Part shown: positions 1 through 64,000 of the stretch, one piece after another
Layout of the letters: each line of letters starts with the position of its first letter
Numbering within the stretch: the first letter of the stretch is position 1
DNA from: a virus
Length of the DNA: 64,000 bases
Direction: 5' to 3' (one strand)
Virus record (IMG/VR): IMGVR_UViG_3300045107_000440
Coordinates: 1-64,000 of that record
The notes under the pieces: model-generated
Seen by the model: only the letters and a program-made list of their open reading frames with translations
What the model was told of the DNA's origin: nothing
Databases searched by the model: none
Program-made: the position numbers and the translations under genes

Positions 1-780
1 ACCAATGGGGCAAATGCCTTCCTGTATGTCGCCTATGCCGATGACGCGCTGGGTGCTGGCTTCACCACTACCTTCGATGGAAGTAAAACATGGATAGCGT
101 TTTTAAATACCAATACCCTCATAGCTTATCCGGCCCAAAGTGACTTTACAGGATTATGGGCAAAATACCGTGGGGATGGAGATCGCTGGACTACCACAAC
201 GAGCACCACGCTTACAATATCGATCGCGATTATCACGATGATCGTAGACAAGAATCTTGCCTGGTCCACTGGCCAGCGCGCGGTGGTGGCGGTTCCGTAT
301 GATCCTTCCCATAGGATGGAAGGTGTTTGCCAGGGATACAATCCCACAACGGGGCAGCTTACGATAAGCGTAGACACCATTTATGGCACGGGATCTTTCC
401 CTACATGGGATATAAGTTTAATGAATGGCGCTTCAGTAAGGCCCATTGAAAAAACGGTATCCACCTCGGGAGGAACAATAACCCTGGATTTCAGCGGCAA
501 TCCTGATGTAATTTTTGTAGGCTCGGCCAATATCGGAGGAAACAAAACTATTGCAATAAGCAACGATTCCATTGCGGTAGAAATGAAATTTCTATTCACG
601 ATCTCCGGTGGACTTTACGATCTGACATTTCCCTCAAAGTTTATCATGAGCGATGTACGATGGGAAGTCGGAGGAGCAAAAAAATGGAGCCCGGTGGATC
701 AGGGAAAGTACAAGGCATCAGCTACCTATCATTCGGTTAATGACCAATGGGAGATGGATATAACAGGACCTTATCAATAA
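1..780 (+). CDS. tail-fibre-like structural protein, C-terminal part (5' end outside window)
   Basis: Frame 1 is open from nt 1 (TNGANAFLYVAYADDALGAGFTTTFDGSKTW...) to the stop at 778-780, so track ORF 238..780 is only the end of a longer protein. It lies directly upstream of the giant fibre gene. Confidence 0.55.
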   Translation, partial: TNGANAFLYVAYADDALGAGFTTTFDGSKTWIAFLNTNTLIAYPAQSDFTGLWAKYRGDGDRWTTTTSTTLTISIAIITMIVDKNLAWSTGQRAVVAVPYDPSHRMEGVCQGYNPTTGQLTISVDTIYGTGSFPTWDISLMNGASVRPIEKTVSTSGGTITLDFSGNPDVIFVGSANIGGNKTIAISNDSIAVEMKFLFTISGGLYDLTFPSKFIMSDVRWEVGGAKKWSPVDQGKYKASATYHSVNDQWEMDITGPYQ

Positions 781-785
781 CGACT

Positions 786-3700
786 ATGAGAAAATTTATT
801 TTTTTAACTTTCATTTTACTCTCTTCAATTGCTGCTTTATCTCAAAGCGGAAGTGTCACGGCTACGGCCATTAAGTCACGTGTTGCTGATTCAACTACAG
901 TAACGACCCCGACAGGATATGGAACTTTGATTTATAACGCTCAGGCGTCTCCAGCCAAATGGGAAATTTGGGAAAACGGCATAAAATATGATTTGAAAAA
1001 ATTCTCTTCCGGTGGATCAGTTACAAGCATCGGACTATTGCCAGGCACCTCGGGAACGGATGTTAATATCAGCGGGTCTCCCATAACTTCTTCTGGAAAT
1101 ATCACGATTAATATTCCGACTGCCAGTGGAACAAATAGAGGTGTTTTGTCCACTACTGATTGGACTACCTTTAACGGAAAAGAAAACGTATTAAGTTTCA
1201 CTTCTCCTTTATCGCGAAGTACAAATACAATTTCAATACCTGCGGCAAATGGTTCAACAAACGGTTATTTAAGCTCCACTGACTGGACTACTTTCAATAA
1301 CAAGCAATCAGCTTTTTCAATCTTAGGATTAAATAAAGGAGGCACAGGATCAGATTTGAGTGCGACCGGAGGAACCGGGCAGTTTTTAAAACAAACTACT
1401 TCTGGTGGAAATGTAAGTGTGGGGCAAATTTCACTTAGTGACTTGCCATCTATTTCAGCAACCTCGGTTTTGGGGACTAGCTCAGGGGCAGGAACGCCCA
1501 ATAACATTGGCCCGGCTACAGCATACCAAATTCTAAGGGCAAATTCTTCTGGAACTACCTTGCAATTTGGTTCTATCGACTTGTCGCAAACTGCGGCCGT
1601 AGGTAGTTCAATTTTACCTATCGCAAACGGAGGTACAAATCAAAGCTCACTCATCACAGCCCCTACAGCTTCCGCAATAGTAGCCCAAGACGCAAATAAA
1701 AACTATTCAGCTAATAACCTAGCGGAAAACTATACTTCAACCGCGACATCAGGAGGAACCACTACGCTTACGGTTTCAAGTTCGGGACTTCAATATTTCA
1801 CGGGCTCTTCAAATCAAACGGTAGTCCTTCCGGTTGTAAGTACATTGCCACAAACAGGATTCAATTTTGTTATCGTTAATCTGTCTTCCGGTACTTTAAC
1901 GGTCAACTCAAGTGGAGGCAACCTTGTTCAAACAATGGCTTCAAATACACAGGCCACGATTACGGCTATTTTATTAACCGGAACAACTGCAGCAAGCTGG
2001 AATGTTTTATATGGCTATACAAATTTGTCTAGTACTGATTCAAGATACTTTCAAATAAGCAATAACCTTTCCGAAGGCAATGCATCAACGATGCGAACAA
2101 ATTTGGGTCTCGGAACAATAGCCACTAAATCTCAAACAAGTGGAACAAGTATTCAAAAAGGAGATGGTTCAGGTGGATTTAGTAGCGCAGTCGCAAACAC
2201 CGATTACTTAGCTGTAAATAATCCGGCTTATACTGGATCAATTACAACTGGAACTTTAGGTTATTCAGATACCGGAATTTTGGGAGCAGTTCAAAGCTCA
2301 ACAAATAGCTACAATCAATTTATCATTCAAAATACAAGCACAGGCACTACGGCAAGTTCTGATTTTGTTGTAAACAATAACAATTCTACGGCCACTACTT
2401 TCTATGGAGATTTTGGAATGAACGGAGGCGGATTTACAGGTAGCGGTTCATTAAATGCAGCTAATAATGTTTACTTAACGTCAACCTCTACTGATCTTGT
2501 TATAGGTACAACTACAAACAACTCATTAAGATTTGTAACCAACGGATCTACTACTGATAACTTAATTATTTCCGGAGCGGGACAGTTGACACTTAATTCA
2601 AATACAACAGGAAATAATCTAACAGGAACATTCACGGCATCAGCTAATAATCAAAATTTCTTATCAATTAATCCATCGGTTACTTCAAGGTCTACGTCAG
2701 GAGATTTTTTTGATGTAGAAAGTAATACTTCTTCAATCACTGCAAATTCAACAAACATAGTTGGGTCTGCTTTGAAGCTTAGCCCAACTTATAAAACAAG
2801 TTCAGGCATAATTTCCACAAATAATGGATCAGCACAATACGTGTCGAAAACTGTAGCTGGGATGACTGTGAATACTTATACTAACGTAGCACCGGCAAGT
2901 ACGAGTGGAAGCGGAACGGGAGCTTTATTTACAGTTGTAGTTGCAACGGCCACTACTTTCACAAGCGTGACAGTTACTACGGCTGGAAGCAATTACAATT
3001 ACGGAGAAACGATTACATTCAATGGCTCTCAATTTGGTTCTGGATCGGGTTCAATAGTTTTAAAAATTACTGGAACAACAAACTCATTTGCCCGAAATAA
3101 TGGAAGTCCATTAACAATTCAAAATAACATTCCTCAAGATGCTGGGAGTAACGTTACATTGGGATATATTGACTTCACCAATTCGACAGGCACAAGCGTT
3201 GGAGGAATTTATTACACAATTCCGGCAGGGCAAGGAATCGGAAATCCAACTTTGAACTTCGCTGACAGAAGTGGTTCGGCTTTCACTTTAGACGGCACTA
3301 CGTTTACACTTGCTAGGGCTTTAAGTATGGGGTCTAACACTTTTTCAAGTGGAGCAATGACAAGTAGTGGATTAATTACAGGAATTAACTTTTTAGCAAA
3401 CGGGTCTTCATTATCTTCAGCTTATAACTTTACTGGCACGTTAAGTTCTGGCTCTGCAGCTTTTATTAATAATGCATCGCCAACATCTCCGACCACATCT
3501 GCAAGTTTTACGGGCTCATTTCAATCGGGAGGATCAAGTAGAACCAGAGCTACGGCAGCAACTACTATTTATGGATTTAGAAATAATACAATCCCTTTAC
3601 CAGGTAACCCAACAGGATTTACTATTTCGGCAGGCGGCTCAGGTTATGTAAATGGAACTTATAATGGAGTTACTTTCTCAATATTAAGCAGTACATCTGG

Positions 3701-4400
3701 CGCATTATCAGCGGCAACAGGAAACGTTACTGTCAGTGGAGGTGCTGTAACAAGTGTATCGCCTAATTTTTTAGGAACAAATTTTGCTGTAAACGATCAA
3801 TTAACTGTTACCGCCGCTCAATTAGGAGGTTCAGGATCAGGATTTGTTTATCAAATTATACAAGTCGATGGGGGAGGAGCTGTAAATATTGGTTATGTAA
3901 ATAATCCTTCCATCGTAGATCCAACGAGCGCAGGCTCTTATATATCCTTTCAGGCAAGCCCTACATACAATATTACCTCCACTCAGGCAGGATTCGCAAT
4001 AGGATATGACTACAATCCAACAGTAACAGCCATCGGTTCTTATACGCATTATGGATTAAGAATCGCTCCAACTGGGACTCTAAATGGTATAGGCATATCA
4101 TCACCTTTATCTACATGGGATGTTAATGGAAGTTTCGGGCCCGCTATTTCTACTTCTACCGGAAGTTTGACTTTAGACGCGACCTATCACACAGTAGTAA
4201 TTACTTCCGGAACGGGCAGTTATACATTCCCTTCAGCCTCCGGAGCCACAAGAAGAATTTATGTAGTTGTAAATCAAACGGGAAGTGCTCGTACGGTATC
4301 ATCGTATAAAGACAAATCGGGCGCATCACAGACAACAGTTGGAGCTAATGCTGTTTTGTGGGTTCAAAGTGACGGATCAAATTGGTATCAAATAAACTAG
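786..4400 (+). CDS. large tail fibre / adhesin-like protein (1204 aa)
   Basis: Track ORF 747..4400. ATG 786 gives MRKFIFLTFILLSSIAALSQ. The protein is G/S/T/N-rich, with repeated G(V/Y)LS(T/S)TDWTTFN(G/N)K motifs. Two copies of a module of type LP..G.F.(V/I).N.S.G.LTV...W are present, one at the extreme C-terminus (...VLWVQSDGSNWYQIN). Confidence 0.7.
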   Translation: MRKFIFLTFILLSSIAALSQSGSVTATAIKSRVADSTTVTTPTGYGTLIYNAQASPAKWEIWENGIKYDLKKFSSGGSVTSIGLLPGTSGTDVNISGSPITSSGNITINIPTASGTNRGVLSTTDWTTFNGKENVLSFTSPLSRSTNTISIPAANGSTNGYLSSTDWTTFNNKQSAFSILGLNKGGTGSDLSATGGTGQFLKQTTSGGNVSVGQISLSDLPSISATSVLGTSSGAGTPNNIGPATAYQILRANSSGTTLQFGSIDLSQTAAVGSSILPIANGGTNQSSLITAPTASAIVAQDANKNYSANNLAENYTSTATSGGTTTLTVSSSGLQYFTGSSNQTVVLPVVSTLPQTGFNFVIVNLSSGTLTVNSSGGNLVQTMASNTQATITAILLTGTTAASWNVLYGYTNLSSTDSRYFQISNNLSEGNASTMRTNLGLGTIATKSQTSGTSIQKGDGSGGFSSAVANTDYLAVNNPAYTGSITTGTLGYSDTGILGAVQSSTNSYNQFIIQNTSTGTTASSDFVVNNNNSTATTFYGDFGMNGGGFTGSGSLNAANNVYLTSTSTDLVIGTTTNNSLRFVTNGSTTDNLIISGAGQLTLNSNTTGNNLTGTFTASANNQNFLSINPSVTSRSTSGDFFDVESNTSSITANSTNIVGSALKLSPTYKTSSGIISTNNGSAQYVSKTVAGMTVNTYTNVAPASTSGSGTGALFTVVVATATTFTSVTVTTAGSNYNYGETITFNGSQFGSGSGSIVLKITGTTNSFARNNGSPLTIQNNIPQDAGSNVTLGYIDFTNSTGTSVGGIYYTIPAGQGIGNPTLNFADRSGSAFTLDGTTFTLARALSMGSNTFSSGAMTSSGLITGINFLANGSSLSSAYNFTGTLSSGSAAFINNASPTSPTTSASFTGSFQSGGSSRTRATAATTIYGFRNNTIPLPGNPTGFTISAGGSGYVNGTYNGVTFSILSSTSGALSAATGNVTVSGGAVTSVSPNFLGTNFAVNDQLTVTAAQLGGSGSGFVYQIIQVDGGGAVNIGYVNNPSIVDPTSAGSYISFQASPTYNITSTQAGFAIGYDYNPTVTAIGSYTHYGLRIAPTGTLNGIGISSPLSTWDVNGSFGPAISTSTGSLTLDATYHTVVITSGTGSYTFPSASGATRRIYVVVNQTGSARTVSSYKDKSGASQTTVGANAVLWVQSDGSNWYQIN

Positions 4401-4404
4401 AAAT

Positions 4405-4962
4405 ATGAAAAAAATTATTTTTTTACTTTTTGCAGTAATTTCAATAAGCGCAACCGCTCAGGATGTTACGCCTATTCAAGTAGACTTACCGGATAATCCA
4501 CGATTGCAATGGAGCGGAGCGGCAGTTAAACAGCGTGCAATCGTTTTGGTTTGGCAACCAATGATCAATGGGAATAAAGAATTTTATATCAAGGTTAAAA
4601 TTCAAAATTGGTCGAATAGTTCTGGGGTTTATGGAAGCCTTATTACTTCATTGATTCAGGCAGATGGAACTCTTTCGGCAGATCAACAATCAAGGCTATT
4701 AATTCAATATGGAGATTGGATTTTTGAACACCAATCAACGGGAGTCTATTGTGATAATACTACCGGAGCAATTGTATCTCAATTTCAAGCTGATGGAGTA
4801 ACTCCTACAGTAAACGCTGTACCTGAATCTGCTTACTGGCAACAATTTAAATTAAATCAAGTATCCGGCATGAATTCGCTTACTACTCAAGGAGCGTTTG
4901 ATGCCGAGTATAAAATCATCAAAGCAGTTGTGGCTCAAATGTCAACACGTAAAAATTGGTGA
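4405..4962 (+). CDS. hypothetical protein with signal peptide
   Basis: N-terminus MKKIIFLLFAVISISATAQ; starts 5 nt after the fibre gene. Confidence 0.6.
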   Translation: MKKIIFLLFAVISISATAQDVTPIQVDLPDNPRLQWSGAAVKQRAIVLVWQPMINGNKEFYIKVKIQNWSNSSGVYGSLITSLIQADGTLSADQQSRLLIQYGDWIFEHQSTGVYCDNTTGAIVSQFQADGVTPTVNAVPESAYWQQFKLNQVSGMNSLTTQGAFDAEYKIIKAVVAQMSTRKNW

Positions 4963-4964
4963 TT

Positions 4965-5309
4965 ATGAGAAAAATTATTTCTATTCTTTTTGTCTTGGTA
5001 AGCTTTTCGGCATTTGCTCAGAAGCAAGTAACATATGGTGATGGCGCTATAGTATTATCCAACATTTCAAAAAAACCATCAAAAAAGTTAGAGGATTCAG
5101 TAATTTATTTGAATCCAAATACTGAGAGAGAATTACTCGAAAATGAAAAGTTAATTCAAAATCTTTCCAATCCTGAATGGATAAAAGAACGTATTGAGTT
5201 TGCCAAGCAAATGAACGAGTCGATAGTTAGAACACTTTTAAGAACACGCGGTGACAGCGTGTATTTCAAATCATATAAACCAGGTAAAATCATAATCTCA
5301 AAAAAATAA
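4965..5309 (+). CDS. hypothetical protein with signal peptide
   Basis: ATG 4965 inside track ORF 4956..5309 gives MRKIISILFVLVSFSAFAQ. Confidence 0.55.
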   Translation: MRKIISILFVLVSFSAFAQKQVTYGDGAIVLSNISKKPSKKLEDSVIYLNPNTERELLENEKLIQNLSNPEWIKERIEFAKQMNESIVRTLLRTRGDSVYFKSYKPGKIIISKK

Positions 5310-5313
5310 AAAT

Positions 5314-5694
5314 ATGGAAGTAATTCAAAAATACTTTGATCATTTAGCTCAAAATCCTGAGAGAGTAGATTCACTTTTAATATGGACACTTTGCACTGTA
5401 TTCTGTTGGTTCTGGTTGATCAGATACAGAGAGCGATTAATTACCGGACTAGAAGGAGATAATAAACTATGGGAAGGAGGAGAACAGTTCGTTTGGCTTA
5501 TGCAAATGATTACACCTCCATTGGTGTTTTATTTCCTATGCTTTGTTCCGGATCAAAGAATTTACACTTTGACATTGGTAGCTATCATTATTCTTTTCAC
5601 TGTAGGTGGACGTTGGCTGCTAATGTATGGAGCAATGATAACGGGAAAGGCAAAAATTGAAGATGTAAAGGCAGAAGAAACTAAACAACAATAA
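5314..5694 (+). CDS. membrane protein, holin candidate
   Basis: Three hydrophobic helices and a charged C-terminus; first gene of a block that contains the endolysin. Confidence 0.45.
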   Translation: MEVIQKYFDHLAQNPERVDSLLIWTLCTVFCWFWLIRYRERLITGLEGDNKLWEGGEQFVWLMQMITPPLVFYFLCFVPDQRIYTLTLVAIIILFTVGGRWLLMYGAMITGKAKIEDVKAEETKQQ

Positions 5695-6005
5695 TGCCTG
5701 TGGCACAAGAACACGGAATAACTTTTTCATCTTCTGAGATGTGGATTTTCGGAATTTTCATCTCGATTATCCTTGCCATGATTGGATTTATCTGGGTGTT
5801 TACCTTGAATCAAATCAAAACTGCGATGAGTTCACAGGGCGAAAAGATGAATAAAGTCCTTGACCTTGTTCAGTTGCATGATAAAGAAATTGCTTTGATG
5901 AAAGAAAAAGTACATCGATACGACAAGGAAGCTGAAGAAGTGAAACACAACATCAGAGAAATCGAGAGACAGATAAGTGCAAAATTAAAGGCCATGACAC
6001 CATGA
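5694..6005 (+). CDS. single-pass membrane protein with coiled coil (lysis accessory candidate)
   Basis: TM segment MWIFGIFISIILAMIGFIWVFTL followed by a charged helical tail; overlaps its neighbours. Confidence 0.45.
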   Translation: MPVAQEHGITFSSSEMWIFGIFISIILAMIGFIWVFTLNQIKTAMSSQGEKMNKVLDLVQLHDKEIALMKEKVHRYDKEAEEVKHNIREIERQISAKLKAMTP

Positions 6006-6589
6006 AGACAAAAGGCAAATTTATAGTTCTTTCATTGATTGAATTTGAATCATGGCTTAGCGGTCTTGAAGTTCACCGTGCTATTAAATTGATTCAAAAT
6101 CATCACACTTGGCAGCCTGATTATTCTTCGTTTAGAAAAATACCAGATTATTTTCATTGGCTTGAATCAATGGAAAATTTTCAAGTTGAGCAAAATGGGT
6201 TTGCCCAAATCGCTCAAAACTTTACTTCTTTTCCAGATGGATCAATCGCTGTCTGTCGACCAATGGATGTAATCCCGGCAGGCATTAAAGGAGCAAATCA
6301 ATTTGGTGTCTGTATTGAGCATTTTGGAAATTTTGATCAAGGGAGCGATGTAATGGCCGAAGAACATAAGGAAACTATTGTTCGAATGAACGCCCTGCTT
6401 TTGAAGAAATTCAATCTTTTGCCCTCTACTGATTCGGTGGTTTATCATCATTGGTTTGACATTGTTACCGGTCAAAGAACCAATGGAACGGGCACGGTAA
6501 AAACATGTCCTGGCACTAATTTTTTTGGTGGCAACAAAGTTGAGGACTGTCAACAGAAGTTCATTCCATTAATTAAAAACCTGATATGA
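6002..6589 (+). CDS. N-acetylmuramoyl-L-alanine amidase (amidase_2/PGRP-type endolysin)
   Basis: Motifs NHHTW, GVCIEHFGNFD and VYHHW...KTCPG match the Zn-ligand pattern of T7-lysozyme-type amidases. Confidence 0.8.
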   Translation: MKTKGKFIVLSLIEFESWLSGLEVHRAIKLIQNHHTWQPDYSSFRKIPDYFHWLESMENFQVEQNGFAQIAQNFTSFPDGSIAVCRPMDVIPAGIKGANQFGVCIEHFGNFDQGSDVMAEEHKETIVRMNALLLKKFNLLPSTDSVVYHHWFDIVTGQRTNGTGTVKTCPGTNFFGGNKVEDCQQKFIPLIKNLI

Positions 6590-6996
6590 TAACGGCCTTT
6601 ACATACATGCTATTGATTTCGGCAACGATTCTTCACCTGATGTCTGACATGCACAAGAAGACGAAGAATGCGATTGTGCATTGGGTGAGCGCTACCATTA
6701 CCGTAAGCGCTTCGGTTGTGCTTGGATTTGCCAACGCGGCATTTACCGACATGGCTTGGTTTCAATTTGCAATCTTCTCGCTATCCATTCACTTCTGCTT
6801 CTTTGACTTGATTTGGAATTGGGCGAACAAAAAGCGATGGAATTACCATGGTGAAGAGACAAATCCGAAACGTGCTTGGATGGATAAGTTTTGGGCGTAC
6901 ATCGGCATCAATCCACTGATCGAAATATTTTTAAGGCTGATCGTTCTTTTACTTGGAATCATGGTCTATTACTACAACTCATTAAGCGCGTCATGA
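6586..6996 (+). CDS. four-helix membrane protein, holin candidate
   Basis: Four hydrophobic segments; ATGA overlaps on both sides. Confidence 0.45.
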   Translation: MITAFTYMLLISATILHLMSDMHKKTKNAIVHWVSATITVSASVVLGFANAAFTDMAWFQFAIFSLSIHFCFFDLIWNWANKKRWNYHGEETNPKRAWMDKFWAYIGINPLIEIFLRLIVLLLGIMVYYYNSLSAS

Positions 6997-7604
6997 TGAT
7001 AAAGCCCATTCACTTATTTGCCTGCCTTGTAATAGGATTCATCTTGGGGATTCTGGCTACGGTTATTTATTCTCCACAGTCACAATCATCGCCTACCGAG
7101 GCAATTAAAAATCTTTTGCGCGAAAAAGACAAGGCATACAACTATGCGAAATATCAGGAGCAACGATTCAAAGACACCATTAAGCAAAAAGATGCGCAGA
7201 TAATTGAAATCCATCTGGTGAGAATAAATGCCCAGAATGAAGTAGAAAAATTGAAGAAAGAAAACAGCAGGTTAAAAAGCCAGAAGCCCATGACATTGCG
7301 TGATTCAGCAGCGTGGCTTACAAAAGTGAATTCAAATTGTGAATCAACGGTAGAGGCTCAAGATAAAACCATTAAGGCCTTTGATTCGGAGTTAAATGAA
7401 ACGAATGAAAAAGTGTGGGCATTGGACTCCATTGTTAAAGCCAAAGATGTACAGGTGAAGGTAGCTCTTCAAAAGGATAGTATTCATGTCGATTTACTTA
7501 ATAAGGCAATTGACGATGGCAAGAAAAAGTTTGTAAAAGGCATGGCATGGGGAGCAGGTATTTTAATTGTGTTAGAGGTAGTCATTTCAATTCTGGTGAA
7601 ATAA
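6993..7604 (+). CDS. membrane-anchored coiled-coil protein (spanin-like candidate)
   Basis: ATG 6993 overlaps the upstream stop (ATGA). N-terminal TM IHLFACLVIGFILGILATVIY, a long coiled coil, and a C-terminal TM. Confidence 0.45.
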   Translation: MMIKPIHLFACLVIGFILGILATVIYSPQSQSSPTEAIKNLLREKDKAYNYAKYQEQRFKDTIKQKDAQIIEIHLVRINAQNEVEKLKKENSRLKSQKPMTLRDSAAWLTKVNSNCESTVEAQDKTIKAFDSELNETNEKVWALDSIVKAKDVQVKVALQKDSIHVDLLNKAIDDGKKKFVKGMAWGAGILIVLEVVISILVK

Positions 7605-7605
7605 C

Positions 7606-8235
7606 ATGGCAAAGTTTATAAAAACCATAGTAGACCGTATCAACCTTGCTACCAAGAAAGGGCTTGTAAGCTACTGGACTCCCGAGCAGATAGCTACGGA
7701 AGTTCATACTGAGAGCATGAACATCTGGGATAAGTATTTGAGTGATTTTGAGAACAACAATAAGCTCGATGAATACATGCGTCCGTTCCAGCAAAAGGAA
7801 TCGGTGGTTCTTACCTCTGGAATTGGCACTATTGTAACTAAAGACTACATCTATTACGTGGAAGACGCTGACACCGGGAATGAAATTAAAAACATTGATG
7901 ACCAGCGTTGGGGGTATAGAAAGAATCATTCGGTGAAAGTTCCTACCGTAACATATCCGATCTGCAACATCAGCAATCAAGGCATACAGGTTCTTCCCAG
8001 CTCTATTGTAAACATAAAAATCTGGTACATCAAGAAGCCGACAAAGCCGGTATATGCCTACACCGTCAGCTCTGGAAGGTATGTATACGATGACAGCAGC
8101 AGCATTGACTTTGAATGGAATGAAACGCTGCATGATAGAATTATGAATCGCGTGCTGGGTAATCTTGGAATATCCATCAGAGATTTTGATATGGTTAATA
8201 AATCGGACAGAGATAAAATGACTGAAGGAACATGA
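7606..8235 (+). CDS. virion-module hypothetical protein
   Basis: Track ORF; first gene of a gap-free same-strand operon running 7606-21524. Confidence 0.6.
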   Translation: MAKFIKTIVDRINLATKKGLVSYWTPEQIATEVHTESMNIWDKYLSDFENNNKLDEYMRPFQQKESVVLTSGIGTIVTKDYIYYVEDADTGNEIKNIDDQRWGYRKNHSVKVPTVTYPICNISNQGIQVLPSSIVNIKIWYIKKPTKPVYAYTVSSGRYVYDDSSSIDFEWNETLHDRIMNRVLGNLGISIRDFDMVNKSDRDKMTEGT

Positions 8236-8852
8236 TAACGCTCAGGCAAATTTCGGAAATGTACATTGACCAAAAACTTGGTGGTGACCGAGCTACGTCC
8301 GATGAACTTTCACATCAGGATATTATCCTTCGCGCAAGAATAGCCGCCAACAAGGTGCTGAAAGCAAACTACCTTGACAAACTTGGTGATGGCGACCGAT
8401 CTAATATTCAAATGTGCATTGCCAGCTATGAACTCAGTCTTCAGAATGATGCCGACTGCGCGTTTGTTACTCTTCCTGACTTTTTCATCAGCCTCGCCCA
8501 CAATAGAGGTATTGACAGGATCTTCCAAAGAAAGACCAAGAATAAAGGCAATCCCTCAGAAGTAGAATTTGCCTTAGTGCATCAGCCTGCGGTAAACCTT
8601 AAAACAAGAGTTGCCAGCTACCCGGGGATAAACATCTGCTGGCAGGAGGGCTTCAAATTGAAGTTTTACAACATGTACGTGGAACCCAACCAGCAGGCAA
8701 AGATGATTGTAAACCTGGTGGTGGCCGCCCCGGACTCCATCGGAGAAAACGATCCGCTTCCTATTACATCAGATATGGTGGATTTGATTTTAAAGGAATT
8801 GACGGTAGTTCCTTTACAAAATCCTCCGGTACCAAACACATTTGACAGATGA
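8232..8852 (+). CDS. virion-module hypothetical protein
   Basis: Track ORF; 4-nt overlaps with both neighbours. Confidence 0.6.
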   Translation: MITLRQISEMYIDQKLGGDRATSDELSHQDIILRARIAANKVLKANYLDKLGDGDRSNIQMCIASYELSLQNDADCAFVTLPDFFISLAHNRGIDRIFQRKTKNKGNPSEVEFALVHQPAVNLKTRVASYPGINICWQEGFKLKFYNMYVEPNQQAKMIVNLVVAAPDSIGENDPLPITSDMVDLILKELTVVPLQNPPVPNTFDR

Positions 8853-9652
8853 AAGGAAATACCAAGACATATCGAAAACTTATTGAAATCGTGAACGATG
8901 CCTTGTCCGACTATCAGCTTGGGCAGCAACATCAGTTTCAATTCCTGCGCTGGGGGATGAAGTACGCGGAAGAACTTCATTTCGATCACCTGCGCGACAT
9001 CAGGACCGTAAGGTTAAACATGCAGCCATGGAAGGCCGTGGAGTTGCCTTCGGATTGCGTGGACTGGGTGGCTGTGGGACTTCAATACGGATCAGACATC
9101 GCGGTGTTTGCCAATGAGAAAAATATTGCGCTGGAATTTGATTTAGACCCTACGACAAATCAGCAGCTTCCAAACTCCGAGCCTAGTTATTTGCTTGATG
9201 AAAGTCGTATGCCGGAGGTAAGTGATGCGGTGTTCCCGTTCCTTAATTTAAGTGCCTTGGGAGAAGACGCGGGTAATAAATTTGGATTGATGGTTAAGGA
9301 CAACGGACTGGGATACGTGACGGAAAACACCAATAAGGATGTCAACGAACTGCAATTCAAGGGATCAAATATTAAAACCGACTCACAGGTGTACCTCATG
9401 TACATTTCTAATCTGTGGGACCCCAGTGAAGAAACTTTGATCCATCCTGAGATGGCTGAATACATCGTGGCAGGAATATCCAAGGAATATGTTCAGAGAA
9501 AAGCCACTATCAGCGGCATTGAAAAGCAGATGACAAAAGACGAATTCGACCGCCAATACCTTAAAGTCCTGGATAGAACGTGGGAATTGACGGTCGCGGA
9601 TGTGATTGAATACGTGAAGCAGTCTTATAGAATGACCCCTAAGATACCATGA
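8849..9652 (+). CDS. virion-module hypothetical protein
   Basis: Track ORF; 4-nt overlaps with both neighbours. Confidence 0.6.
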   Translation: MKGNTKTYRKLIEIVNDALSDYQLGQQHQFQFLRWGMKYAEELHFDHLRDIRTVRLNMQPWKAVELPSDCVDWVAVGLQYGSDIAVFANEKNIALEFDLDPTTNQQLPNSEPSYLLDESRMPEVSDAVFPFLNLSALGEDAGNKFGLMVKDNGLGYVTENTNKDVNELQFKGSNIKTDSQVYLMYISNLWDPSEETLIHPEMAEYIVAGISKEYVQRKATISGIEKQMTKDEFDRQYLKVLDRTWELTVADVIEYVKQSYRMTPKIP

Positions 9653-12600
9653 TCGTAATAGAGAAAGTTAACGCCACGGGTTTAAACACCGACATCGCGC
9701 CTGACGCTATTGAGAAACTTGGCGGGGATCGGAAGATTGTAAATCCTATTTTGGACTGCCTTAATAAAAGGTATGTAAGTTCCGACAATGGACAGTCGTA
9801 TAAGATTGAAAATATTAAAGGCACAGTTCTTAAAAGCATTGGCCTTTCTTCCGGCACTAATAAATGTATAGGAGCCTACGAAGATTATCTGAATAATCAG
9901 GTTATCAACTGGGTCTACAACAGTAACGGAAACCACTGCGTGGTGGCCTACAGCCCTGAGACGGATGCCGTTACTTTCCTTTTGCAAAATGTTTCATCGT
10001 TAAATTTTCAATCCAACGGACGTAAGATATCTGCCGGAGTGATAGGCGATCTTCTGTATTGGAGCGATGGATTTAATGACAGTCGTGTAATTAACATGAC
10101 CAGAAGTTATTCCTACACTGGCTTTGACATCTCTCATATTACGCTGGCTAAAATTCAGCCGGTAAATAAACCTACGTTTGGAGGCACTTTTGCCGCGGCC
10201 CTTAATGACAGCGTGCACCCAAGGATAGTTCGGGTCTACGATTCGGCTATTACCGTAAATAGAATTTACAACAAAAACTTCCAATTCGCCTACAGGTGGA
10301 AGTTTTTGGATGACGAATATTCTTTGTTGTCTCCTTTCTCAGACATGAACTACGGGGAATATTTCCCTATGAACTTCCAGGATACCGCCAATGTGTTCAA
10401 ATACACCTATGGAAATAAAATACATGTGACGGTATTGATGCCGGACAATGCAGATAAACTATTGAAGCAGGTTGAAATCTTAGTGAGGGAAAACAATACC
10501 GGTAATTGGAAGATTTGGAGGATATTTCGCTCCAATGAATTTATAAACTCCGGCATAACATTCACCCCGCTATCAGATTACTTTACCGGAGCGGAGCCAC
10601 TGAGTGACGTAGATCAATCCCAGACTTCAAAGTTATCTGAGTCGATCCCTAATTTCTCAACGGCCTTATGTGTGCACAAAAACCGCGTGTTCTGTGTCGA
10701 TGACGAAGAAGGGTTTGACGTGCAAAAAAGTGTTCCGGTTTTAAACTTGTCTACCTTCAGTTATTTGCAGGCGGGAGTGGCGGCATTTGCCAACGGAGGG
10801 TACAGTGTTAAAGGAAATTTGTCTACCGGATGGGTGGCAACGAGCACCACGTCATTTACCGTGACCATAAAGAAAGTGGGTACTACTTTTACCGTGAGTG
10901 GCGCTTCGGCATTTGCTAACATGGTTGGATCAAGGGTGGAGTTAAGAAACAGCGGGCTTGGAGTTTACTGCACGGGAATCGTGACCGCCTACAATAGTTC
11001 GTCTTCTATTGACATCCATGTTGATATCATTTACACCGGCGCTGGCGTAACGGCAAGTAGCTGGAATATCAAAGGTGTTGTTGACACGTACAAAACTTAC
11101 TGGAAGTCAGGCGGGGTGTTTAATATTGGCCTGGCGGTGTTTGATGCCAGGATGCGACCGATGGGTATCATATCAAAATCTACGGTAAGAATACCAGATG
11201 CTCAGTACAATGGGTCTTCACCGGCTCAGTTCTTTGTTGACAACTTGCTCAATGTTGCCATAGCAGGAAATCTTGGAGGTACGCCAAAGGCAAAATATTA
11301 TTCATTGTGCGCCTCGGCTGATCAGCGATACTCGGCATATCATCGAAGCATGGTGGAAGTGATGTTTTATAAGTTTGATGCGCCTACCAATTACACCCCT
11401 AGTTCAAGCGAATACATTTATAATGGGATGGTGTTTTATAAAACAGCGCCAACCTTCACTTCTCCGGTTGCTGCAAAATTATATTTCAGGCTTCCCAGGG
11501 AATTCCCCATTGTGATGGATACCAGTTGGAAAATCAGACTTACGTCAATTTACCAGTACTTCAATGGCACTGAGGGCAATTTGTACGATGCGAATTTGCT
11601 GGCTTTGGCTGGTGATGTGGTGAAGACAAATTCTGATTTTGGAATCAGTGGAAATGGATCGACAATTAATTACACGACATTCATGCCTTACTTTGGAGAC
11701 CGTACAAGAAACAGGTATACCGTACAGGCTGAATTTTACAAAGAGGCAGATGTTTCTCCTGAGTTTTATGAAATCACCGATAGATACTCCATTGACAACA
11801 GCGGAAATCTTTCGGTAACAAATTTTAATAAGATACAAGGAAACACATACGTGCTTCCTCAGATCTATTTAAACTTCGATGGGTTCACAATTCCATACAC
11901 TACGAATATCTCGGCTTTTAAACCTTATATAAATGCAGCGCAGGGAGCAAAAGCAGATGCAGCGGTGGATATCACGAATGTAGAATCTCAAACTCCTATT
12001 TCAACTCAATTATCAACGCAAGATTCTCCTTTTATTTCCGCTGCTTTTTCATTCATTATCGAAATCGATTTTCCTGCCAGCGGGCGACCCGGGCAAAAGT
12101 CTGTTGCATCCGATTATCAAAAAATAGCATGGCGGCAAGGGAAGTCATTTATTGAATTGATCGATAAAGTAAAATCCACCAGGACAAGCGTCATTCGATT
12201 CAGTAACAAGTTCGTTCAGGCCTCAAAGATAAATGGATTGAGTGCCTTTGACTCCGGTGACCAACACACTGTTTCATTGGACAGGGGGGATATCATGCGA
12301 TTGGTTTCCTTGTCAAATAATATTCTTTGCGTCCACTCTTGGGCGTCTACCGTACTCTACACAGAAGAGGGATTGTTAAGAACAGCCGATGACAATTCTA
12401 CTTTGATAAAAAGCGGAGAAGTTATTGGCCACGACAGGGCTTTACAAGGAGGATATGGAACAATACATCCTGAGTCAATTGCTCAGTATGATAATCTTGT
12501 TTTCGGCTGGGACAACTACCAGGGAGTAGTGTGGCAATACACCAACGAAGGACAGCAGGATGTAAGCTCCTTCGGTATGCGCGAGTACTTCAGACAAAAA

Positions 12601-13251
12601 CAGTTGTTGATCAATAAGGATTCTGGTGCCCGCGTGTACGGCATGATTGATCCGTTTCATAACGAGTACATCATTACTTTCTCCTTCACGGACACGACCA
12701 AGAATCAAACGCTGGCCTACAACTTCACCAAAAACCAGTGGACCACGAGGTATTCATTTATACCGGAAATGGGCGTGACGCTGAATAAACTGATGATCTC
12801 ATTTAAGAGCGGACAGCTTTACATCCATAATCAGGATTCGGTGAACTACAACCGTTTCTACGGTGTGAACTACCAGGCTTTTATCAAGATTGCTGTCAAC
12901 CCAGCCCCCACAAGGGTGAAGAACTGGGCGGGACTGCAATTGTCATGTGACGCCCTGACCTCTTCCTCAAACCCGGATTTTAAGGTAATCGAGGTATTCA
13001 CCCCGGAAGGCCAATACAGTTTTCTCATGCCAGATGAATTCGATTTGTATGAAAAAACGTATTACGGCAGCATTTTCCGCGATGTAAACACTCCGGCCGT
13101 GCTGATCCCGGCAGGGAAACTTGCCAGAATGGACGGGGATGATGTGAAAAGTAAGTACCTGATTGTTCAAATAAATGAAGACGTAGCCCCGACAAAGAAC
13201 AGCATACAGCAGTTGAATGTCACTTACGTCTCAAGTGAGTATAGTAGGTAA
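9649..13251 (+). CDS. large virion structural protein (1200 aa)
   Basis: Long uninterrupted ORF in the structural operon; no motif recognised by eye. Contains copy 1 of the 33-nt repeat (12061-12093). Confidence 0.7.
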   Translation: MIVIEKVNATGLNTDIAPDAIEKLGGDRKIVNPILDCLNKRYVSSDNGQSYKIENIKGTVLKSIGLSSGTNKCIGAYEDYLNNQVINWVYNSNGNHCVVAYSPETDAVTFLLQNVSSLNFQSNGRKISAGVIGDLLYWSDGFNDSRVINMTRSYSYTGFDISHITLAKIQPVNKPTFGGTFAAALNDSVHPRIVRVYDSAITVNRIYNKNFQFAYRWKFLDDEYSLLSPFSDMNYGEYFPMNFQDTANVFKYTYGNKIHVTVLMPDNADKLLKQVEILVRENNTGNWKIWRIFRSNEFINSGITFTPLSDYFTGAEPLSDVDQSQTSKLSESIPNFSTALCVHKNRVFCVDDEEGFDVQKSVPVLNLSTFSYLQAGVAAFANGGYSVKGNLSTGWVATSTTSFTVTIKKVGTTFTVSGASAFANMVGSRVELRNSGLGVYCTGIVTAYNSSSSIDIHVDIIYTGAGVTASSWNIKGVVDTYKTYWKSGGVFNIGLAVFDARMRPMGIISKSTVRIPDAQYNGSSPAQFFVDNLLNVAIAGNLGGTPKAKYYSLCASADQRYSAYHRSMVEVMFYKFDAPTNYTPSSSEYIYNGMVFYKTAPTFTSPVAAKLYFRLPREFPIVMDTSWKIRLTSIYQYFNGTEGNLYDANLLALAGDVVKTNSDFGISGNGSTINYTTFMPYFGDRTRNRYTVQAEFYKEADVSPEFYEITDRYSIDNSGNLSVTNFNKIQGNTYVLPQIYLNFDGFTIPYTTNISAFKPYINAAQGAKADAAVDITNVESQTPISTQLSTQDSPFISAAFSFIIEIDFPASGRPGQKSVASDYQKIAWRQGKSFIELIDKVKSTRTSVIRFSNKFVQASKINGLSAFDSGDQHTVSLDRGDIMRLVSLSNNILCVHSWASTVLYTEEGLLRTADDNSTLIKSGEVIGHDRALQGGYGTIHPESIAQYDNLVFGWDNYQGVVWQYTNEGQQDVSSFGMREYFRQKQLLINKDSGARVYGMIDPFHNEYIITFSFTDTTKNQTLAYNFTKNQWTTRYSFIPEMGVTLNKLMISFKSGQLYIHNQDSVNYNRFYGVNYQAFIKIAVNPAPTRVKNWAGLQLSCDALTSSSNPDFKVIEVFTPEGQYSFLMPDEFDLYEKTYYGSIFRDVNTPAVLIPAGKLARMDGDDVKSKYLIVQINEDVAPTKNSIQQLNVTYVSSEYSR
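12061..12093 (+). repeat. 33-nt repeat, copy 1 (inside the 1200-aa structural gene)
   Basis: gaaatcgattttcctgccagcgggcgacccggg; codes for EIDFPASGRPG. Confidence 0.9.
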
Positions 13252-13279
13252 AAATGTAAAATAATTTAACATTTTAAAC

Positions 13280-13287
13280 TATTTTTG
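13280..13287 (+). promoter_or_regulatory. -7 box TATTTTTG (TAnnTTTG type)
   Basis: Lies 4 nt upstream of ATG 13292, in the only gap of the virion operon. Confidence 0.4.
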
Positions 13288-13291
13288 TCGC

Positions 13292-13903
13292 ATGGACCCT
13301 CTAACAATCGCCTCTCTCGGTCTTGGCCTCGGCCAACTGGTATTCGGTGCCAAGCAAAGGGCTGATGCCGACAGCCTGAAGGCCAGTAATTACATCCCTC
13401 CAGCAGCGGTAGAAAATCAAAAGCTGGCGCAGTTGATGAATAATTCTACGATGTACCCAGGGCAGGAAGCCGACAAGGCGGCTTTGGACAGGAATATGTC
13501 AAATACCATAGGGGTAGCCAACAGAACGTCCAAAAGCGGTTCCGACATTCTCAACCTGGCCGGGGCGCTCAATACCCAGAAGAACAACGCGGTAATGGAT
13601 ATGTCCAAGCGTTTTGCGCAGTACAAAAATCAGGCTTTGAGCAATCTGATGAATGCCAACAGTCAAGTAGCAGGATATCAAAATCAAAACCAGCAGCAGT
13701 ATCTCTCGACAAAGAGGTCGCTGATTGATGCCGGAAACAGGAACATCTACGGTGGTTTAAGCAATGCCGCTACCTCAATAGCCTTGAGTAAAACAGGGTT
13801 CCCTTCGTACAATGGAAATCCGCTTTATAGGAGCCTGAATCGCTGGGATGCCTCCCAGATGGGAGATTACAATTTGCCTGATCAATCTCAAATGTTTGGA
13901 TAA
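13292..13903 (+). CDS. Q/N-rich hypothetical protein
   Basis: Track ORF. TATTTTTG box at 13280-13287, 4 nt before the ATG. Confidence 0.6.
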   Translation: MDPLTIASLGLGLGQLVFGAKQRADADSLKASNYIPPAAVENQKLAQLMNNSTMYPGQEADKAALDRNMSNTIGVANRTSKSGSDILNLAGALNTQKNNAVMDMSKRFAQYKNQALSNLMNANSQVAGYQNQNQQQYLSTKRSLIDAGNRNIYGGLSNAATSIALSKTGFPSYNGNPLYRSLNRWDASQMGDYNLPDQSQMFG

Positions 13904-15666
13904 TGGCCGATGTATATGACATTAACGAAGCCCCCACGGTCCTTCAAGGCCCGGCAAACCCGCTCTCGATTTACCTGAATCAGCAGGCACAAAGGGCCAG
14001 AAATCAATACAATCAGGACCGCCTTAACTACCAGGCGCAGCAGGCCCGCGAGAAAGGATTTGGTGACTTGATGAAGATGGATCTTACCAAGCCCGGGTAC
14101 TTCCAGCGCGAGCAGTCGGTAAATGAAGAAAATGACTATCGCAAGAAAATCGCGGACATGTATTTCAATAACCCGAACATCAGCCCCAATGAAGTTCGGT
14201 ACATGACGCAGGATGCCCGATCAGAGGTCGAGAGGAAGAGAGCCAAAAGAATGGAAATCGGGGACACCTTGAAAAATGTAATGGACGTAGCCAAGAAGGA
14301 CAAAAACATTGATCCCACGGCTTTGGCTAATGTCATGATGCGCGAGCATAACGACTTTGACCCCAAGAGCGGAAGTCTCACCCCGAAGGAAATTGATCAG
14401 ATTGACCGCGAGAAGCTTGCTGATACCGTCAATCACCCGAGCGTATACAAAGCAGATTCGGCAATCATGGATTTTGCCAATAAGCTGAAGAGTGGCATTT
14501 CAGAAGGTAAGGTGGGGCCGGAGTTTGCGCAGGCGCTAGGCACTGCCCGCGAGGGGATATTTGGAAAGATGAAGTTTTTCCAGACCGATGCCAACGGAAA
14601 CATTTTACGTGACGACAAGGGAATGCCTATTCCTGGTATCTCTCAGAACCTTATTGATTACGTGAAAGAAGCTGATCCCAAGATTGAAAGCAAATATCTC
14701 TGGGAGATAGCCCGCCAACAGCATGAGGCAGCAGGAGGGAACCCCGATGATCTTCAATCGATAGACAAAATCTACGAACACATTGCTTTTGACCCTGACC
14801 AGAAAGAAAAATATCAGCCGATGGTTGATCAACGGATTAAACAAGCGCTAGGGGTTCATCAGAGACTTGAGCACAGCCAGAAAATCACGAGCACCGGGAC
14901 ATTTAAGAAAAATAATGGAGTGAACACCGAGCCTGAGACATCATTTGTCGGAGGTGGAGATGGTGAACTTCGTGACTTCTCAAAGATCGATCAAGGTGAC
15001 AAGACCATTGGATTTAAAAATCAGGACATCGGATTCACCGGCAGTGACAAGTTCATTCAGTTCGCGCCAGTAAAAGGCGGGGAGAAAAATGCCTATGGTC
15101 GATTCACGGGTTTCAGAACCAACCCGACTACGGGAGCTAAAGAAATGGTGATGGCCGTGAAGTCCTTTGATGCCAATGGAAACATCGCGGAGGTTCCAAC
15201 GTATGTACCTTATGACGAAGCCACATTGAATCACGTGAAGACAAGTTTAAAGACCAAGGCCGACCAGGAGAAATTCGATAAAGTAAGAAAACAATTCAAC
15301 GAGGATTTCAAAAACCGCGAGGAATATAAGTTGGATGATAGCAAATTGGATTCCGACACGAATCAAATTGTAGATTACTACAACAAGAATAAAGACAAAG
15401 TTGGAAGTGAGGAATTCAATCAGGGATTCCAAGGTCTTATAAATCAACTTGGTCTTGATAAAGGAGTCAAGTCAAATAAAACTTTCTGGTGGTTTAATCC
15501 CAATGAGATTACGATCGGAGATCAGACAATTCCCGTCACCGACAAGGAAAAGATAAAGCAAGTTCTTTACGATTCTCAAAAAGGTCGTTACAAGAAACTG
15601 GTTGAAAAAGGGACGTCTAACAAAGAGTTCTCTTCAAGTAAAGGAGGAAAATTTGATAACTTGTAA
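13903..15666 (+). CDS. virion-module hypothetical protein (587 aa)
   Basis: Track ORF; start overlaps the upstream stop. Confidence 0.65.
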   Translation: MADVYDINEAPTVLQGPANPLSIYLNQQAQRARNQYNQDRLNYQAQQAREKGFGDLMKMDLTKPGYFQREQSVNEENDYRKKIADMYFNNPNISPNEVRYMTQDARSEVERKRAKRMEIGDTLKNVMDVAKKDKNIDPTALANVMMREHNDFDPKSGSLTPKEIDQIDREKLADTVNHPSVYKADSAIMDFANKLKSGISEGKVGPEFAQALGTAREGIFGKMKFFQTDANGNILRDDKGMPIPGISQNLIDYVKEADPKIESKYLWEIARQQHEAAGGNPDDLQSIDKIYEHIAFDPDQKEKYQPMVDQRIKQALGVHQRLEHSQKITSTGTFKKNNGVNTEPETSFVGGGDGELRDFSKIDQGDKTIGFKNQDIGFTGSDKFIQFAPVKGGEKNAYGRFTGFRTNPTTGAKEMVMAVKSFDANGNIAEVPTYVPYDEATLNHVKTSLKTKADQEKFDKVRKQFNEDFKNREEYKLDDSKLDSDTNQIVDYYNKNKDKVGSEEFNQGFQGLINQLGLDKGVKSNKTFWWFNPNEITIGDQTIPVTDKEKIKQVLYDSQKGRYKKLVEKGTSNKEFSSSKGGKFDNL

Positions 15667-18008
15667 TGGGCAAAAAACAAAACATATCGCCCGCTGAAAG
15701 ACTGTACAATGGACTGGTGAAAGAGCAATTGTACACCAAGTCTTTCGATGAATTTCAGCGACAATTTGAGTCGCCTGAAAGCGCTCAGAAATTACATGCC
15801 GGGCTTCAAGAACAAAAGCTTTACACGAAGTCCTTTGATGACTTTCAAAATCAATTTGGCTTAGGGTTAAAAAAAAAAAAAGAGTCGAATTCTCAGCTTC
15901 CTTCTGGCGTGGCTGCACCCGAGCCATCACCCTATACTTTAGAAGGCCAGATCGATCCCAACAAGCCGATGCCAAAGGTCAAGAGTGGAGTGCCAAAGGC
16001 CTTAGAAGATCAGCAATATCAACAACTGCAGCAAGATACTGAGGAAGGTAACTTCGGTATCAAAAGCCCTGTCAGTCCCGGGTACAAACCAGGGGTGATG
16101 CCTGACGTACTAAAATCCGATGAGAAGCGCGCGAAAGACGTGGTTAAAAACTTTCAGGCCGAGATCACGGGGAAATATGAGCCGGAAAGCGCCCTTGATG
16201 AATTTACGGCCGACCTTTCCCAGGTAGCCCCTTCCTTTAATAAAGGGGCGCTCACAGCGGTATCTACCATCCCCAAGGGATTTGCCATATTGACCAAAGG
16301 AGTATCGGATTTATTAGGGGTAAAAGTGCCGGAGGCCAAAGAACTGGCATCTTATAAACTAGGTGATTGGCTTGATAAAAAAGCCGAGGAAATTGGGGTC
16401 ACTGCCTTGGATGAAAAGCGCCATGGGTTCCTTAATTCCACACTCCCCCAAGCCTTTGGCCAAATGATTGGGATGATGATGACCGGAGGCACCTCTGCCG
16501 AAGGTAATGCTATGGTGCAGCCTACCGTTGCCCAGCAATTTGGACGGACAATCACCAGCGGCCCGGCACTGAGCGGAGCGCTGCAATCGGCTGTTCCGGA
16601 ATACGAGGCAGCAAAGAAAGCGGGGAAAAGCGATAGTGAGGCTTTTTCAGTGTTTTTGAAAAACATTCCCGGAGGGTTGACCGAAGTAGTGCCGGTGGCC
16701 AATATGTTCACCAGGTTAAATAAAATGACCGGCAGCGGTATTCTGAATGCCATAAAGCAAGGTACAGCCCAGAGTCTTGAAGAAGGAACGCAGGAGGCGG
16801 TGCAGCAGTACCTAACCAATAAAGTTGCGCAAGGAACGTATGATCCCAAACGTGATCTGAAAGAAGGGATGCTCGAAGGAGCTGGCGCGGGATTCATCGT
16901 GGGGTTTGTGATGCCAGGTGTCATGGGTGCCATGCAGAACATGAGCACCGAAGAAAGATCGGACACCAAGAAGATGTTGCTTGATTATCTGCAAACAAAA
17001 AATAAAGACAATGCCACAAGTGTACGAACAGATCAGGAATCAAAACCTCAAGGAGGGAATGAGTCTGAAAGCGGCCAAAACCAAGGCAGCAAAAATCTAC
17101 AATTGGATCAGGTCAAAACAGAAGGCGAAGGGAAAAACAATGGAGCCCTTGAACAGCCATCACAAAACGCCAGCGAAAGTAATTTACAGTCAGATCAGGA
17201 GAAAAAAGTAGGCATTCCTGTCGATGATGAAACGGCAAATAAAATTGCATCGATTGAAACTAAGCTGAAAGACTTTTACAAAAATGCGAAAGGTGAAAAA
17301 CCAAAGGAGGTGACCGATCTTGAGAAGGAGATTAAGTCTCTTCGATCGAAGATGAAAATTCCGGTAAATGAAGTATTCAAATTATCGAAGAAGGAAAAGC
17401 CATCTCCTGATTACCTGTCGCCATTTGTTGAAAAGGAAATTGATGTAAACAAAATTGTTCCTACTCAGGATGCCATTAGTAAAAACTATGTGCCTACGCC
17501 TGGTGATGAAAATCCGAGCATGATCAAAGTGAAAGATAAATACTTTGTCAGCGATGGGCATCATAGGATTGCGGATCAGATTTTGAAAGGCGCGGATAAA
17601 GTAAAAGTGAGGGTAAGATATACCAATAAGACGGAGTATGACAGAGAATCAGCTACGCAGGCAGTTCGTGAGCCTGTTCAACAGCTTAAAGAAGAACCCA
17701 AAGAATCAACAGGTAAAGAACCAGTACGAGAAAATAAAATTGAACCTGTACCTGATACGACAGAACCCGCTCAATTAACTGAGTCAAAAGATATTTCAAA
17801 ATCCACGGATGTTTTCAAACAGGCATTTGACATGCACGAATCGATGAATGCCGCTGAAAGCCGGGGGAAGAAAACAAAAATCAAGAAACAAATTCAGGAG
17901 TTTTTGAAAGATCACCCATCGGTTCAAAAGATATACAACAAACTTCCGGAGATATATAAGCACCTGGAAGAAAAAGGAATTATCAAACGTAAAGGCGATT
18001 GCCCGTAA
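15666..18008 (+). CDS. large virion-module protein with C-terminal ParB/sulfiredoxin-like domain
   Basis: IVPTQDAISKNYV...YFVSDGHHRIADQILKG carries the DGHHR signature of ParB N-terminal-type domains. An A13 tract lies at 15869-15881. Confidence 0.65.
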   Translation: MGKKQNISPAERLYNGLVKEQLYTKSFDEFQRQFESPESAQKLHAGLQEQKLYTKSFDDFQNQFGLGLKKKKESNSQLPSGVAAPEPSPYTLEGQIDPNKPMPKVKSGVPKALEDQQYQQLQQDTEEGNFGIKSPVSPGYKPGVMPDVLKSDEKRAKDVVKNFQAEITGKYEPESALDEFTADLSQVAPSFNKGALTAVSTIPKGFAILTKGVSDLLGVKVPEAKELASYKLGDWLDKKAEEIGVTALDEKRHGFLNSTLPQAFGQMIGMMMTGGTSAEGNAMVQPTVAQQFGRTITSGPALSGALQSAVPEYEAAKKAGKSDSEAFSVFLKNIPGGLTEVVPVANMFTRLNKMTGSGILNAIKQGTAQSLEEGTQEAVQQYLTNKVAQGTYDPKRDLKEGMLEGAGAGFIVGFVMPGVMGAMQNMSTEERSDTKKMLLDYLQTKNKDNATSVRTDQESKPQGGNESESGQNQGSKNLQLDQVKTEGEGKNNGALEQPSQNASESNLQSDQEKKVGIPVDDETANKIASIETKLKDFYKNAKGEKPKEVTDLEKEIKSLRSKMKIPVNEVFKLSKKEKPSPDYLSPFVEKEIDVNKIVPTQDAISKNYVPTPGDENPSMIKVKDKYFVSDGHHRIADQILKGADKVKVRVRYTNKTEYDRESATQAVREPVQQLKEEPKESTGKEPVRENKIEPVPDTTEPAQLTESKDISKSTDVFKQAFDMHESMNAAESRGKKTKIKKQIQEFLKDHPSVQKIYNKLPEIYKHLEEKGIIKRKGDCP
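15869..15881 (+). repeat. A13 homopolymer inside the 780-aa gene
   Basis: tta aaa aaa aaa aaa gag; codes for KKKK. Confidence 0.9.
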
Positions 18009-18014
18009 AAAACC

Positions 18015-18506
18015 ATGAAACCAAATCAGTTACCAAAGGAAATTGTAGCCATTCTTCTTCCTCGCTTGAAGGATGAACACACGGCACATTACTTCTATCG
18101 CGCGGCCTCCAACTGGTGCAAAAACGTTGGCTACTTTGTAGCCGCTGAATACTTTTTCAAAGAAAGCGAAGACGAATTGACTCACGCCAAAAAACTGGAA
18201 GACTTTCTGGTGGATTGGAATGTCGTTCCTCAGCTTCCGGCATTGGATAAACCAAAGACGGAATTCAAAAGTCTTCTTGATTTAATTCAGCAGGCGTACA
18301 AAATAGAATACGATCTGTACACCGAGTACGAAGAGGATTCAACAAAAGTCGCCAAGACCGGAGACTACTGCGTGTTTGACCTTCTCCAATTCTTTCGAAC
18401 CACTCAAAAAGAAAGCGTGGCTCAGTACAGCGATATGTTAAATCTCCTGGAAGGAGTAGAGGACAATAAATTCAATATGCTCCTGTTGGAAAAAAAATTA
18501 TTCTAA
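18015..18506 (+). CDS. ferritin-like protein
   Basis: Aligns by eye to bacterial FtnA. Ferroxidase ligand positions are conserved: E in LKDEHTAHYFY, ExxH in SEDELTHAKKL, E in AYKIEYDLY, QxxE in TTQKESVAQY. Confidence 0.7.
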   Translation: MKPNQLPKEIVAILLPRLKDEHTAHYFYRAASNWCKNVGYFVAAEYFFKESEDELTHAKKLEDFLVDWNVVPQLPALDKPKTEFKSLLDLIQQAYKIEYDLYTEYEEDSTKVAKTGDYCVFDLLQFFRTTQKESVAQYSDMLNLLEGVEDNKFNMLLLEKKLF

Positions 18507-21500
18507 ATGGCCTGCGTAATTGAATATCAAGGGAAGGAGTATAAGCATGAGGAGTTTGCCGCCATGCTTCATGACGGTCTTGTCCCTGAATTATCAACCT
18601 TTAACCAACAACAAGATGAACAAAAAACTAGGGAGCGGCTACCGCTTCAAGAAGGGCTCGGAACAAATTCAGAAGAAGGAGGGACTGAGCAAGAAGTCAG
18701 CGGACGCGATAATGGCCTCAGCGGGGAGGAAAGCCCACGGAGCGAAACAAATGGCGAAGTGGTCAGCAATGGGACGGAAAAAGTAAAACAATCTCATCCC
18801 GAGGCGGAGGTATCAAAAAACAAGCGCGGGAAGAAGGTAGTTAAATCCACGCCCACGACCTACAATGAGACCACTGATATCAAGGAAGGCGATGACGTGT
18901 CGTTTGATTGGCTGGGTGACGCCAAGCAAGGAAAGGTGATATCTGTCGAAAGCGACAAAATCAAAATTCAGTCGGGCAAAACCAAGTACACGGTTCTTAA
19001 ATCAAGTGCCGTAAAGGGAAAAGTTGACTCCGTTGACGAAATAACTAAATACAACGCAGGACGTAAGAATCCTATTGGAATAGTCGGCAACGGCCTTAAA
19101 GGTCCTGGTGCCTTTTTGTTTGATACCGATCTTGGCGATAAGATATCCAGGTTCTTCACCAAGCAATTTACTTCCAGGGGATTTTTGCCACAGACGGTAT
19201 TTAACCGCTGGAATCAGACTAAGGCAGAAATAAGCAAATATGAGACGCAAATTAAGTTCACCATTTCTGATTTAAAACGGGCTATCGGGGAAGAGTACGG
19301 GAAGATCACCGATGGGCAGGTGACGGACTTGAATTCTGCTTTGGCCGGCAAAACGCCACTTAACCCAATTCCTCCGAAGACCGATGCGCTGATCAGAGAC
19401 ATGCGCGACCAGATTGATAACTTGACCAAGCGCTTTATTAACGAAGGCGTGGTGGCCGGAGATTTGACTGCAAAGTTCACGGAAAACCTTGGAACATATC
19501 TTACCAGGAGCTACCGCAAGTACGATGACCCATTCTGGGCAGAATTCGTGCCGGAGGAGGTTAAAAATAAGGCTATGGCCTTTTTGAGAGACAAGTATGA
19601 GGGATATAGCGACCAAGAGATTCAGGGGTTAATCAACTTCCTTCTTTACTCTCCGGAGGCACCCATGGCGGTCATGAAGGGCTCAAAACTTGGCAGTAAG
19701 GATCTATCGATTTTAAAGAAAAGAGGCGACATAGCTCCGGAAATACGGGCCTTGATGGGTGAATATGGCGATCCGCTATTGAATTACGCGCGGTCGGTGA
19801 CCAAAATGGCAAGCCTTATCAGTAAGCATCACTTTCTGCAGGACATCCGGAAAGCCGGGATGAACAACTTCTTATTTGATAAACCGGTGGGGAAATACGC
19901 GGTGCCGATCGCTGCCGAAGGATCCAAGACCATGGCCCCGCTGAATGGACTTTACACTACAAAAGACATCGCTGAGGCCTTCAATGAATTCAATTCCATA
20001 GAGCCTAATCCCGCGTGGCTGCAGTATACTCTTAGGTTTTTTGGATACATAAAGGCCGGAAAGACCGTTTTCTCGGTGATGACCCATGCCAGGAACTTCC
20101 TTGGAAACCTTGGCTTTGTGGTCATGAATGGCCATTACAGGGCTGATAAGTTTGGCAAATCCCTTCAAACCGCGTGGGCTAATGTCTATTCAAAGGACTC
20201 TTCTATCAGGGAAAAATTCATGGAATACACCCGTCTGGGGATTGTCCAGGACAGCGCAGCGGGCGGTGAATTACGAGCTATTTTAAATGACGTTCGTGAC
20301 GGAAAAGATTTCTTCCAACAGATCAGCGAATCACGGTTAAAGAAAGCCACAAACGGGATACTTGATACCTCGAAGAATCTTTACCAGTTTGAAGATGATC
20401 TGTATAAGATTTTCGCTTTTGAAAACGAGCTGGCACGCTACAAAAAGGCGTATCCTGAGTGGTCAGAAGACCAGGTGAAAGAGAAGGCAGCGGAAATCGT
20501 CAGGATGACATACCCCACGTATAGCCTGGTCCCGAAGATCGTTAAAGCCCTTCGTGTCAATCCATTCGTAGGATCTTTCGTGTCTTTCCCTGCCGAGGTA
20601 ATAAGAACCACTTACAATACCATTGGCCTGGCTAAGGCAGAGCTTCAAAATGAAGCCACAAGGTCGATCGGAGCCCAGCGGATGGCTGGTATTATGGCCT
20701 CGCTATTGGTTCCTACAGCGGCTTCCATCGCCAGCCGTGCATTCCTTGGATTGGGCGATGATGATGACAAGTCACTTAGGCGCTTTCTGGCCCCATGGCA
20801 GAAGGACAATGAATTCATTTATCTCAACCACGAAAAAGATAAAGTTACAATCTGGGACATCGGAGCCTCTGATCCTCACAGTTATCTAAAGAAGCCGTTC
20901 TATGCTTTGCTGAATGCCGATAACGTGCCGGAGGCGGCATTTAACAGCGCAGTCGAAGTCCTGCAGCCGTTCCTTTCGGAGGAAATGGTTTTGACCGCCT
21001 ATGAGGATGTCATGAGAAACCAGAAGAAAAATGGTGACCAGGTTTACAATAAATATTCCAGTGCCGGTGATCAGGCCTATGACATTTTCCACCACGTGGA
21101 GGGCATCACTCAAATCGGGACCGTTAAATCCTTGGAGAATTTAACCAAAGCCATCAAAGGCCAGACAGACCGCTACGGAAAGAAATATGAGGTAGGCAAG
21201 GAGCTTGTTTCGCTATTCACCGGCCAGCGGGCAGAAGTGAAGGACGTAAATCAAGCGCTGTTATTTCAGGCCTATGCCCTTAAAGACGCGGTAGACCAGG
21301 CGGAAAAGGAATTCAATAGGATAAAAAGAAGCAAGGCCTCTACCGATAAAGAAATTGTGGAAGCCCTTCGTAAAAGAGACGAGACGCTGGAAAACATTGC
21401 AGAGGAGGCTTTGCAATTATACCGTTCCGCGGTAAAACTTGGGGTCGATCCACGCGAGGCAAAGGCAAAAATTCACAAGGTGAAAAACCCAATTGTGTTT

Positions 21501-21524
21501 AGAAAAGTCTTTGGGCAGGATTAA
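18507..21524 (+). CDS. large virion-module protein (1005 aa)
   Basis: Starts the nucleotide after the ferritin stop. Charged, low-complexity N-terminus followed by a long helical body. Confidence 0.65.
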   Translation: MACVIEYQGKEYKHEEFAAMLHDGLVPELSTFNQQQDEQKTRERLPLQEGLGTNSEEGGTEQEVSGRDNGLSGEESPRSETNGEVVSNGTEKVKQSHPEAEVSKNKRGKKVVKSTPTTYNETTDIKEGDDVSFDWLGDAKQGKVISVESDKIKIQSGKTKYTVLKSSAVKGKVDSVDEITKYNAGRKNPIGIVGNGLKGPGAFLFDTDLGDKISRFFTKQFTSRGFLPQTVFNRWNQTKAEISKYETQIKFTISDLKRAIGEEYGKITDGQVTDLNSALAGKTPLNPIPPKTDALIRDMRDQIDNLTKRFINEGVVAGDLTAKFTENLGTYLTRSYRKYDDPFWAEFVPEEVKNKAMAFLRDKYEGYSDQEIQGLINFLLYSPEAPMAVMKGSKLGSKDLSILKKRGDIAPEIRALMGEYGDPLLNYARSVTKMASLISKHHFLQDIRKAGMNNFLFDKPVGKYAVPIAAEGSKTMAPLNGLYTTKDIAEAFNEFNSIEPNPAWLQYTLRFFGYIKAGKTVFSVMTHARNFLGNLGFVVMNGHYRADKFGKSLQTAWANVYSKDSSIREKFMEYTRLGIVQDSAAGGELRAILNDVRDGKDFFQQISESRLKKATNGILDTSKNLYQFEDDLYKIFAFENELARYKKAYPEWSEDQVKEKAAEIVRMTYPTYSLVPKIVKALRVNPFVGSFVSFPAEVIRTTYNTIGLAKAELQNEATRSIGAQRMAGIMASLLVPTAASIASRAFLGLGDDDDKSLRRFLAPWQKDNEFIYLNHEKDKVTIWDIGASDPHSYLKKPFYALLNADNVPEAAFNSAVEVLQPFLSEEMVLTAYEDVMRNQKKNGDQVYNKYSSAGDQAYDIFHHVEGITQIGTVKSLENLTKAIKGQTDRYGKKYEVGKELVSLFTGQRAEVKDVNQALLFQAYALKDAVDQAEKEFNRIKRSKASTDKEIVEALRKRDETLENIAEEALQLYRSAVKLGVDPREAKAKIHKVKNPIVFRKVFGQD

Positions 21525-21525
21525 G

Positions 21526-21984
21526 TTATTTTCTGGTGATTGTAATGGTCTCGGAAAATTCGGTGAATGGGTTTGCAGTGTTAAAACCACCAGACCAATA
21601 TTTTTGATAACTACATGACATTTTTGAATAATCCGATGAGATAAAACATATCACTGATAATTGCATTAGTGCGGTGTTTACATCTTTGGCATTTATGAAA
21701 TACATCCAAGTATTGTACTGCTCATTAATTTTATTGCTTAAATCAATCGTTGAATTTGCACCAAGAATCTGCGCTGCATTAACCGTATACTTCGTTCCTG
21801 AAATTGCAAAAGTTCCGCTACTCAATTCAAATCCCCCGGTGGAGGTTTTTGTAATATTGAAATCCAGTTCGAATGTCGCGGACTTCCCATACCAATGACC
21901 TGCGATATCGTTGTACTTCGGTGATTCCGATTTGCCACATGCCAGTAATCCAACCAGCACGAACAGCATAAAAATGTATTTCAT
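21526..21984 (-). CDS. lipoprotein (moron / exclusion candidate)
   Basis: N-terminus MKYIFMLFVLVGLLACGKS carries a lipobox (LLAC). Confidence 0.65.
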   Translation of the reverse strand: MKYIFMLFVLVGLLACGKSESPKYNDIAGHWYGKSATFELDFNITKTSTGGFELSSGTFAISGTKYTVNAAQILGANSTIDLSNKINEQYNTWMYFINAKDVNTALMQLSVICFISSDYSKMSCSYQKYWSGGFNTANPFTEFSETITITRK

Positions 21985-22184
21985 AGTTGATGATTGATCG
22001 AGCTTTTCATTAAAGAAATAAGTTTATCCTGGCTTTCCGCGTGCTTCTCAAGAACTCGAAACATCTTTGAATTTTTTTTTGCCTTACGGCCAAATCTGAT
22101 AGTGAGAAACATGACAAAGCAAACCAAGAAAATAATAAACAAGATTAGCCCAACAACAACGAATTTGATCGACAGGATTTCCAT
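21981..22184 (-). CDS. small single-pass membrane protein
   Basis: TM segment FVVVGLILFIIFLVCFVMFLTI; overlaps the downstream gene by 4 nt. Confidence 0.5.
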   Translation of the reverse strand: MEILSIKFVVVGLILFIIFLVCFVMFLTIRFGRKAKKNSKMFRVLEKHAESQDKLISLMKSSINHQL

Positions 22185-22756
22185 ATTAAGAACGCGCTAC
22201 ATAAATTAAAAATTGAGTTGAATATGATGTGTACGTTATCTAAAATTTCAAGGTACTGATCTGCCATAAATCCTCGTCCCGTGAAGTACACCATGTTAAC
22301 CGAGAAATAGGCAAGAATCAAACCGAGAAAATAAAATTCTATTCTGTGAATATCGGCCCCGTCACTAATCTGGTAGAAAATTAGCAGAATGAATGTAATT
22401 AACAAAGCTCCCTCCAATAAAATGGGAAAATGATTGTACGAATGGGGATTACTGAATATCTCAAAGATGCCTACGCTGGCAATTAGGATCTTGAATAGCC
22501 TCACCCGAAACCAAATAAAAGACTGAATAAACCGCAGTAGGATGATCGATTCGAAGATAATGTAGGAATTGAGTATCACCAGATTGTGGTGAAATAAGAT
22601 TCGAAAGAGTGTAGACAAAACTTCACTGACAAATCCGGCAAAAAAAAGCCAGGCTATCGGCTTTAAAGACTGCGACAGCCTGGTGTAATAAATTATTGAT
22701 GCCAGTAAAGGCAGGAGAATGCTATAGGCTAGGATTGTTACAAGCTGTACGCTCAT
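22145..22756 (-). CDS. polytopic membrane protein
   Basis: About six hydrophobic helices across 203 aa. Confidence 0.6.
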   Translation of the reverse strand: MSVQLVTILAYSILLPLLASIIYYTRLSQSLKPIAWLFFAGFVSEVLSTLFRILFHHNLVILNSYIIFESIILLRFIQSFIWFRVRLFKILIASVGIFEIFSNPHSYNHFPILLEGALLITFILLIFYQISDGADIHRIEFYFLGLILAYFSVNMVYFTGRGFMADQYLEILDNVHIIFNSIFNLCSAFLIWKSCRSNSLLLG

Positions 22757-23067
22757 AGCGTGTCACAGTGCGGAGGGCATGGCTGGCCTTGTTCCACAAG
22801 GGTAGAGGTGCCGTCCTCAGCGGTGAAGATCGTTTGTCCGTTGGCGTCAGTGGCCGCCAGGATGTGCACGTGCTTTCCATGTTCATCTAACCCGTGATAG
22901 GTTCTGATGCCGGTGCAGCCGGGGATGGCGAGAAGTTTCTTATAGTGTTCGGCTCCGAAATAGTAGCCGTGGATGAAGTCAGGGTGTTTCGCGCGGAAGT
23001 CCTGAGTCATTTTTACCGCTTGTTCGCGGCTGATGTGGCCGCCTGCCTTGTGGTTAAATGTTTCCAT
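22753..23067 (-). CDS. hypothetical protein (CPPxC C-terminus)
   Basis: ATG at 23067 (METFNHKAGGH...) inside track ORF 22753..23109. Confidence 0.5.
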   Translation of the reverse strand: METFNHKAGGHISREQAVKMTQDFRAKHPDFIHGYYFGAEHYKKLLAIPGCTGIRTYHGLDEHGKHVHILAATDANGQTIFTAEDGTSTLVEQGQPCPPHCDTL

Positions 23068-23314
23068 TGTAAATTTTTTCTTTTTTAAGGTTAATGATGA
23101 GGATGTCAATTTCGTTCAATTGAATTTTCTTCAGATAAAATTCTGTTGGGTCCATCGAGTCCTTGCGTAGTTTTAGCACCTCGCGGTTGGCCTCCGTATT
23201 TTCTTCAAGGAAAGAAAGCAGTTGATCGGGGCTGACTGCGATTTCGCGCAATTTCTCTGCAAGAGAAGTCTCTTTATTGATATGCAATTCGATGTTCTTC
23301 ACAGATTTTTTCAA
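23054..23314 (-). CDS. hypothetical protein
   Basis: Track ORF lying between the regulator and the CPPxC protein. Confidence 0.45.
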   Translation of the reverse strand: MKKSVKNIELHINKETSLAEKLREIAVSPDQLLSFLEENTEANREVLKLRKDSMDPTEFYLKKIQLNEIDILIINLKKEKIYNGNI

Positions 23315-24227
23315 GGGCCCTGACTCTTTGTTTTAGTAGCTCAACGAGGTCTTTGTGTATATTGATGTTCTCAACCAGTCTTTTATTTTCGTCTTTCAAC
23401 GTCTCATTCTCCTTGGCGAGTAATCGATTTACATGGTCAAAGGTATCAGTTTGTTCATTCGTGTCAATACCTTTTGATAAATCTTTTTTCAATTCATCCT
23501 TATTTTCTTGAAAAAGTTTCTGTAGAGACAATTTTTCCATTTTGTTAGGAGTGGTCTTTCCTTTCTCCCAGTTCACAATTGTAGCTCTTGTTACTTGCAG
23601 ATTATCAGCAAGCTCTTCCTGAGTAAAGCCAAATTTCTTTCTATTATAACGTAGCCACTCTGCATCGGATTTTTCATTTTTTGGAAGTCCTTCGAAATAA
23701 GTCTTTAAAATCTGATATTCTTTATAGTCTGGATTCCCGCGGCCCTGTTCCCACGCATTTATCAAGTGCGACTTTATTCCGGTTGCTTCCGAAACCTGTC
23801 GCTGGCTTAATCCAAACTCAATTCGATATTCTTTTATGTTTAAATCCATATTTGTGTTTTGATTTTGTGGTTCTTGATCATTAAAAAGAGCTTCTAAAGA
23901 TTTGATTTCCATTTTATTAGGAGTTGTAAATCCGCGCTCCCACCGAGCTATTGTGTCTCTTGTTATTTGTAATCGCTTAGCTAAATCTTCTTGAGTAAAA
24001 TTATGCTTAGTCCTGTTTTTTCGAATCCAAACTGGCACATCGTTTGATTTTGGATTTGTTTTCAGGTCTTCAAAAAACTTTATAAGTATATCATGGTCTT
24101 TGACTTTAGGCTGTGATCCAAACCTTTCCCATCCTGCAATTCGATCCCTGGGAATACCAGTTTGCTCCGAAAGTTCTTGCTGAGATAAGCCAAATTGAGT
24201 TCTTAATTCTTTGATATTGAGGCGCAT
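23274..24227 (-). CDS. transcriptional regulator with four tandem XRE-type HTH domains plus a coiled coil (repressor candidate)
   Basis: Four HTH units: ELRTQFGLSQQELSEQTGIPRDRIAGWE, KHNFTQEDLAKRLQITRDTIARWE, EYRIEFGLSQRQVSEATGIKSHLINAWE and KKFGFTQEELADNLQVTRATIVNWE. They are arranged as an (A-B)x2 duplication. The gene is divergent from the early operon. Confidence 0.75.
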   Translation of the reverse strand: MRLNIKELRTQFGLSQQELSEQTGIPRDRIAGWERFGSQPKVKDHDILIKFFEDLKTNPKSNDVPVWIRKNRTKHNFTQEDLAKRLQITRDTIARWERGFTTPNKMEIKSLEALFNDQEPQNQNTNMDLNIKEYRIEFGLSQRQVSEATGIKSHLINAWEQGRGNPDYKEYQILKTYFEGLPKNEKSDAEWLRYNRKKFGFTQEELADNLQVTRATIVNWEKGKTTPNKMEKLSLQKLFQENKDELKKDLSKGIDTNEQTDTFDHVNRLLAKENETLKDENKRLVENINIHKDLVELLKQRVRALEKICEEHRIAYQ

Positions 24228-24257
24228 AAAAATTATTTACCTAAATGCTTGTTTTTT

Positions 24258-24276
24258 AGTAATAATTATCATTACT
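24258..24276. promoter_or_regulatory. inverted repeat AGTAAT-N7-ATTACT (operator candidate)
   Basis: Lies in the 92-nt divergent region between the 4xHTH regulator and the early operon. Confidence 0.35.
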
Positions 24277-24319
24277 TCGTATCGCGATTGAACCAATATA
24301 GACTCAAATCAGAAACAAA

Positions 24320-24526
24320 ATGAGCGATAAAATTAATGAAAAGCCAAGAACACGCAAGTTATTTATCAAGATCAATTTGCGGAAAGTGCCAAAAAGTTTA
24401 CATGCCGAGATCAAAAAGTATCGCGATACAGTGATGATTGGGCATAATACTATTGAGGATGCCACTCTCAATTTGGTAAGAAATGCCCTAGCGCAACACA
24501 AAAACCAAACAAATTCCGAATCATAA
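24320..24526 (+). CDS. small early protein (Cro-like position)
   Basis: First plus-strand ORF opposite the 4xHTH regulator. Confidence 0.5.
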   Translation: MSDKINEKPRTRKLFIKINLRKVPKSLHAEIKKYRDTVMIGHNTIEDATLNLVRNALAQHKNQTNSES

Positions 24527-24538
24527 ACCAGCCCTCGC

Positions 24539-24763
24539 ATGAAAACAGTCATCGAACCCACCGCAAAATTTTCATTTACCGCTGAAATGCCCATCAGGCC
24601 ATCAGCGACAAAACACATCAGTGTTAAGAAGTTAATTGATCTGAATAATAAGCAGACAGAGGTGATTGGTTCCCTTTGCCTGTATCTGCGTTTTTCCAAA
24701 AACGTGAAGTTCAAAAGCCTTCCGAAGGAATTGCAGAAGAGTTTAAAATCCCTTTACAAATAA
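24539..24763 (+). CDS. hypothetical early protein
   Basis: Track ORF. Confidence 0.45.
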   Translation: MKTVIEPTAKFSFTAEMPIRPSATKHISVKKLIDLNNKQTEVIGSLCLYLRFSKNVKFKSLPKELQKSLKSLYK

Positions 24764-24768
24764 GAGAT

Positions 24769-24960
24769 ATGGCACTTGTTAAAGCTCAAGACTTAAAAAA
24801 GGACATGGTGTTTATCAACACCAAAGAAACCGTGCAAGCCTGCGGAAACATCTTGAATGACAGAAACAAGGTGTGGCTGGTTTTAACAAAACGTGGAAAC
24901 ACCAGAAGAGTAAATTACAACAAGGGAACTTTGATTTCAGTGCAAGATGGTAACAGCTAG
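24769..24960 (+). CDS. hypothetical early protein
   Basis: ATG 24769 (MALVKAQDL...) within track ORF 24676..24960. Confidence 0.45.
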   Translation: MALVKAQDLKKDMVFINTKETVQACGNILNDRNKVWLVLTKRGNTRRVNYNKGTLISVQDGNS

Positions 24961-25225
24961 GTATTATCAGGGAGCGTGGGAAAATCTACCACCGCCAAAG
25001 ATTTACTCGGATTGCATGGATGCTGAAATCTGGGATCACGAAGGAGAAAGAGCTAGTTGTAAAGTAGAGTACGTGATTGAAGTCCATGGCCCTGATGCAG
25101 TGAATTGCCGAGTTAAGATCGTGGAGTTGCCGGAAGGTGTTTTTGACCAATTGAAATACGACATCATTGAATCGATAAAATCGAAAGAAGGAGTGAAGGA
25201 ATTTGAAAACATTTATTGGAATTGA
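24947..25225 (+). CDS. hypothetical early protein
   Basis: Track ORF. Confidence 0.5.
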   Translation: MVTARYYQGAWENLPPPKIYSDCMDAEIWDHEGERASCKVEYVIEVHGPDAVNCRVKIVELPEGVFDQLKYDIIESIKSKEGVKEFENIYWN

Positions 25226-25328
25226 GGCCACAACCACCCAGGGCGGACGGAGCTTCGTAGTGGCTGTCTTTGTCCGCCTGCCTCTTCCAATTTTGAAAAA
25301 TAAAGTAAAAAAGTAAAATAAGGTAATC

Positions 25329-26279
25329 ATGGAACAATCAGTAGCAACAACATCATCCCAATCGGTAGCCAAGCCGGAAACAGGCATAAAATCTCTTTCT
25401 TCGTTTTTAAACGGTGATCAGATTAAAGCAAAGTTCACTGAAATACTTGGTGCCCGCGGAACGGCATTTATCGCCTCGGTATTATCGGTCTGCAACACCA
25501 GTAACGATTTAAAGAATGCCACTCCGGAAAGTATATACACCGCGGCTCTGATGGCAGCCACCTTGGATTTGCCCATTAATCAAAACCTCGGACATGCCTT
25601 CATCATCCCTTTTAAATCTAAGGCGGGAACACCAAACGAAAAGGTGGAGGCTCAATTCCAGATTTCAGCCAAGGGCTTTAAGCAGCTCGCAATCCGCAGC
25701 GGCCAGTATAAGATAATCACCGATGCCATTGTCTATGAAGGACAATTGGTGAAGGAAGATCCTTTGCAGGGATTTGAATTTGATTGGACTAAAAAAGAGA
25801 GCGATACGGTGATTGGGTATGTCGCGTATTTCGAACTCATTTCAGGATACAAAAGCACGTTCTACATGAGTAAACAGAAAGTGACGGAACATGCCTTGAA
25901 ATATTCTCAGACCTTCAAGTCGAAAACCCAGTGGGTAAAAGAATCCTCGAAGTGGACTACTGATTTTGATTCCATGGCTTTAAAAACCGTGACAAAACTC
26001 AATTTGTCAAAAAATGGTCCGCTGTCAGTTGAAATGCAAAGGGCGATGGTGGTAGACCAGGCCGTGATCAAGAACTACGACAAAGAAAGCGACACGCTTG
26101 ATGTCAGTTATGAAGATAATAAACTGCCTGATCCGGTAACGGTCGAAGAACTGCAGCAGCTTTTCGATGACAAAGCCGCGGAACTCACAAAGAAAGAGTT
26201 TGATGACGCTACCCGCATCATCCGCGACAAGGAACAAGAGAGCTATGTGAAACTCAAAAACCTGCTTATCAGCAAATAA
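25329..26279 (+). CDS. recT: RecT-family single-strand annealing protein
   Basis: Typical RecT core: ...LDLPINQNLGHAFIIPF...QFQISAKGFKQLAIRSGQYK... Confidence 0.7.
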   Translation: MEQSVATTSSQSVAKPETGIKSLSSFLNGDQIKAKFTEILGARGTAFIASVLSVCNTSNDLKNATPESIYTAALMAATLDLPINQNLGHAFIIPFKSKAGTPNEKVEAQFQISAKGFKQLAIRSGQYKIITDAIVYEGQLVKEDPLQGFEFDWTKKESDTVIGYVAYFELISGYKSTFYMSKQKVTEHALKYSQTFKSKTQWVKESSKWTTDFDSMALKTVTKLNLSKNGPLSVEMQRAMVVDQAVIKNYDKESDTLDVSYEDNKLPDPVTVEELQQLFDDKAAELTKKEFDDATRIIRDKEQESYVKLKNLLISK

Positions 26280-26283
26280 CTCT

Positions 26284-27366
26284 ATGGAACAACTACAGTT
26301 GCCAGCCGAAAGTCCTTTAAGCCTGTCCATCATCACCGACAAGGAGCCGTTGCTTCGATCGCTGGTGGAAGAATACAGTGGACTTTCCATCGATGGCGTT
26401 GATGACAAGGAAGGATTCAAAAAAGTTGACGATGCAAGAAAAAGACTCAAGCAAGAGCGCGTGCAACTTGAAAAAGACGGCTACAACACAAGAGAGAAGG
26501 CCATTGCGTTTCAGAAGGCGGTGATTGAGAAGGAGCGCTCATTGGTTTCTATCATCAAACCCTTGGAAGATAAGTTTCTTTCAATGACACAAAAAGTCAA
26601 TGAAGAAAAGGAACGCATCAAAAAAGAGAAGGAGGAGGCTGAGAACCGCAGGATTCAGGCAAGAATCGATGCACTCAATCAATACAATTATGCCGTTGAC
26701 TACAGCATGATTTCAAAGATCGATGATCAGGAGTTTGAAATTATGTTGTCAAATGTCAAAGCCGATTACGAAGAGGAGCAGAAGAAAATTGCCGCCAAGA
26801 AAGCTGAGGAAGAGGAAGCCAGGAGGCAGGAAGAAGAGCGGTTGAAAGCCGAGCGTATTGAAATTGAGCGATTGCGCAAGGAGCATGAGGAGAAAGAAAA
26901 GGCACTTGCTGAAGAACGTGAGCAAATCAGAAAACAACAGGAGGAAGAGCAGAGGAAAATTCAGGCAGAGAACGACCGGAAGCAACGCGAGTTTGAAGAA
27001 GAGCAGAGGAAGATCAGAGAGGAGAATGCTCGAATAGCAAGTGAATTAAAGGCCCGCGAAGCTGAATTGAAGAGACAGGAGAACGAGAGAATAGCCGCTG
27101 AGAAAGCCAAGGCAGAAGAAGAGGCTCGGTTGAAAAGAAAGGAGGAAGAGAAGATTGAACGCGAGCGTCTGGCTAAGATCGAAGCCGAAAGAAAGGAGCA
27201 ATTGAAGCCCGATAAGCAAAAACTGAACGAACTTGCGGCATCGATCACCAATGACATCAAGTATCCGGCATTGACCCACAGTTCTTCAAACGAAGTTTGT
27301 AAGTGGGTTCAGAGTTCTTTGTTTGAAATAGCAAAACAATTGGTGGACAAAGCTGAAAATCTGTAA
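26284..27366 (+). CDS. E/K/R-rich coiled-coil protein of the recombination module
   Basis: About 200 aa of a charged heptad-like run; lies between RecT and the exonuclease. Confidence 0.6.
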   Translation: MEQLQLPAESPLSLSIITDKEPLLRSLVEEYSGLSIDGVDDKEGFKKVDDARKRLKQERVQLEKDGYNTREKAIAFQKAVIEKERSLVSIIKPLEDKFLSMTQKVNEEKERIKKEKEEAENRRIQARIDALNQYNYAVDYSMISKIDDQEFEIMLSNVKADYEEEQKKIAAKKAEEEEARRQEEERLKAERIEIERLRKEHEEKEKALAEEREQIRKQQEEEQRKIQAENDRKQREFEEEQRKIREENARIASELKAREAELKRQENERIAAEKAKAEEEARLKRKEEEKIERERLAKIEAERKEQLKPDKQKLNELAASITNDIKYPALTHSSSNEVCKWVQSSLFEIAKQLVDKAENL

Positions 27367-27370
27367 ACCT

Positions 27371-28093
27371 ATGGATCAGTCGAGAGCAGGAACCTTTTCT
27401 TCCAGTAATATATGGAAGCTACTCAGCAAAGACCGTAGCGGTAAAGGCCTTGGTGCCCCTGGTTTAAAATACCTGAAGCAAGTGAACTACGAGCGTGAGT
27501 TGGGCAGGGCTATATCTGTCGAGCATGAGGCCAGAACAACTTCCTGGGGGAATTTATGCGAGAAACATGTGTTCCAGATATTGGACACCTCTTACAGGTA
27601 TTTTGCAAAGAAAAGGTTTTACCATCCCTCATTGCCTTGGACGGGATGCCCGGACGCGGTAAAAGACGACACTACCTCAGACATCAAGTGTCCTACGATA
27701 GAGGTCTTCTGCGATAAAATAAAGGTCCTGAATCAAGGGATTCAAAAATACAAAGAAGAGTACCCTGAAGATTATTGGCAGCACATCTCAAATTCCGTGT
27801 TGTTAAATCTTAACGGATATGACATTAAGTTTTTCGAACCCATCATCTACTGCCCGTACAAAAAAGATTTGGAGAAAATCCGTGAAGTGGCGTCAGGGGT
27901 TGATGACTTGATTGAACAACGGAAATATTATTGGGTGATAAGTTCCGATGACAGCGAATTGCCTTGGTTGCCAAACGACTCTTCTTACAAGGATCTCAAT
28001 GTTTTCAAGTTTGAGATTCCAAAACAAGATCAGGATTTTCTTACAAGTGTAATTGAAGGCTACAGCAAGCTTCTAATAAGAAAAGCTGCATGA
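27371..28093 (+). CDS. YqaJ/lambda-Exo-like PD-(D/E)XK exonuclease
   Basis: GTFSSSNIWKLL..., ...WGNLCEKHVF... and ...TGCPDAV...SDIKCP fit the YqaJ motif order. It sits in the partner position to RecT. Confidence 0.6.
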   Translation: MDQSRAGTFSSSNIWKLLSKDRSGKGLGAPGLKYLKQVNYERELGRAISVEHEARTTSWGNLCEKHVFQILDTSYRYFAKKRFYHPSLPWTGCPDAVKDDTTSDIKCPTIEVFCDKIKVLNQGIQKYKEEYPEDYWQHISNSVLLNLNGYDIKFFEPIIYCPYKKDLEKIREVASGVDDLIEQRKYYWVISSDDSELPWLPNDSSYKDLNVFKFEIPKQDQDFLTSVIEGYSKLLIRKAA

Positions 28094-28419
28094 GCCAAAT
28101 GAATCTTTTCACCGGCAAAGAACTCAAGAAGCGCGGGATGGCGAAGGCCGTTGACAGCGCTGGAAAAGACTGGATGGAGCAGGCTTATGCCTATTCTCTG
28201 GCTTTCCTGGAAAGACTTGATGCCCAAGAAAGATTCATGGGAGAGCAGTTGAGACAAACGGCAGAGGCCTTTGGACTTACAGCTCCGAAGAGCAACAGAG
28301 TGTGGGGAGCTATTATGATACGACTGGCGAAGGAAAAAAAGATTAAGAATGTAGGCTTTCAAAAGGTGAGTAATCCACTTGCCCACAGTGCGAATGCCTC
28401 CGTGTGGATGAAAATATGA
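28090..28419 (+). CDS. hypothetical early protein
   Basis: Track ORF; 4-nt overlap upstream. Confidence 0.55.
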   Translation: MSQMNLFTGKELKKRGMAKAVDSAGKDWMEQAYAYSLAFLERLDAQERFMGEQLRQTAEAFGLTAPKSNRVWGAIMIRLAKEKKIKNVGFQKVSNPLAHSANASVWMKI

Positions 28420-28664
28420 GCGTCAACGAAGAATACGAGATGAAATTCCAGGAGTGCAAGAAGTACATTCCTTATGGGTTTATGAAAAAACTTTCTCAGA
28501 AGTTCGCGACCGACAAGAAGAACCCGGTGCAGTACATCCGGCAGGCGACAAAGAAAGGAAGGACGTTCACGAACTCCGATGTGGATCAGGCAATAATAGC
28601 CGAGGCTTTGAAGCAAATGCGCTCAAAGCAGGAGGTTATAAACAGGATAAACCAATTTATTTGA
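28416..28664 (+). CDS. hypothetical early protein
   Basis: ATG 28416 overlaps the upstream stop (ATGA). The track ORF starts at GTG 28404. Confidence 0.5.
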   Translation: MSVNEEYEMKFQECKKYIPYGFMKKLSQKFATDKKNPVQYIRQATKKGRTFTNSDVDQAIIAEALKQMRSKQEVINRINQFI

Positions 28665-28903
28665 TGATCAAGCTATCAAAGATAAAAAAGGCCAGGTACG
28701 AGATGGAAACTGAGGAGGAACAGAAGCACTTTAAAAGTGACTTCCTCGACATCTTCATCCTGTGCTTTTTCGCCATGATAGGGGTAGTTTGTGTTATGCT
28801 CCTGGCTGTAAGACTAGCGTTCTACGAGGACATGACGGGCCTTGCCGGGGTGTTATTTATTCTTCTGGCTGTCGCAGGAGCGGTATTGATGAGCAGGCGA
28901 TGA
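28664..28903 (+). CDS. small two-helix membrane protein
   Basis: ATG 28664 inside track ORF 28454..28903 (MIKLSKIKKARYEM...); two hydrophobic helices. Confidence 0.45.
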   Translation: MIKLSKIKKARYEMETEEEQKHFKSDFLDIFILCFFAMIGVVCVMLLAVRLAFYEDMTGLAGVLFILLAVAGAVLMSRR

Positions 28904-29061
28904 CCAAAAGAGAAAGATTGATGGAAAACATGATAAAGCACCGCCAGCGCGAGATGCTGACATCCCCAAATTTGGGATACAACCGAATGGAATTGTGGAT
29001 AGCTAAGGTGCAGAAGATGAAGGAAAAGTTGGAAAGTAGAAAGGTAAAAAAGGAAAATTGA
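28900..29061 (+). CDS. small hypothetical protein
   Basis: ATG 28900 overlaps the upstream stop (MTKRERLMENMIKHRQ...). Confidence 0.4.
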   Translation: MTKRERLMENMIKHRQREMLTSPNLGYNRMELWIAKVQKMKEKLESRKVKKEN

Positions 29062-29160
29062 TTTTTTGAATTTTAAAATAAGGGTTCTGCAAAACTTACT
29101 AAGCCCTTCGATAACCAGTGATCGATAAAAAGAAAGTCCTAGTTTTTGATTAGGTGGAAT

Positions 29161-29253
29161 CTGGGTAGTGTTACGACTTCACGAACCCAGTCAATTGGAT
29201 TGCCGAAAGGCTGAAATAAGAACACCTCCGCTGCGGGTTATTAACACTCCTTT
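29161..29253. other. non-coding element with 16S-rRNA-3'-end-like motifs
   Basis: tgttacgacttcac (29169-82) and cccagtca (29186-93) match the reverse complement of the conserved ...TGACTGGGGTGAAGTCGTAACA... segment. gaacacctcc (29220-29) and aacactccttt (29243-53) resemble the Bacteroidota 16S 3' tail. Hairpins at 29161-66/29185-90 and 29202-11. Confidence 0.4.
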
Positions 29254-29411
29254 AAAAGTAGGAATTGACAAGGGCGGGTGATTAAAAGCTAAGAAGCCCA
29301 ATACTGGTTAAATACTGGGCTTCCTCTATTGGACACTTGATTTGCTCATGACAAGCAAAGATAGTAAATCCAAGGAGAAGAAGTCGTATGTCTAATTGAA
29401 AAAGTTTAAAC

Positions 29412-29732
29412 ATGGAAAAAACTATCGAACAGAGGGCAAATGACTTTAAAGAGAAGCTAGCGCCATTTCTTAAAGACTTCGGAAGAGACACATTGAATGA
29501 CTTTTTTTACTACTGGACAGAGCACAATGAAGGGGGCCGGAAGATGCGATTTGAAATGCAAAAGGTTTTCAACGTAAAGAGACGTCTTGCCACATGGAAA
29601 AGGAACGAATCAAGGTATAATTTCAAGCCAAATGCAACAGGGATTAATCAAAAGCAACAACACTCAATCAGCCTCGCTCAGTCAACGATCGATCATTACG
29701 CTGATGTGCTCAAGCAAAATGGCGGAGGTTAG
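29412..29732 (+). CDS. hypothetical early protein
   Basis: Track ORF; first gene after the 350-nt non-coding gap. Confidence 0.55.
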   Translation: MEKTIEQRANDFKEKLAPFLKDFGRDTLNDFFYYWTEHNEGGRKMRFEMQKVFNVKRRLATWKRNESRYNFKPNATGINQKQQHSISLAQSTIDHYADVLKQNGGG

Positions 29733-30390
29733 CGCAATGCTTCCGAGCACGATTGTAGAGGCCTTAGAACTGTCTCCCATATCGGAAATGAAGAAACATG
29801 TGCCTGAAAAGAACATTGAAGCATTCATAGCGATAGAATTGAACAAATTGGCCTCTATGTTTAACGGAGACAGCCGATTGAACCTTCAGCCTAACCAAAT
29901 ACCGTTCATAGCCAACGCGCTTATAAACGAATTTAAAAACGAAAATCTGGCTGATTTCGTGATTTGCTTTAAAAGGGGTCTTATTGGCAAGTATGACGAA
30001 AAGCTGCTTCGGTTAGATGTTCACGTCATCTTCCAATGGATGCGGAAGTACCTGGATGAAAAGTACGAGGCGCTTGAAAACAAATTAATGGCCGAAAAGA
30101 CGCCAAAGGAAGATCAAAATTTACTTCCTGTTAAAACCAAAGAATCTGATTTCAATGGCTTGGAGTATTGGATGAAATACAATGGTTTCAAGGAGCCTAA
30201 AAAAGACAGTTCAGGAGAGTTTGCTCGGGAGGCAGTCCTTTTCCAATCAAAGAGAAAAAATTGGGATGTGGTTGTCGAAGATGAAGCCGGAAACGTCATC
30301 GGAAAAATTGAGAGCGTCTATGCCGAAAGTCAGGAGGATGCGAATAAGATGGTAGAGAAATTAATTAAATCAGGACAAATAAAACTATGA
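29719..30390 (+). CDS. hypothetical early protein
   Basis: ATG 29719 (MAEVSAMLPST...) within track ORF 29587..30390. Confidence 0.5.
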   Translation: MAEVSAMLPSTIVEALELSPISEMKKHVPEKNIEAFIAIELNKLASMFNGDSRLNLQPNQIPFIANALINEFKNENLADFVICFKRGLIGKYDEKLLRLDVHVIFQWMRKYLDEKYEALENKLMAEKTPKEDQNLLPVKTKESDFNGLEYWMKYNGFKEPKKDSSGEFAREAVLFQSKRKNWDVVVEDEAGNVIGKIESVYAESQEDANKMVEKLIKSGQIKL

Positions 30391-30686
30391 AAAAGATCAG
30401 ACACATGTCAGTAAGTATCGAAGGACTGCTTCGTAATCACTTAGGTAAGAAAATTAATTTCATGGAAGATGATAACGGTAAGCCGATGACTGACAAACAG
30501 GCTCGCGCTGAAATTGCAATACTTCAAGCTAAAGGACATAAACTAATACCGGCATCGAATAAGTGCGTTGGCTTTGATCCATTTGGCGGAGGATGCCCAG
30601 GCCATGAAGTCCCAGAAGACCCACGCGACAACCCAATTACAGGAGATGATCAGTGGATTCATGATGTGGATATGGGGGCAAAATAA
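30387..30686 (+). CDS. hypothetical protein (Cys/His cluster CVGFDPFGGGCPGH)
   Basis: Track ORF; 4-nt overlap upstream. Confidence 0.55.
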   Translation: MKKIRHMSVSIEGLLRNHLGKKINFMEDDNGKPMTDKQARAEIAILQAKGHKLIPASNKCVGFDPFGGGCPGHEVPEDPRDNPITGDDQWIHDVDMGAK

Positions 30687-30726
30687 AAATAATAAAACAC
30701 AATTCATTTTTAAATACATAACCACT

Positions 30727-31113
30727 ATGATCCCTGAACACGTACAACAAATTATCGACAAATTGAAAGAAGCAGGAATAAAGCCCAATACAGACCGCGT
30801 GGCCATCATTCCAGACACCCCGGAGCAAATGACAAAATCAGGGCTGTTCATCCCTGACACGGCAAAAGAAAGGCCAGAGACAGGATGGATTGTGGCGGTA
30901 GGAACCGGGAAACTAATCGATCAATTGATTTACAACCACCTGATTGAAGTGCGAAAGAAACTTGATCCTGCCTTTGAGGAAACGGAAGTTCCCGTTCAAT
31001 ACCAGGTCGGGGAGCACGTGTTGTTTGGCCGCCACGCAGGCACCGAACTGGAATACAAGGACATCAAGTTCATTGTCATGCGCGAAAGCGAGATTGCTTT
31101 TACCTTGGATTAA
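30727..31113 (+). CDS. groES: co-chaperonin GroES/Cpn10 homologue with an insertion
   Basis: IKPNTDRVAIIP...KSGLFIPDTAKERPETGWIVAVGTGK...VGEHVLFGRHAGTELEYKDIKFIVMRESEIAFTL follows the GroES consensus. Confidence 0.75.
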   Translation: MIPEHVQQIIDKLKEAGIKPNTDRVAIIPDTPEQMTKSGLFIPDTAKERPETGWIVAVGTGKLIDQLIYNHLIEVRKKLDPAFEETEVPVQYQVGEHVLFGRHAGTELEYKDIKFIVMRESEIAFTLD

Positions 31114-31114
31114 A

Positions 31115-31279
31115 ATGCCCAAAGGACAATATGCCAGGAGGAAAACTGGCAAACAAAAGAAACGCGAGGACATGATGGATGATGGAGAACTGAAAGAGGC
31201 CTATGTAAAGATAAGGGTAAAATATGCCCTGCGAGGAATTGAATTACCATGCCCAACAACGCTGAAATTATTCAAGTAA
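31115..31279 (+). CDS. small basic protein
   Basis: ATG 31115 lies 2 nt after the groES stop (MPKGQYARRKTGKQKKRED...). Confidence 0.4.
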   Translation: MPKGQYARRKTGKQKKREDMMDDGELKEAYVKIRVKYALRGIELPCPTTLKLFK

Positions 31280-31284
31280 AAAAA

Positions 31285-31320
31285 CTTCCGCCCGAAAAAA
31301 ATTGGCCATCAGGGCGGAAG
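31285..31320. terminator. hairpin between convergent operons
   Basis: Stem cttccgccc/gggcggaag, with an A-run on the left (a T-run for the minus-strand portal transcript). Confidence 0.55.
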
Positions 31321-31328
31321 TTAAAAAA

Positions 31329-33740
31329 TTACGATCGTACTTGTACCTTGTTTTTGGCCTCGGTAAGCATTTTGGTCTTTAACAGATCAATGTGACCCTT
31401 TAACTCGGCTTCGTTCAGGTTGGCCATTAATTCAGCTTCTTTTGCGGTTAAATCCATCCCTTTAATTGTCTTCTGCAAGATGTAATCCAGTTGAGCTTTC
31501 TCCCGGAGAATTGTAGTTTCTTTTTCAAGGTCTATCATTGATTTCTCGCGATAAACTTCAAGATCAAGCTGCATGGTTTTCCGTTTTTCTTCCTCTGCTT
31601 GTTGTGCCGCTTGAACATTCCCCTGAGCCTGGGCATTCATCTTCTGGATTTCTGCCTGCTGCTGTTCGTTCTGGCGCTGACGGATCTTCTGTTCTAAAAG
31701 CAAATAAGCCCGCTGCAAATTGTTTTCGTTTTCAATCAGGAACGCATCTTGCGGCTGCAACACACCTCCGGAGGCTTTCAAGTTGGCATTCAAGTGCTGG
31801 AATAACCGCTGGCGCATTTCGGTATCAATGCCGGCATCTACCTTAATGCCAAAATCCAGGAGATTCATGTCTTTATTTACCACCATGTCCCTGCGATCTC
31901 CCAGGGCTTCCTCTACTCCGGGATTTCTTCCCAACGTCTGAGCATCGGGCACTAATAGACACACTTTCCTCGCGGTTTTCTCATAGAGGTTTATGTAAGC
32001 GTGCCAGATGTTTCCAAGCGCGTTATTGGTATTTCCCTCCACCATTTGCGCAAGAGATTTTCCTGTCTTCGGGTCAGGTGTGCTACTATCTGTAATCTCA
32101 TTTAATCCCAAGATCGATCGCAGGAGGTCAATCTGCTGCACTATTAAATTCAAGAATCCCTGGGCTGCCTCTGGCGTGTCTCCCATGATCTTTTCCAGCG
32201 GCTTGAAAGGGTAGGGTCTTCCGTTTTGATCAGTTCCCACGTAGATCATCGATCCGGTTTCAGCATACATCTGTATGATGTCCTGAATGCTCAGTTTCTT
32301 ATTGCCGACCGTCACTGCCTGCAAAGCTCTTCGCTCGATCGCCAATCCGCTGGGCTTAATCTGCGCCAGCGCATGTTGGTAATTTAACCAGTTGATTTGA
32401 ATGTTATCCAAAATTGGCTCGCACTGTCTTACAATAGAATCGAAGTCCAAGGTGTACATCGCTGTTCCCAGCTCGCAGTCAAATAAACTTCTCACGCTTC
32501 GGATCATGTCATGCTGCGGCCCGTAGTTATAGATGTAGTTGGTGTCCACAATCCAATAAGCCTGATGCACCATGTTAACGGTATCTCTTATCAGCTCGCG
32601 ATCTTCTCCTTTCTTCTTGTAATATTCCAGGTATTGCTCATCGCCAATTCCTTGTTTATCGAGCCAGTAAGGATTGTCCTTTTTGGTTACAGTCTTCTTT
32701 CCCTTCTTGTTTGGCGCAACCACGTAGGCTACATCCGAGGCGCTGAAAAACTCAGCTTCAAGCACAGTTATCCTTTCATGATCCCAAGGATACCTGTTGT
32801 GGGTGAGGAAATAACTGTCGGCACCCATCGCTGTATAGTAGTTCTTTTTAGTCGCGGCATTGGCGATGTTCGCGTAATCCTGGGTGGAGAAAGTGTTCTT
32901 TGGAACCGACTGACGCAATTCCGAGATAGTAATGATCGTATATTCCCCCACGCGTATCATGTCCGAGAAATCGACCTTCGTACAAGTGTTGGTAATTGTC
33001 TGCTCGGGGTTTCTCTTCTTTATCCTGATTCGGCCCAGGTTATCCATAAACGTCCTGGTGGCCGCCAGACCAAGGTCAATAATGTCATCCATCAATTGAA
33101 CTTCCAGTTCTTTCCAGTCGGATAAAAGAAAGGATAATTCAATCTGGTCTTTCATGTGCATGATGTACTTGTTTTTCGGGTACATATCCACATAGAGGTC
33201 TACTTCATTTGAATTGTGAGGTATTACCTCCCCTGGTTCAAATGGAGATTGTACACTGTGGCCGTCAATGGGAGGGAGGGAGTTAAGAAACTCTTTATTG
33301 GTGATGTACTCCATGATCTCCGACTTCCTTTTGCGCTCCTTTGTGGAACTCACCTGGTCGATGGCCGTCAGAATAATGTCTTTTGGAATCTTCAATAACC
33401 TATTTTTGATCACGGTCTTAAACCTTGGAAACACCGGTAAAATATTCCAATCCAGGTTTCTCCACGACTGATCTTTTTTGCCGTGTCTTTTCACCACCCC
33501 GAGAAGTTCCTTGTATTGATCGATCGGCTGCTTACCCCTGGCGTACAGTCGCCACTTCTGGTAATCCTGGTATGCCCATCGTAGGATCATGGCGTTGCCG
33601 CTGGTAAATTCCCGGTGGAAGGCCTTCATGTATTGAAGGTGCCACGTCTTGTTCTTTTTTTCGAGCGGTAAAAAATGAGACGGGAATCCGTAGTCGTTGG
33701 ATTTGTCTTTTAATACTTGTTCGCTGGCTTGCCCTGTCAT
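31329..33740 (-). CDS. portal protein candidate (803 aa)
   Basis: Called from size and from its position immediately downstream of the large terminase. C-terminal coiled coil. No motif verified. Confidence 0.5.
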   Translation of the reverse strand: MTGQASEQVLKDKSNDYGFPSHFLPLEKKNKTWHLQYMKAFHREFTSGNAMILRWAYQDYQKWRLYARGKQPIDQYKELLGVVKRHGKKDQSWRNLDWNILPVFPRFKTVIKNRLLKIPKDIILTAIDQVSSTKERKRKSEIMEYITNKEFLNSLPPIDGHSVQSPFEPGEVIPHNSNEVDLYVDMYPKNKYIMHMKDQIELSFLLSDWKELEVQLMDDIIDLGLAATRTFMDNLGRIRIKKRNPEQTITNTCTKVDFSDMIRVGEYTIITISELRQSVPKNTFSTQDYANIANAATKKNYYTAMGADSYFLTHNRYPWDHERITVLEAEFFSASDVAYVVAPNKKGKKTVTKKDNPYWLDKQGIGDEQYLEYYKKKGEDRELIRDTVNMVHQAYWIVDTNYIYNYGPQHDMIRSVRSLFDCELGTAMYTLDFDSIVRQCEPILDNIQINWLNYQHALAQIKPSGLAIERRALQAVTVGNKKLSIQDIIQMYAETGSMIYVGTDQNGRPYPFKPLEKIMGDTPEAAQGFLNLIVQQIDLLRSILGLNEITDSSTPDPKTGKSLAQMVEGNTNNALGNIWHAYINLYEKTARKVCLLVPDAQTLGRNPGVEEALGDRRDMVVNKDMNLLDFGIKVDAGIDTEMRQRLFQHLNANLKASGGVLQPQDAFLIENENNLQRAYLLLEQKIRQRQNEQQQAEIQKMNAQAQGNVQAAQQAEEEKRKTMQLDLEVYREKSMIDLEKETTILREKAQLDYILQKTIKGMDLTAKEAELMANLNEAELKGHIDLLKTKMLTEAKNKVQVRS

Positions 33741-33761
33741 ATCACATGTAGGTTAAAAAAT

Positions 33762-36005
33762 TTAATTATATCGGCTTCGCTCTCCCTCTTGGTTGTAAGT
33801 GGGGAATATCTCTTCCAAGTCAAATACCGTTTCCTCGCTGATGTCAGTGACGGTCGCCATGGTGGCGATGCCCGTCCATAGCGCTCCCATGACGGCATCG
33901 TACTTTGTTCTCTCTTTAATTGAAAATCCAATAGCTTGCTTCAATAAATTGGGGAACACCACGCGTCTTCCGTGGTTTTCAAAGAAGCTGACAAGCCACT
34001 GCACACCGGCACTTACATTTTGCTCGACTGCTGTGAGGCTTTTCCATGCGTCATTCTCTCCCTGGGAGATTACCGTAGGATCATAGTCACCTTTAAATAG
34101 CACGAAGTTTCCATATCCCCGCTGTTCCAGGTATTGGCGCAAGTTGTTTACGTTATCCTCCGGTTGTATAGAGCATCCAAAGTACCTCATGCACTTGATT
34201 GTGTCCTCGCCAAAAATCTCGAATTCATTGGGCCGGAAGAGGTATTCACAAATGAAATTATGGGACTTCCATTCAGACTGTTTTTTGCCCATATCCACCG
34301 AAGGATCGTACATGCGCCAGACGTAAAGGCTGGCTTTTGATGCTCGCGGGTCGTCTGTTTTTGTCCATCGGATAGGGTCGGAGCCCATGCGGAACATCCG
34401 ATTGTTACGAGGCATCCATATTTTCTTGCCGTCAAAGACCTCGCTGCCTACACGGTTGGTTATCCTCTTGTCTCCATCTACGTATTCACCTTCAGCGTCC
34501 GGCCAGTAGTGAAGGTTAAATCTTCCATTTAAGTCATCGCGGACAAAAATTACGTCACCGTCTTTCTTGTCTTTCCACTCAAAATTGCCTTTGATGAATA
34601 AATCGCGGTTTAGCTTATCCAATTCATCTAACCGATTTTGAAGGATCATGACATTGAAAGGGCTTTCCTTGGTGTCCATCATCTTCGCCTCGGACCAACT
34701 GAGAGGATATTTTCTTACCACTTCCGTGAACTGCTGCACATTTCCTTTCTTGGGCTCGCGCTCTTCCTTTATCTGGGTCATCGCCCCTTTATAAATTCTC
34801 TTCCCCTCTTCATCTATTACGATCTGGTCAGGTTTAGGATCTTCAATTACCGCGCGGCCGTATTCGTCAAAGACAATCCCTTCCACGGCTGGAATGAAAA
34901 GCCCTAAAAGCCCGGAGGTGGTTTTCCCGTTCTTATTTTTCTTCATCAAAGAAGGCTTGCTGTCTTCAAACATCTGGATGAAGTTTGCGCCACCGGCATT
35001 CAGTTCTTCGATGGTGGTAGGGGCGTAGATGAATCCTATTTTTTCAAAGCCCTCGCGCGTGGAGGGAATGATTACGTTTAAGGTTTTGTATACGTCTTCA
35101 TTCTCCCACTTACCAGGTTCTTCCATGCTGTACTCATGGAGTTTATAACCATCGTAGGCGGTGGAAATGGTTTCTCTGAAGTCTACCATGGAATTCAGTT
35201 CATTATCCATCTGGTCCTCTTCCCAGATTTCCACCCCTTCCTTGGTTCGGATCATTGGAGAATTAAACCTTATGCCGGTCTTTACACCAGAGCGGTAATC
35301 CCACACGGGGCGGAAGAAGTCCGGCTGGTGTTTGAAACCGTAGACAAACGATTCGATGAATTTATCTTTCGCGTCTTTGATTTTCTGCGCTTGCATGCCT
35401 CCCTTCCTGTTTTTCTTCCAGGAAGTGCCATACCAAAGGTTGTGCATGGAAATCGCGGTCTTCCCGCGCCTGCGGTTGGTACTTTCAACCAATCCATGTA
35501 AAAGCGGGTGATCCTTGCAAAATTGAATGCAGTAGAATTCCTTCATGAGCGAAGGCCGGAACCTCGGATATCCGAATTCCTGCTTCCACCAATTGAAGTA
35601 ATCGTAGGCCTGGCCAGTTAGGTAAATGTATTCCGTAGGACGTCCCTCGCGGTTTCCGAGGCATATCCACACGCCATTGATTTTCCGTATCCACTCCTGC
35701 TGACGGAACCGATCAGCATTGGGGTTGACGTAATTGGAGTCCTGTCTTTGGTTTTCCTTTTCATCCCTGCGCCAGAGTTTCCAGTCTTTTGGCAGCTCGC
35801 TCCTTTTCCACTTCTGATCTTCGATCGGAAGGTCCGAAAACAGGATTTCGCATGGAACAATTTGATGGCTGGCCCGGCCGCTATCCGGATCGGGTATGCG
35901 GTCGATGGTAAACCCCACGGGGGGTAAGTTTATTTCAATGACCTCATCATCCCACAGAATGCGGTGAATACTGCCGTCAGGGATGGGTGTGTGAAGGCCG
36001 TACAT
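33762..36005 (-). CDS. terL: terminase large subunit
   Basis: Walker-A-like NRRRGKTAIS in the N-terminal half, a 747-aa two-domain size, and a packaging-operon context. Confidence 0.65.
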   Translation of the reverse strand: MYGLHTPIPDGSIHRILWDDEVIEINLPPVGFTIDRIPDPDSGRASHQIVPCEILFSDLPIEDQKWKRSELPKDWKLWRRDEKENQRQDSNYVNPNADRFRQQEWIRKINGVWICLGNREGRPTEYIYLTGQAYDYFNWWKQEFGYPRFRPSLMKEFYCIQFCKDHPLLHGLVESTNRRRGKTAISMHNLWYGTSWKKNRKGGMQAQKIKDAKDKFIESFVYGFKHQPDFFRPVWDYRSGVKTGIRFNSPMIRTKEGVEIWEEDQMDNELNSMVDFRETISTAYDGYKLHEYSMEEPGKWENEDVYKTLNVIIPSTREGFEKIGFIYAPTTIEELNAGGANFIQMFEDSKPSLMKKNKNGKTTSGLLGLFIPAVEGIVFDEYGRAVIEDPKPDQIVIDEEGKRIYKGAMTQIKEEREPKKGNVQQFTEVVRKYPLSWSEAKMMDTKESPFNVMILQNRLDELDKLNRDLFIKGNFEWKDKKDGDVIFVRDDLNGRFNLHYWPDAEGEYVDGDKRITNRVGSEVFDGKKIWMPRNNRMFRMGSDPIRWTKTDDPRASKASLYVWRMYDPSVDMGKKQSEWKSHNFICEYLFRPNEFEIFGEDTIKCMRYFGCSIQPEDNVNNLRQYLEQRGYGNFVLFKGDYDPTVISQGENDAWKSLTAVEQNVSAGVQWLVSFFENHGRRVVFPNLLKQAIGFSIKERTKYDAVMGALWTGIATMATVTDISEETVFDLEEIFPTYNQEGERSRYN

Positions 36006-36680
36006 TTAAGCGTATTTGATTATGCCAGCAAAGTTTTCCGGGGTCATGTAGCGCGTTTTGAGCGCCACGGTCTTCACATCCTCGTGGTCGCCAAATATTT
36101 CCCTCTCCAGGGCGTCAAGGCTCGCGTGAATCTTGTCGCATTGCTCGCGTAACTTGGTTTTCTCCGTGGCGGCCTTGTACTTGTCGATGTCTTCCGGAAT
36201 GTCATCGTAGTCTACCTTCTTCTTGCCTTCATCATCGGTCGTGACGGTTTTGCGTTTCTTTCCGGTTTTACCATCGATTTGCTCCCAGCGCAGGCGTGTG
36301 TATTCATCCAACTCTTGGGTGAGGGTCTGCCACTCGCGGTACTTGCGATTGTGGTATATTTCCTTGAAAAAGCAGTCCAAAAGCGTCAAAAGCGCTTCAT
36401 CCGTGCAGTCAAAGAGCGCCCGCAGGTTGTCGGAATCCTGATATCCTGCCAGGTCGGCCGCGTGCTTCTTGCGAGAAGACAAGTCCGAGACCTCACGTAT
36501 TAAATCACTTCCGGGATCGTAGAGGAAAATAATGTATCGGATGAGAAGGTTCTTTTTTGGCGCGCGCAGTTTCTTTATTACCTCGTATTTGGCCAATTCA
36601 GGGAATTTCTCCAGCACGTCATCTTCCGGGGGGAAATCGTAGATTTTGAACTTCAGCTTTTGAAAACGGATGATATTCAT
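36006..36680 (-). CDS. hypothetical protein, small-terminase candidate by position
   Basis: ATG at 36680 (MNIIRFQKLKF...) overlaps the upstream stop. Its stop abuts the terL start. Confidence 0.4.
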   Translation of the reverse strand: MNIIRFQKLKFKIYDFPPEDDVLEKFPELAKYEVIKKLRAPKKNLLIRYIIFLYDPGSDLIREVSDLSSRKKHAADLAGYQDSDNLRALFDCTDEALLTLLDCFFKEIYHNRKYREWQTLTQELDEYTRLRWEQIDGKTGKKRKTVTTDDEGKKKVDYDDIPEDIDKYKAATEKTKLREQCDKIHASLDALEREIFGDHEDVKTVALKTRYMTPENFAGIIKYA

Positions 36681-36922
36681 TCGATGGCGATTATTGAAGC
36701 TGGCTTGATGATTACATAGGATTGGCCGTTGAATTGGATTTGATCTCCGGCATACTTCTGGAATACAATGGTGGTCCCCATAGGGATTTTGCCATCCGAG
36801 CATTCAACTACCCCACGGTGGACGGTCTGGCCTTTCTTTAAGAAAAGCGGGGGTATGATTACGTTCTTGGATTCTTCGGGCGGGAAAGGTTTTACTAGGA
36901 TATTCTGGTTTCTGGCGATCAT
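36677..36922 (-). CDS. second GroES/Cpn10-like protein (81 aa)
   Basis: NILVKPFPPEE...IIPP...HRGVVECSDGKIPMGTTIVFQKYAGDQIQFNGQSYVIIKPASIIAIE fits the GroES fold pattern. Confidence 0.55.
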   Translation of the reverse strand: MIARNQNILVKPFPPEESKNVIIPPLFLKKGQTVHRGVVECSDGKIPMGTTIVFQKYAGDQIQFNGQSYVIIKPASIIAIE

Positions 36923-37443
36923 ATTTTTTCAAGAATTTTGAAAGCATTTTCAGGCCTTAACTCAATCAGTCCTTCATCGCTGGGATGGGGATCGTGATAA
37001 AGTTTACCATTCATGTATATCACAATGTGATCTACTCCACGACTTGATTTTCCTTGGGCTAAGTAGGGAGTATTAGGATTTTCTTTGAGCCATTGATCAA
37101 TATCCTCAATGTATTTTTCTTTGTATCCGACAGACGCAAGCCAGTACTCAAAAACCAGTGACCATAAATTCATTGTCATCGATGTGGCGCTGTGAAAATT
37201 GTCTTTTTGGTATTCCTCACCAGTAAAATCTGATATTTTTTGACCGTTTAAATATCGATTTTCAAAGTATTTTGAGAGGTTTCTATTGTTTTCCTTTGTC
37301 CAATACAACAGGTGAAAATAAGGCACTTCATGAAGCTCCAAATCAAGCAAACAAGCCAAAACAGTGGGGTAGCAACTGCCATGTTGAATCAGGTCGCCAT
37401 CCGAATTTCTTACCACCAAATGCTCTTGCTTATGAAATTTCAT
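36919..37443 (-). CDS. hypothetical protein, possible papain-like Cys/His peptidase
   Basis: HGSCYPTVLACLL near the N-terminus and VDHIVIYMNGKLYHDPH near the C-terminus suggest a Cys-His dyad. This is weak evidence. Confidence 0.5.
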   Translation of the reverse strand: MKFHKQEHLVVRNSDGDLIQHGSCYPTVLACLLDLELHEVPYFHLLYWTKENNRNLSKYFENRYLNGQKISDFTGEEYQKDNFHSATSMTMNLWSLVFEYWLASVGYKEKYIEDIDQWLKENPNTPYLAQGKSSRGVDHIVIYMNGKLYHDPHPSDEGLIELRPENAFKILEKI

Positions 37444-37445
37444 TA

Positions 37446-37464
37446 ATTTAGAATCATTCTAAAT
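37446..37464. promoter_or_regulatory. 19-bp palindrome ATTTAGAATCATTCTAAAT (late operator/activator site candidate)
   Basis: Perfect 9-bp arms. The same element occurs at 60788-60806 and 63211-63229. Confidence 0.55.
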
Positions 37465-37466
37465 AA

Positions 37467-37474
37467 CAAATGTA
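37467..37474 (-). promoter_or_regulatory. -7 box TACATTTG (minus strand)
   Basis: Upstream of the packaging operon start at 37443; followed by the palindrome at 37446-37464. Confidence 0.5.
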
Positions 37475-37512
37475 AAAATATTTTACTATTTTCGAAGCAA
37501 AATTTGACTTTT

Positions 37513-38307
37513 ATGGCAGAAAACCCGAGACCATACGCGAGAATCAACCTTCTTTCCAGGAAGGCCAAAGATCAAAGACAAGCCCAGGCCATGCAGCAGG
37601 CGATCGGTGAGGGCAAGGAATACAAGTTCAAGAAAAAGTCAAATGCCCCGACTACGGTCACGGCCGGAGGTAAAAGTTACACTGCCAGCGGCAGGGGTAC
37701 GGAGGTAGAAAGCGGGACGGTAACCACCACAGAAGCGAAGCCAGCACCCAAGTATAAGATTACGGTAGACAAGCCGGGCACCGGGGGAGAGAAGAAGACT
37801 TTTGTACCTGGTGACATGCAGGGAAACAAAATCAACGACCGTAAGACCACGATGCACATGTCATCGATGATGAAAGAAAATCCGGCTAAGACCCAGAAGA
37901 GAATGGACGAGCAAGAGAGCATGGAAAACAAATCCAAGCTCGGTATCCTTAACGATGAAGACGAAAAGAAAGTAAAAGGCGGCTACACTCCTCCGGCTAA
38001 AACCAGCCATGGAGGCAAAGAATATTATGGACGTGTGAAGACCGAGAAACAGGATCCGGAGAAGAAGGAAGTTGAGATCAGCGGCATCGCACAGACCACT
38101 ACCACTAAGAAACCTTACGTAAAAGTGTCCCCGATGAAATCCAAGGTGGCTGCCCGCAGGGACATCAGTTCAAGCAGGACTCACGTAAAATGGCTGGATA
38201 GCAAAAAGGAAACAAAGAACTTTACGAAGATGGCAAACCAAAGTAAATCTACTTCTCAGTGGTCAGGAGGTGGATACAGGTACAATAAGATTAAGAAGGG
38301 GGTTTAA
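37513..38307 (+). CDS. lysine/threonine-rich basic low-complexity protein
   Basis: ATG 37513 (the track ORF starts at TTG 37504). Divergent from the packaging operon. Confidence 0.55.
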   Translation: MAENPRPYARINLLSRKAKDQRQAQAMQQAIGEGKEYKFKKKSNAPTTVTAGGKSYTASGRGTEVESGTVTTTEAKPAPKYKITVDKPGTGGEKKTFVPGDMQGNKINDRKTTMHMSSMMKENPAKTQKRMDEQESMENKSKLGILNDEDEKKVKGGYTPPAKTSHGGKEYYGRVKTEKQDPEKKEVEISGIAQTTTTKKPYVKVSPMKSKVAARRDISSSRTHVKWLDSKKETKNFTKMANQSKSTSQWSGGGYRYNKIKKGV

Positions 38308-38420
38308 TCCGACTTTAAAATTAATTTATCGTAGTACTTCGCCAGCGTCTCATTATACCTGAATAGGAATAGCAAGATAACGAAAACAGGAATTAGCAAT
38401 ATTTTCAAAATGGTTTTCAT
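38304..38420 (-). CDS. 38-aa membrane peptide (candidate)
   Basis: MKTILKILLIPVFVILLFLF...; its start overlaps the upstream stop (ATGA). Below the ORF-track size cutoff. Confidence 0.3.
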   Translation of the reverse strand: MKTILKILLIPVFVILLFLFRYNETLAKYYDKLILKSD

Positions 38421-38782
38421 CAGGCTTTCAACATTGCATCTAATTTCCTCCTGGCATTTTTCTCATTGATGGCCTGAAAGTACACACAGCCCTTTCGGTA
38501 GTTCACTCGCTTATACACCGTGGCTTCATGTGAAACGTTTTCGTTGAAATACAATTTGTCTTTGTCTCCACGACTTTGGAAGAAATGACCTTTCGAGCTT
38601 TTGTCTATCTGAAGCTGATTTTCTTTGATCTCCGCTTCTTTCAGGATTTTAGTCACGGGGTCAAATTCCCATAGGATCAATCCGGGTTTTGAAACAAGTT
38701 GGCCGATTAAGACAAAATCTTTTCTTTGTTCCTCTACCTCTCGTATTTCGATTGGTGTGGGTTGTTGTTCGAGGTCTTTCAT
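38420..38782 (-). CDS. hypothetical protein
   Basis: Track ORF in a minus-strand operon. Confidence 0.55.
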   Translation of the reverse strand: MKDLEQQPTPIEIREVEEQRKDFVLIGQLVSKPGLILWEFDPVTKILKEAEIKENQLQIDKSSKGHFFQSRGDKDKLYFNENVSHEATVYKRVNYRKGCVYFQAINEKNARRKLDAMLKA

Positions 38783-39259
38783 TTAGTAGTTAATGTTTTC
38801 GTTCCAGCAAATGATTTGGCCGTGAAAATTTTGTTTCGTGAATTTGAACCAATCAAGAAAATCAGATCGATTAAGACCGTCATTTTTTGATACTTCATCA
38901 AGACTCCATCCCTGTGCAGTGAAATCATAGCGGCCATCTAAGAAAATATCCGATCCTTCAATATCAAAATCCCAAGTCTTTTTTACCTGAATGTCAGGGG
39001 CAATGATGATCTGTTTAGATTTGTAAGGCCTCCCAGACCACACGCGAGGACTGAACCAATCACCTGTCTTGAATCGGTGGCCTGCGCGGATAGTGTGATA
39101 TTTTGAATCAAACTGATGAACGTTTTTCATATTGCTACGAACGTCACCATTATTTATCTCATACAATCCTTTCCAAATCTTATCTACAAAATAAGTAGGC
39201 TGCCCTTTCTTCGGATGATAGGAAGGATAGTAGCGGCTGAATGTTAATACTTTGCTCAT
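38783..39259 (-). CDS. hypothetical protein
   Basis: Track ORF; abuts its neighbour. Confidence 0.55.
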   Translation of the reverse strand: MSKVLTFSRYYPSYHPKKGQPTYFVDKIWKGLYEINNGDVRSNMKNVHQFDSKYHTIRAGHRFKTGDWFSPRVWSGRPYKSKQIIIAPDIQVKKTWDFDIEGSDIFLDGRYDFTAQGWSLDEVSKNDGLNRSDFLDWFKFTKQNFHGQIICWNENINY

Positions 39260-39262
39260 AAA

Positions 39263-40081
39263 TTATTTTGAAGTAACGGTTTCAAACGTCAAAATCTGAT
39301 CTTGCCTGAGAACAAAATACTTACCTCCTTCAATCTCCACCATGTTTCGAAGTTTAGGTTTGTACAATACATGATCTCCGGCTTTCATGTATCGTCTATC
39401 GCCTTTTAAAGGGCTTCCGATGTGCGCTACTTTACCTACTCTCTCCTTATGGCCAGGCGCTACTTTAATTTGCAGCCATTCGCTTTTTGGTCTTTCAATG
39501 GGTTCGCCCAAACTGTTTTTGTACGGGTAGTACGTAGGTCTTAGTATCTCATCCCAGCTTTCGAAAATGGGATCAATCAAGACATTTGATCCGATGGGGA
39601 TTATCTTACCTTCCCTCACTGCGCAGATAATCTGATCGTAAGGAACTTTGAAAATCCATTGTTTCGGTGAGCCCTTGCTTTCGGCCACTTTGTTTCCCAT
39701 GCTCATAAGAACCCGCCAGCGGAAGTATATTTTATCCCCCTCTTGAATCTCCTGCGGAATGTCGGACATGAATTTGAATTCAAAATTTCCACCGGTGGAA
39801 TACAGGGAAGTTGAAATCTCTTCATCTTCGTTATTTAAGTCCCTGGAAGCACCATAGACCGGGAAGCCGCTGGAAGCCTGGCTGATAGGGACGTTTGACA
39901 GGTCCACCGGTAATTTAATTACCTTCCCATGGCACTTCAAACGTTTTTCAGGCTGATAGCTGGTGTCTGCTTGAATGGTGAGCCCATTGAGCCCCTGTAC
40001 ACCTGTGTCTTCGTTGAAAATAGATCCTTCGATTAAGACAAGCACTGAGTTGTACCCAGCTTTTTTATAGTTACCAATCAT
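39263..40081 (-). CDS. hypothetical protein with GroES-like C-terminal segment
   Basis: The C-terminus ERVGKVAHIGSPL...KAGDHVLYKPKLRNMVEIEGGKYFVLRQDQIL resembles the GroES/S24 beta-barrel pattern. Low confidence for function. Confidence 0.55.
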   Translation of the reverse strand: MIGNYKKAGYNSVLVLIEGSIFNEDTGVQGLNGLTIQADTSYQPEKRLKCHGKVIKLPVDLSNVPISQASSGFPVYGASRDLNNEDEEISTSLYSTGGNFEFKFMSDIPQEIQEGDKIYFRWRVLMSMGNKVAESKGSPKQWIFKVPYDQIICAVREGKIIPIGSNVLIDPIFESWDEILRPTYYPYKNSLGEPIERPKSEWLQIKVAPGHKERVGKVAHIGSPLKGDRRYMKAGDHVLYKPKLRNMVEIEGGKYFVLRQDQILTFETVTSK

Positions 40082-40169
40082 CTTTCAAGGTATTTGTGAT
40101 ACAAATATTTTCCCAACTGAACAAAGATTAGGAAAACGACTACATGAATTAATAGCATCATTAACATCG

Positions 40170-40361
40170 TTAGTTGTGATTATCTTCCACTGATTCAGGA
40201 TCGTTCTCGTATATATAAATAGAGATGTCCATGAACTGCTGCATGTTCTCAGGGTCAAGGTCGTAGTCCTTCATTACTTTCTTTATGTTCGCCTGGTGGT
40301 TGAACACCCAAAGGGTGAAGAAAGAGGTATCGGAGAGGTTTATGGATTTGAGGTTGCTCAT
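40170..40361 (-). CDS. small acidic hypothetical protein
   Basis: Track ORF. Confidence 0.45.
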   Translation of the reverse strand: MSNLKSINLSDTSFFTLWVFNHQANIKKVMKDYDLDPENMQQFMDISIYIYENDPESVEDNHN

Positions 40362-40543
40362 GGTTTTTCATTTTTACAAGTTGCTTGGAAATACTGAAGT
40401 ATAGTACCCTTCAATATTTTTGCTTTTTCTGGCGCTATTGAGAAAGCCCATGAAAGCAACTTCTCAGCGATGTAAAGTCTTAATTCTTCCCAAACTTCTT
40501 TCATTTCAAATGGTGGTTTTAATGTGGGAGTTGGTGCGCCCAA
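40358..40543 (-). CDS. small hypothetical protein
   Basis: Track ORF; an alternative start is possible at 40504. Confidence 0.4.
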   Translation of the reverse strand: MGAPTPTLKPPFEMKEVWEELRLYIAEKLLSWAFSIAPEKAKILKGTILQYFQATCKNEKP

Positions 40544-40637
40544 ATTTCCCCACTCAAGGCTCCTGCAAGTGTTAGTGTGCTGGCAAGAAATAAAACAATA
40601 AGCCCTACAAATTTTGCAAGTGCAATAAAAAATGTTT

Positions 40638-40931
40638 TCATAAATCGTGATTTATAAGTTCAACTACTTCTTTCTCTATCTCCTCGCAAATCATTTCTCC
40701 AAAGCTGGTGTCTATCGGGCGGAATCGCTCTTCATCAAATGCAATTCGTACTCCATTAATTGGATTGACATATTCGAATTCACGTAGGTAAATGAATTTT
40801 TGGCCCGTCACATACTCGTGAGGATCGACACCATCGAAATGATAAATCTCTCCTAAAACTGGAAGCGGGTTACCACTTGCCAGTAATTCAGGGCTCCAAA
40901 CATCAGGGCCGATGAAAACAAGTTTATCCAT
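40638..40931 (-). CDS. hypothetical protein
   Basis: Track ORF. Confidence 0.5.
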   Translation of the reverse strand: MDKLVFIGPDVWSPELLASGNPLPVLGEIYHFDGVDPHEYVTGQKFIYLREFEYVNPINGVRIAFDEERFRPIDTSFGEMICEEIEKEVVELINHDL

Positions 40932-41121
40932 TTTTTACCTTTATCTTTTCCTCTAAAATTTGCGCACTCGCCCCTTCCTGCCCGAGGATTTTAACCCCGT
41001 TTTCCCATGCGATTTTTACTTGGATGCCTAAGAAGCTATTTTCTTTTCCTACGGTCTTTAGATAAAGAAAAAGAGGCTTCGCAGGCGTCAAGTAAATCTT
41101 GGATGGCTTGGGTTTGGTCAT
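40924..41121 (-). CDS. small hypothetical protein
   Basis: Track ORF. Confidence 0.45.
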   Translation of the reverse strand: MTKPKPSKIYLTPAKPLFLYLKTVGKENSFLGIQVKIAWENGVKILGQEGASAQILEEKIKVKNG

Positions 41122-41507
41122 TCATAGAAAAACCCGGTTTGTTCCAGCTTATAAAAATTCTCGTACTCTGTTTCGGTGCTTACTTTTGTGTAATCGTAGT
41201 TTGAGGGAAAAATATTTCCTGCTTCCGTGAGCTTCCAGCGATGGAATTCCAGATCGAAACAAAGCCAGCTAAAAACATACTTCCTTAAATACTTTCGTGG
41301 TACTTGAATGCTTTTAAAATCAATGCTGGTAGGTGATTGCATTACCTTTCGAATGGTAATATGATTGCCTGACATTCCCGTATATTCTCTACGAAGAGAA
41401 AAAAGAATCACCCAGAAAAAAGGCGTTATTGTCAATCGCGTTGTGTTTCCGATCTTGCTTAGTAAAATCGTTAACGATAATTTTTCTAATTCCATAATTT
41501 TTTTCAA
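41118..41507 (-). CDS. hypothetical protein
   Basis: Track ORF. Confidence 0.5.
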   Translation of the reverse strand: MKKIMELEKLSLTILLSKIGNTTRLTITPFFWVILFSLRREYTGMSGNHITIRKVMQSPTSIDFKSIQVPRKYLRKYVFSWLCFDLEFHRWKLTEAGNIFPSNYDYTKVSTETEYENFYKLEQTGFFYE

Positions 41508-41761
41508 ATCCCCGCGAAGCGGGAGAAGGTTAGATTAAAACAAAAATTAACACCAGATCAATAACCGCAATAACATAGCCTAGCTGCGCTTCACGGTTGG
41601 TAAGTTTTTCGATGACTGTTTTCATGTGGTTTAAGTGATTAGAATTTTGTGACTTATTTTTTTAAAGGGAGCGGGCCAACTAGGTCAACCCGACTCCCTT
41701 ACAGGTTTAAACAGTCACGGAAAAACCTAAGCCCATAATTTCTTTGACTGTTTAAGGAATT

Positions 41762-42115
41762 TTAAATTTGTATAAACTCTTGATTTTCGTTTTTGTCTTG
41801 GAGAATTAAGACAACGCGATCATCTTCTGAAATTGCCGCATGATCATAGTGATAGCCTGGAAATTCAGGCGCATTCAAATGAACATTACAATCCATACTT
41901 TGCATAGCGTATGAACTCGATGAAGTGTAAGGAAGGCCAATAACACTTTCAATACCTCTAAAAGCTGAAGGCATCAAAACTTTTTCGTTTCTGTGGTTTA
42001 TTAAAACCTTGCCTTTGAAATATTTTGTTATGGCTTTTTGTGCTTTGGTGAAATCTTCGCGATTCCATTCTTTTTTGAAATTTTTCATTTTTGTGACTGT
42101 TTTAAATGATGACAC
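41762..42115 (-). CDS. hypothetical protein
   Basis: Track ORF; first gene of the minus operon at a divergent region. Confidence 0.5.
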   Translation of the reverse strand: MSSFKTVTKMKNFKKEWNREDFTKAQKAITKYFKGKVLINHRNEKVLMPSAFRGIESVIGLPYTSSSSYAMQSMDCNVHLNAPEFPGYHYDHAAISEDDRVVLILQDKNENQEFIQI

Positions 42116-42290
42116 TAAGGTAAAATGATTTTACTATTCAAGCCAAATAATTTGACTAAAAAATGTAAAAAATGTTGAATTTGGAATGAATCTAAATAGA
42201 AAACCGGATAAATGTAAAAAAATGTTTGAAAAGTGTTGCGTAAATCAAACGAGGCTATTATATTTGAATCATAATTCAAACACAAAACGC

Positions 42291-42599
42291 ATGAAAACAA
42301 TTAAGCACGCCAAAGAACTTGAAGAAGCATTAAATGAACTTCAGGGCCAAGTAGTTGATTCTATCAAATCGTTTTTCAGACACTCTAAGTCTGGGGATTT
42401 CATGTTTAATGAGTCCTTCGCCTCGAATGAGGCTGAGAATGTGGAAATCGAAGGAATATCAATTAATGAAGACCAGATTTATCTTTTCGGAACGGATCAA
42501 TTTGGAGTAGATAAAACGACTCCCATTGAAGAATGCTCGATTGAGAATTTGTTAGGTGCCTTATCGGCACTGGAACGCAAAGCATATAACGAAGGATAA
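42291..42599 (+). CDS. hypothetical protein
   Basis: ATG 42291 (MKTIKHAKELEEAL...) within track ORF 42186..42599. Confidence 0.5.
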   Translation: MKTIKHAKELEEALNELQGQVVDSIKSFFRHSKSGDFMFNESFASNEAENVEIEGISINEDQIYLFGTDQFGVDKTTPIEECSIENLLGALSALERKAYNEG

Positions 42600-42602
42600 G
42601 CC

Positions 42603-42830
42603 ATGAGAAAGCCCATCAAGTATTACCAGATCATGACCCCCGCCACCAACGGCATCTTACGCCCTTTCGAAGTAAACCAATTCGGAGAAGTTGATTCGTT
42701 CTTTGAAAGCGAAGGCCAGGCGGAGCAGTTCATAGCCGATCACTTCTTAGACGCCCAGCAAGAGGACGGAGAGAAAAAGGAGCTGGTGCTAATCATTTTA
42801 CCGGTGTTTATCTGTCAATTCAAAAAGTAA
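42603..42830 (+). CDS. hypothetical protein
   Basis: Track ORF. Confidence 0.5.
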   Translation: MRKPIKYYQIMTPATNGILRPFEVNQFGEVDSFFESEGQAEQFIADHFLDAQQEDGEKKELVLIILPVFICQFKK

Positions 42831-42835
42831 AAGCC

Positions 42836-43075
42836 ATGGAAATAAAAGACGTGTATTTAGACAACCCAAAAACAAAAGCCTTTTACGATGGGCTTTTAGA
42901 ACACATGCGTAAGCAATACAAGGATGTGGTTTTAATAGATGAAGCTCACATAAACGACCGAAACAAAGTATTTTCGGCACAATGGCGCGACAGTGAAGGA
43001 GTAATAAATTTTTGCGGTGGATATGTGCCAGAATGCGTAAAAATTGTTCGCTTCAATGAGAAAAAGGTTAACTGA
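42836..43075 (+). CDS. hypothetical protein
   Basis: Track ORF. Confidence 0.5.
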   Translation: MEIKDVYLDNPKTKAFYDGLLEHMRKQYKDVVLIDEAHINDRNKVFSAQWRDSEGVINFCGGYVPECVKIVRFNEKKVN

Positions 43076-43081
43076 CGAGCC

Positions 43082-43210
43082 ATGAAAAAAAAGAAATCCA
43101 ACCGGGGCGGCCCCAGGGAAGGCGCGGGCCGCCCACCTGGCGAGAAAACCAAGGTAATGCGAATACCTGTTTCAAAGGTGGACGAGGTTAAAAAACTGAT
43201 AGGAAAGTAA
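43082..43210 (+). CDS. 42-aa basic peptide (GGPREGAGRPPG motif)
   Basis: MKKKKSNRGGPREGAGRPPGEKTKVMRIPVSKVDEVKKLIGK, followed by a terminator. Below the ORF-track cutoff. Confidence 0.35.
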   Translation: MKKKKSNRGGPREGAGRPPGEKTKVMRIPVSKVDEVKKLIGK

Positions 43211-43240
43211 CCGCTTCGCGAGGGGCCGAACCAAAAACCA

Positions 43241-43267
43241 AAAGGGCTCTAACAAAGCCCTTTTTTT
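43241..43267. terminator. bidirectional terminator
   Basis: Stem aaagggct/agcccttt, with T-runs on both strands, between convergent genes. Confidence 0.6.
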
Positions 43268-43270
43268 ATT

Positions 43271-44173
43271 TCACATCTCCCCCAAACTATCGTCAAAAAA
43301 GTCCTGCCTTTTGAACTTCCCCTTCTGCTGGTCTTTGATCGCCTGCAGCTCCTCCTTAGTTTCCTGGTCTTTCTTCTCCTTTCTGGCTACCCAGGCATCT
43401 ATCCTCGGTCGGTCGATGCGTTCGAACTCTGTCTTTGTCGTCTTTGAAGGCCACCAATTGGTCTCTTGCTGATATTCGAAGTGCGGCCAGGGCAAAACAC
43501 CGTCTTTAACCATCTGTTTTACCTCTTCTGTCCAGTATCTCGGGTGGATCTTATGATAAAAAACCTCGATTATCTTCTTATTTTTCTCCCAGGAGATAGG
43601 TTGTAATCCCCGCTCAACCTGTGTTAAAGAACACTCAGACCATTCCAGCCGCGCAGCGGCAGTCCGAACACTCCACCCACAGTCCAGCCGGCAGGCCTTC
43701 ACTAATCCCCCATCAAACAACAACGTAACAGGCCCCAGAAACTTGAAATTCTCCATACTCTCCAACAACGTAAGCCCAACAGTCAAAAAAAACGGTGTCA
43801 CCCTTGCTTTCCTATGCTGATGAGCGGTCGTCCCCGGAGGGGCGGGAACACGTTTGCTATTATCTACCTCACAAAACCAATTCTCTCTTATCAATTTGTC
43901 CCAATAAGGCATTATCCTTCGCCCCCAATCTCCCCAACCTAAACTATAACTCAAATCCTGTGGCGTAAAATATCCCTTACTCTGCTCAATTCCCCATAAT
44001 TCTAGCAAAATATAAAACTTCCTCTTACGAAGCGTGGGAAATCGCTTCTTACTCTTTCTAATCACATAATCCAATTGAAAAAACCGCCAGGATATGCCGC
44101 TTAATACACTCATACCCTTATCGGCATCGATGAAAAAAGGGTTTTTTAGTGGAATTTGAGGGTTTTGCTTCAA
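43271..44173 (-). CDS. DNA-binding regulator candidate (central HTH)
   Basis: LVKACRLDCGWSVRTAAARLEWSECSLTQVERG looks like an XRE-type HTH. The gene lies next to an 800-nt non-coding region. Confidence 0.5.
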   Translation of the reverse strand: MKQNPQIPLKNPFFIDADKGMSVLSGISWRFFQLDYVIRKSKKRFPTLRKRKFYILLELWGIEQSKGYFTPQDLSYSLGWGDWGRRIMPYWDKLIRENWFCEVDNSKRVPAPPGTTAHQHRKARVTPFFLTVGLTLLESMENFKFLGPVTLLFDGGLVKACRLDCGWSVRTAAARLEWSECSLTQVERGLQPISWEKNKKIIEVFYHKIHPRYWTEEVKQMVKDGVLPWPHFEYQQETNWWPSKTTKTEFERIDRPRIDAWVARKEKKDQETKEELQAIKDQQKGKFKRQDFFDDSLGEM

Positions 44174-44283
44174 GTTTGAAACCGTTTATAAACGTTTACA
44201 CACGGATAATTTTTAGATTCAGAATATTTGGTCAATCACTTCAAACGCAGAATAATCTACTTTTCGAAAAGTATTTAACATAA

Positions 44284-44505
44284 TTAAAAATTATACAACC
44301 TCAACACAGGTAAAACTTTTATTCTGTTTGAATTTCGCATGTTTGCCCATGTTTTGATAACACATACAGCGTTGAAGATCAAACCAAATATTCTTCTAAA
44401 CCTCATTTCCAGCCTGATTTTCACCATCTGCCAAATCTTATTTCGAAACCTGAACTTATAAACAAAAGGTTTTGACCGGCTGAAAAGAAGATTGTTTGGT
44501 TTCAC
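44284..44505 (-). CDS. basic 73-aa ORF (doubtful)
   Basis: GTG start and R/K/F-rich. It may be non-coding sequence downstream of the minus-strand TACATTTG box at 44671-44678. Confidence 0.25.
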   Translation of the reverse strand: MKPNNLLFSRSKPFVYKFRFRNKIWQMVKIRLEMRFRRIFGLIFNAVCVIKTWANMRNSNRIKVLPVLRLYNF

Positions 44506-44572
44506 TGGCTGAAATCTCTGGTTGACAAAATTAGTCGAAAAACATGTGAAATTGCAAGCCAGGGGGGTTTTT

Positions 44573-44606
44573 GAAATCGATTTTCCTGCCAGCGGGCGAC
44601 CCCGGG
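44573..44606 (+). repeat. 33-nt repeat, copy 2 (non-coding region)
   Basis: gaaatcgattttcctgccagcgggcgaccccggg: 30 identical nt, then one extra c, then ggg. Confidence 0.9.
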
Positions 44607-44670
44607 TATTTATACAGATACCCCACCTTCACGTTTCCCTCCAAATTTCCATCATTTAAGCTTATTCATT

Positions 44671-44678
44671 CAAATGTA
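44671..44678 (-). promoter_or_regulatory. -7 box TACATTTG (minus strand)
   Basis: Lies in the 800-nt non-coding region. Transcription from it would run through repeat copy 2 (44573-44606). Confidence 0.4.
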
Positions 44679-44986
44679 AAAAACAGGCTATAGTTTGAAT
44701 TTACGCTGATTTAATGGCATTCAGCTTTCTGTAGAGGTGATTTCAATAAACGACCTCATTTTAAGCCATTACACGAGAGATTAATTCAGGTGTGCCAGAG
44801 GCAGGTAAAGTTCTGGGCGCTGAATGGCCGTCAAATGGCCGCATTACCAGGGGTGTTTTAAGGCCATACCAATCAACGATGGATGTTTCACGTGAAAAAC
44901 TTTTACATTTTTATGTGGAATAATTTGACATAAAAGGACAAATGTTGTACCTATGCCCCAGTAAAATACAATTCAGTTAGCCTTTT

Positions 44987-45202
44987 ATGAGTAAAAACGT
45001 GATTTTCTGGTACGGGAAGAACATTTTTCCAGGCGGACAAGAGGAGGTGATGATGAAGACCATGAAAGGGCTGGCCGATGAGTTGGGTGTGCCTTACAGT
45101 ACGGCCAAGAGTAAGAAGCCAGAAGTGGGTGAGAGGGTTATCTGGAGGAGCGAGATGGGGATTTTTGAAGTTTGGACCAAGGAGGTAAAGAATTTCAGAT
45201 GA
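44987..45202 (+). CDS. small HTH-like protein (excisionase/regulator candidate)
   Basis: MKGLADELGVPYSTAKSK resembles a short HTH. Confidence 0.45.
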   Translation: MSKNVIFWYGKNIFPGGQEEVMMKTMKGLADELGVPYSTAKSKKPEVGERVIWRSEMGIFEVWTKEVKNFR

Positions 45203-45354
45203 TCTACGTGAACAAAATAATCAATTCCGATGTGCTGGGCGAGAAGGGGATCTCGACGGATACGAAACCTTATAGATGATATTCGATCAATGATCGAAGT
45301 GGAGAAAGTAGAGTGGGGCTGTAAGGGTTTTTTGGGGTTTAAAAAATAAAGCAA

Positions 45355-45543
45355 ATGACAAAACTCAAAGGCACGATAAAGGTCAACAACCTTACCAAGG
45401 AATCCAATGCCTCAAGAGACAGAGATTACGCCTTTGTCTTCAGCGAAGACATTCAAGATTGGATGACCTCTCCCAACAGGAGGCAGAATGATAAGAGGCA
45501 TAAGAAGTCGGAGAGGATTAGGAGATTGAAACAATCCGATTAA
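45355..45543 (+). CDS. small basic hypothetical protein
   Basis: Track ORF. Confidence 0.45.
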   Translation: MTKLKGTIKVNNLTKESNASRDRDYAFVFSEDIQDWMTSPNRRQNDKRHKKSERIRRLKQSD

Positions 45544-45635
45544 ATAAACAAGTAAAAACATTTGACTTTTGAACCGCAGGTGCTACATTTGATTTCTATT
45601 TTTAACCACAACAATTTAACCAAAATTATCAGGCC

Positions 45636-45854
45636 ATGACCCAAGAAGAAATTGACAAAATTCAAAGAGACAATAAACAGGATTCGGACATCCTGGAATT
45701 GTTTGACCGCGTGAAGAAGCTGGAAAGCAACGTATTTGCTACAAAAGACGAGTTTGTAAATGTAGCAAAAGACCCAGCGCCTCCAACGGAGCAAGGCAAT
45801 ACTGATCAAGGTGATCATGGTTCTTCAACAGAAGGTGAATCAAGTGCTCAGTAA
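45636..45854 (+). CDS. small acidic hypothetical protein
   Basis: Track ORF. Confidence 0.45.
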   Translation: MTQEEIDKIQRDNKQDSDILELFDRVKKLESNVFATKDEFVNVAKDPAPPTEQGNTDQGDHGSSTEGESSAQ

Positions 45855-45878
45855 CTTGATTGGTAAGTAAAAAGAATT

Positions 45879-45886
45879 TACATTTG
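45879..45886 (+). promoter_or_regulatory. -7 box TACATTTG
   Basis: Lies 3 nt upstream of ATG 45890. Confidence 0.45.
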
Positions 45887-45889
45887 ACT

Positions 45890-46249
45890 ATGAAACGTTT
45901 CATCCTCTTGTCGATCTTAGCTCTCACAGTGGGAGTAATCGGCACCGCGGCTGCAATGCCAGCGGATCATGATGGGTTGAAGTACGAAGTTTCATTCACT
46001 ATCCCGTCCGCGGAGTTTTCCGCCTCTGACGTGGTGATCACCCCCAGCTATGAATTTGTAGTTCCTTTACAGGATACCAAATTCGTGGGAGAAGCAGAAG
46101 GTTACGAGGTTACCAAACTTCGGCCGCCTGCGGAGATCACAAAAGACTTTAATAGTGAAATTTTAACTTCGAATTACTTTGATCCGCCCGGCCAATCAAA
46201 AACCGGTAATCACCTTTTGCCCGACATCAGGCGATTGAGTTGTAATTAA
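45890..46249 (+). CDS. secreted hypothetical protein
   Basis: ATG 45890 (MKRFILLSILALTVGVIGTAAA...). TACATTTG box at 45879-45886 and a terminator at 46274-46307. Confidence 0.55.
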   Translation: MKRFILLSILALTVGVIGTAAAMPADHDGLKYEVSFTIPSAEFSASDVVITPSYEFVVPLQDTKFVGEAEGYEVTKLRPPAEITKDFNSEILTSNYFDPPGQSKTGNHLLPDIRRLSCN

Positions 46250-46273
46250 CAGAAGACTTTAAGGTGATTTAAG

Positions 46274-46307
46274 AAGCCTCGGTAATTTTACTGAGGCTTT
46301 TTGTTTT
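46274..46307 (+). terminator. rho-independent terminator
   Basis: Stem aagcctc/gaggctt plus a T-run, after gene 45890..46249. Confidence 0.6.
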
Positions 46308-46323
46308 TCATTGTAAAATAATA

Positions 46324-46335
46324 TTACTTTGCATC
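46324..46335 (+). promoter_or_regulatory. conserved motif TTACTTTGCATC ahead of leader L1 (-7-box-like)
   Basis: The motif recurs at 46771-46784 and 47418-47429, each time ending at the leader ATG. Confidence 0.45.
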
Positions 46336-46395
46336 ATGAAATCATTCAAACATCAGCGACCCTTCCAACAATCACTTCGTGATACGGGAGAATAG
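46336..46395 (+). CDS. leader mini-ORF L1 (19 aa, MKSFKHQRPFQQSLRDTGE)
   Basis: ATG lies 5 nt after the TTACTTTGCATC motif. Codons 6-9 are cat cag cga ccc (His-Gln-Arg-Pro). The ORF is followed by a terminator and then tRNA Pro, Gln, His, Arg. Confidence 0.55.
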   Translation: MKSFKHQRPFQQSLRDTGE

Positions 46396-46422
46396 CGTCT
46401 GAATTTTTTCAAAGAAATTGAA

Positions 46423-46456
46423 GCCTTCCGTAAACTCGGAGGGCTTTTTTATTTTT
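46423..46456 (+). terminator. terminator/attenuator hairpin of unit 1
   Basis: gccttccg (46423-30) pairs with cggagggc (46437-44), followed by T6AT5. tRNA-Pro starts at 46457. Confidence 0.6.
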
Positions 46457-46531
46457 CGGGCATTGGAGGAGTCCGCAGTCCTCGCTTCACTTGGAATGAA
46501 GAGATCGTTGGTTGAAATCCAGCATGCCCGA
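46457..46531 (+). tRNA. tRNA-Pro (anticodon TGG)
   Basis: Hand fold: acceptor cgggcat/atgcccg, anticodon arm cttca-cttggaa-tgaag, T arm gttgg-ttgaaat-ccagc. Confidence 0.8.
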
Positions 46532-46532
46532 C

Positions 46533-46603
46533 TGCCGTATCGTATAAAGGTAGTACACGAGACTTTGATTCTCGGAGTGGAGGTTCGATACCTTCTACGG
46601 TAA
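46533..46603 (+). tRNA. tRNA-Gln (anticodon TTG)
   Basis: Acceptor tgccgta/tacggta (U1-A72), anticodon arm cgaga-ctttgat-tctcg, T loop ttcgata. Confidence 0.8.
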
Positions 46604-46610
46604 CTTATAT

Positions 46611-46683
46611 GGTGATTTTCGACTAATGGCTAAGTCGCCTCTCTGTGAAAGAGGAAAAGAGAGATCGAAACTCTCACTTCACC
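46611..46683 (+). tRNA. tRNA-His (anticodon GTG)
   Basis: Anticodon arm cctct-ctgtgaa-agagg. An encoded G-1 is opposite C73. Two mismatches in the acceptor stem. Confidence 0.7.
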
Positions 46684-46688
46684 CAAAT

Positions 46689-46760
46689 GTTCCCGTGGTC
46701 TAATGGAAGGGCACTGAGCTACGAACTCAGAATATCAAGGTTCGAGTCCTTGCGGGAATA
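46689..46760 (+). tRNA. tRNA-Arg (anticodon ACG)
   Basis: Acceptor gttcccg/cgggaat, anticodon arm ctgag-ctacgaa-ctcag, T arm caagg-ttcgagt-ccttg. Confidence 0.8.
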
Positions 46761-46770
46761 CAGATTATTA

Positions 46771-46784
46771 TTAACTTTGCATCC
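46771..46784 (+). promoter_or_regulatory. conserved motif TTAACTTTGCATCC ahead of leader L2
   Basis: See 46324-46335. Confidence 0.45.
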
Positions 46785-46853
46785 ATGAACAAGAAAGGAC
46801 TATTGTCGCTCTCATTAAGTTATTCGATGAATAACCGAGAGGATATTGTCTAA
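46785..46853 (+). CDS. leader mini-ORF L2 (22 aa, MNKKGLLSLSLSYSMNNREDIV)
   Basis: ATG follows TTAACTTTGCATCC. Codons 6-14 are cta ttg tcg ctc tca tta agt tat tcg. The ORF is followed by a terminator and then tRNA Leu x3, Ser x2, Tyr. Confidence 0.6.
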   Translation: MNKKGLLSLSLSYSMNNREDIV

Positions 46854-46876
46854 ACTTTTCAAAAAAGAAATTAGCG

Positions 46877-46906
46877 AAAGCCTCTCAGAAATGGGAGGCT
46901 TTTTTT
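46877..46906 (+). terminator. terminator/attenuator hairpin of unit 2
   Basis: aaagcctctc (46877-86) pairs with gggaggcttt (46893-902), with a T-run to 46906. The next tRNA starts at 46909. Confidence 0.6.
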
Positions 46907-46908
46907 AT

Positions 46909-46983
46909 GCACGCGTAGCCCAATTGGCAGGAGGCGCCAGATTTAGGATCTGGGCAGTGTGGGTTCGAATCCCTCCGCGTGTA
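46909..46983 (+). tRNA. tRNA-Leu-like (anticodon TAG), short variable region
   Basis: Acceptor gcacgcg/cgcgtgt, Leu-type D loop (aattggcag), anticodon arm ccaga-tttagga-tctgg, A73. Only about 5 nt lie between the anticodon and T arms. Confidence 0.65.
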
Positions 46984-46987
46984 CTAT

Positions 46988-47061
46988 CGGGGTGTGGTGC
47001 AATCGGCAGACACGTCAGACTTAAAATCTGAATGTTGCAAGTTCGAATCTTGCCATCCCGA
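46988..47061 (+). tRNA. tRNA-Leu-like (anticodon TAA), short variable region
   Basis: Acceptor cggggtg/catcccg, anticodon arm tcaga-cttaaaa-tctga, T arm gcaag-ttcgaat-cttgc, A73. Confidence 0.65.
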
Positions 47062-47065
47062 CAAT

Positions 47066-47139
47066 GCGCAAATAGCCCAATCGGCAGAGGCAATAGTTTC
47101 AAAAACTATTAAGTAATGGTTCGAATCCATTTTTGCGCA
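47066..47139 (+). tRNA. tRNA-Leu-like (anticodon CAA), short variable region
   Basis: Acceptor gcgcaaa/tttgcgc, anticodon arm atagt-ttcaaaa-actat, T arm aatgg-ttcgaat-ccatt, A73. Confidence 0.65.
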
Positions 47140-47142
47140 CAT

Positions 47143-47224
47143 AGAGAGTTAACGTACCCGGGTACGGCCAGCCTGCTAAGCTGCGCGATCCGAAAGGATT
47201 CTGGATCAGGGCCAGAACTCTCTG
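47143..47224 (+). tRNA. tRNA-Ser-like (anticodon GCT), atypical D and T loops
   Basis: Acceptor agagagt/actctct, anticodon loop ctgctaa, long variable arm gatcc-gaaa-ggatt, T arm tctgg-atcaggg-ccaga, D arm cgtac-ccgg-gtacg. Confidence 0.55.
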
Positions 47225-47230
47225 CTTTAT

Positions 47231-47314
47231 GGAGAATAGCGTCCATGGGGGCAAGCGGTCTTGAAAACCGTAGCGGTCGTGATGAGCGACAGGGTTCGAT
47301 TCCTATATTCTCCG
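47231..47314 (+). tRNA. tRNA-Ser (anticodon TGA)
   Basis: Acceptor ggagaat/attctcc, anticodon arm gcggt-cttgaaa-accgt, a long variable arm, and a weak T stem. Confidence 0.65.
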
Positions 47315-47319
47315 CTTTT

Positions 47320-47391
47320 GGGATGATACACGGGGCTTGTAGGATTGTCTGTAAAACAAAACCTCATGAAGTTCGAGTCTTCTCCATCCCA
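47320..47391 (+). tRNA. tRNA-Tyr-like (anticodon GTA), short variable region
   Basis: Acceptor gggatga/ccatccc (6 of 7 pairs), anticodon arm ttgt-ctgtaaa-acaa, T loop ttcgagt. The D arm is poorly defined. Confidence 0.5.
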
Positions 47392-47417
47392 CGTTTGTTT
47401 TGTATAAAAATTTTACA

Positions 47418-47429
47418 TTACTTTGCGTC
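47418..47429 (+). promoter_or_regulatory. conserved motif TTACTTTGCGTC ahead of leader L3
   Basis: See 46324-46335. Confidence 0.45.
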
Positions 47430-47504
47430 ATGATTAAAGAAAGCGCAAATATTGAGGAAGCTGAGGAACAAAATGTTCCGGTAGCCAAATTGGTAAGGCG
47501 CTAG
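47430..47504 (+). CDS. leader mini-ORF L3 (24 aa, MIKESANIEEAEEQNVPVAKLVRR)
   Basis: ATG follows TTACTTTGCGTC. It has 5 Glu codons, and its 3' end overlaps the start of tRNA-Glu. Confidence 0.45.
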   Translation: MIKESANIEEAEEQNVPVAKLVRR

Positions 47505-47548
47505 ACTTTCACTCTAGTAATGTGCGGGTTCGAGTCCCGTTCGGAACA
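47475..47548 (+). tRNA. tRNA-Glu (anticodon TTC)
   Basis: Acceptor gttccgg/tcggaac, D arm gcc-aaattggtaa-ggc, anticodon arm ctaga-ctttcac-tctag, T arm gcggg-ttcgagt-cccgt. Confidence 0.8.
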
Positions 47549-47559
47549 CTAAAATAAAA

Positions 47560-47649
47560 ATGATTTTGAAAACTTGGTTTACGATAGTGATGATTGGATT
47601 TACAGCAAGAAATTGCGGTAAAGATCGCATTGTTATGACCGGGTGCTGA
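47560..47649 (+). CDS. leader mini-ORF L4 (29 aa, MILKTWFTIVMIGFTARNCGKDRIVMTGC)
   Basis: Starts 12 nt after tRNA-Glu. Its residue set matches the 13 isotypes of the 14 tRNAs downstream. A terminator follows at 47677-47710. Confidence 0.55.
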   Translation: MILKTWFTIVMIGFTARNCGKDRIVMTGC

Positions 47650-47676
47650 CATACACTTTCGAATAAAAAAAGAAAT

Positions 47677-47710
47677 GCCCCGGTCAAGTAAGATCGGGGC
47701 TTTGTGTTTT
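47677..47710 (+). terminator. terminator/attenuator hairpin of unit 4
   Basis: gccccgg (47677-83) pairs with tcggggc (47694-700), followed by tttgtgtttt. tRNA-Ala starts at 47713. Confidence 0.55.
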
Positions 47711-47712
47711 AT

Positions 47713-47786
47713 GGGCCGCTGGCAGAATTGGCTATGCACCTGTTTTGCAAACAGGATCAACTGGGTTCGAAGCCCAGGCGTGTCCA
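47713..47786 (+). tRNA. tRNA-Ala-like (anticodon TGC)
   Basis: Anticodon arm cctgt-tttgcaa-acagg and T arm ctggg-ttcgaag-cccag. The acceptor is imperfect in either register. A CCA is encoded at 47787-47789. Confidence 0.55.
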
Positions 47787-47839
47787 CCAAAGATGTTTGA
47801 ATGCTCATTTGCTTCCACGTAGGGAGACATCTTTTTTAA

Positions 47840-47911
47840 GGGTTGGTAGCTCAGAGGAAGAGCAGGGGTTTGTTAAACCTCAGGTCGAGATTTCAAAATT
47901 CTCCCATCCCT
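47840..47911 (+). tRNA. tRNA-Asn (anticodon GTT)
   Basis: D arm gctc-agaggaa-gagc and anticodon arm ggggt-ttgttaa-acctc. Acceptor gggttgg/ccatccc has one mismatch. Confidence 0.7.
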
Positions 47912-47912
47912 C

Positions 47913-47984
47913 ACATCGGAATGCCAATGGTGGCGAACAGGTCTCCAAAACCAGTTGCGCTTGGTTCGATCCCAAGTCGATGTG
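47913..47984 (+). tRNA. tRNA-Trp (anticodon CCA)
   Basis: Acceptor acatcgg/tcgatgt, anticodon loop ctccaaa, T arm cttgg-ttcgatc-ccaag. Confidence 0.75.
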
Positions 47985-48110
47985 CAAACGGATACGTAGC
48001 GCTGACAGATGGGAGTAGACATGATATCTGGAATATCGAGTAATCCCAGTAATACCGCTAGTTAAGCCACCGTGGATAAATTAAAGGGCTTCAAAATAGT
48101 CTGTCAACAT

Positions 48111-48183
48111 TCCGGAAAAGCTCATGTGGAAGAGCTACTGTTTTGTAAACAGAAGGTTGTCGGTTCGAACCCGTCTTCCGGAT
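48111..48183 (+). tRNA. tRNA-Thr (anticodon TGT)
   Basis: Acceptor tccggaa/ttccgga, D arm gctc/gagc, anticodon loop tttgtaa, T loop ttcgaac. Confidence 0.75.
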
Positions 48184-48218
48184 CATGAAAAGGCGAAGAT
48201 GAAATATTTTGTAACCAA

Positions 48219-48291
48219 GCTCCCGTAGCTTAAATGCAAAAGCATTTCTCTTCTAAAGAAACGAGTGTGGGTTGGAGTCCCACCGGGAGTT
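48219..48291 (+). tRNA. tRNA-Arg (anticodon TCT)
   Basis: Acceptor gctcccg/cgggagt, anticodon arm tttct-cttctaa-agaaa, T arm gtggg-ttggagt-cccac. Confidence 0.8.
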
Positions 48292-48294
48292 CAT

Positions 48295-48366
48295 CGGCCC
48301 TTGGCGCAATGGTGGCGCACCTCGCTCATAACGAGGCGGACGACAGATCGGTACTGTCAGGGCCAA
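48295..48366 (+). tRNA. tRNA-Met (anticodon CAT), C1xA72 mismatch
   Basis: D arm gcgc-aatggtg-gcgc, anticodon arm cctcg-ctcataa-cgagg, T arm gacag-atcggta-ctgtc. Confidence 0.75.
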
Positions 48367-48399
48367 CTATGGAAAGTGATAAGAAAAGCTACGGCATAA

Positions 48400-48471
48400 C
48401 TTGTCGTAGCTTAATGGTGGAGCACCAGACTTTTAATCTGGGGGACGTTGGATCAGTACCAACCGGCAAGA
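48400..48471 (+). tRNA. tRNA-Lys (anticodon TTT)
   Basis: Acceptor cttgtcg/cggcaag, anticodon arm ccaga-cttttaa-tctgg, T arm gttgg-atcagta-ccaac. Confidence 0.8.
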
Positions 48472-48477
48472 CAATAT

Positions 48478-48549
48478 TCTGATGTAGCTCATCGGTAGAG
48501 AGCGGATCTGATAAGTCCGTGGCAGATGGTTCAATTCCATCCATCAGAA
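48478..48549 (+). tRNA. tRNA-Ile (anticodon GAT)
   Basis: Acceptor tctgatg/catcaga, anticodon arm cggat-ctgataa-gtccg, T arm gatgg-ttcaatt-ccatc. Confidence 0.8.
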
Positions 48550-48550
48550 C

Positions 48551-48621
48551 TGTGGGGTAGATTAACGGTAGATCAATGGGCTCATAACCCATGCGTGAGG
48601 GTTCGATTCCCTTCCCCGCTA
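48551..48621 (+). tRNA. tRNA with anticodon CAT (elongator Met or lysidine-type Ile2)
   Basis: Anticodon arm atggg-ctcataa-cccat and T arm gaggg-ttcgatt-ccctt. CCA is encoded after A73. Confidence 0.7.
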
Positions 48622-48624
48622 CCA

Positions 48625-48697
48625 GGGCAGATAACAAACATGGTGTATGTGCCAGACTGAAAATCTGGAAATCGTGGATCGTTACCACGTCTGCCCA
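48625..48697 (+). tRNA. tRNA-Phe (anticodon GAA)
   Basis: Acceptor gggcaga/tctgccc, anticodon arm ccaga-ctgaaaa-tctgg, T arm cgtgg-atcgtta-ccacg. Confidence 0.8.
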
Positions 48698-48701
48698 CAA
48701 T

Positions 48702-48777
48702 GCCTCGATAGCTCAGCCTGATTTAGAGCAACTTCCTTACAAGAAGAAGGCCGGTGGTTTGAATCCATCTCGGGGCA
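48702..48777 (+). tRNA. tRNA-Val (anticodon TAC)
   Basis: Acceptor gcctcga/tcggggc, anticodon loop cttacaa, T arm ggtgg-tttgaat-ccatc. Confidence 0.75.
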
Positions 48778-48784
48778 CAAAAAA

Positions 48785-48858
48785 GCGATACACGCATAAG
48801 AGGTGGTGCACAAGTCTTCCAAACTTGAAAAGATTCGGTTCGATCCCGAAGTATCGCT
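48785..48858 (+). tRNA. tRNA-Gly (anticodon TCC)
   Basis: Acceptor gcgatac/gtatcgc, anticodon arm caagt-cttccaa-acttg, T arm ttcgg-ttcgatc-ccgaa. Confidence 0.8.
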
Positions 48859-49026
48859 CTAAGATCAGGAGGTTGCATGTTGGATTCATGTCATCCACTT
48901 GGATTAAGTTTTATGAAATAGCGGAGCAAAGACAGTAAAATGTCAACAGCCTAAGTAAAACTCCAAATATGTTCCGAAGTACAAGTGAACGGATGTAGCT
49001 CAATGTCAGAGCGTCTGATCTTAACC

Positions 49027-49096
49027 GTTGGTATTGGTTCCGGGAGCCGTGTGGTCTGCAAAATCACAGAGAACAGTTCGACCCTGTTTACCAACT
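49027..49096 (+). tRNA. tRNA-Cys (anticodon GCA)
   Basis: Acceptor gttggta/taccaac, anticodon arm gtggt-ctgcaaa-atcac, T arm aacag-ttcgacc-ctgtt. Confidence 0.7.
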
Positions 49097-49099
49097 CAT

Positions 49100-49176
49100 G
49101 GAATATGGGCCTGCAGGGTGTGGGCACTCGCCTGTCACGCGAGAAATTCAGTCGGGTTCGATCCCCGAATATTCCG
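49100..49176 (+). tRNA. tRNA-Asp (anticodon GTC)
   Basis: Acceptor ggaatat/atattcc, anticodon arm ctcgc-ctgtcac-gcgag, T arm tcggg-ttcgatc-cccga. Confidence 0.8.
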
Positions 49177-49341
49177 CTTAATCTCCTCCTCCGTTAACTC
49201 CTTTTTGATAAAAGCTATCTTATCGCTGCTGCAGAAGCAAAGTATACCTTGCTCATTCCCTTTGATTTCAAACTTTTTATCTACCAGAGATTCGGTAGTT
49301 TTCTCAAAGATTATTTCGGCACCGCAGTGTAGGCAGATCAT
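49135..49341 (-). CDS. small Cys-containing hypothetical protein
   Basis: Track ORF (MICLHCGAEIIFEK...). Its 3' end overlaps tRNA-Asp on the other strand. Confidence 0.4.
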   Translation of the reverse strand: MICLHCGAEIIFEKTTESLVDKKFEIKGNEQGILCFCSSDKIAFIKKELTEEEIKRNIRGSNPTEFLA

Positions 49342-49481
49342 TTGGACTTTTTTACAACATCTTTCCTTATAGACCTAAGCACAGTTTTATCCCTTTCGCT
49401 GAGGATAGTGCATTTGTTACTGGAGTTCAAAAGAACTTTCATCAGGAACAATTTCTCTTCTATCGTTACCTTCTTTGGCAT
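49338..49481 (-). CDS. 47-aa hypothetical protein
   Basis: MPKKVTIEEKLFLMKVLLNSSNKC...; overlaps both neighbours by 1-4 nt. Below the ORF-track cutoff. Confidence 0.4.
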   Translation of the reverse strand: MPKKVTIEEKLFLMKVLLNSSNKCTILSERDKTVLRSIRKDVVKKSK

Positions 49482-49828
49482 CAAAAAGGCAAGTCATCTT
49501 TTGAAGTAGATGGCTGTTCAGGAGTTTGCTGATTTCCCGGCTGCCATTTGCGTGCCTGCTGCTGATCCCATTCTATTTTGAAGGCGTTGACCTGAGTGTA
49601 CCAGCGGCCATTGTACTCCCGGCTTTCAAGACTGATATGTGCCGTTAAAGTTATTCCTGGCTCAAGATCGTACTTGTCGATTAGATCCTGTCCCCAAAGG
49701 GAGATGCAGACGTTTTTAGGATATTGGCCAGGCGTTTCAAGAATAAAGTCGAGCTTACTCCATTGGCCATTTTTGCCCTGACCGGTTACAATCGGGAGGA
49801 CTTGTTTTACGATGCCTTTGATTTGCAT
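49481..49828 (-). CDS. OB-fold ssDNA-binding-like protein (DUF3127 type) with SSB-like acidic tip
   Basis: ATG at 49828 (MQIKGIVKQVLPIVTGQGKNGQWSKLDFILETPGQYPKNVCISLWG...SREYNGRWYTQVNAFKI). A Q/P-rich tail ends in DDLPF. Confidence 0.65.
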   Translation of the reverse strand: MQIKGIVKQVLPIVTGQGKNGQWSKLDFILETPGQYPKNVCISLWGQDLIDKYDLEPGITLTAHISLESREYNGRWYTQVNAFKIEWDQQQARKWQPGNQQTPEQPSTSKDDLPF

Positions 49829-50023
49829 GTTAAATAGGGTTAAAAAAGTGCCTGTCTTTCCAGGCTGCCAGTAATAACCAGCCATTACAAGGGAGTTTTT
49901 ACACACCGAATGGTACCTCTCCGTTACCTCGTTTTGAACATCACGCTGGCTGGCCTTCTTCTTACTTGCCGATCCCCATACCGGGGGAACTGTGGAATGC
50001 AAACAGAGAGGCGTTAAAATCGT

Positions 50024-50458
50024 TTATTCGAGGATCATCCAATCCTCGGCAGCGGCATCGCTCGGTGATGGAGTCCAGCCGAAAATGTCATTGTTAGGAT
50101 ACACGATGGCAAATTGATTGTTGTACCTGATCGTGTTGTAAAAAATTGGATCAATAGGCAAGGAGGTTGCTGAGACATTGCTTTCTTTCACTTGTTCACC
50201 AACTTCAAATCTTCTCAAAAACTCATTCTTCACTGAGTCAGGAAGGCTTTGCATTTTTGGAACGATCTCCAATTTTATCTCGGAGGGCACTTGCATGAAT
50301 ACAAATAATCCTTTTCCGTTCCATCCTGCGCGTTGAAGCATTTTGCCGTTCTTCATTGCTTGCACAGCCTGACCAAAATTCAATTTGGTAGTTGGTGTTT
50401 TTTCAGGGTCTTTCTTTAATTCTTCGTCCATGTCTTTGTCGTTTGCTTTAGCCGGCAT
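50024..50458 (-). CDS. DUF2829-domain protein (Tad2-like candidate)
   Basis: FGQAVQAMKNGKMLQRAGWNGKGLFVFMQVP matches the DUF2829 N-terminal signature as I remember it. Confidence 0.6.
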   Translation of the reverse strand: MPAKANDKDMDEELKKDPEKTPTTKLNFGQAVQAMKNGKMLQRAGWNGKGLFVFMQVPSEIKLEIVPKMQSLPDSVKNEFLRRFEVGEQVKESNVSATSLPIDPIFYNTIRYNNQFAIVYPNNDIFGWTPSPSDAAAEDWMILE

Positions 50459-50466
50459 CCCGCGGG

Positions 50467-50763
50467 TTAGATTTTTTCGTAAGTTTTTTCAAAAATTTCT
50501 TTCTTGCAGGGATAGAACTGTCGATCTTGAGTTGGAAATGGTTCTTCGATAACCCAATCACCAGGCATTACTTTCATGTCTCCTTCGTTAGTAGGAATAA
50601 CCAAACTGAAAATTGGTGCACCTTGCCCAGCCAGATAAGCGGTTTCTGATTCAAGCTCAGTCCGCAAATCAAGTTCAGTCCATTTAATTATTTCCTCACG
50701 ATTCAATCCTGTATATTGAATTGCAAGGACTTTTGTTGGTTTTTTTCTGAATACTTCTATCAT
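50467..50763 (-). CDS. hypothetical protein
   Basis: Track ORF. Confidence 0.55.
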   Translation of the reverse strand: MIEVFRKKPTKVLAIQYTGLNREEIIKWTELDLRTELESETAYLAGQGAPIFSLVIPTNEGDMKVMPGDWVIEEPFPTQDRQFYPCKKEIFEKTYEKI

Positions 50764-51011
50764 AAATCGTATTTGGTTAAAAGTTTCTTGTACTCCTCCA
50801 TTTGCTCATTGAATTCCATCGAAGGGTTTAATTCCTTTAATCGAAGGAACTCACGCTTCACTATCTCCAATCTTACTTCCCTTTCTGGTTGGCCGCAGAT
50901 GTGCTTAAACATCACAGACTCCGCTTGTGACCAACTACCTTGATGGATGCCTATCGAAGCACCACAATGCAGACATTTAAGAGTTGAGTATGATTGATCA
51001 GGCCAAGTCAT
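50760..51011 (-). CDS. hypothetical protein
   Basis: Track ORF; 4-nt overlaps. Confidence 0.5.
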   Translation of the reverse strand: MTWPDQSYSTLKCLHCGASIGIHQGSWSQAESVMFKHICGQPEREVRLEIVKREFLRLKELNPSMEFNEQMEEYKKLLTKYDL

Positions 51012-51394
51012 TTTTTACTAGCGTAATCGATTAAAACAATTTTGTTATCTAAAAATCCAATGTTCTCTCGTTTCAAATCTGAGAAGTGATTTCTGATGGG
51101 ATTTTCAGAAATCCAATTGTGTAAAAAAACGATGTAATCAACCGGCTGCGCGCGCCTCATGATCAAAATCCATCCTCCCCACGAACACCAAAGCACAGGG
51201 CACAGGGACGTCCTCACTTCATACAAGGCACTTCCTTTAACATTTGCGCACTTCCACGTCAAAGACTCTTCCATGTTCCCGACAAGCCCGAGAAGAAAGT
51301 GTTTCCACGCACAAGGGTTGGGAAACTTGATAGCCCATTTGCCTATAAGCAATACCCAGCGCGTGACTCCGGTGGTGATGAATTGAATTTCCAT
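51008..51394 (-). CDS. hypothetical protein
   Basis: Track ORF. A TACATTTG box on the minus strand at 51402-51409 lies just upstream. Confidence 0.55.
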   Translation of the reverse strand: MEIQFITTGVTRWVLLIGKWAIKFPNPCAWKHFLLGLVGNMEESLTWKCANVKGSALYEVRTSLCPVLWCSWGGWILIMRRAQPVDYIVFLHNWISENPIRNHFSDLKRENIGFLDNKIVLIDYASKK

Positions 51395-51401
51395 TGTGCT
51401 T

Positions 51402-51409
51402 CAAATGTA
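51402..51409 (-). promoter_or_regulatory. -7 box TACATTTG (minus strand)
   Basis: Lies 7 nt upstream of the start at 51394. Confidence 0.45.
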
Positions 51410-51521
51410 AAAATAATTAACCAAAGTATTTGCATGAAAGAAAAATTATTTTACTTTTGATCCATGATTTGACACTCTAATGCGTTCTTTATTATCATGC
51501 GTTTATAGGTTTGGAAAAAAA

Positions 51522-51782
51522 ATGGCGGCTTTTAGGGTGGCCGCCTTTTTTAAACTCAATGAAAAAAAAGTGGAAAAGTTACATGACAATGCGGTTTGCC
51601 CTATTTGTAATAAACAGGGACTTAGCCTGGTTCACGAGCGGAGCCTGGCAGTAAACGGTATTGTCGAAATCCACGCCAACGAATATTATGGACACTATGT
51701 GCATGGGGGAGATAATTTACTGATCCGATTTGGATTAGCGGAAGATGTAGAGGAGTTGATAGGGGCGATTCGTTTGCAGTAA
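51522..51782 (+). CDS. hypothetical protein (CPIC motif), doubtful start
   Basis: ATG 51522 within track ORF 51480..51782. A GC hairpin plus T-run (51524-51552) lies inside its 5' end. Confidence 0.35.
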   Translation: MAAFRVAAFFKLNEKKVEKLHDNAVCPICNKQGLSLVHERSLAVNGIVEIHANEYYGHYVHGGDNLLIRFGLAEDVEELIGAIRLQ

Positions 51783-51800
51783 AACGTTCATTGAAGATAT

Positions 51801-51860
51801 TCTCCGGATTAAGGATCACAACCTAAACAGGCGCTCGTGAACGCCTGAGTCCGGAGATTT
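51801..51860 (+). other. compound hairpin immediately upstream of the second tRNA cluster
   Basis: tctccgga (51801-08) pairs with tccggaga (51850-57). Inner hairpin caggcg/cgcctg (51828-47). Then ttt and the tRNA at 51861. Confidence 0.5.
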
Positions 51861-51935
51861 GGGGAAGTAGCTCAACTGGGTAGAGCGCTGGGGTGTTTTC
51901 CCGGAAGGTTGTTGGTTCGAGTCCAGCCTTCTCCA
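51861..51935 (+). tRNA. tRNA of uncertain identity (central triplet GTT in a non-canonical loop gtgtttt; G3-U70 and A73)
   Basis: Clean cloverleaf: acceptor ggggaag/cttctcc, D arm gctc-aactgggta-gagc, T arm gttgg-ttcgagt-ccagc. The anticodon loop has G32 and T37. Confidence 0.55.
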
Positions 51936-51958
51936 CGAAACGTTCTTTAAAAATTATT

Positions 51959-52109
51959 GGGGTGTTAGCCTTTATTGGCAAAGGCTTCTCGATGTTAATT
52001 GCATCAGGGCAGTAGTTAAAATAAAATTATTGGTTGCAAACATGATTTTATAAATAGACCACGAAAGAAGCAAGCTTCTTTATTATCGGTTCGATTCCGA
52101 TACACTCCA
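51959..52109 (+). ncRNA. oversized tRNA-like gene (151 nt)
   Basis: Acceptor ggggtgt (51959-65) pairs with acactcc (52102-08), including G3-U70, with A73. It has a normal D arm gcc-tttattggcaaa-ggc and T arm atcgg-ttcgatt-ccgat. About 95 nt sit where a 17-nt anticodon arm is expected. Confidence 0.4.
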
Positions 52110-52122
52110 CAATTGGAATCCT

Positions 52123-52246
52123 AGAGAGGTGGCGGAAGATAGACGACTTACGAATCGACTAAGTAAGGTTCAAAGGCCGGTCGATGCTGGGAAGTAACAG
52201 CCCTTAGCGTGGCCAGAAATGCAGGTATCGAATCCTGCCCTCTCTG
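52123..52246 (+). ncRNA. oversized tRNA-like gene (124 nt)
   Basis: Acceptor agagagg (52123-29) pairs perfectly with cctctct (52239-45). It has a Leu-like D region tggcggaagatagac and T arm gcagg-tatcgaat-cctgc. Extra internal hairpins include 52154-59/52180-85. Confidence 0.4.
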
Positions 52247-52266
52247 GGTTCCTTTGGTTTTAACAT

Positions 52267-52340
52267 CGCGGGGTGGAGCAGTTGGTCAGCTCGTTGGGTT
52301 CATATCCCAAAGGTCACAAGTTCGAGTCTTGTCCCCGCTA
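52267..52340 (+). tRNA. initiator-type tRNA-Met (anticodon CAT)
   Basis: Anticodon arm ttggg-ttcatat-cccaa has three consecutive G-C pairs next to the loop. There is a 1:72 mismatch (C x T). T arm acaag-ttcgagt-cttgt. Confidence 0.75.
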
Positions 52341-52342
52341 CT

Positions 52343-52582
52343 ATGAAATATACATGTGAATTTTGCAAAAAAGAATTCGATTCATGGTTTTATTATAAGA
52401 TTCATTCTTGTAATAAAGACACATCGACCCAATCAGAATCGATTACTGAATACAAATATGATGATACGTCTTCACAACAAGATTCTCCCATCATAGACTC
52501 GTCTTCCGATTCGGGCATTAGTTCAGAAGATTTTGGCGGTGGTGGTGATTTTGGCGGTGGCGGATCAAGCGACAGTTGGTAA
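52343..52582 (+). CDS. small zinc-finger-like protein with Gly-rich tail
   Basis: CEFCKKEF...HSC followed by DFGGGGDFGGGGSSDSW. Starts 3 nt after the initiator-type tRNA. Confidence 0.5.
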   Translation: MKYTCEFCKKEFDSWFYYKIHSCNKDTSTQSESITEYKYDDTSSQQDSPIIDSSSDSGISSEDFGGGGDFGGGGSSDSW

Positions 52583-52783
52583 TGAAAGATTTGATTGTAA
52601 TCCAAGGCCGACTCCATCATAGATTCTAATGAAATTCTGACCCCAGAGATATTTGACCGGCTTTGGAACGGAGGAGATCCTTCAAAAAACGTATCGCATG
52701 TTTACGACCTGATCATTCAGGAACTTGACTCCGAGCAACGCGTAAGCTACAAGGCTAATTTTAATGACTCTAAGAAAGCGATA

Positions 52784-53602
52784 TTGGAATTCGGGGGAGA
52801 GAACCTCACCTTCCAGGAGATAACTTCTGAGTGGCTCAGAAGATTTGAAAAGGCTCCATCGATGAAGAAAGATAAGGATGGAAACTCCTACCCAAGGAGC
52901 AAATCTACCATAGGTTTCTACCTGCGGCCTTTGCGTAAAGTTTTCAATAGAGCGATTAAAATGCGCCTAGTGTCCTCCGAGTTCTACCCCTTCGGGGATC
53001 AAGGGTATAAAATTAAGAAAGGGAAGAACGTTAAGAAAGCTTTGAGTACCGAGCAGAAAAATCAATTGCTGGTTTATTCCCCGAACTCAGATAAAGAACA
53101 GGAGGCGTGGGATTACTTTGTCTTCAGTTACTTCTGTAACGGCATGAACTTTGCTGACATCGCTAAGATTCAAAGGAAACACATTACAGAAAGGTCTATC
53201 TTGTTTTACCGGCAGAAGACCGACAGCGAGATCATTGAAATCCCTTTGAGAAAGGAGATACGGGAAATCATTTTACGCAGAGGCGTGCATGATCTATCAC
53301 CTCATGCTTTTGTCTTCCCGATCTACACTCACAATATGAGTGCCCAGGATAAATTGGAGAAGAAAAAAGAGTGGATTAAAAAGACAAATGAGGAGCTGGA
53401 GATCATATCAAAGAACCTGAATTTTCCCTTTAAGTTAACGACCTACCATGCCAGACATACGTTTGCTACCGTGGCTTTAAGAAATGGCGCTCCAAAGGAG
53501 TTTATTCAAAAGGCGTTGGGACACACGAGCATGAACACCACAGAAAATTATCTGGCAGATCTTGAATTTGATGTTAAGAAGGCTGTTTCGGATGGGCTGT
53601 AG
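52784..53602 (+). CDS. int: tyrosine recombinase/integrase, possibly degenerate
   Basis: C-terminal box HARHTFAT...LGHTSMNTTENYL is present. The only canonical-type start is TTG 52784, although the frame and SAM-like-domain-type sequence stay open back to 52601. The expected first catalytic Arg position reads N (CNGMNFADI). Confidence 0.65.
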   Translation: MEFGGENLTFQEITSEWLRRFEKAPSMKKDKDGNSYPRSKSTIGFYLRPLRKVFNRAIKMRLVSSEFYPFGDQGYKIKKGKNVKKALSTEQKNQLLVYSPNSDKEQEAWDYFVFSYFCNGMNFADIAKIQRKHITERSILFYRQKTDSEIIEIPLRKEIREIILRRGVHDLSPHAFVFPIYTHNMSAQDKLEKKKEWIKKTNEELEIISKNLNFPFKLTTYHARHTFATVALRNGAPKEFIQKALGHTSMNTTENYLADLEFDVKKAVSDGL

Positions 53603-53717
53603 CTTTATTCCTTCTTTTGCTTGGTGTCTTCTTCTTGGGGAGGAAATAATTGGATAATGATAAAAAGACAAAAACTACTATTCAGAATGCAAAACAAAAG
53701 GTAATATTCTATAATTG

Positions 53718-54197
53718 TCATTTGTTTCTGGTTATAGTGAATTGACTTTTAACTTCTTCTCTAACTTGTGGAAACTGGTTATGGTAAATTATGATACCAT
53801 TTTCAATATCCTTCCAAAGCTCCTCCTGCGTCTCCTCCTTCACTTCCTCTTTCTTCTTGAGGATGGCAACGGTTATAATTTCAGCATTCTCAGCGCATCC
53901 AATGTTGTCAGGATCATTGTAGCTTGGAACCCATCCGGAAGAAAGTACTTCTTTAATCTCCACCTCCCAGCCATCTGGTATTGGGTAGAGCTTGCCTTCG
54001 ATTGGTTCTAAGTCTTCTGATACGGTAAAGAAATTCCATGCGGTTTGATCTTCGAACGGCACAAACGTTTCGCCTATTGCCCTAGCAAGGTCTTCTTCGT
54101 ATTGCTTTTTAAGTCCTATAAATCTAGGATCATGATCTATTTTCTCAGGCGCTTCAATAACGCCAAAGACTCCGTTTTTTAAAATTGCTGCTTTCAT
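53718..54197 (-). CDS. hypothetical protein
   Basis: Track ORF. Confidence 0.55.
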   Translation of the reverse strand: MKAAILKNGVFGVIEAPEKIDHDPRFIGLKKQYEEDLARAIGETFVPFEDQTAWNFFTVSEDLEPIEGKLYPIPDGWEVEIKEVLSSGWVPSYNDPDNIGCAENAEIITVAILKKKEEVKEETQEELWKDIENGIIIYHNQFPQVREEVKSQFTITRNK

Positions 54198-54535
54198 TTC
54201 TTGTCGGGGTTAGATTTGCCATTCTTAATGGCATCAATAATTTCTTGTGGAGTTTCTTGTATAAATGCCTCAATTACTGTTCTAAAATCAGCTTCCTTAA
54301 AAACAAATAATGAACATTTGACATTTTTTGAATAATGCCCATTTTCTGTTTTAATGGATGATGGATGATTCTGTAAAATGAATTTACTCAATTCCAGCGC
54401 CACTTTGTTCTTGCAAACATCTTCAATCGGAAATCTGCTTTCGGCATCAGAACTAAATTGCATCTCATAAGTAAACTTACTATTGATTAGTTTTAATCTT
54501 CTAAAGATATTAACTATGCTTTGTTCCCAATTCAT
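54194..54535 (-). CDS. hypothetical protein
   Basis: Track ORF; 4-nt overlap. Confidence 0.55.
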   Translation of the reverse strand: MNWEQSIVNIFRRLKLINSKFTYEMQFSSDAESRFPIEDVCKNKVALELSKFILQNHPSSIKTENGHYSKNVKCSLFVFKEADFRTVIEAFIQETPQEIIDAIKNGKSNPDKK

Positions 54536-54599
54536 GCGTGTAAAGTTAATATTTTCGATCTTTTTGAGTGATAGTAATGCTCTACTTCGTAAGCGTGGT

Positions 54600-54893
54600 C
54601 TATGTCTTTGGTTTGTAGAAAACTTCTAAGTATTTGAAATATCCTGAATAGTTACCGCTTCCAGAATAAGTATAATAGACAATTTGCAATTCTTCGTGAT
54701 TATAAAAATGATCCTTCACAATATCAGCAGGAGTTCTTTCGTCTGAATCAATATCGATTGATTTATGTTTAAAACCATATTCGCTCAAGGTGGGCTTTAT
54801 AGTCTCTTTTATCCATCCTTTTGACGAGTCAGATACAGAATAAATATCTGGATTATACTTCTTTCTAAACGTACTCCAAGTCATTAAACTCAT
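54600..54893 (-). CDS. hypothetical protein
   Basis: Track ORF. Confidence 0.5.
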   Translation of the reverse strand: MSLMTWSTFRKKYNPDIYSVSDSSKGWIKETIKPTLSEYGFKHKSIDIDSDERTPADIVKDHFYNHEELQIVYYTYSGSGNYSGYFKYLEVFYKPKT

Positions 54894-55009
54894 AAAAATT
54901 CAGTTTTGTATTTTCCCCATTCAACGATAGATTTTACCTTGCCACATTTTGTGCATTTATAAAATCCATCCCACATTCTAATAAGTGTGTGTGTTTCACA
55001 TTGTTTCAT
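54890..55009 (-). CDS. 39-aa zinc-ribbon-like peptide
   Basis: MKQCETHTLIRMWDGFYKCTKCGK...; its stop overlaps the downstream start (ATGA). Below the ORF-track cutoff. Confidence 0.35.
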   Translation of the reverse strand: MKQCETHTLIRMWDGFYKCTKCGKVKSIVEWGKYKTEFL

Positions 55010-55077
55010 AAATCAAAATCCTTTTATTAGAAAGAATAACACCATGTGCTTTATTAATCTGTAGCGGTAGAGAAGGG

Positions 55078-55344
55078 TCATGGATTTAATTGCTCTAATC
55101 CCAATTTTTTCCTTGCCTCCTTTATCTCATGAATTGCGGGTCTTAATTCCTTTATTTTTTCGAACAACTGAATCAAGTCTTTTTCAAATGGCCGTATGTA
55201 ATGGATTCCAAGATGTTTGTAAAATACTTTTAGAAAAGCCTCGTGTCCGTATCCGGCGAGCGCATCCAAGGCCATTACTTCTCGCTCAGTAAGTTCCACT
55301 TTAACTGAAAATGAAACCTGCGTTTTGATCTCTGCTTTCATCAC
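55078..55344 (-). CDS. hypothetical protein
   Basis: Track ORF. Confidence 0.5.
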   Translation of the reverse strand: MMKAEIKTQVSFSVKVELTEREVMALDALAGYGHEAFLKVFYKHLGIHYIRPFEKDLIQLFEKIKELRPAIHEIKEARKKLGLEQLNP

Positions 55345-55682
55345 CCGAAAAACACCTGTCCCTCTACTGTTAACTTCTCCCCTTTCTTAGGCTTCTTAGG
55401 CTTGCAGGTGAAGGAGATTTGGCAATTTGGTATAGCCTTAAAGAGTTTGATAGGCCACGTTCCTGAATAAACACCTCTCTTAGCTTCAATTCCGCTGTTT
55501 GAAAATAAAAATTCAAGTTTATCAGAACACGCAATTACCTGTCCGCTAAAACTAGTTATCATTATCTGATCAGTCGTTTCGCTTGCTTGCACCACCGCCC
55601 AATCGCTATCTGATTTCTTGTAGAGATAAAGGAAGCCTTGTTTGATTTTCATACGAGTTTTGTTTTGTTTTCGTTGTACCAT
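55341..55682 (-). CDS. hypothetical protein
   Basis: Track ORF. Confidence 0.5.
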   Translation of the reverse strand: MVQRKQNKTRMKIKQGFLYLYKKSDSDWAVVQASETTDQIMITSFSGQVIACSDKLEFLFSNSGIEAKRGVYSGTWPIKLFKAIPNCQISFTCKPKKPKKGEKLTVEGQVFFG

Positions 55683-55954
55683 TTAATGAATTCGACTACT
55701 GCTTTGTAGACTGTTTCAATTGTTGAATTGCTTTCAATTGGAACTGTCCAGCTTTTAGTCTTTGACATGACTTTAGTTATTCTACACCCCTTACCGCCAG
55801 ATAACCATATTTCAACAATACAGCCCATCCCTTCAATCTTCTCCACTACTGGCATAAGCCTATTGAAGTCAATCTCATCACCTATTTTTTCTCCGATAAA
55901 ATTTGAAAGCAAATTACTTTCATCTTTGTTCATTTTTACTATTGATATTTCCAT
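55649..55954 (-). CDS. hypothetical protein
   Basis: Track ORF; an alternative start is at 55933. Confidence 0.5.
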   Translation of the reverse strand: MEISIVKMNKDESNLLSNFIGEKIGDEIDFNRLMPVVEKIEGMGCIVEIWLSGGKGCRITKVMSKTKSWTVPIESNSTIETVYKAVVEFIKWYNENKTKLV

Positions 55955-56059
55955 GTGAATCCTTTATATGTTTTTAATTTACCAGTGCAAGCATCTTGAA
56001 TTGACACCCTATGAAAATATTTGTATTCCCAAATTTGAATTGAGCTATAAAACCCATAC

Positions 56060-56272
56060 TCATAAGCCCAATTTCAGAAGCTCCTTCTCGTTTAATCGAA
56101 TTCCCTTAGGAAGCAAATCTTTATTTGCCTTCCATTCAGCGATGATTTTTATGTCATCTGCCGTTACTTGAAATCGTGAACCGTCATGCCTTTCAAGCCA
56201 ATTTCCTATTTGTAATTCTTCTGCCTTCATACCCGAAAGGTAAATTATTTTTCCTTCAGTACAGATCAGCAA
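56060..56272 (-). CDS. hypothetical protein
   Basis: Track ORF; an alternative start is at 56230. Confidence 0.45.
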   Translation of the reverse strand: MLICTEGKIIYLSGMKAEELQIGNWLERHDGSRFQVTADDIKIIAEWKANKDLLPKGIRLNEKELLKLGL

Positions 56273-56449
56273 GCAAAATTATTTTGGCAGAATTTTGGCA
56301 GAGAAGTGTATTTAACGATGAACTGATGTTTGTGTAATGGTGTACTAATGGTGTATGTAAGTATCTGAATATTAATTACTTGACTATTGTTTTTGCCCGG
56401 ATTTTACTATATTTCGAATGCGATTGAAAGGGGAGTGGAACTGACTATT

Positions 56450-56486
56450 GATCAGGTTGTCGTTGGTTCAAATCCAACAGGGCCCA
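56450..56486 (+). other. orphan tRNA 3' fragment (T arm plus 3' acceptor strand)
   Basis: gttgg-ttcaaat-ccaac followed by agggccc-a. No complementary 5' acceptor strand was found upstream. Confidence 0.5.
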
Positions 56487-56508
56487 CGCTTGATTATCAA
56501 GTAGTTAC

Positions 56509-56536
56509 AAGCCACTTCAATCGAAGTGGCTTTTTT
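56509..56536 (+). terminator. rho-independent terminator
   Basis: Stem aagccacttc/gaagtggctt with a 4-nt loop, followed by T6. Confidence 0.6.
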
Positions 56537-56577
56537 ATTTGCCGCGCATTTTGGCAGGATTTTGACAGAAGCATGGC

Positions 56578-57093
56578 ATGAAAGACACAATTCATATTAC
56601 ACCTGAAACATTAAATTCAGATCAAAAGTTGCTGAATCGCTTTTTATCCAGCTTTGAAAAGACCGAAGGATGCTGGGAATGGAAAGGTTTTTTCAGAAAA
56701 GGAGGATATGGAGCATTTACAATAAACCGGAGAATGTATGGCGCTCATCGAGTCTCATACGAGTATTTCAAAGGCCGTATTCCAAAAGGAAAGATTATAT
56801 GTCACAAATGCGATAATCCGAAGTGCATCAATCCTGACCATTTGTTTGTCGGCACCCGCACGGATAATTATTGGGATGCTCGGAAAAAGGGCCATATCAA
56901 ATCCTATAACAACATACTCAAACCTAAAAAATACGAATTATCAGATTATAAGCATCCTGGTAGTAAACCGTATGATTTAGGATGTCGATGTGAGAAATGT
57001 GTTGCTTACAAAAGGGAAATCGCCAATCGGTATCGAGATAGAAAAAGACTTAAAAAGCAAGCGGAATCAGCAAGTCAATCCCTTTTCCAATGA
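56578..57093 (+). CDS. HNH homing endonuclease
   Basis: CWEWKG...GYGAF...AHRVSYE...ICHKCDNPKCINPDHLFVGT is the classic HNH_3 pattern. Confidence 0.8.
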   Translation: MKDTIHITPETLNSDQKLLNRFLSSFEKTEGCWEWKGFFRKGGYGAFTINRRMYGAHRVSYEYFKGRIPKGKIICHKCDNPKCINPDHLFVGTRTDNYWDARKKGHIKSYNNILKPKKYELSDYKHPGSKPYDLGCRCEKCVAYKREIANRYRDRKRLKKQAESASQSLFQ

Positions 57094-57299
57094 CCCACCA
57101 ACATTCATTATTCCCCTACAAAGAAATGGCCCCCAAGGCCGGGCTCAGGAAGATCGTTACCAAAGAACGAATTCAGGAGATGAACAAGCTGCTTCACGCG
57201 GGAGACACCAGGGGATTGGTAGAGAGATTAGAGGACTTAAACGACCGGCTGGAAAGATTTGAACAAAGGATTAAACACAAACATGGTAATAGCAATTGA
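57090..57299 (+). CDS. hypothetical protein
   Basis: Track ORF; ATGA overlap with the HNH stop. Confidence 0.5.
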   Translation: MTHQHSLFPYKEMAPKAGLRKIVTKERIQEMNKLLHAGDTRGLVERLEDLNDRLERFEQRIKHKHGNSN

Positions 57300-57723
57300 T
57301 TTTGATGGAACGTGCGTAGCGCATGAATTTCCAAAAGTAGGTAAAGACATAGGTGCACAGAAGGTTTTGAAAAGACTCGTGGAGGAAGGCCACAATTTGA
57401 TTTTGTGGACCATGAGAAACAACTGTGAGAATAACACTGGGTTCTCAGAAGAGGCTCCTAATGTTTACAACGGGAATCATTTGGATGATGCTGTCCAATG
57501 GTTTGAAAAAAATGGCATCAAGTTGTACGGAATTCAAAGGAACCCGACACAAGATTCATGGACAAAAAGCCCGAAGTGTTATGCCCAATTGTACATCGAT
57601 GATGCAGCCCTTGGAGCACCATTGAAAAGTGACACAGATGTTTCGGCCAGGCCATTTATAAATTGGATTGTGGTTGAAAGGATGCTGGAAGCAGAAGGAA
57701 TTTTGAAAATGACAGAAGTGTAA
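57283..57723 (+). CDS. HAD-superfamily phosphatase/nucleotidase-like protein
   Basis: MVIAIDFDGTCV carries the DxDxT motif I. LILWTMR and YIDDAALG match later HAD motifs. Confidence 0.65.
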   Translation: MVIAIDFDGTCVAHEFPKVGKDIGAQKVLKRLVEEGHNLILWTMRNNCENNTGFSEEAPNVYNGNHLDDAVQWFEKNGIKLYGIQRNPTQDSWTKSPKCYAQLYIDDAALGAPLKSDTDVSARPFINWIVVERMLEAEGILKMTEV

Positions 57724-57728
57724 AAACA

Positions 57729-58262
57729 GTGAACTACTTCCAAACGAAATTCAAGAAAGCGAAGCTGTGGATTTGTACCCATTGCAATAGAAAGAATTCA
57801 CCGGAGGATCTTACTTGTGGATTTTGCCAGCAACCCAAAGTTGAGAAAGAGAAGAAAGCCAAGAAAGGGAAGCCCTATGACGAACAAGTTTTATGGCCTG
57901 TTTTTTCCCTCTACATCAGACTTCGGGACTCAGATAAAAATGGAATAGGACTTTGCTTCACATGCAACAAACCTAAGCATTATTTAAAGGCCGATTGTGG
58001 CCACGGTATTCCCCGACAGCACAAGGCAACCAAATACAATGAACAGAATAATCACCTTCAGTGTAAGGCCTGCAATGGCTTCCAGGGGGGCATGAGAGAA
58101 GCCTACAAGGAACACATGGACAAAAAGTATGGATCGGGAACATGGGATAAAATGCTGGTGGCTTCTAAGTCGGTATCAAAATTAGGAAAGGTAGAGATAG
58201 ACTTGCTTGCCGCGCACTACGCTAAGGAGGTTGAGAGATTGAAAGCGGAAAAATTAAAGTGA
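57729..58262 (+). CDS. ninG: NinG/Rap-family recombination endonuclease
   Basis: FSLYIRLRD...CFTC...ADCGH...NNHLQCKACN follows the lambda NinG pattern. The start codon is GTG. Confidence 0.65.
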   Translation: MNYFQTKFKKAKLWICTHCNRKNSPEDLTCGFCQQPKVEKEKKAKKGKPYDEQVLWPVFSLYIRLRDSDKNGIGLCFTCNKPKHYLKADCGHGIPRQHKATKYNEQNNHLQCKACNGFQGGMREAYKEHMDKKYGSGTWDKMLVASKSVSKLGKVEIDLLAAHYAKEVERLKAEKLK

Positions 58263-58454
58263 CAGGAAGGAAACCAAATCCGCCACGGTGTCAGCTACCC
58301 CAATTTCAAATAACTCTCTACTTGATAGACTTAACAATTTTTGCCATCCTGGAAGTCGATGTTTTTTCATGTAATGAAAGGCAGCGGGATTTATCGGAAC
58401 AAAATTCACTTGTTCTTTGAAAATAATTCGAATGCGTGGTCTACTTTCCATCAA
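58254..58454 (-). CDS. hypothetical protein (doubtful)
   Basis: Track ORF, convergent with ninG. Confidence 0.3.
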   Translation of the reverse strand: MMESRPRIRIIFKEQVNFVPINPAAFHYMKKHRLPGWQKLLSLSSRELFEIGVADTVADLVSFLSL

Positions 58455-58582
58455 AATTCAATCTACTTCTTTTTGTCGGGCAGCATTTATCGGCTCTTCC
58501 TCCGCAATATAAACAACGTTCTTCGCCCTGCCATTTAGGGGTTCGAAAGTGGAACAAGAGTTTTATAAAGCTACTGATTTTA

Positions 58583-58714
58583 TCCATGCTTATTCACCTT
58601 AGGATTATGCCTTCCACCGAGCCAAGAGAAGCACAGGAATAAAAGAAAGATGGCGAAGTAAAATATCACCACCCAAAATACGATGAAGCCGATGGCTAGG
58701 TAGAGGTAAGTCAT
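58583..58714 (-). CDS. 43-aa membrane peptide (candidate)
   Basis: MTYLYLAIGFIVFWVVIFYFAIFLLFLCFSWLGG...; ATGA overlap with the upstream stop. Confidence 0.3.
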
Positions 58715-59523
58715 AGCGGGAATTGTCTGATCATTAAATCCTCTGGAATTTCTTTAATCTTGTCGATCTGCTTAAAGAAATAAGGCACTCCAAACTCCGC
58801 ACACTGATCGCGCATGGCGCGTGCCCAATCAAGATTGAACGGCCTTTTATGATGACCGCTCTCTCCGCCTTGGATTACCCAATCAATCTGCCCTTCCTGG
58901 AAAGGATTATTGATTAACCAATTTGGCTCCAGATAAACGCTATCCAATTGAGGCTCGATGCTCAAAAATTTCTTGCCTTTGACTTTAAGCAATTGAGGTA
59001 CCAATGTTTTCGCAGTGGCCTGATCTACAATCGAAGTCCCATACATGACATTTGGCGGAGGTTCTTCAAGCCAGCCAGCGGGAACATACTTTGCGATGTT
59101 GCTGGGCCGTTTGGTGAGAAATAAAAACATCAGGTTAGGGTACAATCCACGCGAACCATCTTCATTTTCACCCCAGGTTATGCGAGTGAATAACTCTTGT
59201 CTTAAATCATCGGTGGTCTCCAAATGCGTATATGGTGAATTCAACAATGGCATCGGCTTTTCGAAGATATCCATCATCGATCCCACAAAAACGCGCTTCA
59301 TCACGCCTTCTTTTTTAGCCTGACGTTGAAACTTTGCCAGGTCTTTCCAGATTGATTTGATAAATCTTCTTGGTGCGTCATTGCCCCACAATGTCTTCCC
59401 TCCATCATACCGATGAGAAAATACACGTGCGTAACAATTGTCGCAGCCTGCATGAACTTCCGTGCAGCCCCACCATAAATTTCCGGAATGGTGGCACCAC
59501 TCAATTTTGCTATTCTCTGCCAT
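58711..59523 (-). CDS. phage Gp37/Gp68-family protein (DUF5131)
   Basis: The N-terminus SKIEWCHHSGNLWWGCTEVHAGCDNCYA is the family signature. Confidence 0.7.
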   Translation of the reverse strand: MAENSKIEWCHHSGNLWWGCTEVHAGCDNCYARVFSHRYDGGKTLWGNDAPRRFIKSIWKDLAKFQRQAKKEGVMKRVFVGSMMDIFEKPMPLLNSPYTHLETTDDLRQELFTRITWGENEDGSRGLYPNLMFLFLTKRPSNIAKYVPAGWLEEPPPNVMYGTSIVDQATAKTLVPQLLKVKGKKFLSIEPQLDSVYLEPNWLINNPFQEGQIDWVIQGGESGHHKRPFNLDWARAMRDQCAEFGVPYFFKQIDKIKEIPEDLMIRQFPL

Positions 59524-60221
59524 TACAATGGATTTAAAAACATCATCTTCCGGTGAACGTTGATCAGCGTTCTTACATCAGACTCGCAGTAACGTACTAT
59601 TTTGTCAATGTCGTTTTCCTCGTAGTACACTGAGGCCACTTGGTCTCCACTCATTTCTTCCTTCGGAGATGGCAGACCAAATACATGAGCAAGCAAGTCA
59701 AGGGAGACAGAGTACTTTAAGTCCGTGAACTTCCACATCTCTTGCGTATCGTACAATGGAACTTCCCATGGTTTTCTGCCAGCGGTGTCCAATACCGGAG
59801 GGATGGGGATTCCGTGAATCAAATACTTTCGCGCGAGCACAGGAAAGTCAAAGCCTTTTCCAAAGTGTGCACAAAGTTGGTAGGCTTTGCTCAAGGCCTG
59901 TGATAGCTGAGTTAAAATCGTTTCCTCCGGGCCTGAAAAAGATTTTATGTAAATGCCTTCCTTTTGAAGCTCAGTAGTGGGCTTGGCAAAAGCCACTTGC
60001 GTAATTGCCCCCAGACTGACGCAGACTATTTTATTGAACTCCGCGTGAAGGGCTGCTTTTTGAGCATAGATGATGTCGCAGGCATGAAAATCTGAGTCAA
60101 CCATAATTTCTTCAATCTCTCTGGCAAACTTCTTTTTGAAAAGCTGCTTTGTGCGGTCATCCGCGTCATCAAAGCATTTAAAAGCCGGTACGGACTCAAC
60201 ATCCAGATAGTACATTGACAT
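59523..60221 (-). CDS. DnaQ/PolB-exonuclease-like 3'-5' exonuclease
   Basis: Exo motifs are present: YLDVES, HFGKGFDFPVL and YCESDV. Confidence 0.65.
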   Translation of the reverse strand: MSMYYLDVESVPAFKCFDDADDRTKQLFKKKFAREIEEIMVDSDFHACDIIYAQKAALHAEFNKIVCVSLGAITQVAFAKPTTELQKEGIYIKSFSGPEETILTQLSQALSKAYQLCAHFGKGFDFPVLARKYLIHGIPIPPVLDTAGRKPWEVPLYDTQEMWKFTDLKYSVSLDLLAHVFGLPSPKEEMSGDQVASVYYEENDIDKIVRYCESDVRTLINVHRKMMFLNPL

Positions 60222-60314
60222 AGATTTTTGTTTTATTTTTCCGAAAAGTGAAAATTATTAAACAATTTTACAATTGAAAGTCAAAATATTTTACTTTGTT
60301 GTATATTTGTGCTG

Positions 60315-60782
60315 ATGGGAAAACATGACTTAGCAAGAAAAATAAAGGAAGCCACCGGAATGGACATGGTGGAATTCTGCAAAATTCATCTCAAAACCGA
60401 TGTAAAAGCCTTTCAATATCGCAGGCGTAATAAGCGATGCTACCCGAATGAAGTGATACTCATATCATGGATTTTAAAGGAAAGCGTCAAAGACCTGTTT
60501 GGCGAAGATTTCAATTCTCTTATGGCAGAACATGGAGACGAGGAGATCACAAGGAAAATCCGGGATATGTTCAGCGGGGCCAGCGACAAAGAGAAAAAGA
60601 AGTACATGGTGCTATTGGGTATCTCCGCGCCACGGACACTTCCAGCGGCTAAATCAGAAGTTAAATCCGAGGCTGAGCCCGAACCTGAGGTGAAGGTAAT
60701 TCAGTCAGAGAAGCCGAAGGAAAAACCTAAAGGAAGCCAAAAATTTACAGACTTCTTTGATGACTTGGTTATCAGGCGGTAA
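60315..60782 (+). CDS. hypothetical protein, possible regulator
   Basis: ATG 60315 (the track ORF starts at GTG 60309). Helical N-terminal half and a K/E-rich tail. Confidence 0.5.
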   Translation: MGKHDLARKIKEATGMDMVEFCKIHLKTDVKAFQYRRRNKRCYPNEVILISWILKESVKDLFGEDFNSLMAEHGDEEITRKIRDMFSGASDKEKKKYMVLLGISAPRTLPAAKSEVKSEAEPEPEVKVIQSEKPKEKPKGSQKFTDFFDDLVIRR

Positions 60783-60787
60783 TTTTA

Positions 60788-60806
60788 ATTTAGAATGATT
60801 CTAAAT
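60788..60806. promoter_or_regulatory. 19-bp palindrome ATTTAGAATGATTCTAAAT
   Basis: Perfect 9-bp arms. Confidence 0.55.
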
Positions 60807-60824
60807 AATAATGGTAAATAGTTT

Positions 60825-60832
60825 TACATTTG
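60825..60832 (+). promoter_or_regulatory. -7 box TACATTTG
   Basis: Upstream of gene 60886; the palindrome is at 60788-60806. Confidence 0.5.
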
Positions 60833-60885
60833 AAGTAAGTTATCAAGGTGGTAACTGCATGTGTTAAACGTTTAACCAAAAAACG

Positions 60886-61449
60886 ATGGCCAATCTATTT
60901 TTAACAGCGAAGCGCATCAGCCCGGCAAAGTCGGACTTTTCGCAACCTCAAATGCTGGAATTGGAAACCAACAACATTGTGAAAGTAAAGCCTTTTAAAA
61001 AGGGACTTTCAATTCTGTATGGTACCAGCGTCCGCCCGTGGAAGAAATACCGCGTGGCAGAAACTCCAAGTGATTATGATAACGCGCAGAAACTTGCCCT
61101 GGGCCTGACCACAGGTTCCGATGGTACGGTTAACCTGGCGGCATCCGGAACAGCACAAGGAACGGCATTGCCCGTAGGCGGTTTGACCGCTTACTACAAT
61201 GTGGTGACTGGTGCGACCGCAGGTTCTCAGGTGGGTGTTATTTTGCCTCCGGCATCAACGAAATTCAACAGCGGTGGTGCATTTGTGGTGAAGAACGCGG
61301 CCTCTACGGCAATCAGCGTCTATCCCGCAGCCAGCGAGTACATCGATGCCGGTGCCAGCAATGCTCCGGTTACGTGCGGATCGCTGCAAAGACTACATTT
61401 CTTTGCCAGCGCATCCAACAAGTGGCTATCTGCCTCTGTGTACGCGTAA
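60886..61449 (+). CDS. late protein with fibre-tip-like C-terminal module
   Basis: Preceded by a palindrome plus TACATTTG box and followed by a terminator. The C-terminus ...LPPAS...GGAFVVKNAASTAISVYPA...NKWLSASVYA resembles the module repeated in the 1204-aa fibre. Confidence 0.6.
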   Translation: MANLFLTAKRISPAKSDFSQPQMLELETNNIVKVKPFKKGLSILYGTSVRPWKKYRVAETPSDYDNAQKLALGLTTGSDGTVNLAASGTAQGTALPVGGLTAYYNVVTGATAGSQVGVILPPASTKFNSGGAFVVKNAASTAISVYPAASEYIDAGASNAPVTCGSLQRLHFFASASNKWLSASVYA

Positions 61450-61465
61450 TCACCCGGAAAAATCA

Positions 61466-61495
61466 TAAAAAGGCGGCTACGGTTGCCTTTTTATT
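61466..61495 (+). terminator. rho-independent terminator
   Basis: Stem aaaaaggc/gccttttt after gene 60886..61449. Confidence 0.55.
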
Positions 61496-61516
61496 TGTCT
61501 TGTTTTTTAACATCGT

Positions 61517-63145
61517 ATGAAAAAAATAGTAATCCACGCCCCAATTGCCACAGATGCAACAAGTTTCTACCGAGCCTTTGGCCCCTTTAACAAACTGCAG
61601 GACGTTGAAATAATCAACGGTTCAAACGAAGGATTTGAATACAACTGGCACACGCTTCAAAACATCGACATCGTTTTTGCCCAGCGCCCCAGCACTCATT
61701 TTTGTCTTAACATCATCCGCGTGGCAAAGAACTGCAACAAGCCCGTGTGGATTGATTACGATGATGATTACATTAAAATACCAGCCACCAATCCGAGGCA
61801 TGATCTTTACCAAGCGGTTTCGCGCCAAGCCCAGATAAGAGAGTGCATGAGGCTGGCAGATGTGATCACCGTAAGCACTCCGGCAATAAAGAAATCTATC
61901 CTGGAAGATGTAGAGACCGATGCGGAAATCATTGTAGTTCCCAATGCCTGCGATTGGTCACTGTTCCAAAAATCTGATGCTCCAAGGTCAAAGACAATAC
62001 TCTGGCGCGGGGGCGACACGCACGCGAAAGATGCCGAGCTTTACCAAGATGCCATCAAAGCATGCTTTGACAAATACCCCGAATACCAATGGTTTTTTTA
62101 CGGCCACAAGTTTGATTGGATGATTGAACATTCGATCAAAACCAAAAGCCATAAAAGGGTAAATTTCTATGAATTCGAGGATTTGATGACGTATTTTAAG
62201 AACCTCATGCAGATCCGGCCGGAGATTTTGATAGTCCCATTGGAAGACAATGTGTTCAATCGATCTAAAAGCAATATCTCATGGATTGAAGGAACATTGG
62301 CGGGAGCCACCGTCATGGCCTCTTCGTTGCCGGAGTTTGTCGGCCGCGATGGGTGCGCGTTGTTTGACGACCAGGAGGATTTTGTTACAACCTTTGACAC
62401 TCTCGTTACCAACCAGGAGTTAAGCCTTTCACTCCGGGAAAAGAGCTTGAAAAATATACCTGATCTTGACGAGGCGAATTCACTACGGGAGGAAATTATT
62501 GACCGATTGACGCAAAAGAAATTCTTTCCGAAGGTGATCAATAATGTAGTTCCTTGGGATGACAAACGATTTTTTGAATACTGTCTCCTGCAAGGTCATA
62601 TTCAGGAAAATCCAGCCTACACCAAGGGCCACCATAATGTCGCGGACTGGCTGATCAATAAACTCGATCCTGAGACCATGATTGAATTCGGCTGCGGGCC
62701 GGGAGGGATGTTAGAGAGATTTTTAACCTGCAACGTGGAGTCCATAGGACTGGAATTGAACGATTACTTCATCGACTATTTCCAAAATCGCAACCCGGTA
62801 TTCCACGACAGGATCATCAAATGCAATTTTGCGGTAGACAATCTTGATGATCTTAACATCGATGAAACCGACCTTGGGGTTTCTATCGAGGTATTTGAAC
62901 ATATCGACAAGCCCGAGGAGTGGTGGGACTCTTTTATCCAAAAGCTGTCGAAAAACATCAGATTCTTTTATTTCACCAGCACTCCAAATCGAAATACCTT
63001 GGAATTTGATCTCCAATGGGGACACTGCAATATCCGCCAGGAAGCAGCGTGGATTGATCTTTTCAAGCGAAACGGGTGGAGATTGATCGACAGGCCAAAG
63101 CAAATTTGCTCCTGGGACTTGCTGTTCCAATCGGTGAATAAGTAA
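61517..63145 (+). CDS. two-domain protein: glycosyltransferase-like N-terminal half fused to a class I SAM-dependent methyltransferase
   Basis: MTase motif I is MIEFGCGPGGMLERF and a later motif is LGVSIEVFEHI. The glycosyltransferase call for the N-terminal half is weak. Confidence 0.6.
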   Translation: MKKIVIHAPIATDATSFYRAFGPFNKLQDVEIINGSNEGFEYNWHTLQNIDIVFAQRPSTHFCLNIIRVAKNCNKPVWIDYDDDYIKIPATNPRHDLYQAVSRQAQIRECMRLADVITVSTPAIKKSILEDVETDAEIIVVPNACDWSLFQKSDAPRSKTILWRGGDTHAKDAELYQDAIKACFDKYPEYQWFFYGHKFDWMIEHSIKTKSHKRVNFYEFEDLMTYFKNLMQIRPEILIVPLEDNVFNRSKSNISWIEGTLAGATVMASSLPEFVGRDGCALFDDQEDFVTTFDTLVTNQELSLSLREKSLKNIPDLDEANSLREEIIDRLTQKKFFPKVINNVVPWDDKRFFEYCLLQGHIQENPAYTKGHHNVADWLINKLDPETMIEFGCGPGGMLERFLTCNVESIGLELNDYFIDYFQNRNPVFHDRIIKCNFAVDNLDDLNIDETDLGVSIEVFEHIDKPEEWWDSFIQKLSKNIRFFYFTSTPNRNTLEFDLQWGHCNIRQEAAWIDLFKRNGWRLIDRPKQICSWDLLFQSVNK

Positions 63146-63165
63146 AATAATTCAACATTTTAAGC

Positions 63166-63197
63166 AACGGACTATTGACAGTAGCCCGTTTTTTTTT
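63166..63197 (+). terminator. rho-independent terminator
   Basis: Stem aacgg/ccgtt plus T9. It merges into the next promoter box. Confidence 0.45.
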
Positions 63198-63204
63198 ACA
63201 TTTG
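63197..63204 (+). promoter_or_regulatory. -7 box TACATTTG
   Basis: Upstream of gene 63244; the palindrome is at 63211-63229. Confidence 0.5.
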
Positions 63205-63210
63205 AGTGTT

Positions 63211-63229
63211 ATTTAGAATCATTCTAAAC
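63211..63229. promoter_or_regulatory. 19-bp palindrome ATTTAGAATCATTCTAAAC
   Basis: One arm mismatch at the last position. Confidence 0.5.
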
Positions 63230-63243
63230 AAAAAAACTTGGTT

Positions 63244-64000
63244 ATGGCCATCAATCATCCTTTCCAAAATTTCGATTCCAGCAAATTCAAAGTAGGTGGT
63301 GACGACAACGACACTGCTGTTTTAGATGACGATCCTTTGAAACCTGGTGACGATAATTTGGATGATCCGAAGCCTGGTGATGATGACCCAAAACCGGGCG
63401 AAGGTGATGATACGCCTGCCGAGGGGGCTGATGATCCTGACAAAGATAAGGATAAGGATAAGGATAAGGACAAAGACCAAGACCCAGATCCCAATGAAAA
63501 GCCAGCCGATGACACCCCAGTAGACTACACTGAGGAAGATTTCATCTCTGACGCCAATTTATATGTTCAGGAAACGACCGGAATGTCGATCGACCAAGTT
63601 CAGGGCCTTGTAAAAAGGAACCAAGAACTTGAAGCTGCGCTGAAGAACCGTGAGCCGGAATTCCCGAACCCACAAGCAAAAGTACTTTACGAACATGTGA
63701 TAAAGGCCGCTGGCGCTAATCTTAGCGATAAGACCAGTCTATCCGCAGCCGCCAATTACCTCCGACTAACCTCGTTGGACCTCGCTACCATGTCGCCCAA
63801 GGAAAAACAACTTGAGGCCTACGTGCTTGCCCGTCCCGACATTTCAAGATCACAAGCTGAAAAGATCTTCGAAAAGCGGTATGAGCAAAGATTCACGGAT
63901 TTGGAAAATGACGAGATACAAGCTGACGAGCATGGGATAGCCACCCGTGAAGCGGAACAAAAAATCCTCGCTTTCCAAAAGGAATTTACCTCTGCTAAGA
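63244..64000 (+). CDS. acidic late protein, scaffold-like (3' end outside window)
   Basis: ATG 63244 lies downstream of a TACATTTG box and palindrome. The frame is open to the window end: MAINHPFQNFDSS...DDPDKDKDKDKDKDKDQDPD... This ORF is not in the track because it has no stop in the window. Confidence 0.6.
   Translation, partial: MAINHPFQNFDSSKFKVGGDDNDTAVLDDDPLKPGDDNLDDPKPGDDDPKPGEGDDTPAEGADDPDKDKDKDKDKDKDQDPDPNEKPADDTPVDYTEEDFISDANLYVQETTGMSIDQVQGLVKRNQELEAALKNREPEFPNPQAKVLYEHVIKAAGANLSDKTSLSAAANYLRLTSLDLATMSPKEKQLEAYVLARPDISRSQAEKIFEKRYEQRFTDLENDEIQADEHGIATREAEQKILAFQKEFTSAK
63439..63486 (+). repeat. hexanucleotide repeat (GAYAAR)n encoding (DK)n
   Basis: (gataag)x4 at 63445-63468, flanked by gacaaa units. 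Confidence 0.85.

Follow-up and report, generated by a model that had tools for sequence, protein, structure and literature searches.

A conserved, probably structured RNA element and its predicted antisense RNA beside a truncated replication initiator gene in a tailed phage

A non-coding gap in the early region of a tailed phage contains a conserved element (29076-29390, plus strand), present in a single copy in the genome and predicted to yield a sense RNA of 315 nt. Together with its homologs, this element displays sequence conservation, covarying helices, promoter and terminator signals on the opposite strand, and a gene context that connects it to replication. Our preferred reading, to which we assign a probability of roughly 0.42, is that two overlapping RNAs, the long sense RNA and a shorter antisense RNA, control phage DNA replication, most likely as an RNA-defined origin.

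The element and its phage

The window, i.e. the whole 64,000-nt stretch of DNA analyzed here, covers the greater part of a complete phage genome of 68,688 bp that carries direct terminal repeats. Every named host among the 87 terminase matches belongs to Flavobacteriaceae, and the relatives include Pachyviridae, so that the host of this phage very likely belongs to Bacteroidota. The early region is lambda-like, with a repressor-like gene, RecT, the gap, a gene for a 106-aa protein and a DUF6633-like gene, in this order; GC skew merely tracks the direction of transcription. The repressor-like protein (317 aa; 23274-24227) contains four HTH-like repeats and is encoded divergently from the early operon. 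The phage has 22 called tRNAs and an integrase-like gene, a tyrosine integrase-like ORF of only 246 aa (52862-53602) that adjoins tRNA genes and the N-terminal part of which is possibly missing. A GroES-like gene is located at 39263-40081 (Cpn10 domain confirmed); another candidate (30604-31113) is GroES-like by eye only, and a third lies at 36677-36922.

Pattern scans recovered homologs of the element in phage-like contigs (L040/L041/L091, L092, L093 and L094), which makes five copies with that in the window, i.e. four other phage sequences, in three lineages at 70-73% identity. In the alignment, 176 of the 322 columns are invariant and identity across copies ranges from 70 to 90%; the flanking genes differ, with four different arrangements of the gene after the element among the five copies. 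A search of the element region against Rfam 15 (E ≤ 10) produced no real match, only chance ones, as did a search of the related loci (E ≤ 1), and blastn against E. coli genomes, phages and plasmids returned nothing meaningful. In five type-A pattern scans and in IMG/VR, L040/L041 are the only real matches and the remaining ones are due to chance, as are all four matches in the GTDB scan. The element was not found in 401 sampled genomes of the phylum, and DNA contigs from sequencing runs contained only near-identical pieces of it.

Coding use of the element was rejected, given the absence of a conserved open frame, the indels and the compensatory stems. The element is very probably a real structured RNA. 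The literature compared here, as distinct from large unannotated candidate sets such as PMC10690425, does not describe this RNA family, which appears to be undescribed; the family is unusually ornate and, having no Rfam match, appears new.

Plus-strand fold and predicted antisense RNA

The preliminary description of this sequence had suggested a small RNA with a stem (29161-66/29185-90) and a GAAA hairpin (29202-29211). The positions of these and of all its other motifs are correct, and its view of the gap as a structured non-coding RNA with a real stem and a GNRA hairpin is backed by covariation, the hairpin (P6) showing compensatory changes and the stem (P5) itself being invariant. We traced by hand a fold of 12 nested helices and two pseudoknots, with registers chosen by the authors and with P2 treated as analogous rather than column-aligned. 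With these hand-set registers, 364 of the 370 cells pair, 26 of the 74 pairs are compensatory, and G-U and A-C types on the plus strand stand at 8 to 1. In the unedited MAFFT alignment, 97.7% of the cells pair and 9 of the 43 pairs are compensatory, compared with 32-43% of the cells in slid controls; the shuffle figure is not a probability because there are only three lineages. Constrained folds lie within 1-5 kcal/mol of the minimum.

Two hairpins open the fold, namely P1 (29083-86/29102-05), with a U-G to U-A change, and P2 (29108-12/29121-25), which has 5 bp in all copies, formed by three different sequences. The central domain (29142-29289) is closed by P3 (29142-50/29281-89), and compensatory changes are present in P3, P4 (29152-56/29223-27), P6 and P7 (29228-32/29273-77), as well as in hairpin P8 (29293-29323), where they affect six of the eight stem pairs. 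The 3' domain (29324-29388) consists of P9 (29324-26/29375-77), P10 (29330-33/29369-72) and the 3' strand of PK2; an invariant UGGA (29196-99) is an alternative partner for P10. PK1, a predicted pseudoknot of 6 bp in which C-G is exchanged for U-A, has its 5' strand in the P2 loop (29114-29119), which pairs with the P8 loop (29303-29308). The second predicted pseudoknot, PK2, pairs 29172-29180 with 29380-29388 through 9 bp that are invariant in all five copies. Being invariant, PK2, P5, P9 and P10 are without covariation support.

On the minus strand, a Bacteroidota sigma-A −7 promoter box (TAnnTTTG; 29356-29363) is present in all five copies, with variation confined to the two n positions, and 0.12 such boxes are expected per 330 nt. 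Three homologs carry TACATTTG, and the phage has seven instances of this box, the majority in A/T-rich DNA immediately before genes. Given that the Bacteroidota box occupies positions −12 to −5 (PMC9723704), the predicted +1 is near 29351, from which an antisense RNA of ~69 nt (29283-29351, minus strand) would extend to an intrinsic-terminator-like hairpin (29291-29325) and a U-rich tail; the predicted length is 68-71 nt in all five copies. On this strand, P8 becomes a hairpin of 13-16 bp (z = −5.1), followed by the U-rich tail, and gains conserved G-U pairs that are impossible on the plus strand. The invariant GCAAA in the promoter box could alternatively be kept by a local hairpin. These signals suggest that the element probably has an antisense partner RNA.

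Such an antisense RNA would overlap the last third of the element, at its 3' end. Its predicted loop is a copy of the P2-loop sequence, with a YUNR motif, which the P8 loop carries on both strands. With such a loop, the antisense RNA would be a competitor for the P8 loop and prevent PK1 from forming.

Resemblance to 16S rRNA

The same gap had been read as a mimic, an antisense or a captured fragment of 16S rRNA, such that the P5 loop would pair with the top of helix 44, or the minus strand would imitate it. We consider this reading highly improbable. The rRNA sequences quoted in support of it are correct: many Bacteroidota 16S genes end in GAACACCTCCTTT, and the alignment with E. coli holds, the minus strand of 29169-29193 matching rrsH 1481-1502 over 8 + 14 nt with a 3-nt insertion. 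This match is real, lies inside the invariant core, and has a local score of 35, reached by none of the 900 phage tiles of the null set. The corresponding Gumbel p-value is about 4 × 10−4 per 350-nt tile but about 0.07 per 64-kb window, and the assertion that such a combination is unlikely by chance is not confirmed; 16S of the host phylum mostly scores at chance level. A 17-mer and another 14-mer in the window match E. coli 16S elsewhere; the former (52064-52080), an exact 17-nt antisense match near E. coli 16S position 93, exceeds the 14-mer discussed here and serves as an example of a chance match.

Among eight aligned Bacteroidota 16S sequences, the antisense score is 22 in seven, six of which retain an 11-mer complementary to the phage stretch, and 30 in the remaining one. 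The 11 nt and the score of 30 speak for the reading; a score of 22, however, is the mean of the 900 phage tiles, 484 of which reach it. The 14-mer requires GTG before AAGTCG, a combination found in none of 30 16S genes sampled from the phylum of a Bacteroidaceae genome. Moreover, the 14-mer requires an E. coli-type rRNA, whereas the 10-mer requires a Bacteroidota-type rRNA on the opposite strand, so that their odds cannot be combined as though all three matches fell on a single rRNA; none of the 16S genes examined contains all three motifs together.

The stretch that appears antisense to 16S (29169-29193) includes, in the loop of P5, the 5' strand of PK2. In each of the five copies, this 9-mer, which resembles the decoding site, is perfectly complementary to a segment of the element itself 200 nt further downstream. 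A 16S-sense piece is also present because this PK2 partner supplies it; the predicted minus-strand transcript stops about 90 nt short of the 16S-sense motif. In the ribosomal A-site, A1492 and A1493 are unpaired; in contrast to that internal loop, the PK2 helix is fully Watson-Crick paired. The anti-SD-like 10-mer (29220-29229), previously interpreted as sense for the anti-SD tail, forms the 3' strand of P4 and the first part of P7; its sequence is not conserved but co-varies with its partner and is absent in all four homologs. Conservation of the motifs in related phages is accordingly split, the 14-mer and the 8-mer being invariant in the five copies and both anti-SD-like tracts missing in the other four.

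The Rfam SSU models do not match the gap, and the model of the element core misses two 16S loci. With the element mismatching the 16S of the host phylum, its likeness to the 16S 3' minor domain (helix 44 top and anti-SD) appears to be a sequence coincidence of 9-14 nt only, and we judge the resemblance of 29169-29193 to be due to chance. This result disposes of the attractive but misleading idea that the phage imitates the decoding site of the ribosome.

Replication genes and candidate functions

The gene after the gap (29412-29732, plus strand) encodes a 106-aa protein that corresponds to the C-terminal domain alone of a lambda-O-like replication initiator, with a weak lead suggesting that it is DnaT-like. 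The protein matches positions 138-210 of the 224 positions of phrog_19415 and the C-terminal end of phi13:2 gp006, whose gene lies ahead of that for a DnaC-like loader. Most of its relatives have 115-205 extra N-terminal residues, and its C-terminal domain is homologous to full-length initiators that precede loaders. Atlas leads point to DUF7833 (0.90) and DnaT (0.89), and fold searches of the domain were uninformative (best Z 6.1). The domain begins at residue 2, i.e. the gene lacks the N-terminal DNA-binding domain, and no iteron-like repeats were found in 28800-29800. The next gene (29737-30390, plus strand) encodes a 217-aa DUF6633-like protein which, judging from gene order, occupies the position of the helicase loader.

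When N-terminal initiator domains were searched for with 95 queries, 25 control loci were matched, and this genome gave one weak off-target match only; DUF6291, Lin1244_N and DnaB_C were not found in the complete genome, and the positive controls worked. An initiator devoid of its DNA-binding half, in a complete genome where neither such a half nor DnaB was found elsewhere, counts in favor of an origin at the element. The genome possibly encodes an unrecognised origin-binding protein and, with RecT and an integrase-like gene present, recombination-dependent replication starts are possible as well. In two loci (L008:2480-3306 and L101:2780-3462), full-length initiator genes show an apparent frameshift between the two domains.

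A C-terminal-only initiator follows the element directly in the window and in L093, and after one small gene in L040 and L092, that is, in four of the five copies, L094 being the exception. These initiators represent two domain families, those of L093, L040 and L092 belonging to a family other than that of the window. Of 29 loci with full-length initiators, 28 have an upstream gap of at most 177 nt; the gap measures 270-355 nt for three close relatives that are short, and other long non-coding gaps before C-terminal-only initiators occur in L095, L098/L102, P0002 and P0003. In a prospective blind test of whether a C-terminal-only protein implies an upstream gap, none of three cases had one (the genes around one of them are Mu-like), and the short C-terminal-only forms of gut phages have no upstream gap either, so that truncation does not imply the element. 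The link runs from the element to the truncated initiator (four of five), not in reverse. Pairs of a C-terminal-only initiator and a loader-like gene without an upstream gap were observed in L156/L157 (P0170), L152 and L158, one of them Mu-like, which suggests that gapless initiator/loader pairs load the helicase at forks made by other means.

About 75 nt upstream of the element lies a DnaA-box-like 9-mer with one mismatch (28994-29002, minus strand), and two more one-mismatch boxes in the same orientation are found at 28580 and 28403; all three are inside coding sequence, and their occurrence within 700 nt has a post hoc p of about 0.001. In L094, where the element sits after the portal gene without an adjacent initiator, a pair of perfect DnaA boxes separated by 12 nt and a near-perfect third box (1175-1216) are all located within the 70 nt upstream of the element, against a background of five in 605 kb (likewise a post hoc comparison); of the five copies, this is the only one with perfect boxes in tandem. 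The apparent plus-strand promoter box of L094 overlaps these DnaA boxes and may be a by-product of them.

Under the origin mechanism that we favor, the sense RNA would be made within the rightward early transcript; in the window, the 600 nt upstream of the element contain no plus-strand promoter box of its own. With PK1 and PK2 formed, the sense RNA would stay hybridised to the template or prime synthesis, like ColE1 RNA II, and the C-terminal-only protein together with the loader (or, in copies flanked by DnaA boxes, host DnaA) would then bring the host helicase onto the displaced strand. The ~69-nt antisense RNA, by competing for the P8 loop and blocking PK1, would switch the element off. 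Transcription, both pseudoknots in vivo, the antisense action and the origin activity are predictions from comparative sequence analysis, which covers only three independent lineages of the element. A bolder version, to which we give less credence, holds that these Bacteroidota phages swapped the origin-binding half of the initiator and the iterons for a doubly pseudoknotted origin RNA under the control of a ~69-nt antisense RNA, that is, an independently evolved RNA-based replicon.

An antisense-controlled expression switch is a possible but less likely reading and ranks close behind the origin mechanism. In such a switch, the fold would be a leader of the downstream genes that sets initiator and loader levels, with PK2 hiding the invariant AUG and the antisense RNA flipping the fold or triggering RNase III cleavage. 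PK2 indeed ends on the A of an invariant ATG (29388-29399, a 3-codon mini-ORF in the window), the preceding GGAG is paired in P9, and two invariant UGGA vie for one UCCA. In L040, L092 and L094, the following gene continues the frame of this ATG, which opens just 3 codons in the window and L093, and in L094 the element is followed only by a small unrelated ORF and then a terminator. The predicted antisense RNA has a position similar to that of the 77-nt OOP RNA (PMC3640518), immediately ahead of the initiator gene, and competition between a pseudoknot and an antisense RNA is the I-complex design (PMC10724649 and its references). However, the element stays 70-90% identical while the following gene varies four ways among the five copies, and Bacteroidota mRNAs generally lack SD sequences (PMC6847099). 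Furthermore, 315 nt with a 41-nt invariant core would exceed the usual need of a translational operator. Even as a regulatory leader, the element would represent a new antisense-versus-pseudoknot switch.

It seems unlikely that the element is a self-contained large structured RNA that works in trans, as a ribozyme or as a scaffold (GOLLD/ROOL/ARRPOF-like), or a single-stranded DNA structure, with the link to replication genes reflecting co-transcription in the early operon. The ornate fold, the long invariant single-stranded tracts and the change of gene contexts would suit such a molecule, the P3-P4-P5-P7-P8 layout is superficially like a group I core, and plasmid motifs of this size may act as single-stranded DNA (PMC5737381). 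Nevertheless, the element has neither an Rfam match nor a plus-strand terminator of its own, a group I P7 cannot be placed in the same register in all copies and has no bulged G-site, and the G-U bias and GNRA loops suit RNA better than DNA; the antisense promoter and the DnaA boxes would also be left unexplained. A group I intron was rejected, with only 1-2 nt between the P6-equivalent and P3, an unbulged pseudoknot helix and no Rfam match. RNase P, tmRNA, T-box and SAM-I were, in view of their motifs, rejected on topology or for want of a model match.

If it controls replication, the element would function like known antisense-controlled replication elements while being a member of none. For RNA-mediated initiation, only ColE1 and MRB plasmids are named (PMC3035462). 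The MRB replicons of Vibrionaceae (pB1067 RNA I/RNA II; PMC3035462) similarly have an ORF-free region, and their two complementary RNAs resemble those predicted here, with an RNA I of ~68 nt compared with the predicted 68-71 nt, and in both cases the letters of stems and loops vary among relatives and pairing is kept. Unlike MRB, the element resides in a tailed phage with a very likely Bacteroidota host, is followed by replication genes, has one long hairpin instead of two stem-loops, and shows no sequence similarity in the Rfam and plasmid BLAST searches; its origin role is a predicted one. With ColE1 it would share a long folded sense RNA, a shorter antisense RNA whose loop is suited to kissing and, plausibly, dependence on the host for helicase loading. 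In ColE1, the 5' end of RNA II is the part bound by RNA I, whereas here the antisense RNA would cover the 3' third; further differences are the absence of an Rfam match and of a sense promoter of its own in the window, and the two predicted pseudoknots. The arrangement common to ColE1 and MRB, two overlapping RNAs of which the short one has its own promoter and terminator, is predicted in all five copies from conserved signals.

In the rep leaders of IncI-alpha (ColIb-P9) and IncB plasmids, where Inc RNA opposes the repZ pseudoknot (references in PMC10724649), the antisense target loop otherwise forms a long-range pseudoknot ~100 nt upstream of the replication gene, which is also the arrangement predicted for the element. 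Here, however, the target loop pairs upstream, with the P2 loop, and a different loop pairs by the AUG, which the second pseudoknot covers. Compared with the translated leader of those plasmids, the element has no conserved leader peptide, its invariant ATG beginning a 3-codon frame in two copies and an open one in three; the initiator is half-sized and the element is about 315 nt long. Like the predicted antisense RNA, lambda OOP RNA (77 nt; PMC3640518) is a short leftward RNA whose promoter lies close to where the initiator gene begins, and the early operons are of the lambda type in both cases. OOP, however, overlaps the coding end of cII, the target here would be a large non-coding fold, and, unlike in lambda, the O-like gene lacks the origin-binding half. 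The ARRPOF, GEBRO and PAGEV motifs (PMC5737381) are also structured, 223-349 nt long and tied to replication regions, but they come from plasmids and other phyla, and the element has no match in Rfam 15 at E ≤ 10.

If the bolder version of the origin mechanism is correct, this would be an RNA-based replicon in a tailed phage, to be placed beside ColE1 and MRB. A phage version that works with a stand-alone initiator C-terminal domain would bear on the question of how replication begins in lambda-like phages devoid of an origin-binding domain, and it could yield a compact, tunable replicon for Bacteroidota genetics.

Other elements occur at similar positions. In L095 (4605-4955), an ORF-free element of ~350 nt located directly before a C-terminal-only initiator has a 9-bp long-range helix and a 7-bp pseudoknot candidate, and a few of its motifs recall the window element. 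A different, G+C-rich non-coding element of ~250 nt is found in L098 (1745-2015) and L102 (1-250), 2-3 small genes upstream of an initiator of the truncated family of L040/L092; it has no Rfam match, no model match and a folding z of −0.4, and a pattern search of IMG/VR found nothing. Covariance models of the core and the 3' half detected neither L095 nor L098/L102, so that homology to the window element is not established; should the bolder version of the origin mechanism be true, these unrelated elements might be further inventions of the same kind. L040/L092 have a tRNA-like stretch, not called by ARAGORN, after a long hairpin. This hairpin, behind a Bacteroidota promoter box, is shared between L040 (1455-1515, minus strand) and L098 (1690-1745), where it lies upstream of two unrelated elements.

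Follow-up and report, generated by a model that had tools for sequence, protein, structure and literature searches.

Six phage tRNA genes for leucine, serine and tyrosine are probably controlled by ribosome-mediated (leader-peptide) transcription attenuation. They make up the second of four units in a tRNA array of the window, by which we mean the whole stretch of 64,000 nucleotides of viral DNA that was analysed (IMG/VR record IMGVR_UViG_3300045107_000440; Table 1). In the absence of expression, 3'-end or ribosome-profiling data, this conclusion is an inference from the sequence. An earlier note had proposed a leader-peptide attenuator that senses the six isoacceptors encoded downstream. Our analysis supports this proposal: all structural requirements that could be tested are met, and both the three sister units and other phages follow this logic.

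Table 1. Features of unit 2 and of its sister units (positions in the window)
Feature	Position	Strand	Remarks
Putative Bacteroidota-type promoter of unit 2	46750-46779	+	read from sequence
Leader ORF of unit 2	46785-46853	+	22 codons plus TAA; peptide MNKKGLLSLSLSYSMNNREDIV
Regulatory run, codons 6-14	46800-46826	+	cta ttg tcg ctc tca tta agt tat tcg
Region 1 (UGUC-G-CUCUC)	46804-46813	+	pairs with region 2 in absence of ribosome; minimum-free-energy fold
Region 2 (GAGAGGAUAUUGU)	46837-46849	+	alternative partners: region 1 or terminator 5' arm
Region 3	46874-46887	+	terminator 5' arm plus two flanking bases
Region 4	46892-46906	+	terminator 3' arm 46892-46903 plus U-run 46900-46906
tRNA-Leu(TAG)	46909-46984	+	ARAGORN, default settings
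tRNA-Leu(TAA)	46988-47062	+	ARAGORN, default settings
tRNA-Leu(CAA)	47066-47140	+	ARAGORN, default settings
tRNA-Ser(GCT)	47143-47225	+	ARAGORN, 80% score threshold only
tRNA-Ser(TGA)	47231-47315	+	ARAGORN, 80% score threshold only
tRNA-Tyr(GTA)	47320-47392	+	73 nt; ARAGORN, 80% score threshold only
Unit 1	46336-46761	+	leader MKSFKHQRPFQQSLRDTGE (46336-46395, with stop); terminator 46420-46447; Pro-TGG, Gln-TTG, His-GTG, Arg-ACG
Unit 3	47430-47549	+	Glu-rich ORF MIKESANIEEAEEQN... running into tRNA-Glu 47475-47549; no terminator
Unit 4	47560-49177	+	leader MILKTWFTIVMIGFTARNCGKDRIVMTGC (47560-47649, with stop); terminator 47677-47700; 14 tRNAs

The leader ORF of unit 2 opens with the codons atg aac aag aaa gga, continues with the nine codons of the regulatory run and ends with atg aat aac cga gag gat att gtc taa. 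From this codon listing, codons 6-14 form, as had been claimed, an unbroken Leu/Ser/Tyr run (L L S L S L S Y S). The run holds at least one codon for each of the six tRNAs behind it, and the match of its codons to the downstream anticodons, likewise claimed before, is reproduced with the anticodons that ARAGORN gives (three of them at the 80% threshold only). That ctc is read by Leu-TAG presupposes four-way wobble of U34. With phage codon usage as the null, the probability of a run of at least nine own-block codons in this leader is about 1e-5, and among the 515 short ATG ORFs of the window no other has a longer Leu/Ser/Tyr run, the runner-up reaching 7. Given nine Leu/Ser/Tyr codons, coverage of all six tRNAs has P=0.11 and therefore adds only modest evidence.

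The codon match depends on the identity of the tRNAs. At default settings ARAGORN reports the three Leu tRNAs as the only ones in unit 2, and the threshold has to be lowered to 80% for Ser-GCT, Ser-TGA and Tyr-GTA. The Leu tRNAs measure 75-76 nt, lack a long variable arm and score 53-63 bits with the Rfam tRNA model. Ser-TGA obtains 36.1 bits with the Rfam tRNA-Sec model, below the gathering score of 47, and Ser-GCT and Tyr-GTA have no Rfam match even at E<=10. Because the ARAGORN default misses them and their Rfam matches are sub-threshold or absent, these three are deviant tRNAs. A homologue of the 73-nt Tyr tRNA, 76% identical and sharing its acceptor stem, is present in the phage contig L258. 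Other anticodons called by tRNA-finding software would have spoken against the match, and none was assigned differently by any tool. The suggestion that the leader independently supports the Leu and Tyr identity of the unusual tRNAs survives in part: it holds for the decoding assignment, that is, the anticodon, but the amino acid carried is not shown by the leader.

Upstream of the leader, a -33 TTG (46750-46752) lies within the 3' end of tRNA-Arg and a -7 box, TAACTTTG, occupies 46772-46779. Only 5 nt separate this box from the ATG, so that the mRNA is probably leaderless, the transcription start being inferred, not shown. In 8 of the 12 units compared, a TAnnTTTG-like box is followed after 4-5 nt by the start codon, and the box-N4-ATG layout is present at ordinary protein gene starts in Bacteroidota genomes as well.

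Downstream of the leader, the earlier note had placed a terminator (46877-46886 with 46893-46902, T-run to 46906). It is borne out, with a stem that comprises 12 bp (46876-46887/46892-46903; -17.3 kcal/mol) and a U7 tract (46900-46906) that ends 2 nt before the first tRNA at 46909; the fold of leader plus terminator has z=-4.05. An alternative helix of gagagg (46837-46842) with cctctc (46881-46886) had been described too. This pairing is present, but its length was underestimated at 6 bp: the 2:3 duplex is extended by 46846-46849/46874-46877 and attains -12.6 kcal/mol, a value equalled by only 0.4% of dinucleotide shuffles (p=0.004). To this earlier reading we add the 1:2 helix (46804-46813/46837-46845), in which region 1 falls inside Leu/Ser codons; its -12.6 kcal/mol has marginal support (shuffle p=0.04). 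The helices are mutually exclusive, and region 2 is located 2-14 nt upstream of the leader stop codon.

Folds constrained by a ribosome, for which we assumed a footprint of -15 to +14 nt, behave as an attenuator would require. With the ribosome on the regulatory codons, the upstream RNA captures the terminator arm and 2:3 forms; with the ribosome at the stop codon, region 2 is masked and the terminator arm is left free. Antiterminator pairing worth 10-12 kcal/mol remains while the A site is on codons 5-13, falling to 4 at codon 14 and to about 1 afterwards. In folds of truncated RNA without a ribosome the 2:3 pairing is already present, so that the non-translated default of unit 2 is not clearly 'terminate'. 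Furthermore, the antiterminator is weaker than the terminator (-12.6 against -17.3 kcal/mol), which implies that the switch must be kinetic, as in trp.

How might unit 2 couple decoding to transcription? We envision that host RNA polymerase would start at the Bacteroidota-type promoter a few bases upstream of the ATG and that a ribosome would load on the leaderless or near-leaderless mRNA to translate the 22-codon leader, translation itself being an inference. A scarce or uncharged tRNA would slow the decoding of cta/ctc, ttg, tta, tcg/tca, agt or tat, and the ribosome would stall on codons 6-13, where it would mask region 1 and leave region 2 free. Region 2 could then capture the terminator 5' arm, and polymerase would read through into the Leu/Ser/Tyr tRNA genes. 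Upon fast decoding, the ribosome at the stop codon would instead mask region 2, the terminator would form and transcription would end. The direction of this switch, its physiological signal and the response of read-through to limiting charged tRNA are predictions as well. The outcome would be a demand-driven, self-limiting synthesis of the tRNAs of the block, and units 1 and 4 are expected to operate in the same mode, each for its own block. Decoding might be slowed by host tRNA decay, by cleavage through anticodon-nuclease defences or by a mismatch in codon usage.

The same arrangement of promoter, leader, terminator and tRNA block is found in the Cellulophaga phages phi38:1, Calle_1 and phi4:1, in the Maribacter phage Panino, in a Lacinutrix-associated contig and in IMG/VR contigs. 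In phi38:1, the leader U-runs lie at about 35418, 36917 and 38135. At least seven phage genomes or contigs besides the window follow the attenuator logic, and their leader composition shifts with the tRNA block. An independent Leu/Ser/Tyr unit is present in L258, with the leader MKITSTYSSLSLLYS before Leu-TAG, Leu-TAA, Ser-TGA, Ser-GCT and Tyr-GTA. Own-block runs in the other phages amount to 9-16, and those for wrong blocks do not exceed 5. Across 16 units, own-block codons account for 164 of the 208 codons at antitermination-competent ribosome positions and for 75 of 179 elsewhere (Fisher p=5.5e-14), and the stretch of regulatory codons stops at the point from which a ribosome would begin to block the terminator-capturing segment. 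No matching leader ORFs or pattern were seen in the tRNA arrays of KVP40 and crAss001. In current annotations, phi38:1 gp066 and a few other leader ORFs figure as hypothetical proteins.

The phi38:1 and Calle_1 leaders are 98-99% identical, the few changes lying outside the regulatory runs or turning G-U into A-U in a stem, and are thus too close for covariation. For the phage of the window, searches with the DUF3127, 129-aa, 300-aa and Cpn10-like proteins found no close relatives (they returned nothing, or homologues unaccompanied by tRNA arrays), and its integrase gave no relative in a search of genome contigs; covariation within unit 2 is therefore impossible to assess. The only further copies are the source contig (Logan SRR35386017) and a JGI contig identical to it. 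Scanning IMG/VR for an anticodon-loop pattern yielded chance matches only, and a scan of collections with a back-translated QELEQP leader pattern re-found phi4:1 and nothing else.

Within the array, amino acids are split among the four leaders as they are among the tRNA blocks. Own-block runs are 4, 9, 2 and 26 in units 1 to 4, with at most 4 for any wrong block, no leader is outranked for its own block by any other of the 515 short ORFs, and the per-unit codon-match p-values lie between 1e-5 and 3e-3 in four independent units. Unit 4 serves Ala, Asn, Trp, Thr, Arg-TCT, Met, Lys, Ile, Met, Phe, Val, Gly, Cys and Asp; 26 of its 28 leader codons are own-block, all 13 block amino acids are represented, and its 2:3 duplex (-19.3 kcal/mol) is significant (p=0.0015). 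The leader of unit 1 has 7 own-block codons out of 18 (p=0.003), and neither its 2:3 helix (p=0.14) nor its 1:2 helix (p=0.16) reaches significance by itself. Five of the 14 codons of the unit 3 ORF encode Glu (p=0.001). This unit combines a matched Glu-rich ORF with the lack of a terminator, and no single mechanism can hence be assigned to the whole array. A 'tRNA mis-folding switch' in unit 3 was considered on the basis of its minimum-free-energy fold, in which the 3' part of the ORF pairs with the 5' half of tRNA-Glu, and was discarded for want of statistical support (z=-1.2).

The same unit leaves some room for a different mode of action, whereby a translated, codon-sensing leader would operate post-transcriptionally on the folding, the RNase P/E/Z processing or the stability of the tRNA precursor, with the hairpin as a constitutive partial terminator or insulator. 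Here the Glu-rich ORF enters the tRNA without any terminator and can pair with it, albeit in a fold that is not significant, and read-through from an upstream unit must in any case cross each terminator. A strong hairpin with a U-run nevertheless stands directly 5' of the first tRNA in every unit but unit 3, and a processing model does not predict that codon runs and ribosome footprint coincide in 16 units. We therefore regard post-transcriptional control as unlikely.

Alternatively, the units may be true attenuators that evolved to sense amino-acid starvation, coupling phage tRNA output to host nutrition by way of uncharged tRNA instead of responding to tRNA abundance. A stalled ribosome cannot distinguish a missing from an uncharged tRNA, and classical attenuators answer to charging. 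The leaders, however, resolve more than amino acids. Those of Arg-ACG blocks contain cga, cgc or cgt in the regulatory part (5/5) and never cgg, and those of blocks with a called Arg-TCT contain aga (3/3); the A-type leaders of Panino and the Lacinutrix-associated contig have aga too, although the stretches examined there yielded no Arg-TCT call. To separate CGN from AGA according to the isoacceptor in the block would be needless for an amino-acid sensor. Moreover, every tRNA of a block is covered by its leader, which in unit 4 means as many as 13 amino acids, and extra tRNA brings no relief from amino-acid starvation. Starvation as the evolved signal thus appears very unlikely to us.

Two further readings were rejected. 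Short ORFs are plentiful in the window, and the annotation of some leaders as hypothetical proteins might suggest small peptides with a function of their own, or chance ORFs whose resemblance to the block is coincidental or compositional; the codon-match p-values, the ORF ranks, the tracking of block composition across phages, the Arg codon families that follow the block isoacceptor and the negative KVP40 and crAss001 controls render this scarcely credible. T-box riboswitches need no translation: the RNA itself contacts a single tRNA by way of its specifier codon and T-box sequence. They resemble the present units in that they sense tRNA status and set the choice of terminator or antiterminator ahead of genes related to translation. 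An untranslated, T-box-like codon run, to which uncharged tRNAs would bind by their anticodons and so stabilise the antiterminator, would fit the position before a terminator, but we give it practically no credence: neither of the two T-box motifs is present, Rfam has no match to T-box (RF00230) or another riboswitch (E<=10 in 46300-46920, E<=1 in 44000-54000), the run always keeps one frame between an ATG 4-5 nt after the promoter box and a stop codon, and its codons cease where a ribosome footprint, not tRNA contact, would matter.

Attenuation by a translated leader is well established for amino-acid operons. In trpL, hisL, pheL, leuL, thrL and ilvL, a short ORF with regulatory codons precedes exclusive 1:2, 2:3 and 3:4 helices, of which 3:4 is an intrinsic terminator. 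Unit 2 shares the short ORF, the four regions, the intrinsic 3:4 terminator, the covering of region 2 by a ribosome at the stop codon and a similar spacing, with regulatory codons about 65-100 nt before the terminator 3' arm. The phage units differ in that they would regulate tRNAs, not enzymes, mix codons for 3 to 13 amino acids with at least one per downstream tRNA, are viral and repeated several times in one tRNA array, have an apparently leaderless mRNA without a Shine-Dalgarno sequence, and show no sequence homology. Consistently, the Rfam Phe_leader model (RF01859) gives 29.7 bits for 46784-46908 and 28.4 bits for unit 1, below the gathering score of 55, and this is an architectural resemblance only. 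Multivalent attenuators are also known: that of the thr operon senses Thr and Ile, and that of ilvGMEDA senses Leu, Val and Ile. In pheST, the pheM leader controls a product of the translation apparatus and answers to the status of tRNA-Phe. Our units resemble the former in that one leader serves several amino acids and the latter in the kind of product. They depart from both in that the multivalence is one-to-one with a polycistronic tRNA block and that the product, tRNA, is the molecule sensed, which would establish direct negative feedback.

To our knowledge, all ribosome-mediated attenuators described so far regulate genes for amino-acid biosynthesis, transport or aminoacyl-tRNA synthetases, and the six tRNA genes of unit 2 belong to none of these classes. 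A full-text literature search found no description, in any system, of tRNA gene control by a translated leader. As far as we could find, unit 2-type elements hence represent a known mechanism in a new variant, filed as such and not as an ordinary attenuator because the regulated genes are tRNAs. On a wider scale, we lean slightly towards the view that tRNA arrays in phages of Flavobacteriia and related Bacteroidota are not constitutive. They would act as block-wise, codon-resolved sensors of translational capacity that switch on when any served codon slows and switch themselves off once phage tRNAs accumulate, and they would be the first tRNA genes found under ribosome-mediated attenuation.

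If the proposed mechanism is correct, decoding speed would feed back directly on the supply of tRNA, attenuation would gain a new use, and phage tRNA arrays would be inducible, block-wise responses instead of passive codon supplements. This bears on the debate about antiphage defences that target tRNA. Codon compensation and counter-defence against tRNA-cleaving immunity have been discussed as roles of large phage tRNA sets, the same cargo as here (PMC10264068; PMC11464382); the topic there is why the tRNAs are carried, here it is how their expression is controlled, and attenuators, leaders, terminators and promoters are not mentioned in either paper. The leaders might further serve as an independent functional annotation of deviant phage tRNAs (the 73-76-nt Leu and Tyr species; Arg-ACG versus Arg-TCT), as a natural read-out of the isoacceptors that a phage expects to lose, and as compact natural sensors for up to 13 amino acids or tRNAs, with possible use in synthetic biology. 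The presence of the design in cultured phage-host pairs makes these ideas immediately testable, and infection transcriptomes have been published for phi38:1 and phi4:1 on Cellulophaga baltica (PMC5335546). As for the decoding capacity of the window, its tRNA array can decode all codons except CGG, provided that one CAT tRNA reads ATA.

In the absence of experimental data, the best explanation for the organization of this array is that ribosome-mediated attenuation gates the transcription of each tRNA block, a block being the tRNA genes behind one leader ORF. The earlier note had inferred from sequence alone that a Leu/Ser/Tyr leader attenuates six tRNAs at 46771-47391 (unit 2); its coordinates and all six anticodons proved correct in the ORF listing and in ARAGORN calls at default and 80% thresholds. 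Codons 6-14 of this leader read cta ttg tcg ctc tca tta agt tat tcg, and the tRNAs, starting two bases past the U-run, follow in the order Leu-TAG, Leu-TAA, Leu-CAA, Ser-GCT, Ser-TGA and Tyr-GTA. Codons of this block make up 19% of the phage's codon usage and the nine-codon run has p~1e-5, being the longest Leu/Ser/Tyr run among 515 short ATG ORFs in the window (runner-up, 7); given nine such codons, coverage of all six tRNAs has P=0.11. The other leaders of the array are likewise enriched in codons read by their own blocks (unit 1, p=0.003; unit 3, p=0.001; unit 4, p=3e-4), each leader, scored for its own block, taking first place among the 515 ORFs, alone or tied. The unit 4 leader contains all 13 amino acids of its block and lacks Glu, Gln, His, Pro, Ser and Tyr. 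The unit 3 ORF has five Glu in its first 14 codons and extends 10 codons into the tRNA; this unit is without a terminator, and its minimum-free-energy fold, in which the Glu codons and the tRNA 5' half are paired, is not significant (z=-1.2).

Coordinates and content of the units and associated features (window coordinates unless another genome is named)
Feature	Genome	Position	Strand	Content
Unit 1	window			leader MKSFKHQRPFQQSLRDTGE (to stop), terminator, Pro, Gln, His, Arg-ACG
Unit 2 leader ORF	window	46785-46853	+	MNKKGLLSLSLSYSMNNREDIV (to stop)
Unit 2 1:2 helix	window	46804-46813 with 46837-45		first arm within codons 7-10
Unit 2 2:3 helix, extension	window	46846-49 with 46874-77
Unit 2 terminator arms	window	46876-46887, 46892-46903
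Unit 2 tRNA-Leu (three)	window	46909-47140		75-76 nt
Unit 2 tRNA-Tyr	window	47320-47392		73 nt
Unit 3	window	47430-47549		Glu-rich ORF running into tRNA-Glu; own promoter box
Unit 4	window			leader MILKTWFTIVMIGFTARNCGKDRIVMTGC (to stop), terminator, 14 tRNAs
Unit 4 block gaps	window	47986-48110, 48860-49026		125 nt, 167 nt
tRNA array	window	46457-49177		25 genes, one strand
Further tRNA genes	window	51861-51936, 52267-52341
Segment missing from JGI contig	window	49172-49522		351 bp
Tad2-like (anti-Thoeris) gene	window	50024-50458	-
Unit	phi38:1 (Cellulophaga phage)			MKTIMNIATDIRTKGVK..., Lys, Ile, Gly, Met, Asp, Thr, Val, Arg-TCT, Ile-TAT
Unit	phi38:1			MKTNMTYNNFSWYSNCSFSSYN..., Tyr, Ser, Ser, Asn, Trp, Phe, Cys
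Unit	phi38:1			MNVTLLHQEPLEQLRLP..., Pro, Glu, Gln, His, Leu, Arg-ACG
Unit	L258 (IMG/VR contig, 106.8 kb)			MKITSTYSSLSLLYS (to stop), terminator, Leu-TAG, Leu-TAA, Ser-TGA, Ser-GCT, Tyr-GTA
Leu-TAG, Tyr tRNAs	L258	2027-2101, 2606-2679
CTA-anticodon tRNA	L258	1140-1212
MITFLVGVLAGAAGFALILKNNPK... gene	L158	35062-35208
MITFLVGVLAGAAGFALILKNNPK... gene	L159	7269-7418
MITFLVGVLAGAAGFALILKNNPK... gene	L219	5754-5888	reverse
MITFLVGVLAGAAGFALILKNNPK... gene	L161	3338-3484
Leader-like ORF	KVP40 (L169)	3879-3956		MYNREKRNIIQKLMKSFSKKMFTTI, before Leu, Phe, Lys, Lys, Glu
Leader-like ORF	crAss001 (L171)	4195-4278		F-rich, before Phe, Leu

How might a ribosome on the leader control the genes behind it? 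Of the RNA segments designated regions 1-4, 1:2 pairing forms the anti-antiterminator, 2:3 the antiterminator and 3:4 the terminator, region 3 being the terminator 5' arm. The unit 2 terminator is a 12-bp G+C-rich hairpin (-17.3 kcal/mol) followed by seven U, and the region folds far more stably than its shuffles (z=-4.05). Region 2 is the common partner, in alternative pairings, of region 1 in the free RNA (shuffle p=0.04) and of the terminator 5' arm; the latter helix, GAGAGG with CCUCUC, which had been proposed before, is borne out as an extended duplex of -12.6 kcal/mol (shuffle p=0.004). We modeled the ribosome as a footprint reaching from -15 to +14 nt relative to the A site, stepped codon by codon, and computed how much energy upstream RNA gains from sequestering the terminator arm while the 3' arm is not yet transcribed. 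In this model the gain is 10-12 kcal/mol as long as the A site occupies codons 5-13, drops to 4 kcal/mol at codon 14 and stays at ~1 from codon 15 to the stop, and thus the regulatory run ends exactly where the ribosome starts occluding region 2. This is the logic of the classical trp, his and phe attenuators, and units 1 and 4 have the same profile, with a 2:3 helix of -19.3 kcal/mol in unit 4 (p=0.0015) and a weaker one in unit 1 (p=0.14). The antiterminators are weaker than the terminators, and the folds leave the ribosome-free state ambiguous in some units. It is conceivable, if unlikely, that the same leader acts post-transcriptionally, and still less likely that it senses amino-acid starvation, but neither accounts for the regulatory codons ending at the point where the footprint comes to cover region 2. 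The same holds for a T-box-like RNA mechanism and for chance ORFs or small peptides with their own function, both of which we consider highly improbable.

Distant cultured relatives of the phage carry the same device. Besides phi38:1, in which one leader ORF is annotated merely as a hypothetical protein (gp066), equivalent units occur in Calle_1, Maribacter phage Panino, the unrelated myovirus phi4:1, a Lacinutrix-associated contig and several IMG/VR contigs, with a promoter box, an ATG that follows the box by 4-5 nt (sometimes ~20 nt), and a strong terminator immediately ahead of the first tRNA. The Leu/Ser/Tyr unit of L258 is an independent counterpart of unit 2. Leader composition tracks block composition, with own-block runs of 9-16 compared with at most 5 for wrong blocks, and where tRNAs are redistributed in the window phage (Leu with Ser and Tyr; Glu alone; Asn, Trp, Phe and Cys in the large block), the leaders have changed accordingly. 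In the 16 units compared, own-block codons account for 79% of those at ribosome positions competent for antitermination and for 42% of the rest (Fisher p=5.5e-14). For Arg, leaders of Arg-ACG blocks use cga, cgc or cgt in their regulatory part and leaders of blocks in which Arg-TCT was called use aga, which points to sensing at the isoacceptor rather than the amino-acid level; aga is also used by the A-type leaders of Panino and the Lacinutrix contig, although the stretches examined there gave no Arg-TCT call. Nothing comparable occurs in the KVP40 and crAss001 tRNA arrays. Each has an ORF of only loose leader likeness, neither significant after multiple testing.

Three blocks (Pro-Glu-Gln-His-Leu-Leu-Arg, Ala-Lys-Ile-Gly-Met-Asp-Thr-Val-Arg and Tyr-Ser-Ser-Asn-Trp-Phe-Cys; compared genomes L158, L159, L160, L161, L219, L225 and L228) are common to phages of different families, among them the podovirus phi38:1, the myovirus phi4:1 and Panino. 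That each is kept with its leader suggests a mobile tRNA cassette that Flavobacteriia phages exchange. In phi38:1, Calle_1, Panino and the Lacinutrix contig, the leader of the Ala/Lys/Ile block is immediately preceded by a conserved gene for a small hydrophobic protein of ~45-49 aa; behind this gene, the Panino leader is without a promoter box of its own.

Under ribosome-mediated attenuation, transcription of each block would be set by the decoding speed of that block's codons, and the circuit would be self-limiting, because its product is the molecule sensed. By inference, the likely trigger is host tRNA shortage during infection, which might arise from decay, codon-usage mismatch or anticodon-nuclease defences (PMC10264068, PMC11464382). 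Leader-peptide control of tRNA genes did not turn up in full-text literature searches, and neither the phi38:1 transcriptome paper nor a phage-tRNA counter-defence paper describes it. Ribosome-mediated attenuation as such is textbook knowledge; the novelty lies in tRNA genes as the target, in multi-codon leaders matched to a block and in the viral setting. Direct testing is possible in cultured Cellulophaga systems.

In three of the four window leaders, a TWACTTTG box, which we take to resemble the Bacteroidota -7 promoter element, ends 4-5 nt ahead of the ATG, implying a leaderless or nearly leaderless mRNA. The unit 4 leader, placed after the unit 3 tRNA-Glu, has no promoter of its own. Matches to the motif GTTGTATRTTTRCMRWATGAA (L172-L220) lie mostly in Bacteroidota genomes, where the ATG often starts an ordinary gene such as a PadR-like regulator; this fits a wide occurrence of leaderless mRNAs whose -7 box lies 4 nt ahead of the start codon.

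The window genome is that of a phage, with portal, large terminase, virion proteins and integrase; its terminase shares only ~26% identity with the terminases of podophages from Flavobacterium, Cellulophaga and Tenacibaculum, and homologue searches found no close relatives. Default ARAGORN called 20 tRNAs of the array, and the 80% threshold added five (Ser-GCT, Ser-TGA, Tyr-GTA, Trp-CCA and Gly-TCC). The first three, the deviant tRNAs of unit 2, gave an Rfam match for Ser-TGA only, and that below threshold; the Tyr tRNA has a counterpart in an unrelated phage contig (76% identity, same acceptor stem). A long variable arm is the norm in bacterial Leu and Tyr tRNAs; those of unit 2 are without it, and the L258 Leu-TAG and Tyr are equally short. 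Many actinophages have similar short tRNA-Leu genes by BLAST (e.g., Gordonia phage Sixama, 91.5% identity). L258 also encodes an amber suppressor tRNA (ARAGORN 'Pyl'), and its phage may recode TAG. All sense codons but CGG are readable by the array if one CAT tRNA reads ATA. The ~65-69 kb phage has 27 tRNA genes in total, covering all 20 amino acids and, with one of its three CAT tRNAs counted as the ATA reader, again all sense codons but CGG. The unit 4 block is interrupted by two gaps without a confident tRNA call, the second holding a short ORF, MLDSCHPLGLSFMK, ahead of the Cys and Asp tRNAs. The window comes from a Logan contig of 64.8 kb; a JGI contig with the same sequence elsewhere passes directly from 49523 to 49171 shortly before its end, which may be an indel variant or a contig-end assembly artefact. 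The Tad2-like gene lies 850 bp from the array end and adjoins a DUF3127 protein.

Follow-up and report, generated by a model that had tools for sequence, protein, structure and literature searches.

Leader ORFs sampling the codons of downstream tRNAs suggest ribosome-controlled expression of a phage tRNA array

Organization of the array

The window, the whole 64-kb stretch of DNA analyzed here, is phage DNA, and its host is probably a member of the Bacteroidota, a placement based on the promoter motif described below and on terminase relatives that are only 26% identical. It carries an array of 25 tRNAs for all 20 amino acids (46457-49177) divided into four units, whose parts listed below lie on the plus strand. 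Unit 1 (46300..46761) comprises a promoter motif, a leader ORF at 46336-46395 (MKSFKHQRPFQQSLRDTGE, then a stop codon), a terminator at 46420-46447 and the tRNAs Pro, Gln, His and Arg-ACG. Unit 2 (46749..47392) comprises the promoter motif, a leader at 46785-46853 (MNKKGLLSLSLSYSMNNREDIV, then a stop codon), a terminator at approximately 46876-46903 and three Leu, two Ser and one Tyr tRNAs. Units 3 and 4 follow, headed by the leaders L3 and L4. Each of the four leaders of the window covers its own tRNAs fully, and the 20 amino acids are partitioned among them. ARAGORN called five tRNAs of the array (both Ser, Tyr, Trp and Gly) at a relaxed threshold only; Trp and Gly are the unit 4 members of this group, the other 12 tRNAs of unit 4 being called at default settings.

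Unit 3 is preceded by the promoter-like element P3 (47394..47429), which consists of TTTG (47394-47397), 20 nt, TTACTTTG (47418-47425) and CGTC, followed directly by the ATG of L3. The spacing of P3-type promoters is -33/-7, and the motif matches the Bacteroidota TTTG / TAnnTTTG consensus. The 12-mer TWACTTTGCRTC has only three zero-mismatch copies in the 64 kb, located at the starts of L1, L2 and L3, and an exact-match scan of the window found no copy of the motif before L4. Because P3 abuts the ATG of L3, a leaderless transcript carrying units 3 and 4 is predicted, and transcripts starting at the other copies of the motif would likewise be leaderless. That units 3 and 4 form a single transcription unit is probable, as a component of the complete explanation (attenuation together with a folding switch) to which we attach this confidence.

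L4 samples the codons of fourteen downstream tRNAs

L4 (47560..47649) is a 29-codon leader ORF (MILKTWFTIVMIGFTARNCGKDRIVMTGC, then a stop codon) with an A-rich sequence, CTAAAATAAAA, immediately upstream, and it begins 11-12 nt past the end of tRNA-Glu. The tRNAs whose expression it would regulate (47713..49177) number 14 and represent 13 isotypes, in the order Ala-TGC, Asn-GTT, Trp-CCA, Thr-TGT, Arg-TCT, a first CAT tRNA with an Ile2-like acceptor (from 48295), Lys-TTT, Ile-GAT, a second, initiator-like CAT tRNA (48551-48624), Phe-GAA, Val-TAC, Gly-TCC, Cys-GCA and Asp-GTC. These tRNAs read 26 of the 28 codons that follow the start, where 17.4 would be expected (p=2.6e-4), and none of the 14 lacks a codon in L4 (P(all 14 covered)=1.8e-4), a coverage reached by L4 alone among the 361 short ATG ORFs (18-32 codons) in the window. 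We infer that L4 and the other leader ORFs are translated.

The codons AGA, ATA, TGG and TGC, which the preliminary description had singled out as probes for Arg-TCT, a CAT tRNA acting as Ile2, Trp-CCA and Cys-GCA, all occur in L4. The identity assigned there to one of the CAT tRNAs is plausible, short of proof: the copy at 48295-48367, with C4:G69 and C5:G68 in its sequence, may act as Ile2.

A terminator between L4 and its tRNAs and a competing antiterminator

An intrinsic terminator composed of segments 3 and 4 (47677..47710) lies between L4 and the tRNAs. Its hairpin (47677-47700; approximately -17 to -18.5 kcal/mol) has a stem of 9 pairs, 7 of which are G-C, is followed by the T-rich tail TTTGTGTTTT and ranks at the top of the terminator scan list; tRNA-Ala begins 3 nt past the tail, at 47713. 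Segment 2 (47636..47647), the 5' strand of the antiterminator, consists of TGACCGGG plus an extension and ends at the stop codon. Its core, 47636-47643, is the exact reverse complement of 47679-47686, giving an alternative helix of 8 bp that ends 4 nt upstream of the TGA at 47647, and the duplex of 47636-47647 with the terminator 5' arm (47677-47686) amounts to -16.9 to -18.8 kcal/mol. Shuffling gives p<0.0005 for an antiterminator adjoining the stop codon in unit 4; the same test gives p values of 0.03 for unit 1 and 0.008 for unit 2. In untranslated RNA (minimum-energy fold of 47560-47712), segment 2 pairs with segment 1 (47572..47579; ACTTGGTT, codons T-W-F). Since segment 2 ends at the stop codon, a terminating ribosome would cover it. 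The length of L4 and its distance from tRNA-Glu, the 14 tRNAs of 13 isotypes, the terminator, the start of tRNA-Ala and the alternative helix had all been put forward in the preliminary description, and each of them stands.

When the full-length leader RNA was folded at equilibrium with a masked ribosome, the terminator always won, and the attenuation model therefore depends on co-transcriptional kinetics, as for trp. Equilibrium folding was replaced for this reason by a ribosome-position model in which the RNA is truncated before the terminator 3' arm, representing the co-transcriptional intermediate. For an A site within codons 2-14, the model predicts that the L4 antiterminator is stabilized by 12-14 kcal/mol; the value falls to 5-10 kcal/mol for codons 15-22 and to 0.7-4.6 kcal/mol between codon 23 and the stop. 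The same model places the stabilization peaks of units 1 and 2 at their cognate runs, HQRPFQQ and LLSLSLSY. The ribosome footprint geometry and conditional read-through are inferred.

Unit 4 has a short ORF enriched in cognate codons, a terminator and an antiterminator excluding it, as expected of an attenuator; in place of the usual targets, i.e., genes for amino-acid biosynthesis, transport or synthetases, stand 14 tRNA genes. A further hairpin with a T-run after tRNA-Ala (47789-47838) is weak (-10.4 kcal/mol) and could subdivide the unit. The mini-ORF MFECSFAST found after tRNA-Ala was considered as an additional leader and rejected, being located inside a spacer hairpin like those in other arrays.

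L3 overlaps and is complementary to tRNA-Glu

L3 (47430..47504) is a leader ORF of 24 codons (MIKESANIEEAEEQNVPVAKLVRR, then a stop codon) whose final 30 nt are the first 30 nt of tRNA-Glu (TTC), its stop codon TAG falling inside the anticodon stem. This tRNA (47475..47549), found by ARAGORN and scoring 64.2 bits with the Rfam tRNA model, is the only one of unit 3. GAA or GAG occurs in L3 at codons 4, 9, 10, 12 and 13 (5/23; p=0.015), a Glu fraction that 3 of the 361 short ORFs of the window reach; taken alone, this enrichment is modest. No terminator-like site is listed by the terminator scan between 47393 and 47560, and unit 3 lacks this component of an attenuator. Of the amino acids that L4 lacks, Glu is also the only one to have its tRNA in the predicted transcript of units 3 and 4.

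What unit 3 has instead is complementarity between leader and tRNA. The segment 47436..47470 pairs with 47474-47509 (inverted repeats I1 and I4), a region of tRNA-Glu that runs from the 5' strand of the acceptor stem through the D arm to the 5' strand of the anticodon stem, and the GGAACA at 47465-47470 is a copy of the 3' acceptor strand of this tRNA. The minimum-energy fold reaches -30.1 kcal/mol, and the state with the cloverleaf -23.5. Leader and tRNA 5' half form a predicted hairpin of -20.9 kcal/mol vs. -12.5 +/- 2.3 in shuffles with the tRNA held fixed (P=0.0015), and the excess also persists under codon-order shuffles; these pairing energies ignore the tertiary structure and modifications of the tRNA. 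The whole-sequence folding z-score for the unit is only -1.3. The calculated probability of the tRNA-Glu acceptor stem is approximately 0.001 with the leader and 1.0 without it. In the ribosome model, free RNA forms 5 of the 20 cloverleaf pairs; the complete set appears when the A site occupies codons 7-11, and 18 pairs when it is at E12.

Unit 3 is thus predicted to be a folding switch, a single case to date, in which a ribosome on Glu codons 9-12 would free the cloverleaf. The preliminary description had reported L3 with its Glu codons, its overlap with the 5' part of tRNA-Glu and the lack of a terminator, all of which were recovered, and had proposed that translation of L3 and folding of the tRNA compete. 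A competition is retained here in spirit, with its direction reversed: it is the leader RNA itself that pairs with the tRNA, and a stalled ribosome is predicted to free the latter.

The same design recurs in other phage arrays

The design of these units was found in seven other phage-like contigs. A blind search for the promoter-ATG motif with a tRNA T-loop 150-180 nt downstream, a pattern holding no codon or terminator information, recovered the phage arrays L045/L046/L050, L049, L069 and L086, and a terminator-based scan contributed L300 and L353. Eleven units with a terminator, from five arrays including that of the window, were quantified together with the terminator-less unit 3. In all 12, the leader covers 100% of its own tRNAs, and the longest cognate runs reach 13 codons. 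One leader, for instance, reads MNKVFRHTWFTFCPQPGKGVVMYV (then a stop codon) upstream of the tRNAs Pro, Thr, Phe, Gln, His, Arg, Trp and Cys. The 11 units with a terminator have ORFs of 19-29 codons, a segment 2 whose end is 0-12 nt upstream of the stop, and a distance of 18-25 nt between stop and terminator; in nine of them the antiterminator has p<0.05. Bacterial-genome matches to the same promoter-ATG/T-loop pattern mostly have zero cognate codons. In aligned homologs of unit 2 from L086, L300 and L353, TTA-AGT-TAT-TCR is invariant at the nucleotide level; its four codons are read, one each, by Leu-TAA, Ser-GCT, Tyr-GTA and Ser-TGA from the downstream set.

In the searches made, the array itself was found in no close relative, so that units 3 and 4 draw no direct support from covariation. 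Relatives identified through the SSB gene (L001-L035) carried no arrays, the entire 40.1-49.5 kb block being missing from the nearest, L001. Searches with neighboring proteins returned no relatives or relatives devoid of tRNAs, and look-ups of identical proteins yielded nothing beyond 100% identical copies of the array. Exact and purine/pyrimidine-degenerate patterns for the unit 4 terminator and tRNA-Glu gave no matches, and BLAST against cultured phages matched individual tRNAs only. In the array of crAss001, clear attenuators were not found; its only promoter-ATG mini-ORF of this type, MIRR, precedes tRNA-Gln and tRNA-Arg(TCT).

Proposed mechanism and alternative explanations

The codon and antiterminator statistics, the ribosome-position model and the recurrence in unrelated phage arrays support the suggestion, already made in the preliminary description, that L4 is a translated, codon-probing leader with a terminator and a competing helix near its stop codon. 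On this computational evidence, we consider it probable that the output of units 3 and 4 is set by the speed of ribosomes on test ORFs made of the codons of the downstream tRNAs, and the best reading is that ribosome-mediated attenuation has been transferred to tRNA genes as a means of on-demand tRNA supply. When all codons of L4 are read fast, the ribosome would arrive at the stop codon and cover 47636-47647, the terminator at 47677-47700 would form and RNA polymerase would halt 3 nt before tRNA-Ala. Scarcity of any one of the 14 cognate aminoacyl-tRNAs would stall the ribosome earlier in L4, leaving segment 2 to pair with the terminator 5' arm and the 14 tRNA genes to be transcribed; the new tRNAs would in turn relieve the stall, closing a negative feedback loop. 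In unit 3, the leader RNA would prevent the cloverleaf by pairing with the 5' half of tRNA-Glu until it is kept away by a ribosome that has stalled on Glu codons 9-12, whereupon the tRNA would fold and be processed.

Two alternatives deny any control of tRNAs by the leaders. Short ORFs are plentiful in the window, spacer hairpins are common in phage tRNA arrays (several occur here and in the other arrays), and the equilibrium fold of the full-length RNA invariably shows the terminator, all of which would suit chance ORFs accompanied by ordinary terminators or processing hairpins between constitutive tRNA blocks. Chance is nevertheless a very improbable author of complete coverage with long cognate runs in 12 of 12 units from five independent arrays, of an ORF as singular as L4 among 361, and of antiterminators at stop codons more often than shuffles allow, when bacterial matches to the same pattern come without the codon match. 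More improbable still is that the leaders, L4 included, encode small functional peptides, such as a hydrophobic membrane peptide, with terminators of their own. Small phage membrane peptides exist and L4 is hydrophobic (MILKTWFTIVMIGF...), but this hydrophobicity follows from the tRNA set sampled (Ile, Phe, Val, Trp, Met, Gly and Ala); moreover, the peptide sequences vary between arrays, sharing only a composition that tracks the downstream tRNA set, and what the unit 2 family conserves is specific codons.

The other alternatives leave attenuation by L4 in place. For unit 3 alone, tRNA-Glu could be expressed constitutively from P3, L3 being a passive 5' leader or an inconsequential leaderless ORF whose Glu content and complementarity are incidental, e.g., the relic of an inverted partial duplication. 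We regard this as somewhat doubtful while giving it real weight, for the unit has no terminator, its Glu enrichment and folding z-score are slight, a scan for further promoter-ORF-tRNA units without a terminator found none, and real tRNAs are stabilized by tertiary contacts outside the energy model. The improbable match of the leader to the 5' half of a fixed tRNA, the modeled restoration of the full cloverleaf by a ribosome on Glu codons 9-12, the promoter-ATG junction shared with the leaders of units 1 and 2, and the choice of precisely the amino acid missing from L4, with its tRNA in the same transcript, argue for the folding switch. The trigger of the proposed attenuation could be depletion or cleavage of host tRNAs, a codon-usage mismatch, or starvation. 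Leader-peptide attenuators such as trp and his sense charged tRNA, which drops in starvation too, and the sequence itself identifies no trigger. It is nonetheless unlikely that the same mechanism responds to general amino-acid starvation or slow host translation, timing tRNA expression, rather than to the loss of specific host tRNAs to defense nucleases or to codon-usage mismatch: extra tRNA is unhelpful when the amino acid itself limits, and isotype-matched units seem sensible only if single tRNA species are the controlled variable. Taken jointly, we see about an even chance of a codon-resolved network in phages of Bacteroidota-like hosts, in which a tRNA block is switched on only when its codons stall and host tRNAs are replaced on demand, e.g., once anticodon nucleases have cleaved them or infection has led to their degradation, with the additional device, in unit 3, of a leader that keeps a tRNA misfolded until a stalled ribosome frees it.

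Comparison with known systems

The presence of tRNA genes in phages has been a matter of debate for about 50 years (PMC10264068), and one role proposed for phage tRNA arrays is to make up for host tRNAs that disappear during infection or fall to defense nucleases (eLife 2023, PMC10264068; Nature 2024, PMC11464382). A stall-induced array would fit this role. The abstracts of both papers deal with which tRNAs phages carry and with nuclease escape, and the searches brought up neither as describing codon-sensing control of phage tRNA expression; nor did full-text literature searches return a report of leader-peptide attenuation of tRNA genes. If our reading is true, the phage itself gauges translation stress codon by codon and responds with the tRNAs that match, a design that supports both the supply-on-demand and the counter-defense readings of phage tRNAs and makes them directly testable. 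It would extend leader-peptide attenuation to tRNA genes, with up to 13 isotypes per leader, and unit 3 suggests, from its modeled folding, ribosome-controlled folding of a tRNA as a new regulatory principle. Such leaders also offer a sequence signature for locating regulated tRNA arrays in metagenomes and compact parts for synthetic codon-sensing circuits.

T-box riboswitches likewise respond to the state of one specific tRNA and control the choice between terminator and antiterminator before translation-related genes, but their contact with the uncharged tRNA is direct, made by a specifier codon and the conserved T-box motif, and no ribosome takes part. An Rfam search of 44000-54000 gave no T-box match at E<=1, and the sensing of several isotypes is incompatible with the single specifier of a T-box; this identity was rejected. 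In the same search, Phe_leader (RF01859) did not match units 3 or 4 and scored 28.4 and 29.7 bits at units 1 and 2, far below its gathering threshold of 55, so that membership of the Rfam leader families was rejected as well; the likeness is architectural and does not reflect homology. A further comparison is with pheM, the leader of pheST in E. coli, where attenuation by cognate codons also governs a component of the translation apparatus and not a biosynthetic pathway, the differences being a synthetase as target, a single amino acid sensed and a chromosomal location.

The nearest parallels are the leader-peptide attenuators that govern operons for amino-acid biosynthesis (trpL, hisL, leuL, pheL, thrL, ilvL/ivbL), with which the phage elements share a short ORF in which regulatory codons abound, the alternative pairings 1:2, 2:3 and 3:4, a stop codon placed so that the terminating ribosome masks segment 2, and an intrinsic terminator immediately before the regulated genes. 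The thr and ilv leaders are, like those of the phage, multivalent and sense several amino acids. In contrast to all of these, the elements described here are phage-borne, have transcripts that are apparently leaderless or A-rich starts devoid of a Shine-Dalgarno sequence, sample up to 13 isotypes and 14 tRNA species with one leader, and target the tRNAs themselves instead of enzymes, with feedback that would operate through the supply of tRNA, not that of the amino acid.

A phage tRNA array in four units

The window is a phage genome, with genes for a portal (31329-33740), a large terminase (33762-36005) and an integrase called as a tyrosine integrase (52784-53602). A Bacteroidota host is likely, since the cultured relatives of the terminase are found only in phages of Flavobacterium, Cellulophaga, Tenacibaculum and Maribacter (26% identity). 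The plus strand carries 25 tRNA genes at 46457-49177, in which all 20 amino acids are represented. ARAGORN recovered 20 of the 25 at default settings, most of which were also found with the Rfam tRNA model, and Ser-GCT, Ser-TGA, Tyr, Trp and Gly only with a relaxed threshold. A Logan assembly and a 68.8-kb JGI metagenome contig contain identical copies of 45801-49400 (3.6 kb compared). No counterpart of the array was found in any close relative. The nearest one, L001 (terminase 57.6% identical), lacks the approximately 9.4 kb corresponding to 40100-49480, comprising small ORFs and the entire array, and at 10354-10369 its SSB gene abuts the homologue of window 39263-40081; hence the array is part of a variable, probably acquired block.

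Several neighboring features deserve mention. Two tRNAs outside the array (51861-52341), Asn-GTT and an initiator-like Met (CGCGGGG acceptor, GGG/CCC anticodon stem), lie just upstream of the integrase gene and may be linked to an attachment site. The stretch 48993-49026, directly before tRNA-Cys, resembles a decayed tRNA 5' half (GGATGTAGCTCAATGTCAGAGC..., anticodon-like CTT) and lies at the end of the 170-nt spacer 48860-49026. On the minus strand, a Cys-rich ORF of 68 aa (49135-49341), gene-called in public assemblies, ends within the 3' end of tRNA-Asp. Also on that strand, the product of 50024-50458 matches Pfam PF11195 (Tad2-like), a possible anti-Thoeris counter-defence gene adjoining that of a DUF3127 single-strand-binding protein (49481-50002). 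Finally, a spacer hairpin (47789-47838, -10.4 kcal/mol) followed by T6 lies right after tRNA-Ala; long hairpins between tRNAs also occur in contigs L045, L049 and L050. Such hairpins may mark sites of RNA processing or act as weak terminators within the arrays.

Units 3 and 4, the subject of the preliminary description, are half of a four-unit system. In unit 1, the leader MKSFKHQRPFQQSLRDTGE precedes tRNAs Pro, Gln, His and Arg-ACG; in unit 2, MNKKGLLSLSLSYSMNNREDIV precedes three Leu, two Ser and one Tyr tRNA. Leader L3 precedes tRNA-Glu, and leader L4 precedes 14 tRNAs for the remaining 13 isotypes. The 12-mer TWACTTTGCRTC has exactly three mismatch-free copies in the 64 kb, each abutting an ATG (46336, 46785 and 47430) and each with TTTG or TTG 19-20 nt ahead of its -7 box. 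Bacteroidota promoters consist of a -33 TTTG and a -7 TAnnTTTG, transcription starting approximately 5 nt past the G, and we take the three sites to fit this arrangement. With that spacing, transcription would begin with the A of the ATG, yielding leaderless mRNAs. The motif is absent before L4, which an A-rich 11 nt separates from tRNA-Glu, so that units 3 and 4 most simply form a single transcript.

Leader L4 and proposed attenuation in unit 4

Every coordinate previously given for units 3 and 4 proved correct. L4 (47560-47649, MILKTWFTIVMIGFTARNCGKDRIVMTGC and a stop) is followed by a terminator hairpin at 47677-47700, with nine pairs (seven G-C) and tail TTTGTGTTTT; this is the top entry of the terminator-scan list, and tRNA-Ala indeed starts at 47713. 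The alternative helix also holds: 47636-47643, whose 3' end lies 4 nt 5' of the stop codon, is exactly complementary to 47679-47686. The antiterminator duplex, defined as the 20 nt ahead of the stop codon against the terminator 5' arm, reaches -16.9 to -18.8 kcal/mol, comparable to the terminator (-17 to -18.5), and was matched in none of 2,000 leader shuffles; the same test gave p = 0.03 for unit 1 and 0.008 for unit 2.

At equilibrium the terminator is always favored in the full-length RNA, as it is in classical attenuators. We therefore modeled the co-transcriptional RNA ending before the terminator 3' arm, with the ribosome footprint masked under an assumed geometry. In this model, the antiterminator gains 12-14 kcal/mol with the A site at L4 codons 2-14, 5-10 kcal/mol at codons 15-22, and 0.7-4.6 kcal/mol from codon 23 to the stop. 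The gain peaks at codons 6-12 (HQRPFQQ) in unit 1 and 5-13 (GLLSLSLSY) in unit 2, dropping to approximately 0-2 at the stop in both. Given this dependence on ribosome position, the regulatory codons lie where stalling is predicted to matter. The design is even plainer in units 1 and 2 (46300-47392), where HQRP stands ahead of tRNAs Pro, Gln, His and Arg and LLSLSLSYS ahead of three Leu, two Ser and one Tyr tRNA, the modeled gain peaking exactly there.

One of the two CAT tRNAs had been proposed to act as Ile2 and read the ATA codon of L4. In the tRNA at 48295-48367, the pairs C4:G69 and C5:G68 correspond to TilS determinants of E. coli, and the GGG/CCC anticodon stem is missing, whereas the tRNA at 48551-48624, with GGG/CCC and a 1:72 mismatch, looks initiator-like; the former is thus the better Ile2 candidate.

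Leader L3 and tRNA-Glu folding in unit 3

L3 (47430-47504, MIKESANIEEAEEQNVPVAKLVRR and a stop) has Glu codons at positions 4, 9, 10, 12 and 13, and its final 30 nt are the initial 30 nt of tRNA-Glu (47475-47549); a terminator scan found none between them, as had been noted. The leader segment 47436-47470 is complementary to the tRNA 5' half (47474-47509), and GGAACA (47465-47470) copies its 3' acceptor strand. The resulting hairpin reaches -20.9 kcal/mol, versus -12.5 +/- 2.3 in shuffled leaders (P=0.0015), an excess that persists when codon order alone is shuffled. For leader and tRNA together, the minimum-energy fold (-30.1 kcal/mol) is the leader pairing, against -23.5 for the cloverleaf, and the acceptor-stem probability is approximately 0.001 with the leader and 1.0 without it; these energies leave out tRNA tertiary structure.

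Direct competition between translation and tRNA folding had been proposed here. The link is upheld, but its sense needed refinement, since a stalled ribosome is predicted by masked folding to restore the cloverleaf: 20 of its 20 pairs form with the A site at codons 7-11 (including E9 and E10), 18 at E12, and only 5 in free RNA or with the ribosome at the stop. We read unit 3 as a terminator-less switch, in which a shortage of Glu-tRNA would stall the ribosome and allow the phage tRNA-Glu to fold and be processed. A scan for other units of this kind was negative.

Codon match and recurrence in other phage arrays

Each of the four leaders samples every tRNA of its own unit. Against the codon usage of the phage itself, cognate codons number 7 versus 2.3 expected in unit 1, 9 versus 4.0 in unit 2, 5 versus 1.5 in unit 3 and 26 versus 17.4 in unit 4. 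The joint probability of reaching both this count and full tRNA coverage is 1.6e-3, 3e-3 and 1.5e-2 for units 1 to 3, and 200,000 simulations produced no case for unit 4 (taken separately, p=2.6e-4 for the L4 count and 1.8e-4 for covering all 14). All six frames of the window together contain 361 ATG ORFs of 18-32 codons, which served as an empirical null; of these, L4 alone covers all 14 tRNA families, and only 3 reach the Glu fraction of L3.

As no close relative carries this array, we searched by design rather than by sequence, using a pattern blind to codons and terminators (TTTGCRTCATG followed after 150-180 nt by the tRNA T-loop GGTTCRANTCC). In viral and metagenomic contigs, it retrieved further phage-type arrays of the same architecture. 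In L045/L046/L050, leader MRMTSLYTFCWFSSSRHRWK precedes tRNAs Trp, Phe and Cys; MFTIRIIAMVGGTEKQSPGIPIV precedes Lys, Val, Arg, Met, Gly, Glu, Met and Ile (Ala); MITNNHTTNQPNPQDCGRARYMDADGR precedes Pro, Asp, Asn, Thr, Gln and His; and MKAISLYSYLYLSLSTSRNSVAV precedes Leu, Leu, Tyr and Ser. In L049, MFNLLSYYSSSLLLHRQAGYSM precedes Leu, Leu, Ser and Tyr, and MNKVFRHTWFTFCPQPGKGVVMYV precedes Pro, Thr, Phe, Gln, His, Arg, Trp and Cys. Leu/Ser/Tyr units also occur in L069 and L086, and scanning by terminator contributed L300 and L353 (like L045, L049, L050, L069 and L086, IMG/VR and metagenome contigs). Downstream tRNAs are 100% covered in 12/12 units from five arrays, with cognate runs of up to 13 codons. 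In the 11 terminator-bearing units, the ORF has 19-29 codons, the 5' strand of the antiterminator reaches to within 0-12 nt of the stop, the terminator follows the stop by 18-25 nt, and the antiterminator shuffle gives p<0.05 in nine. Judging from these leader and tRNA sets, many-isotype leaders are normal for such arrays, L4 being the extreme case.

Leu/Ser/Tyr units form a widespread module. Unit 2 of the window is homologous to units in L086, L300 and L353, and TTA-AGT-TAT-TCR, one codon each for downstream tRNAs Leu-TAA, Ser-GCT, Tyr-GTA and Ser-TGA, is nucleotide-invariant in all four homologues; their four pairing segments change in concert (e.g., CTCTC/GAGAG versus CTCTTG/CAAGAG). In the Bacteroides phage crAss001 (MH675552, approximately 1655-1681), this promoter-ATG junction recurs at the start of the tRNA array as TATCTTTGCATC-ATG. 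It leads into a mini-ORF (ATG ATT AGA AGA TAA) just before tRNA-Gln and tRNA-Arg(TCT), and a terminator is absent; the arrangement may be due to chance or represent a minimal sensor.

Proposed mechanism and alternatives

The observation made in the preliminary description is thus confirmed. On computational evidence, the best explanation for unit 4, ribosome-mediated attenuation of tRNA transcription, is supported, and that for unit 3, tRNA folding under ribosome control, has moderate support in its refined form; jointly, the two would create a negative feedback that supplies tRNA on demand. Chance ORFs followed by ordinary terminators are excluded by the tRNA coverage, the antiterminator shuffles, the comparison with the 361 ORFs, and the many bacterial genomes that also match the search pattern, mostly with zero cognate codons, phage arrays topping the ranking. 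Functional leader peptides are likewise excluded, because composition alone is conserved and follows the tRNA set. For unit 3, a passive L3 is a live rival. The case for the folding switch is weaker than that for unit 4, being built on a single example with modest Glu enrichment and on an energy model that ignores tRNA tertiary structure.

The trigger could be loss of host tRNAs (through defence nucleases or infection), codon-usage mismatch or starvation. Additional tRNA would be of no help if the amino acid itself were limiting, which leads us to favor tRNA scarcity as the signal.

Relation to known attenuators

An Rfam search rejected a T-box identity, and the phage units reached none of the Rfam leader families. 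Full-text literature searches of incomplete coverage returned no account, for phages or for cells, of tRNA genes controlled by leader peptides; such control may be new. In architecture, the phage units correspond to the trp, his, leu, thr and ilv attenuators and to pheM-pheST. Compared with these systems, they target tRNA genes, up to 13 isotypes would be sensed by a single leader, the leaders are A-rich or apparently leaderless, with no Shine-Dalgarno sequence, and the carrier is a phage.
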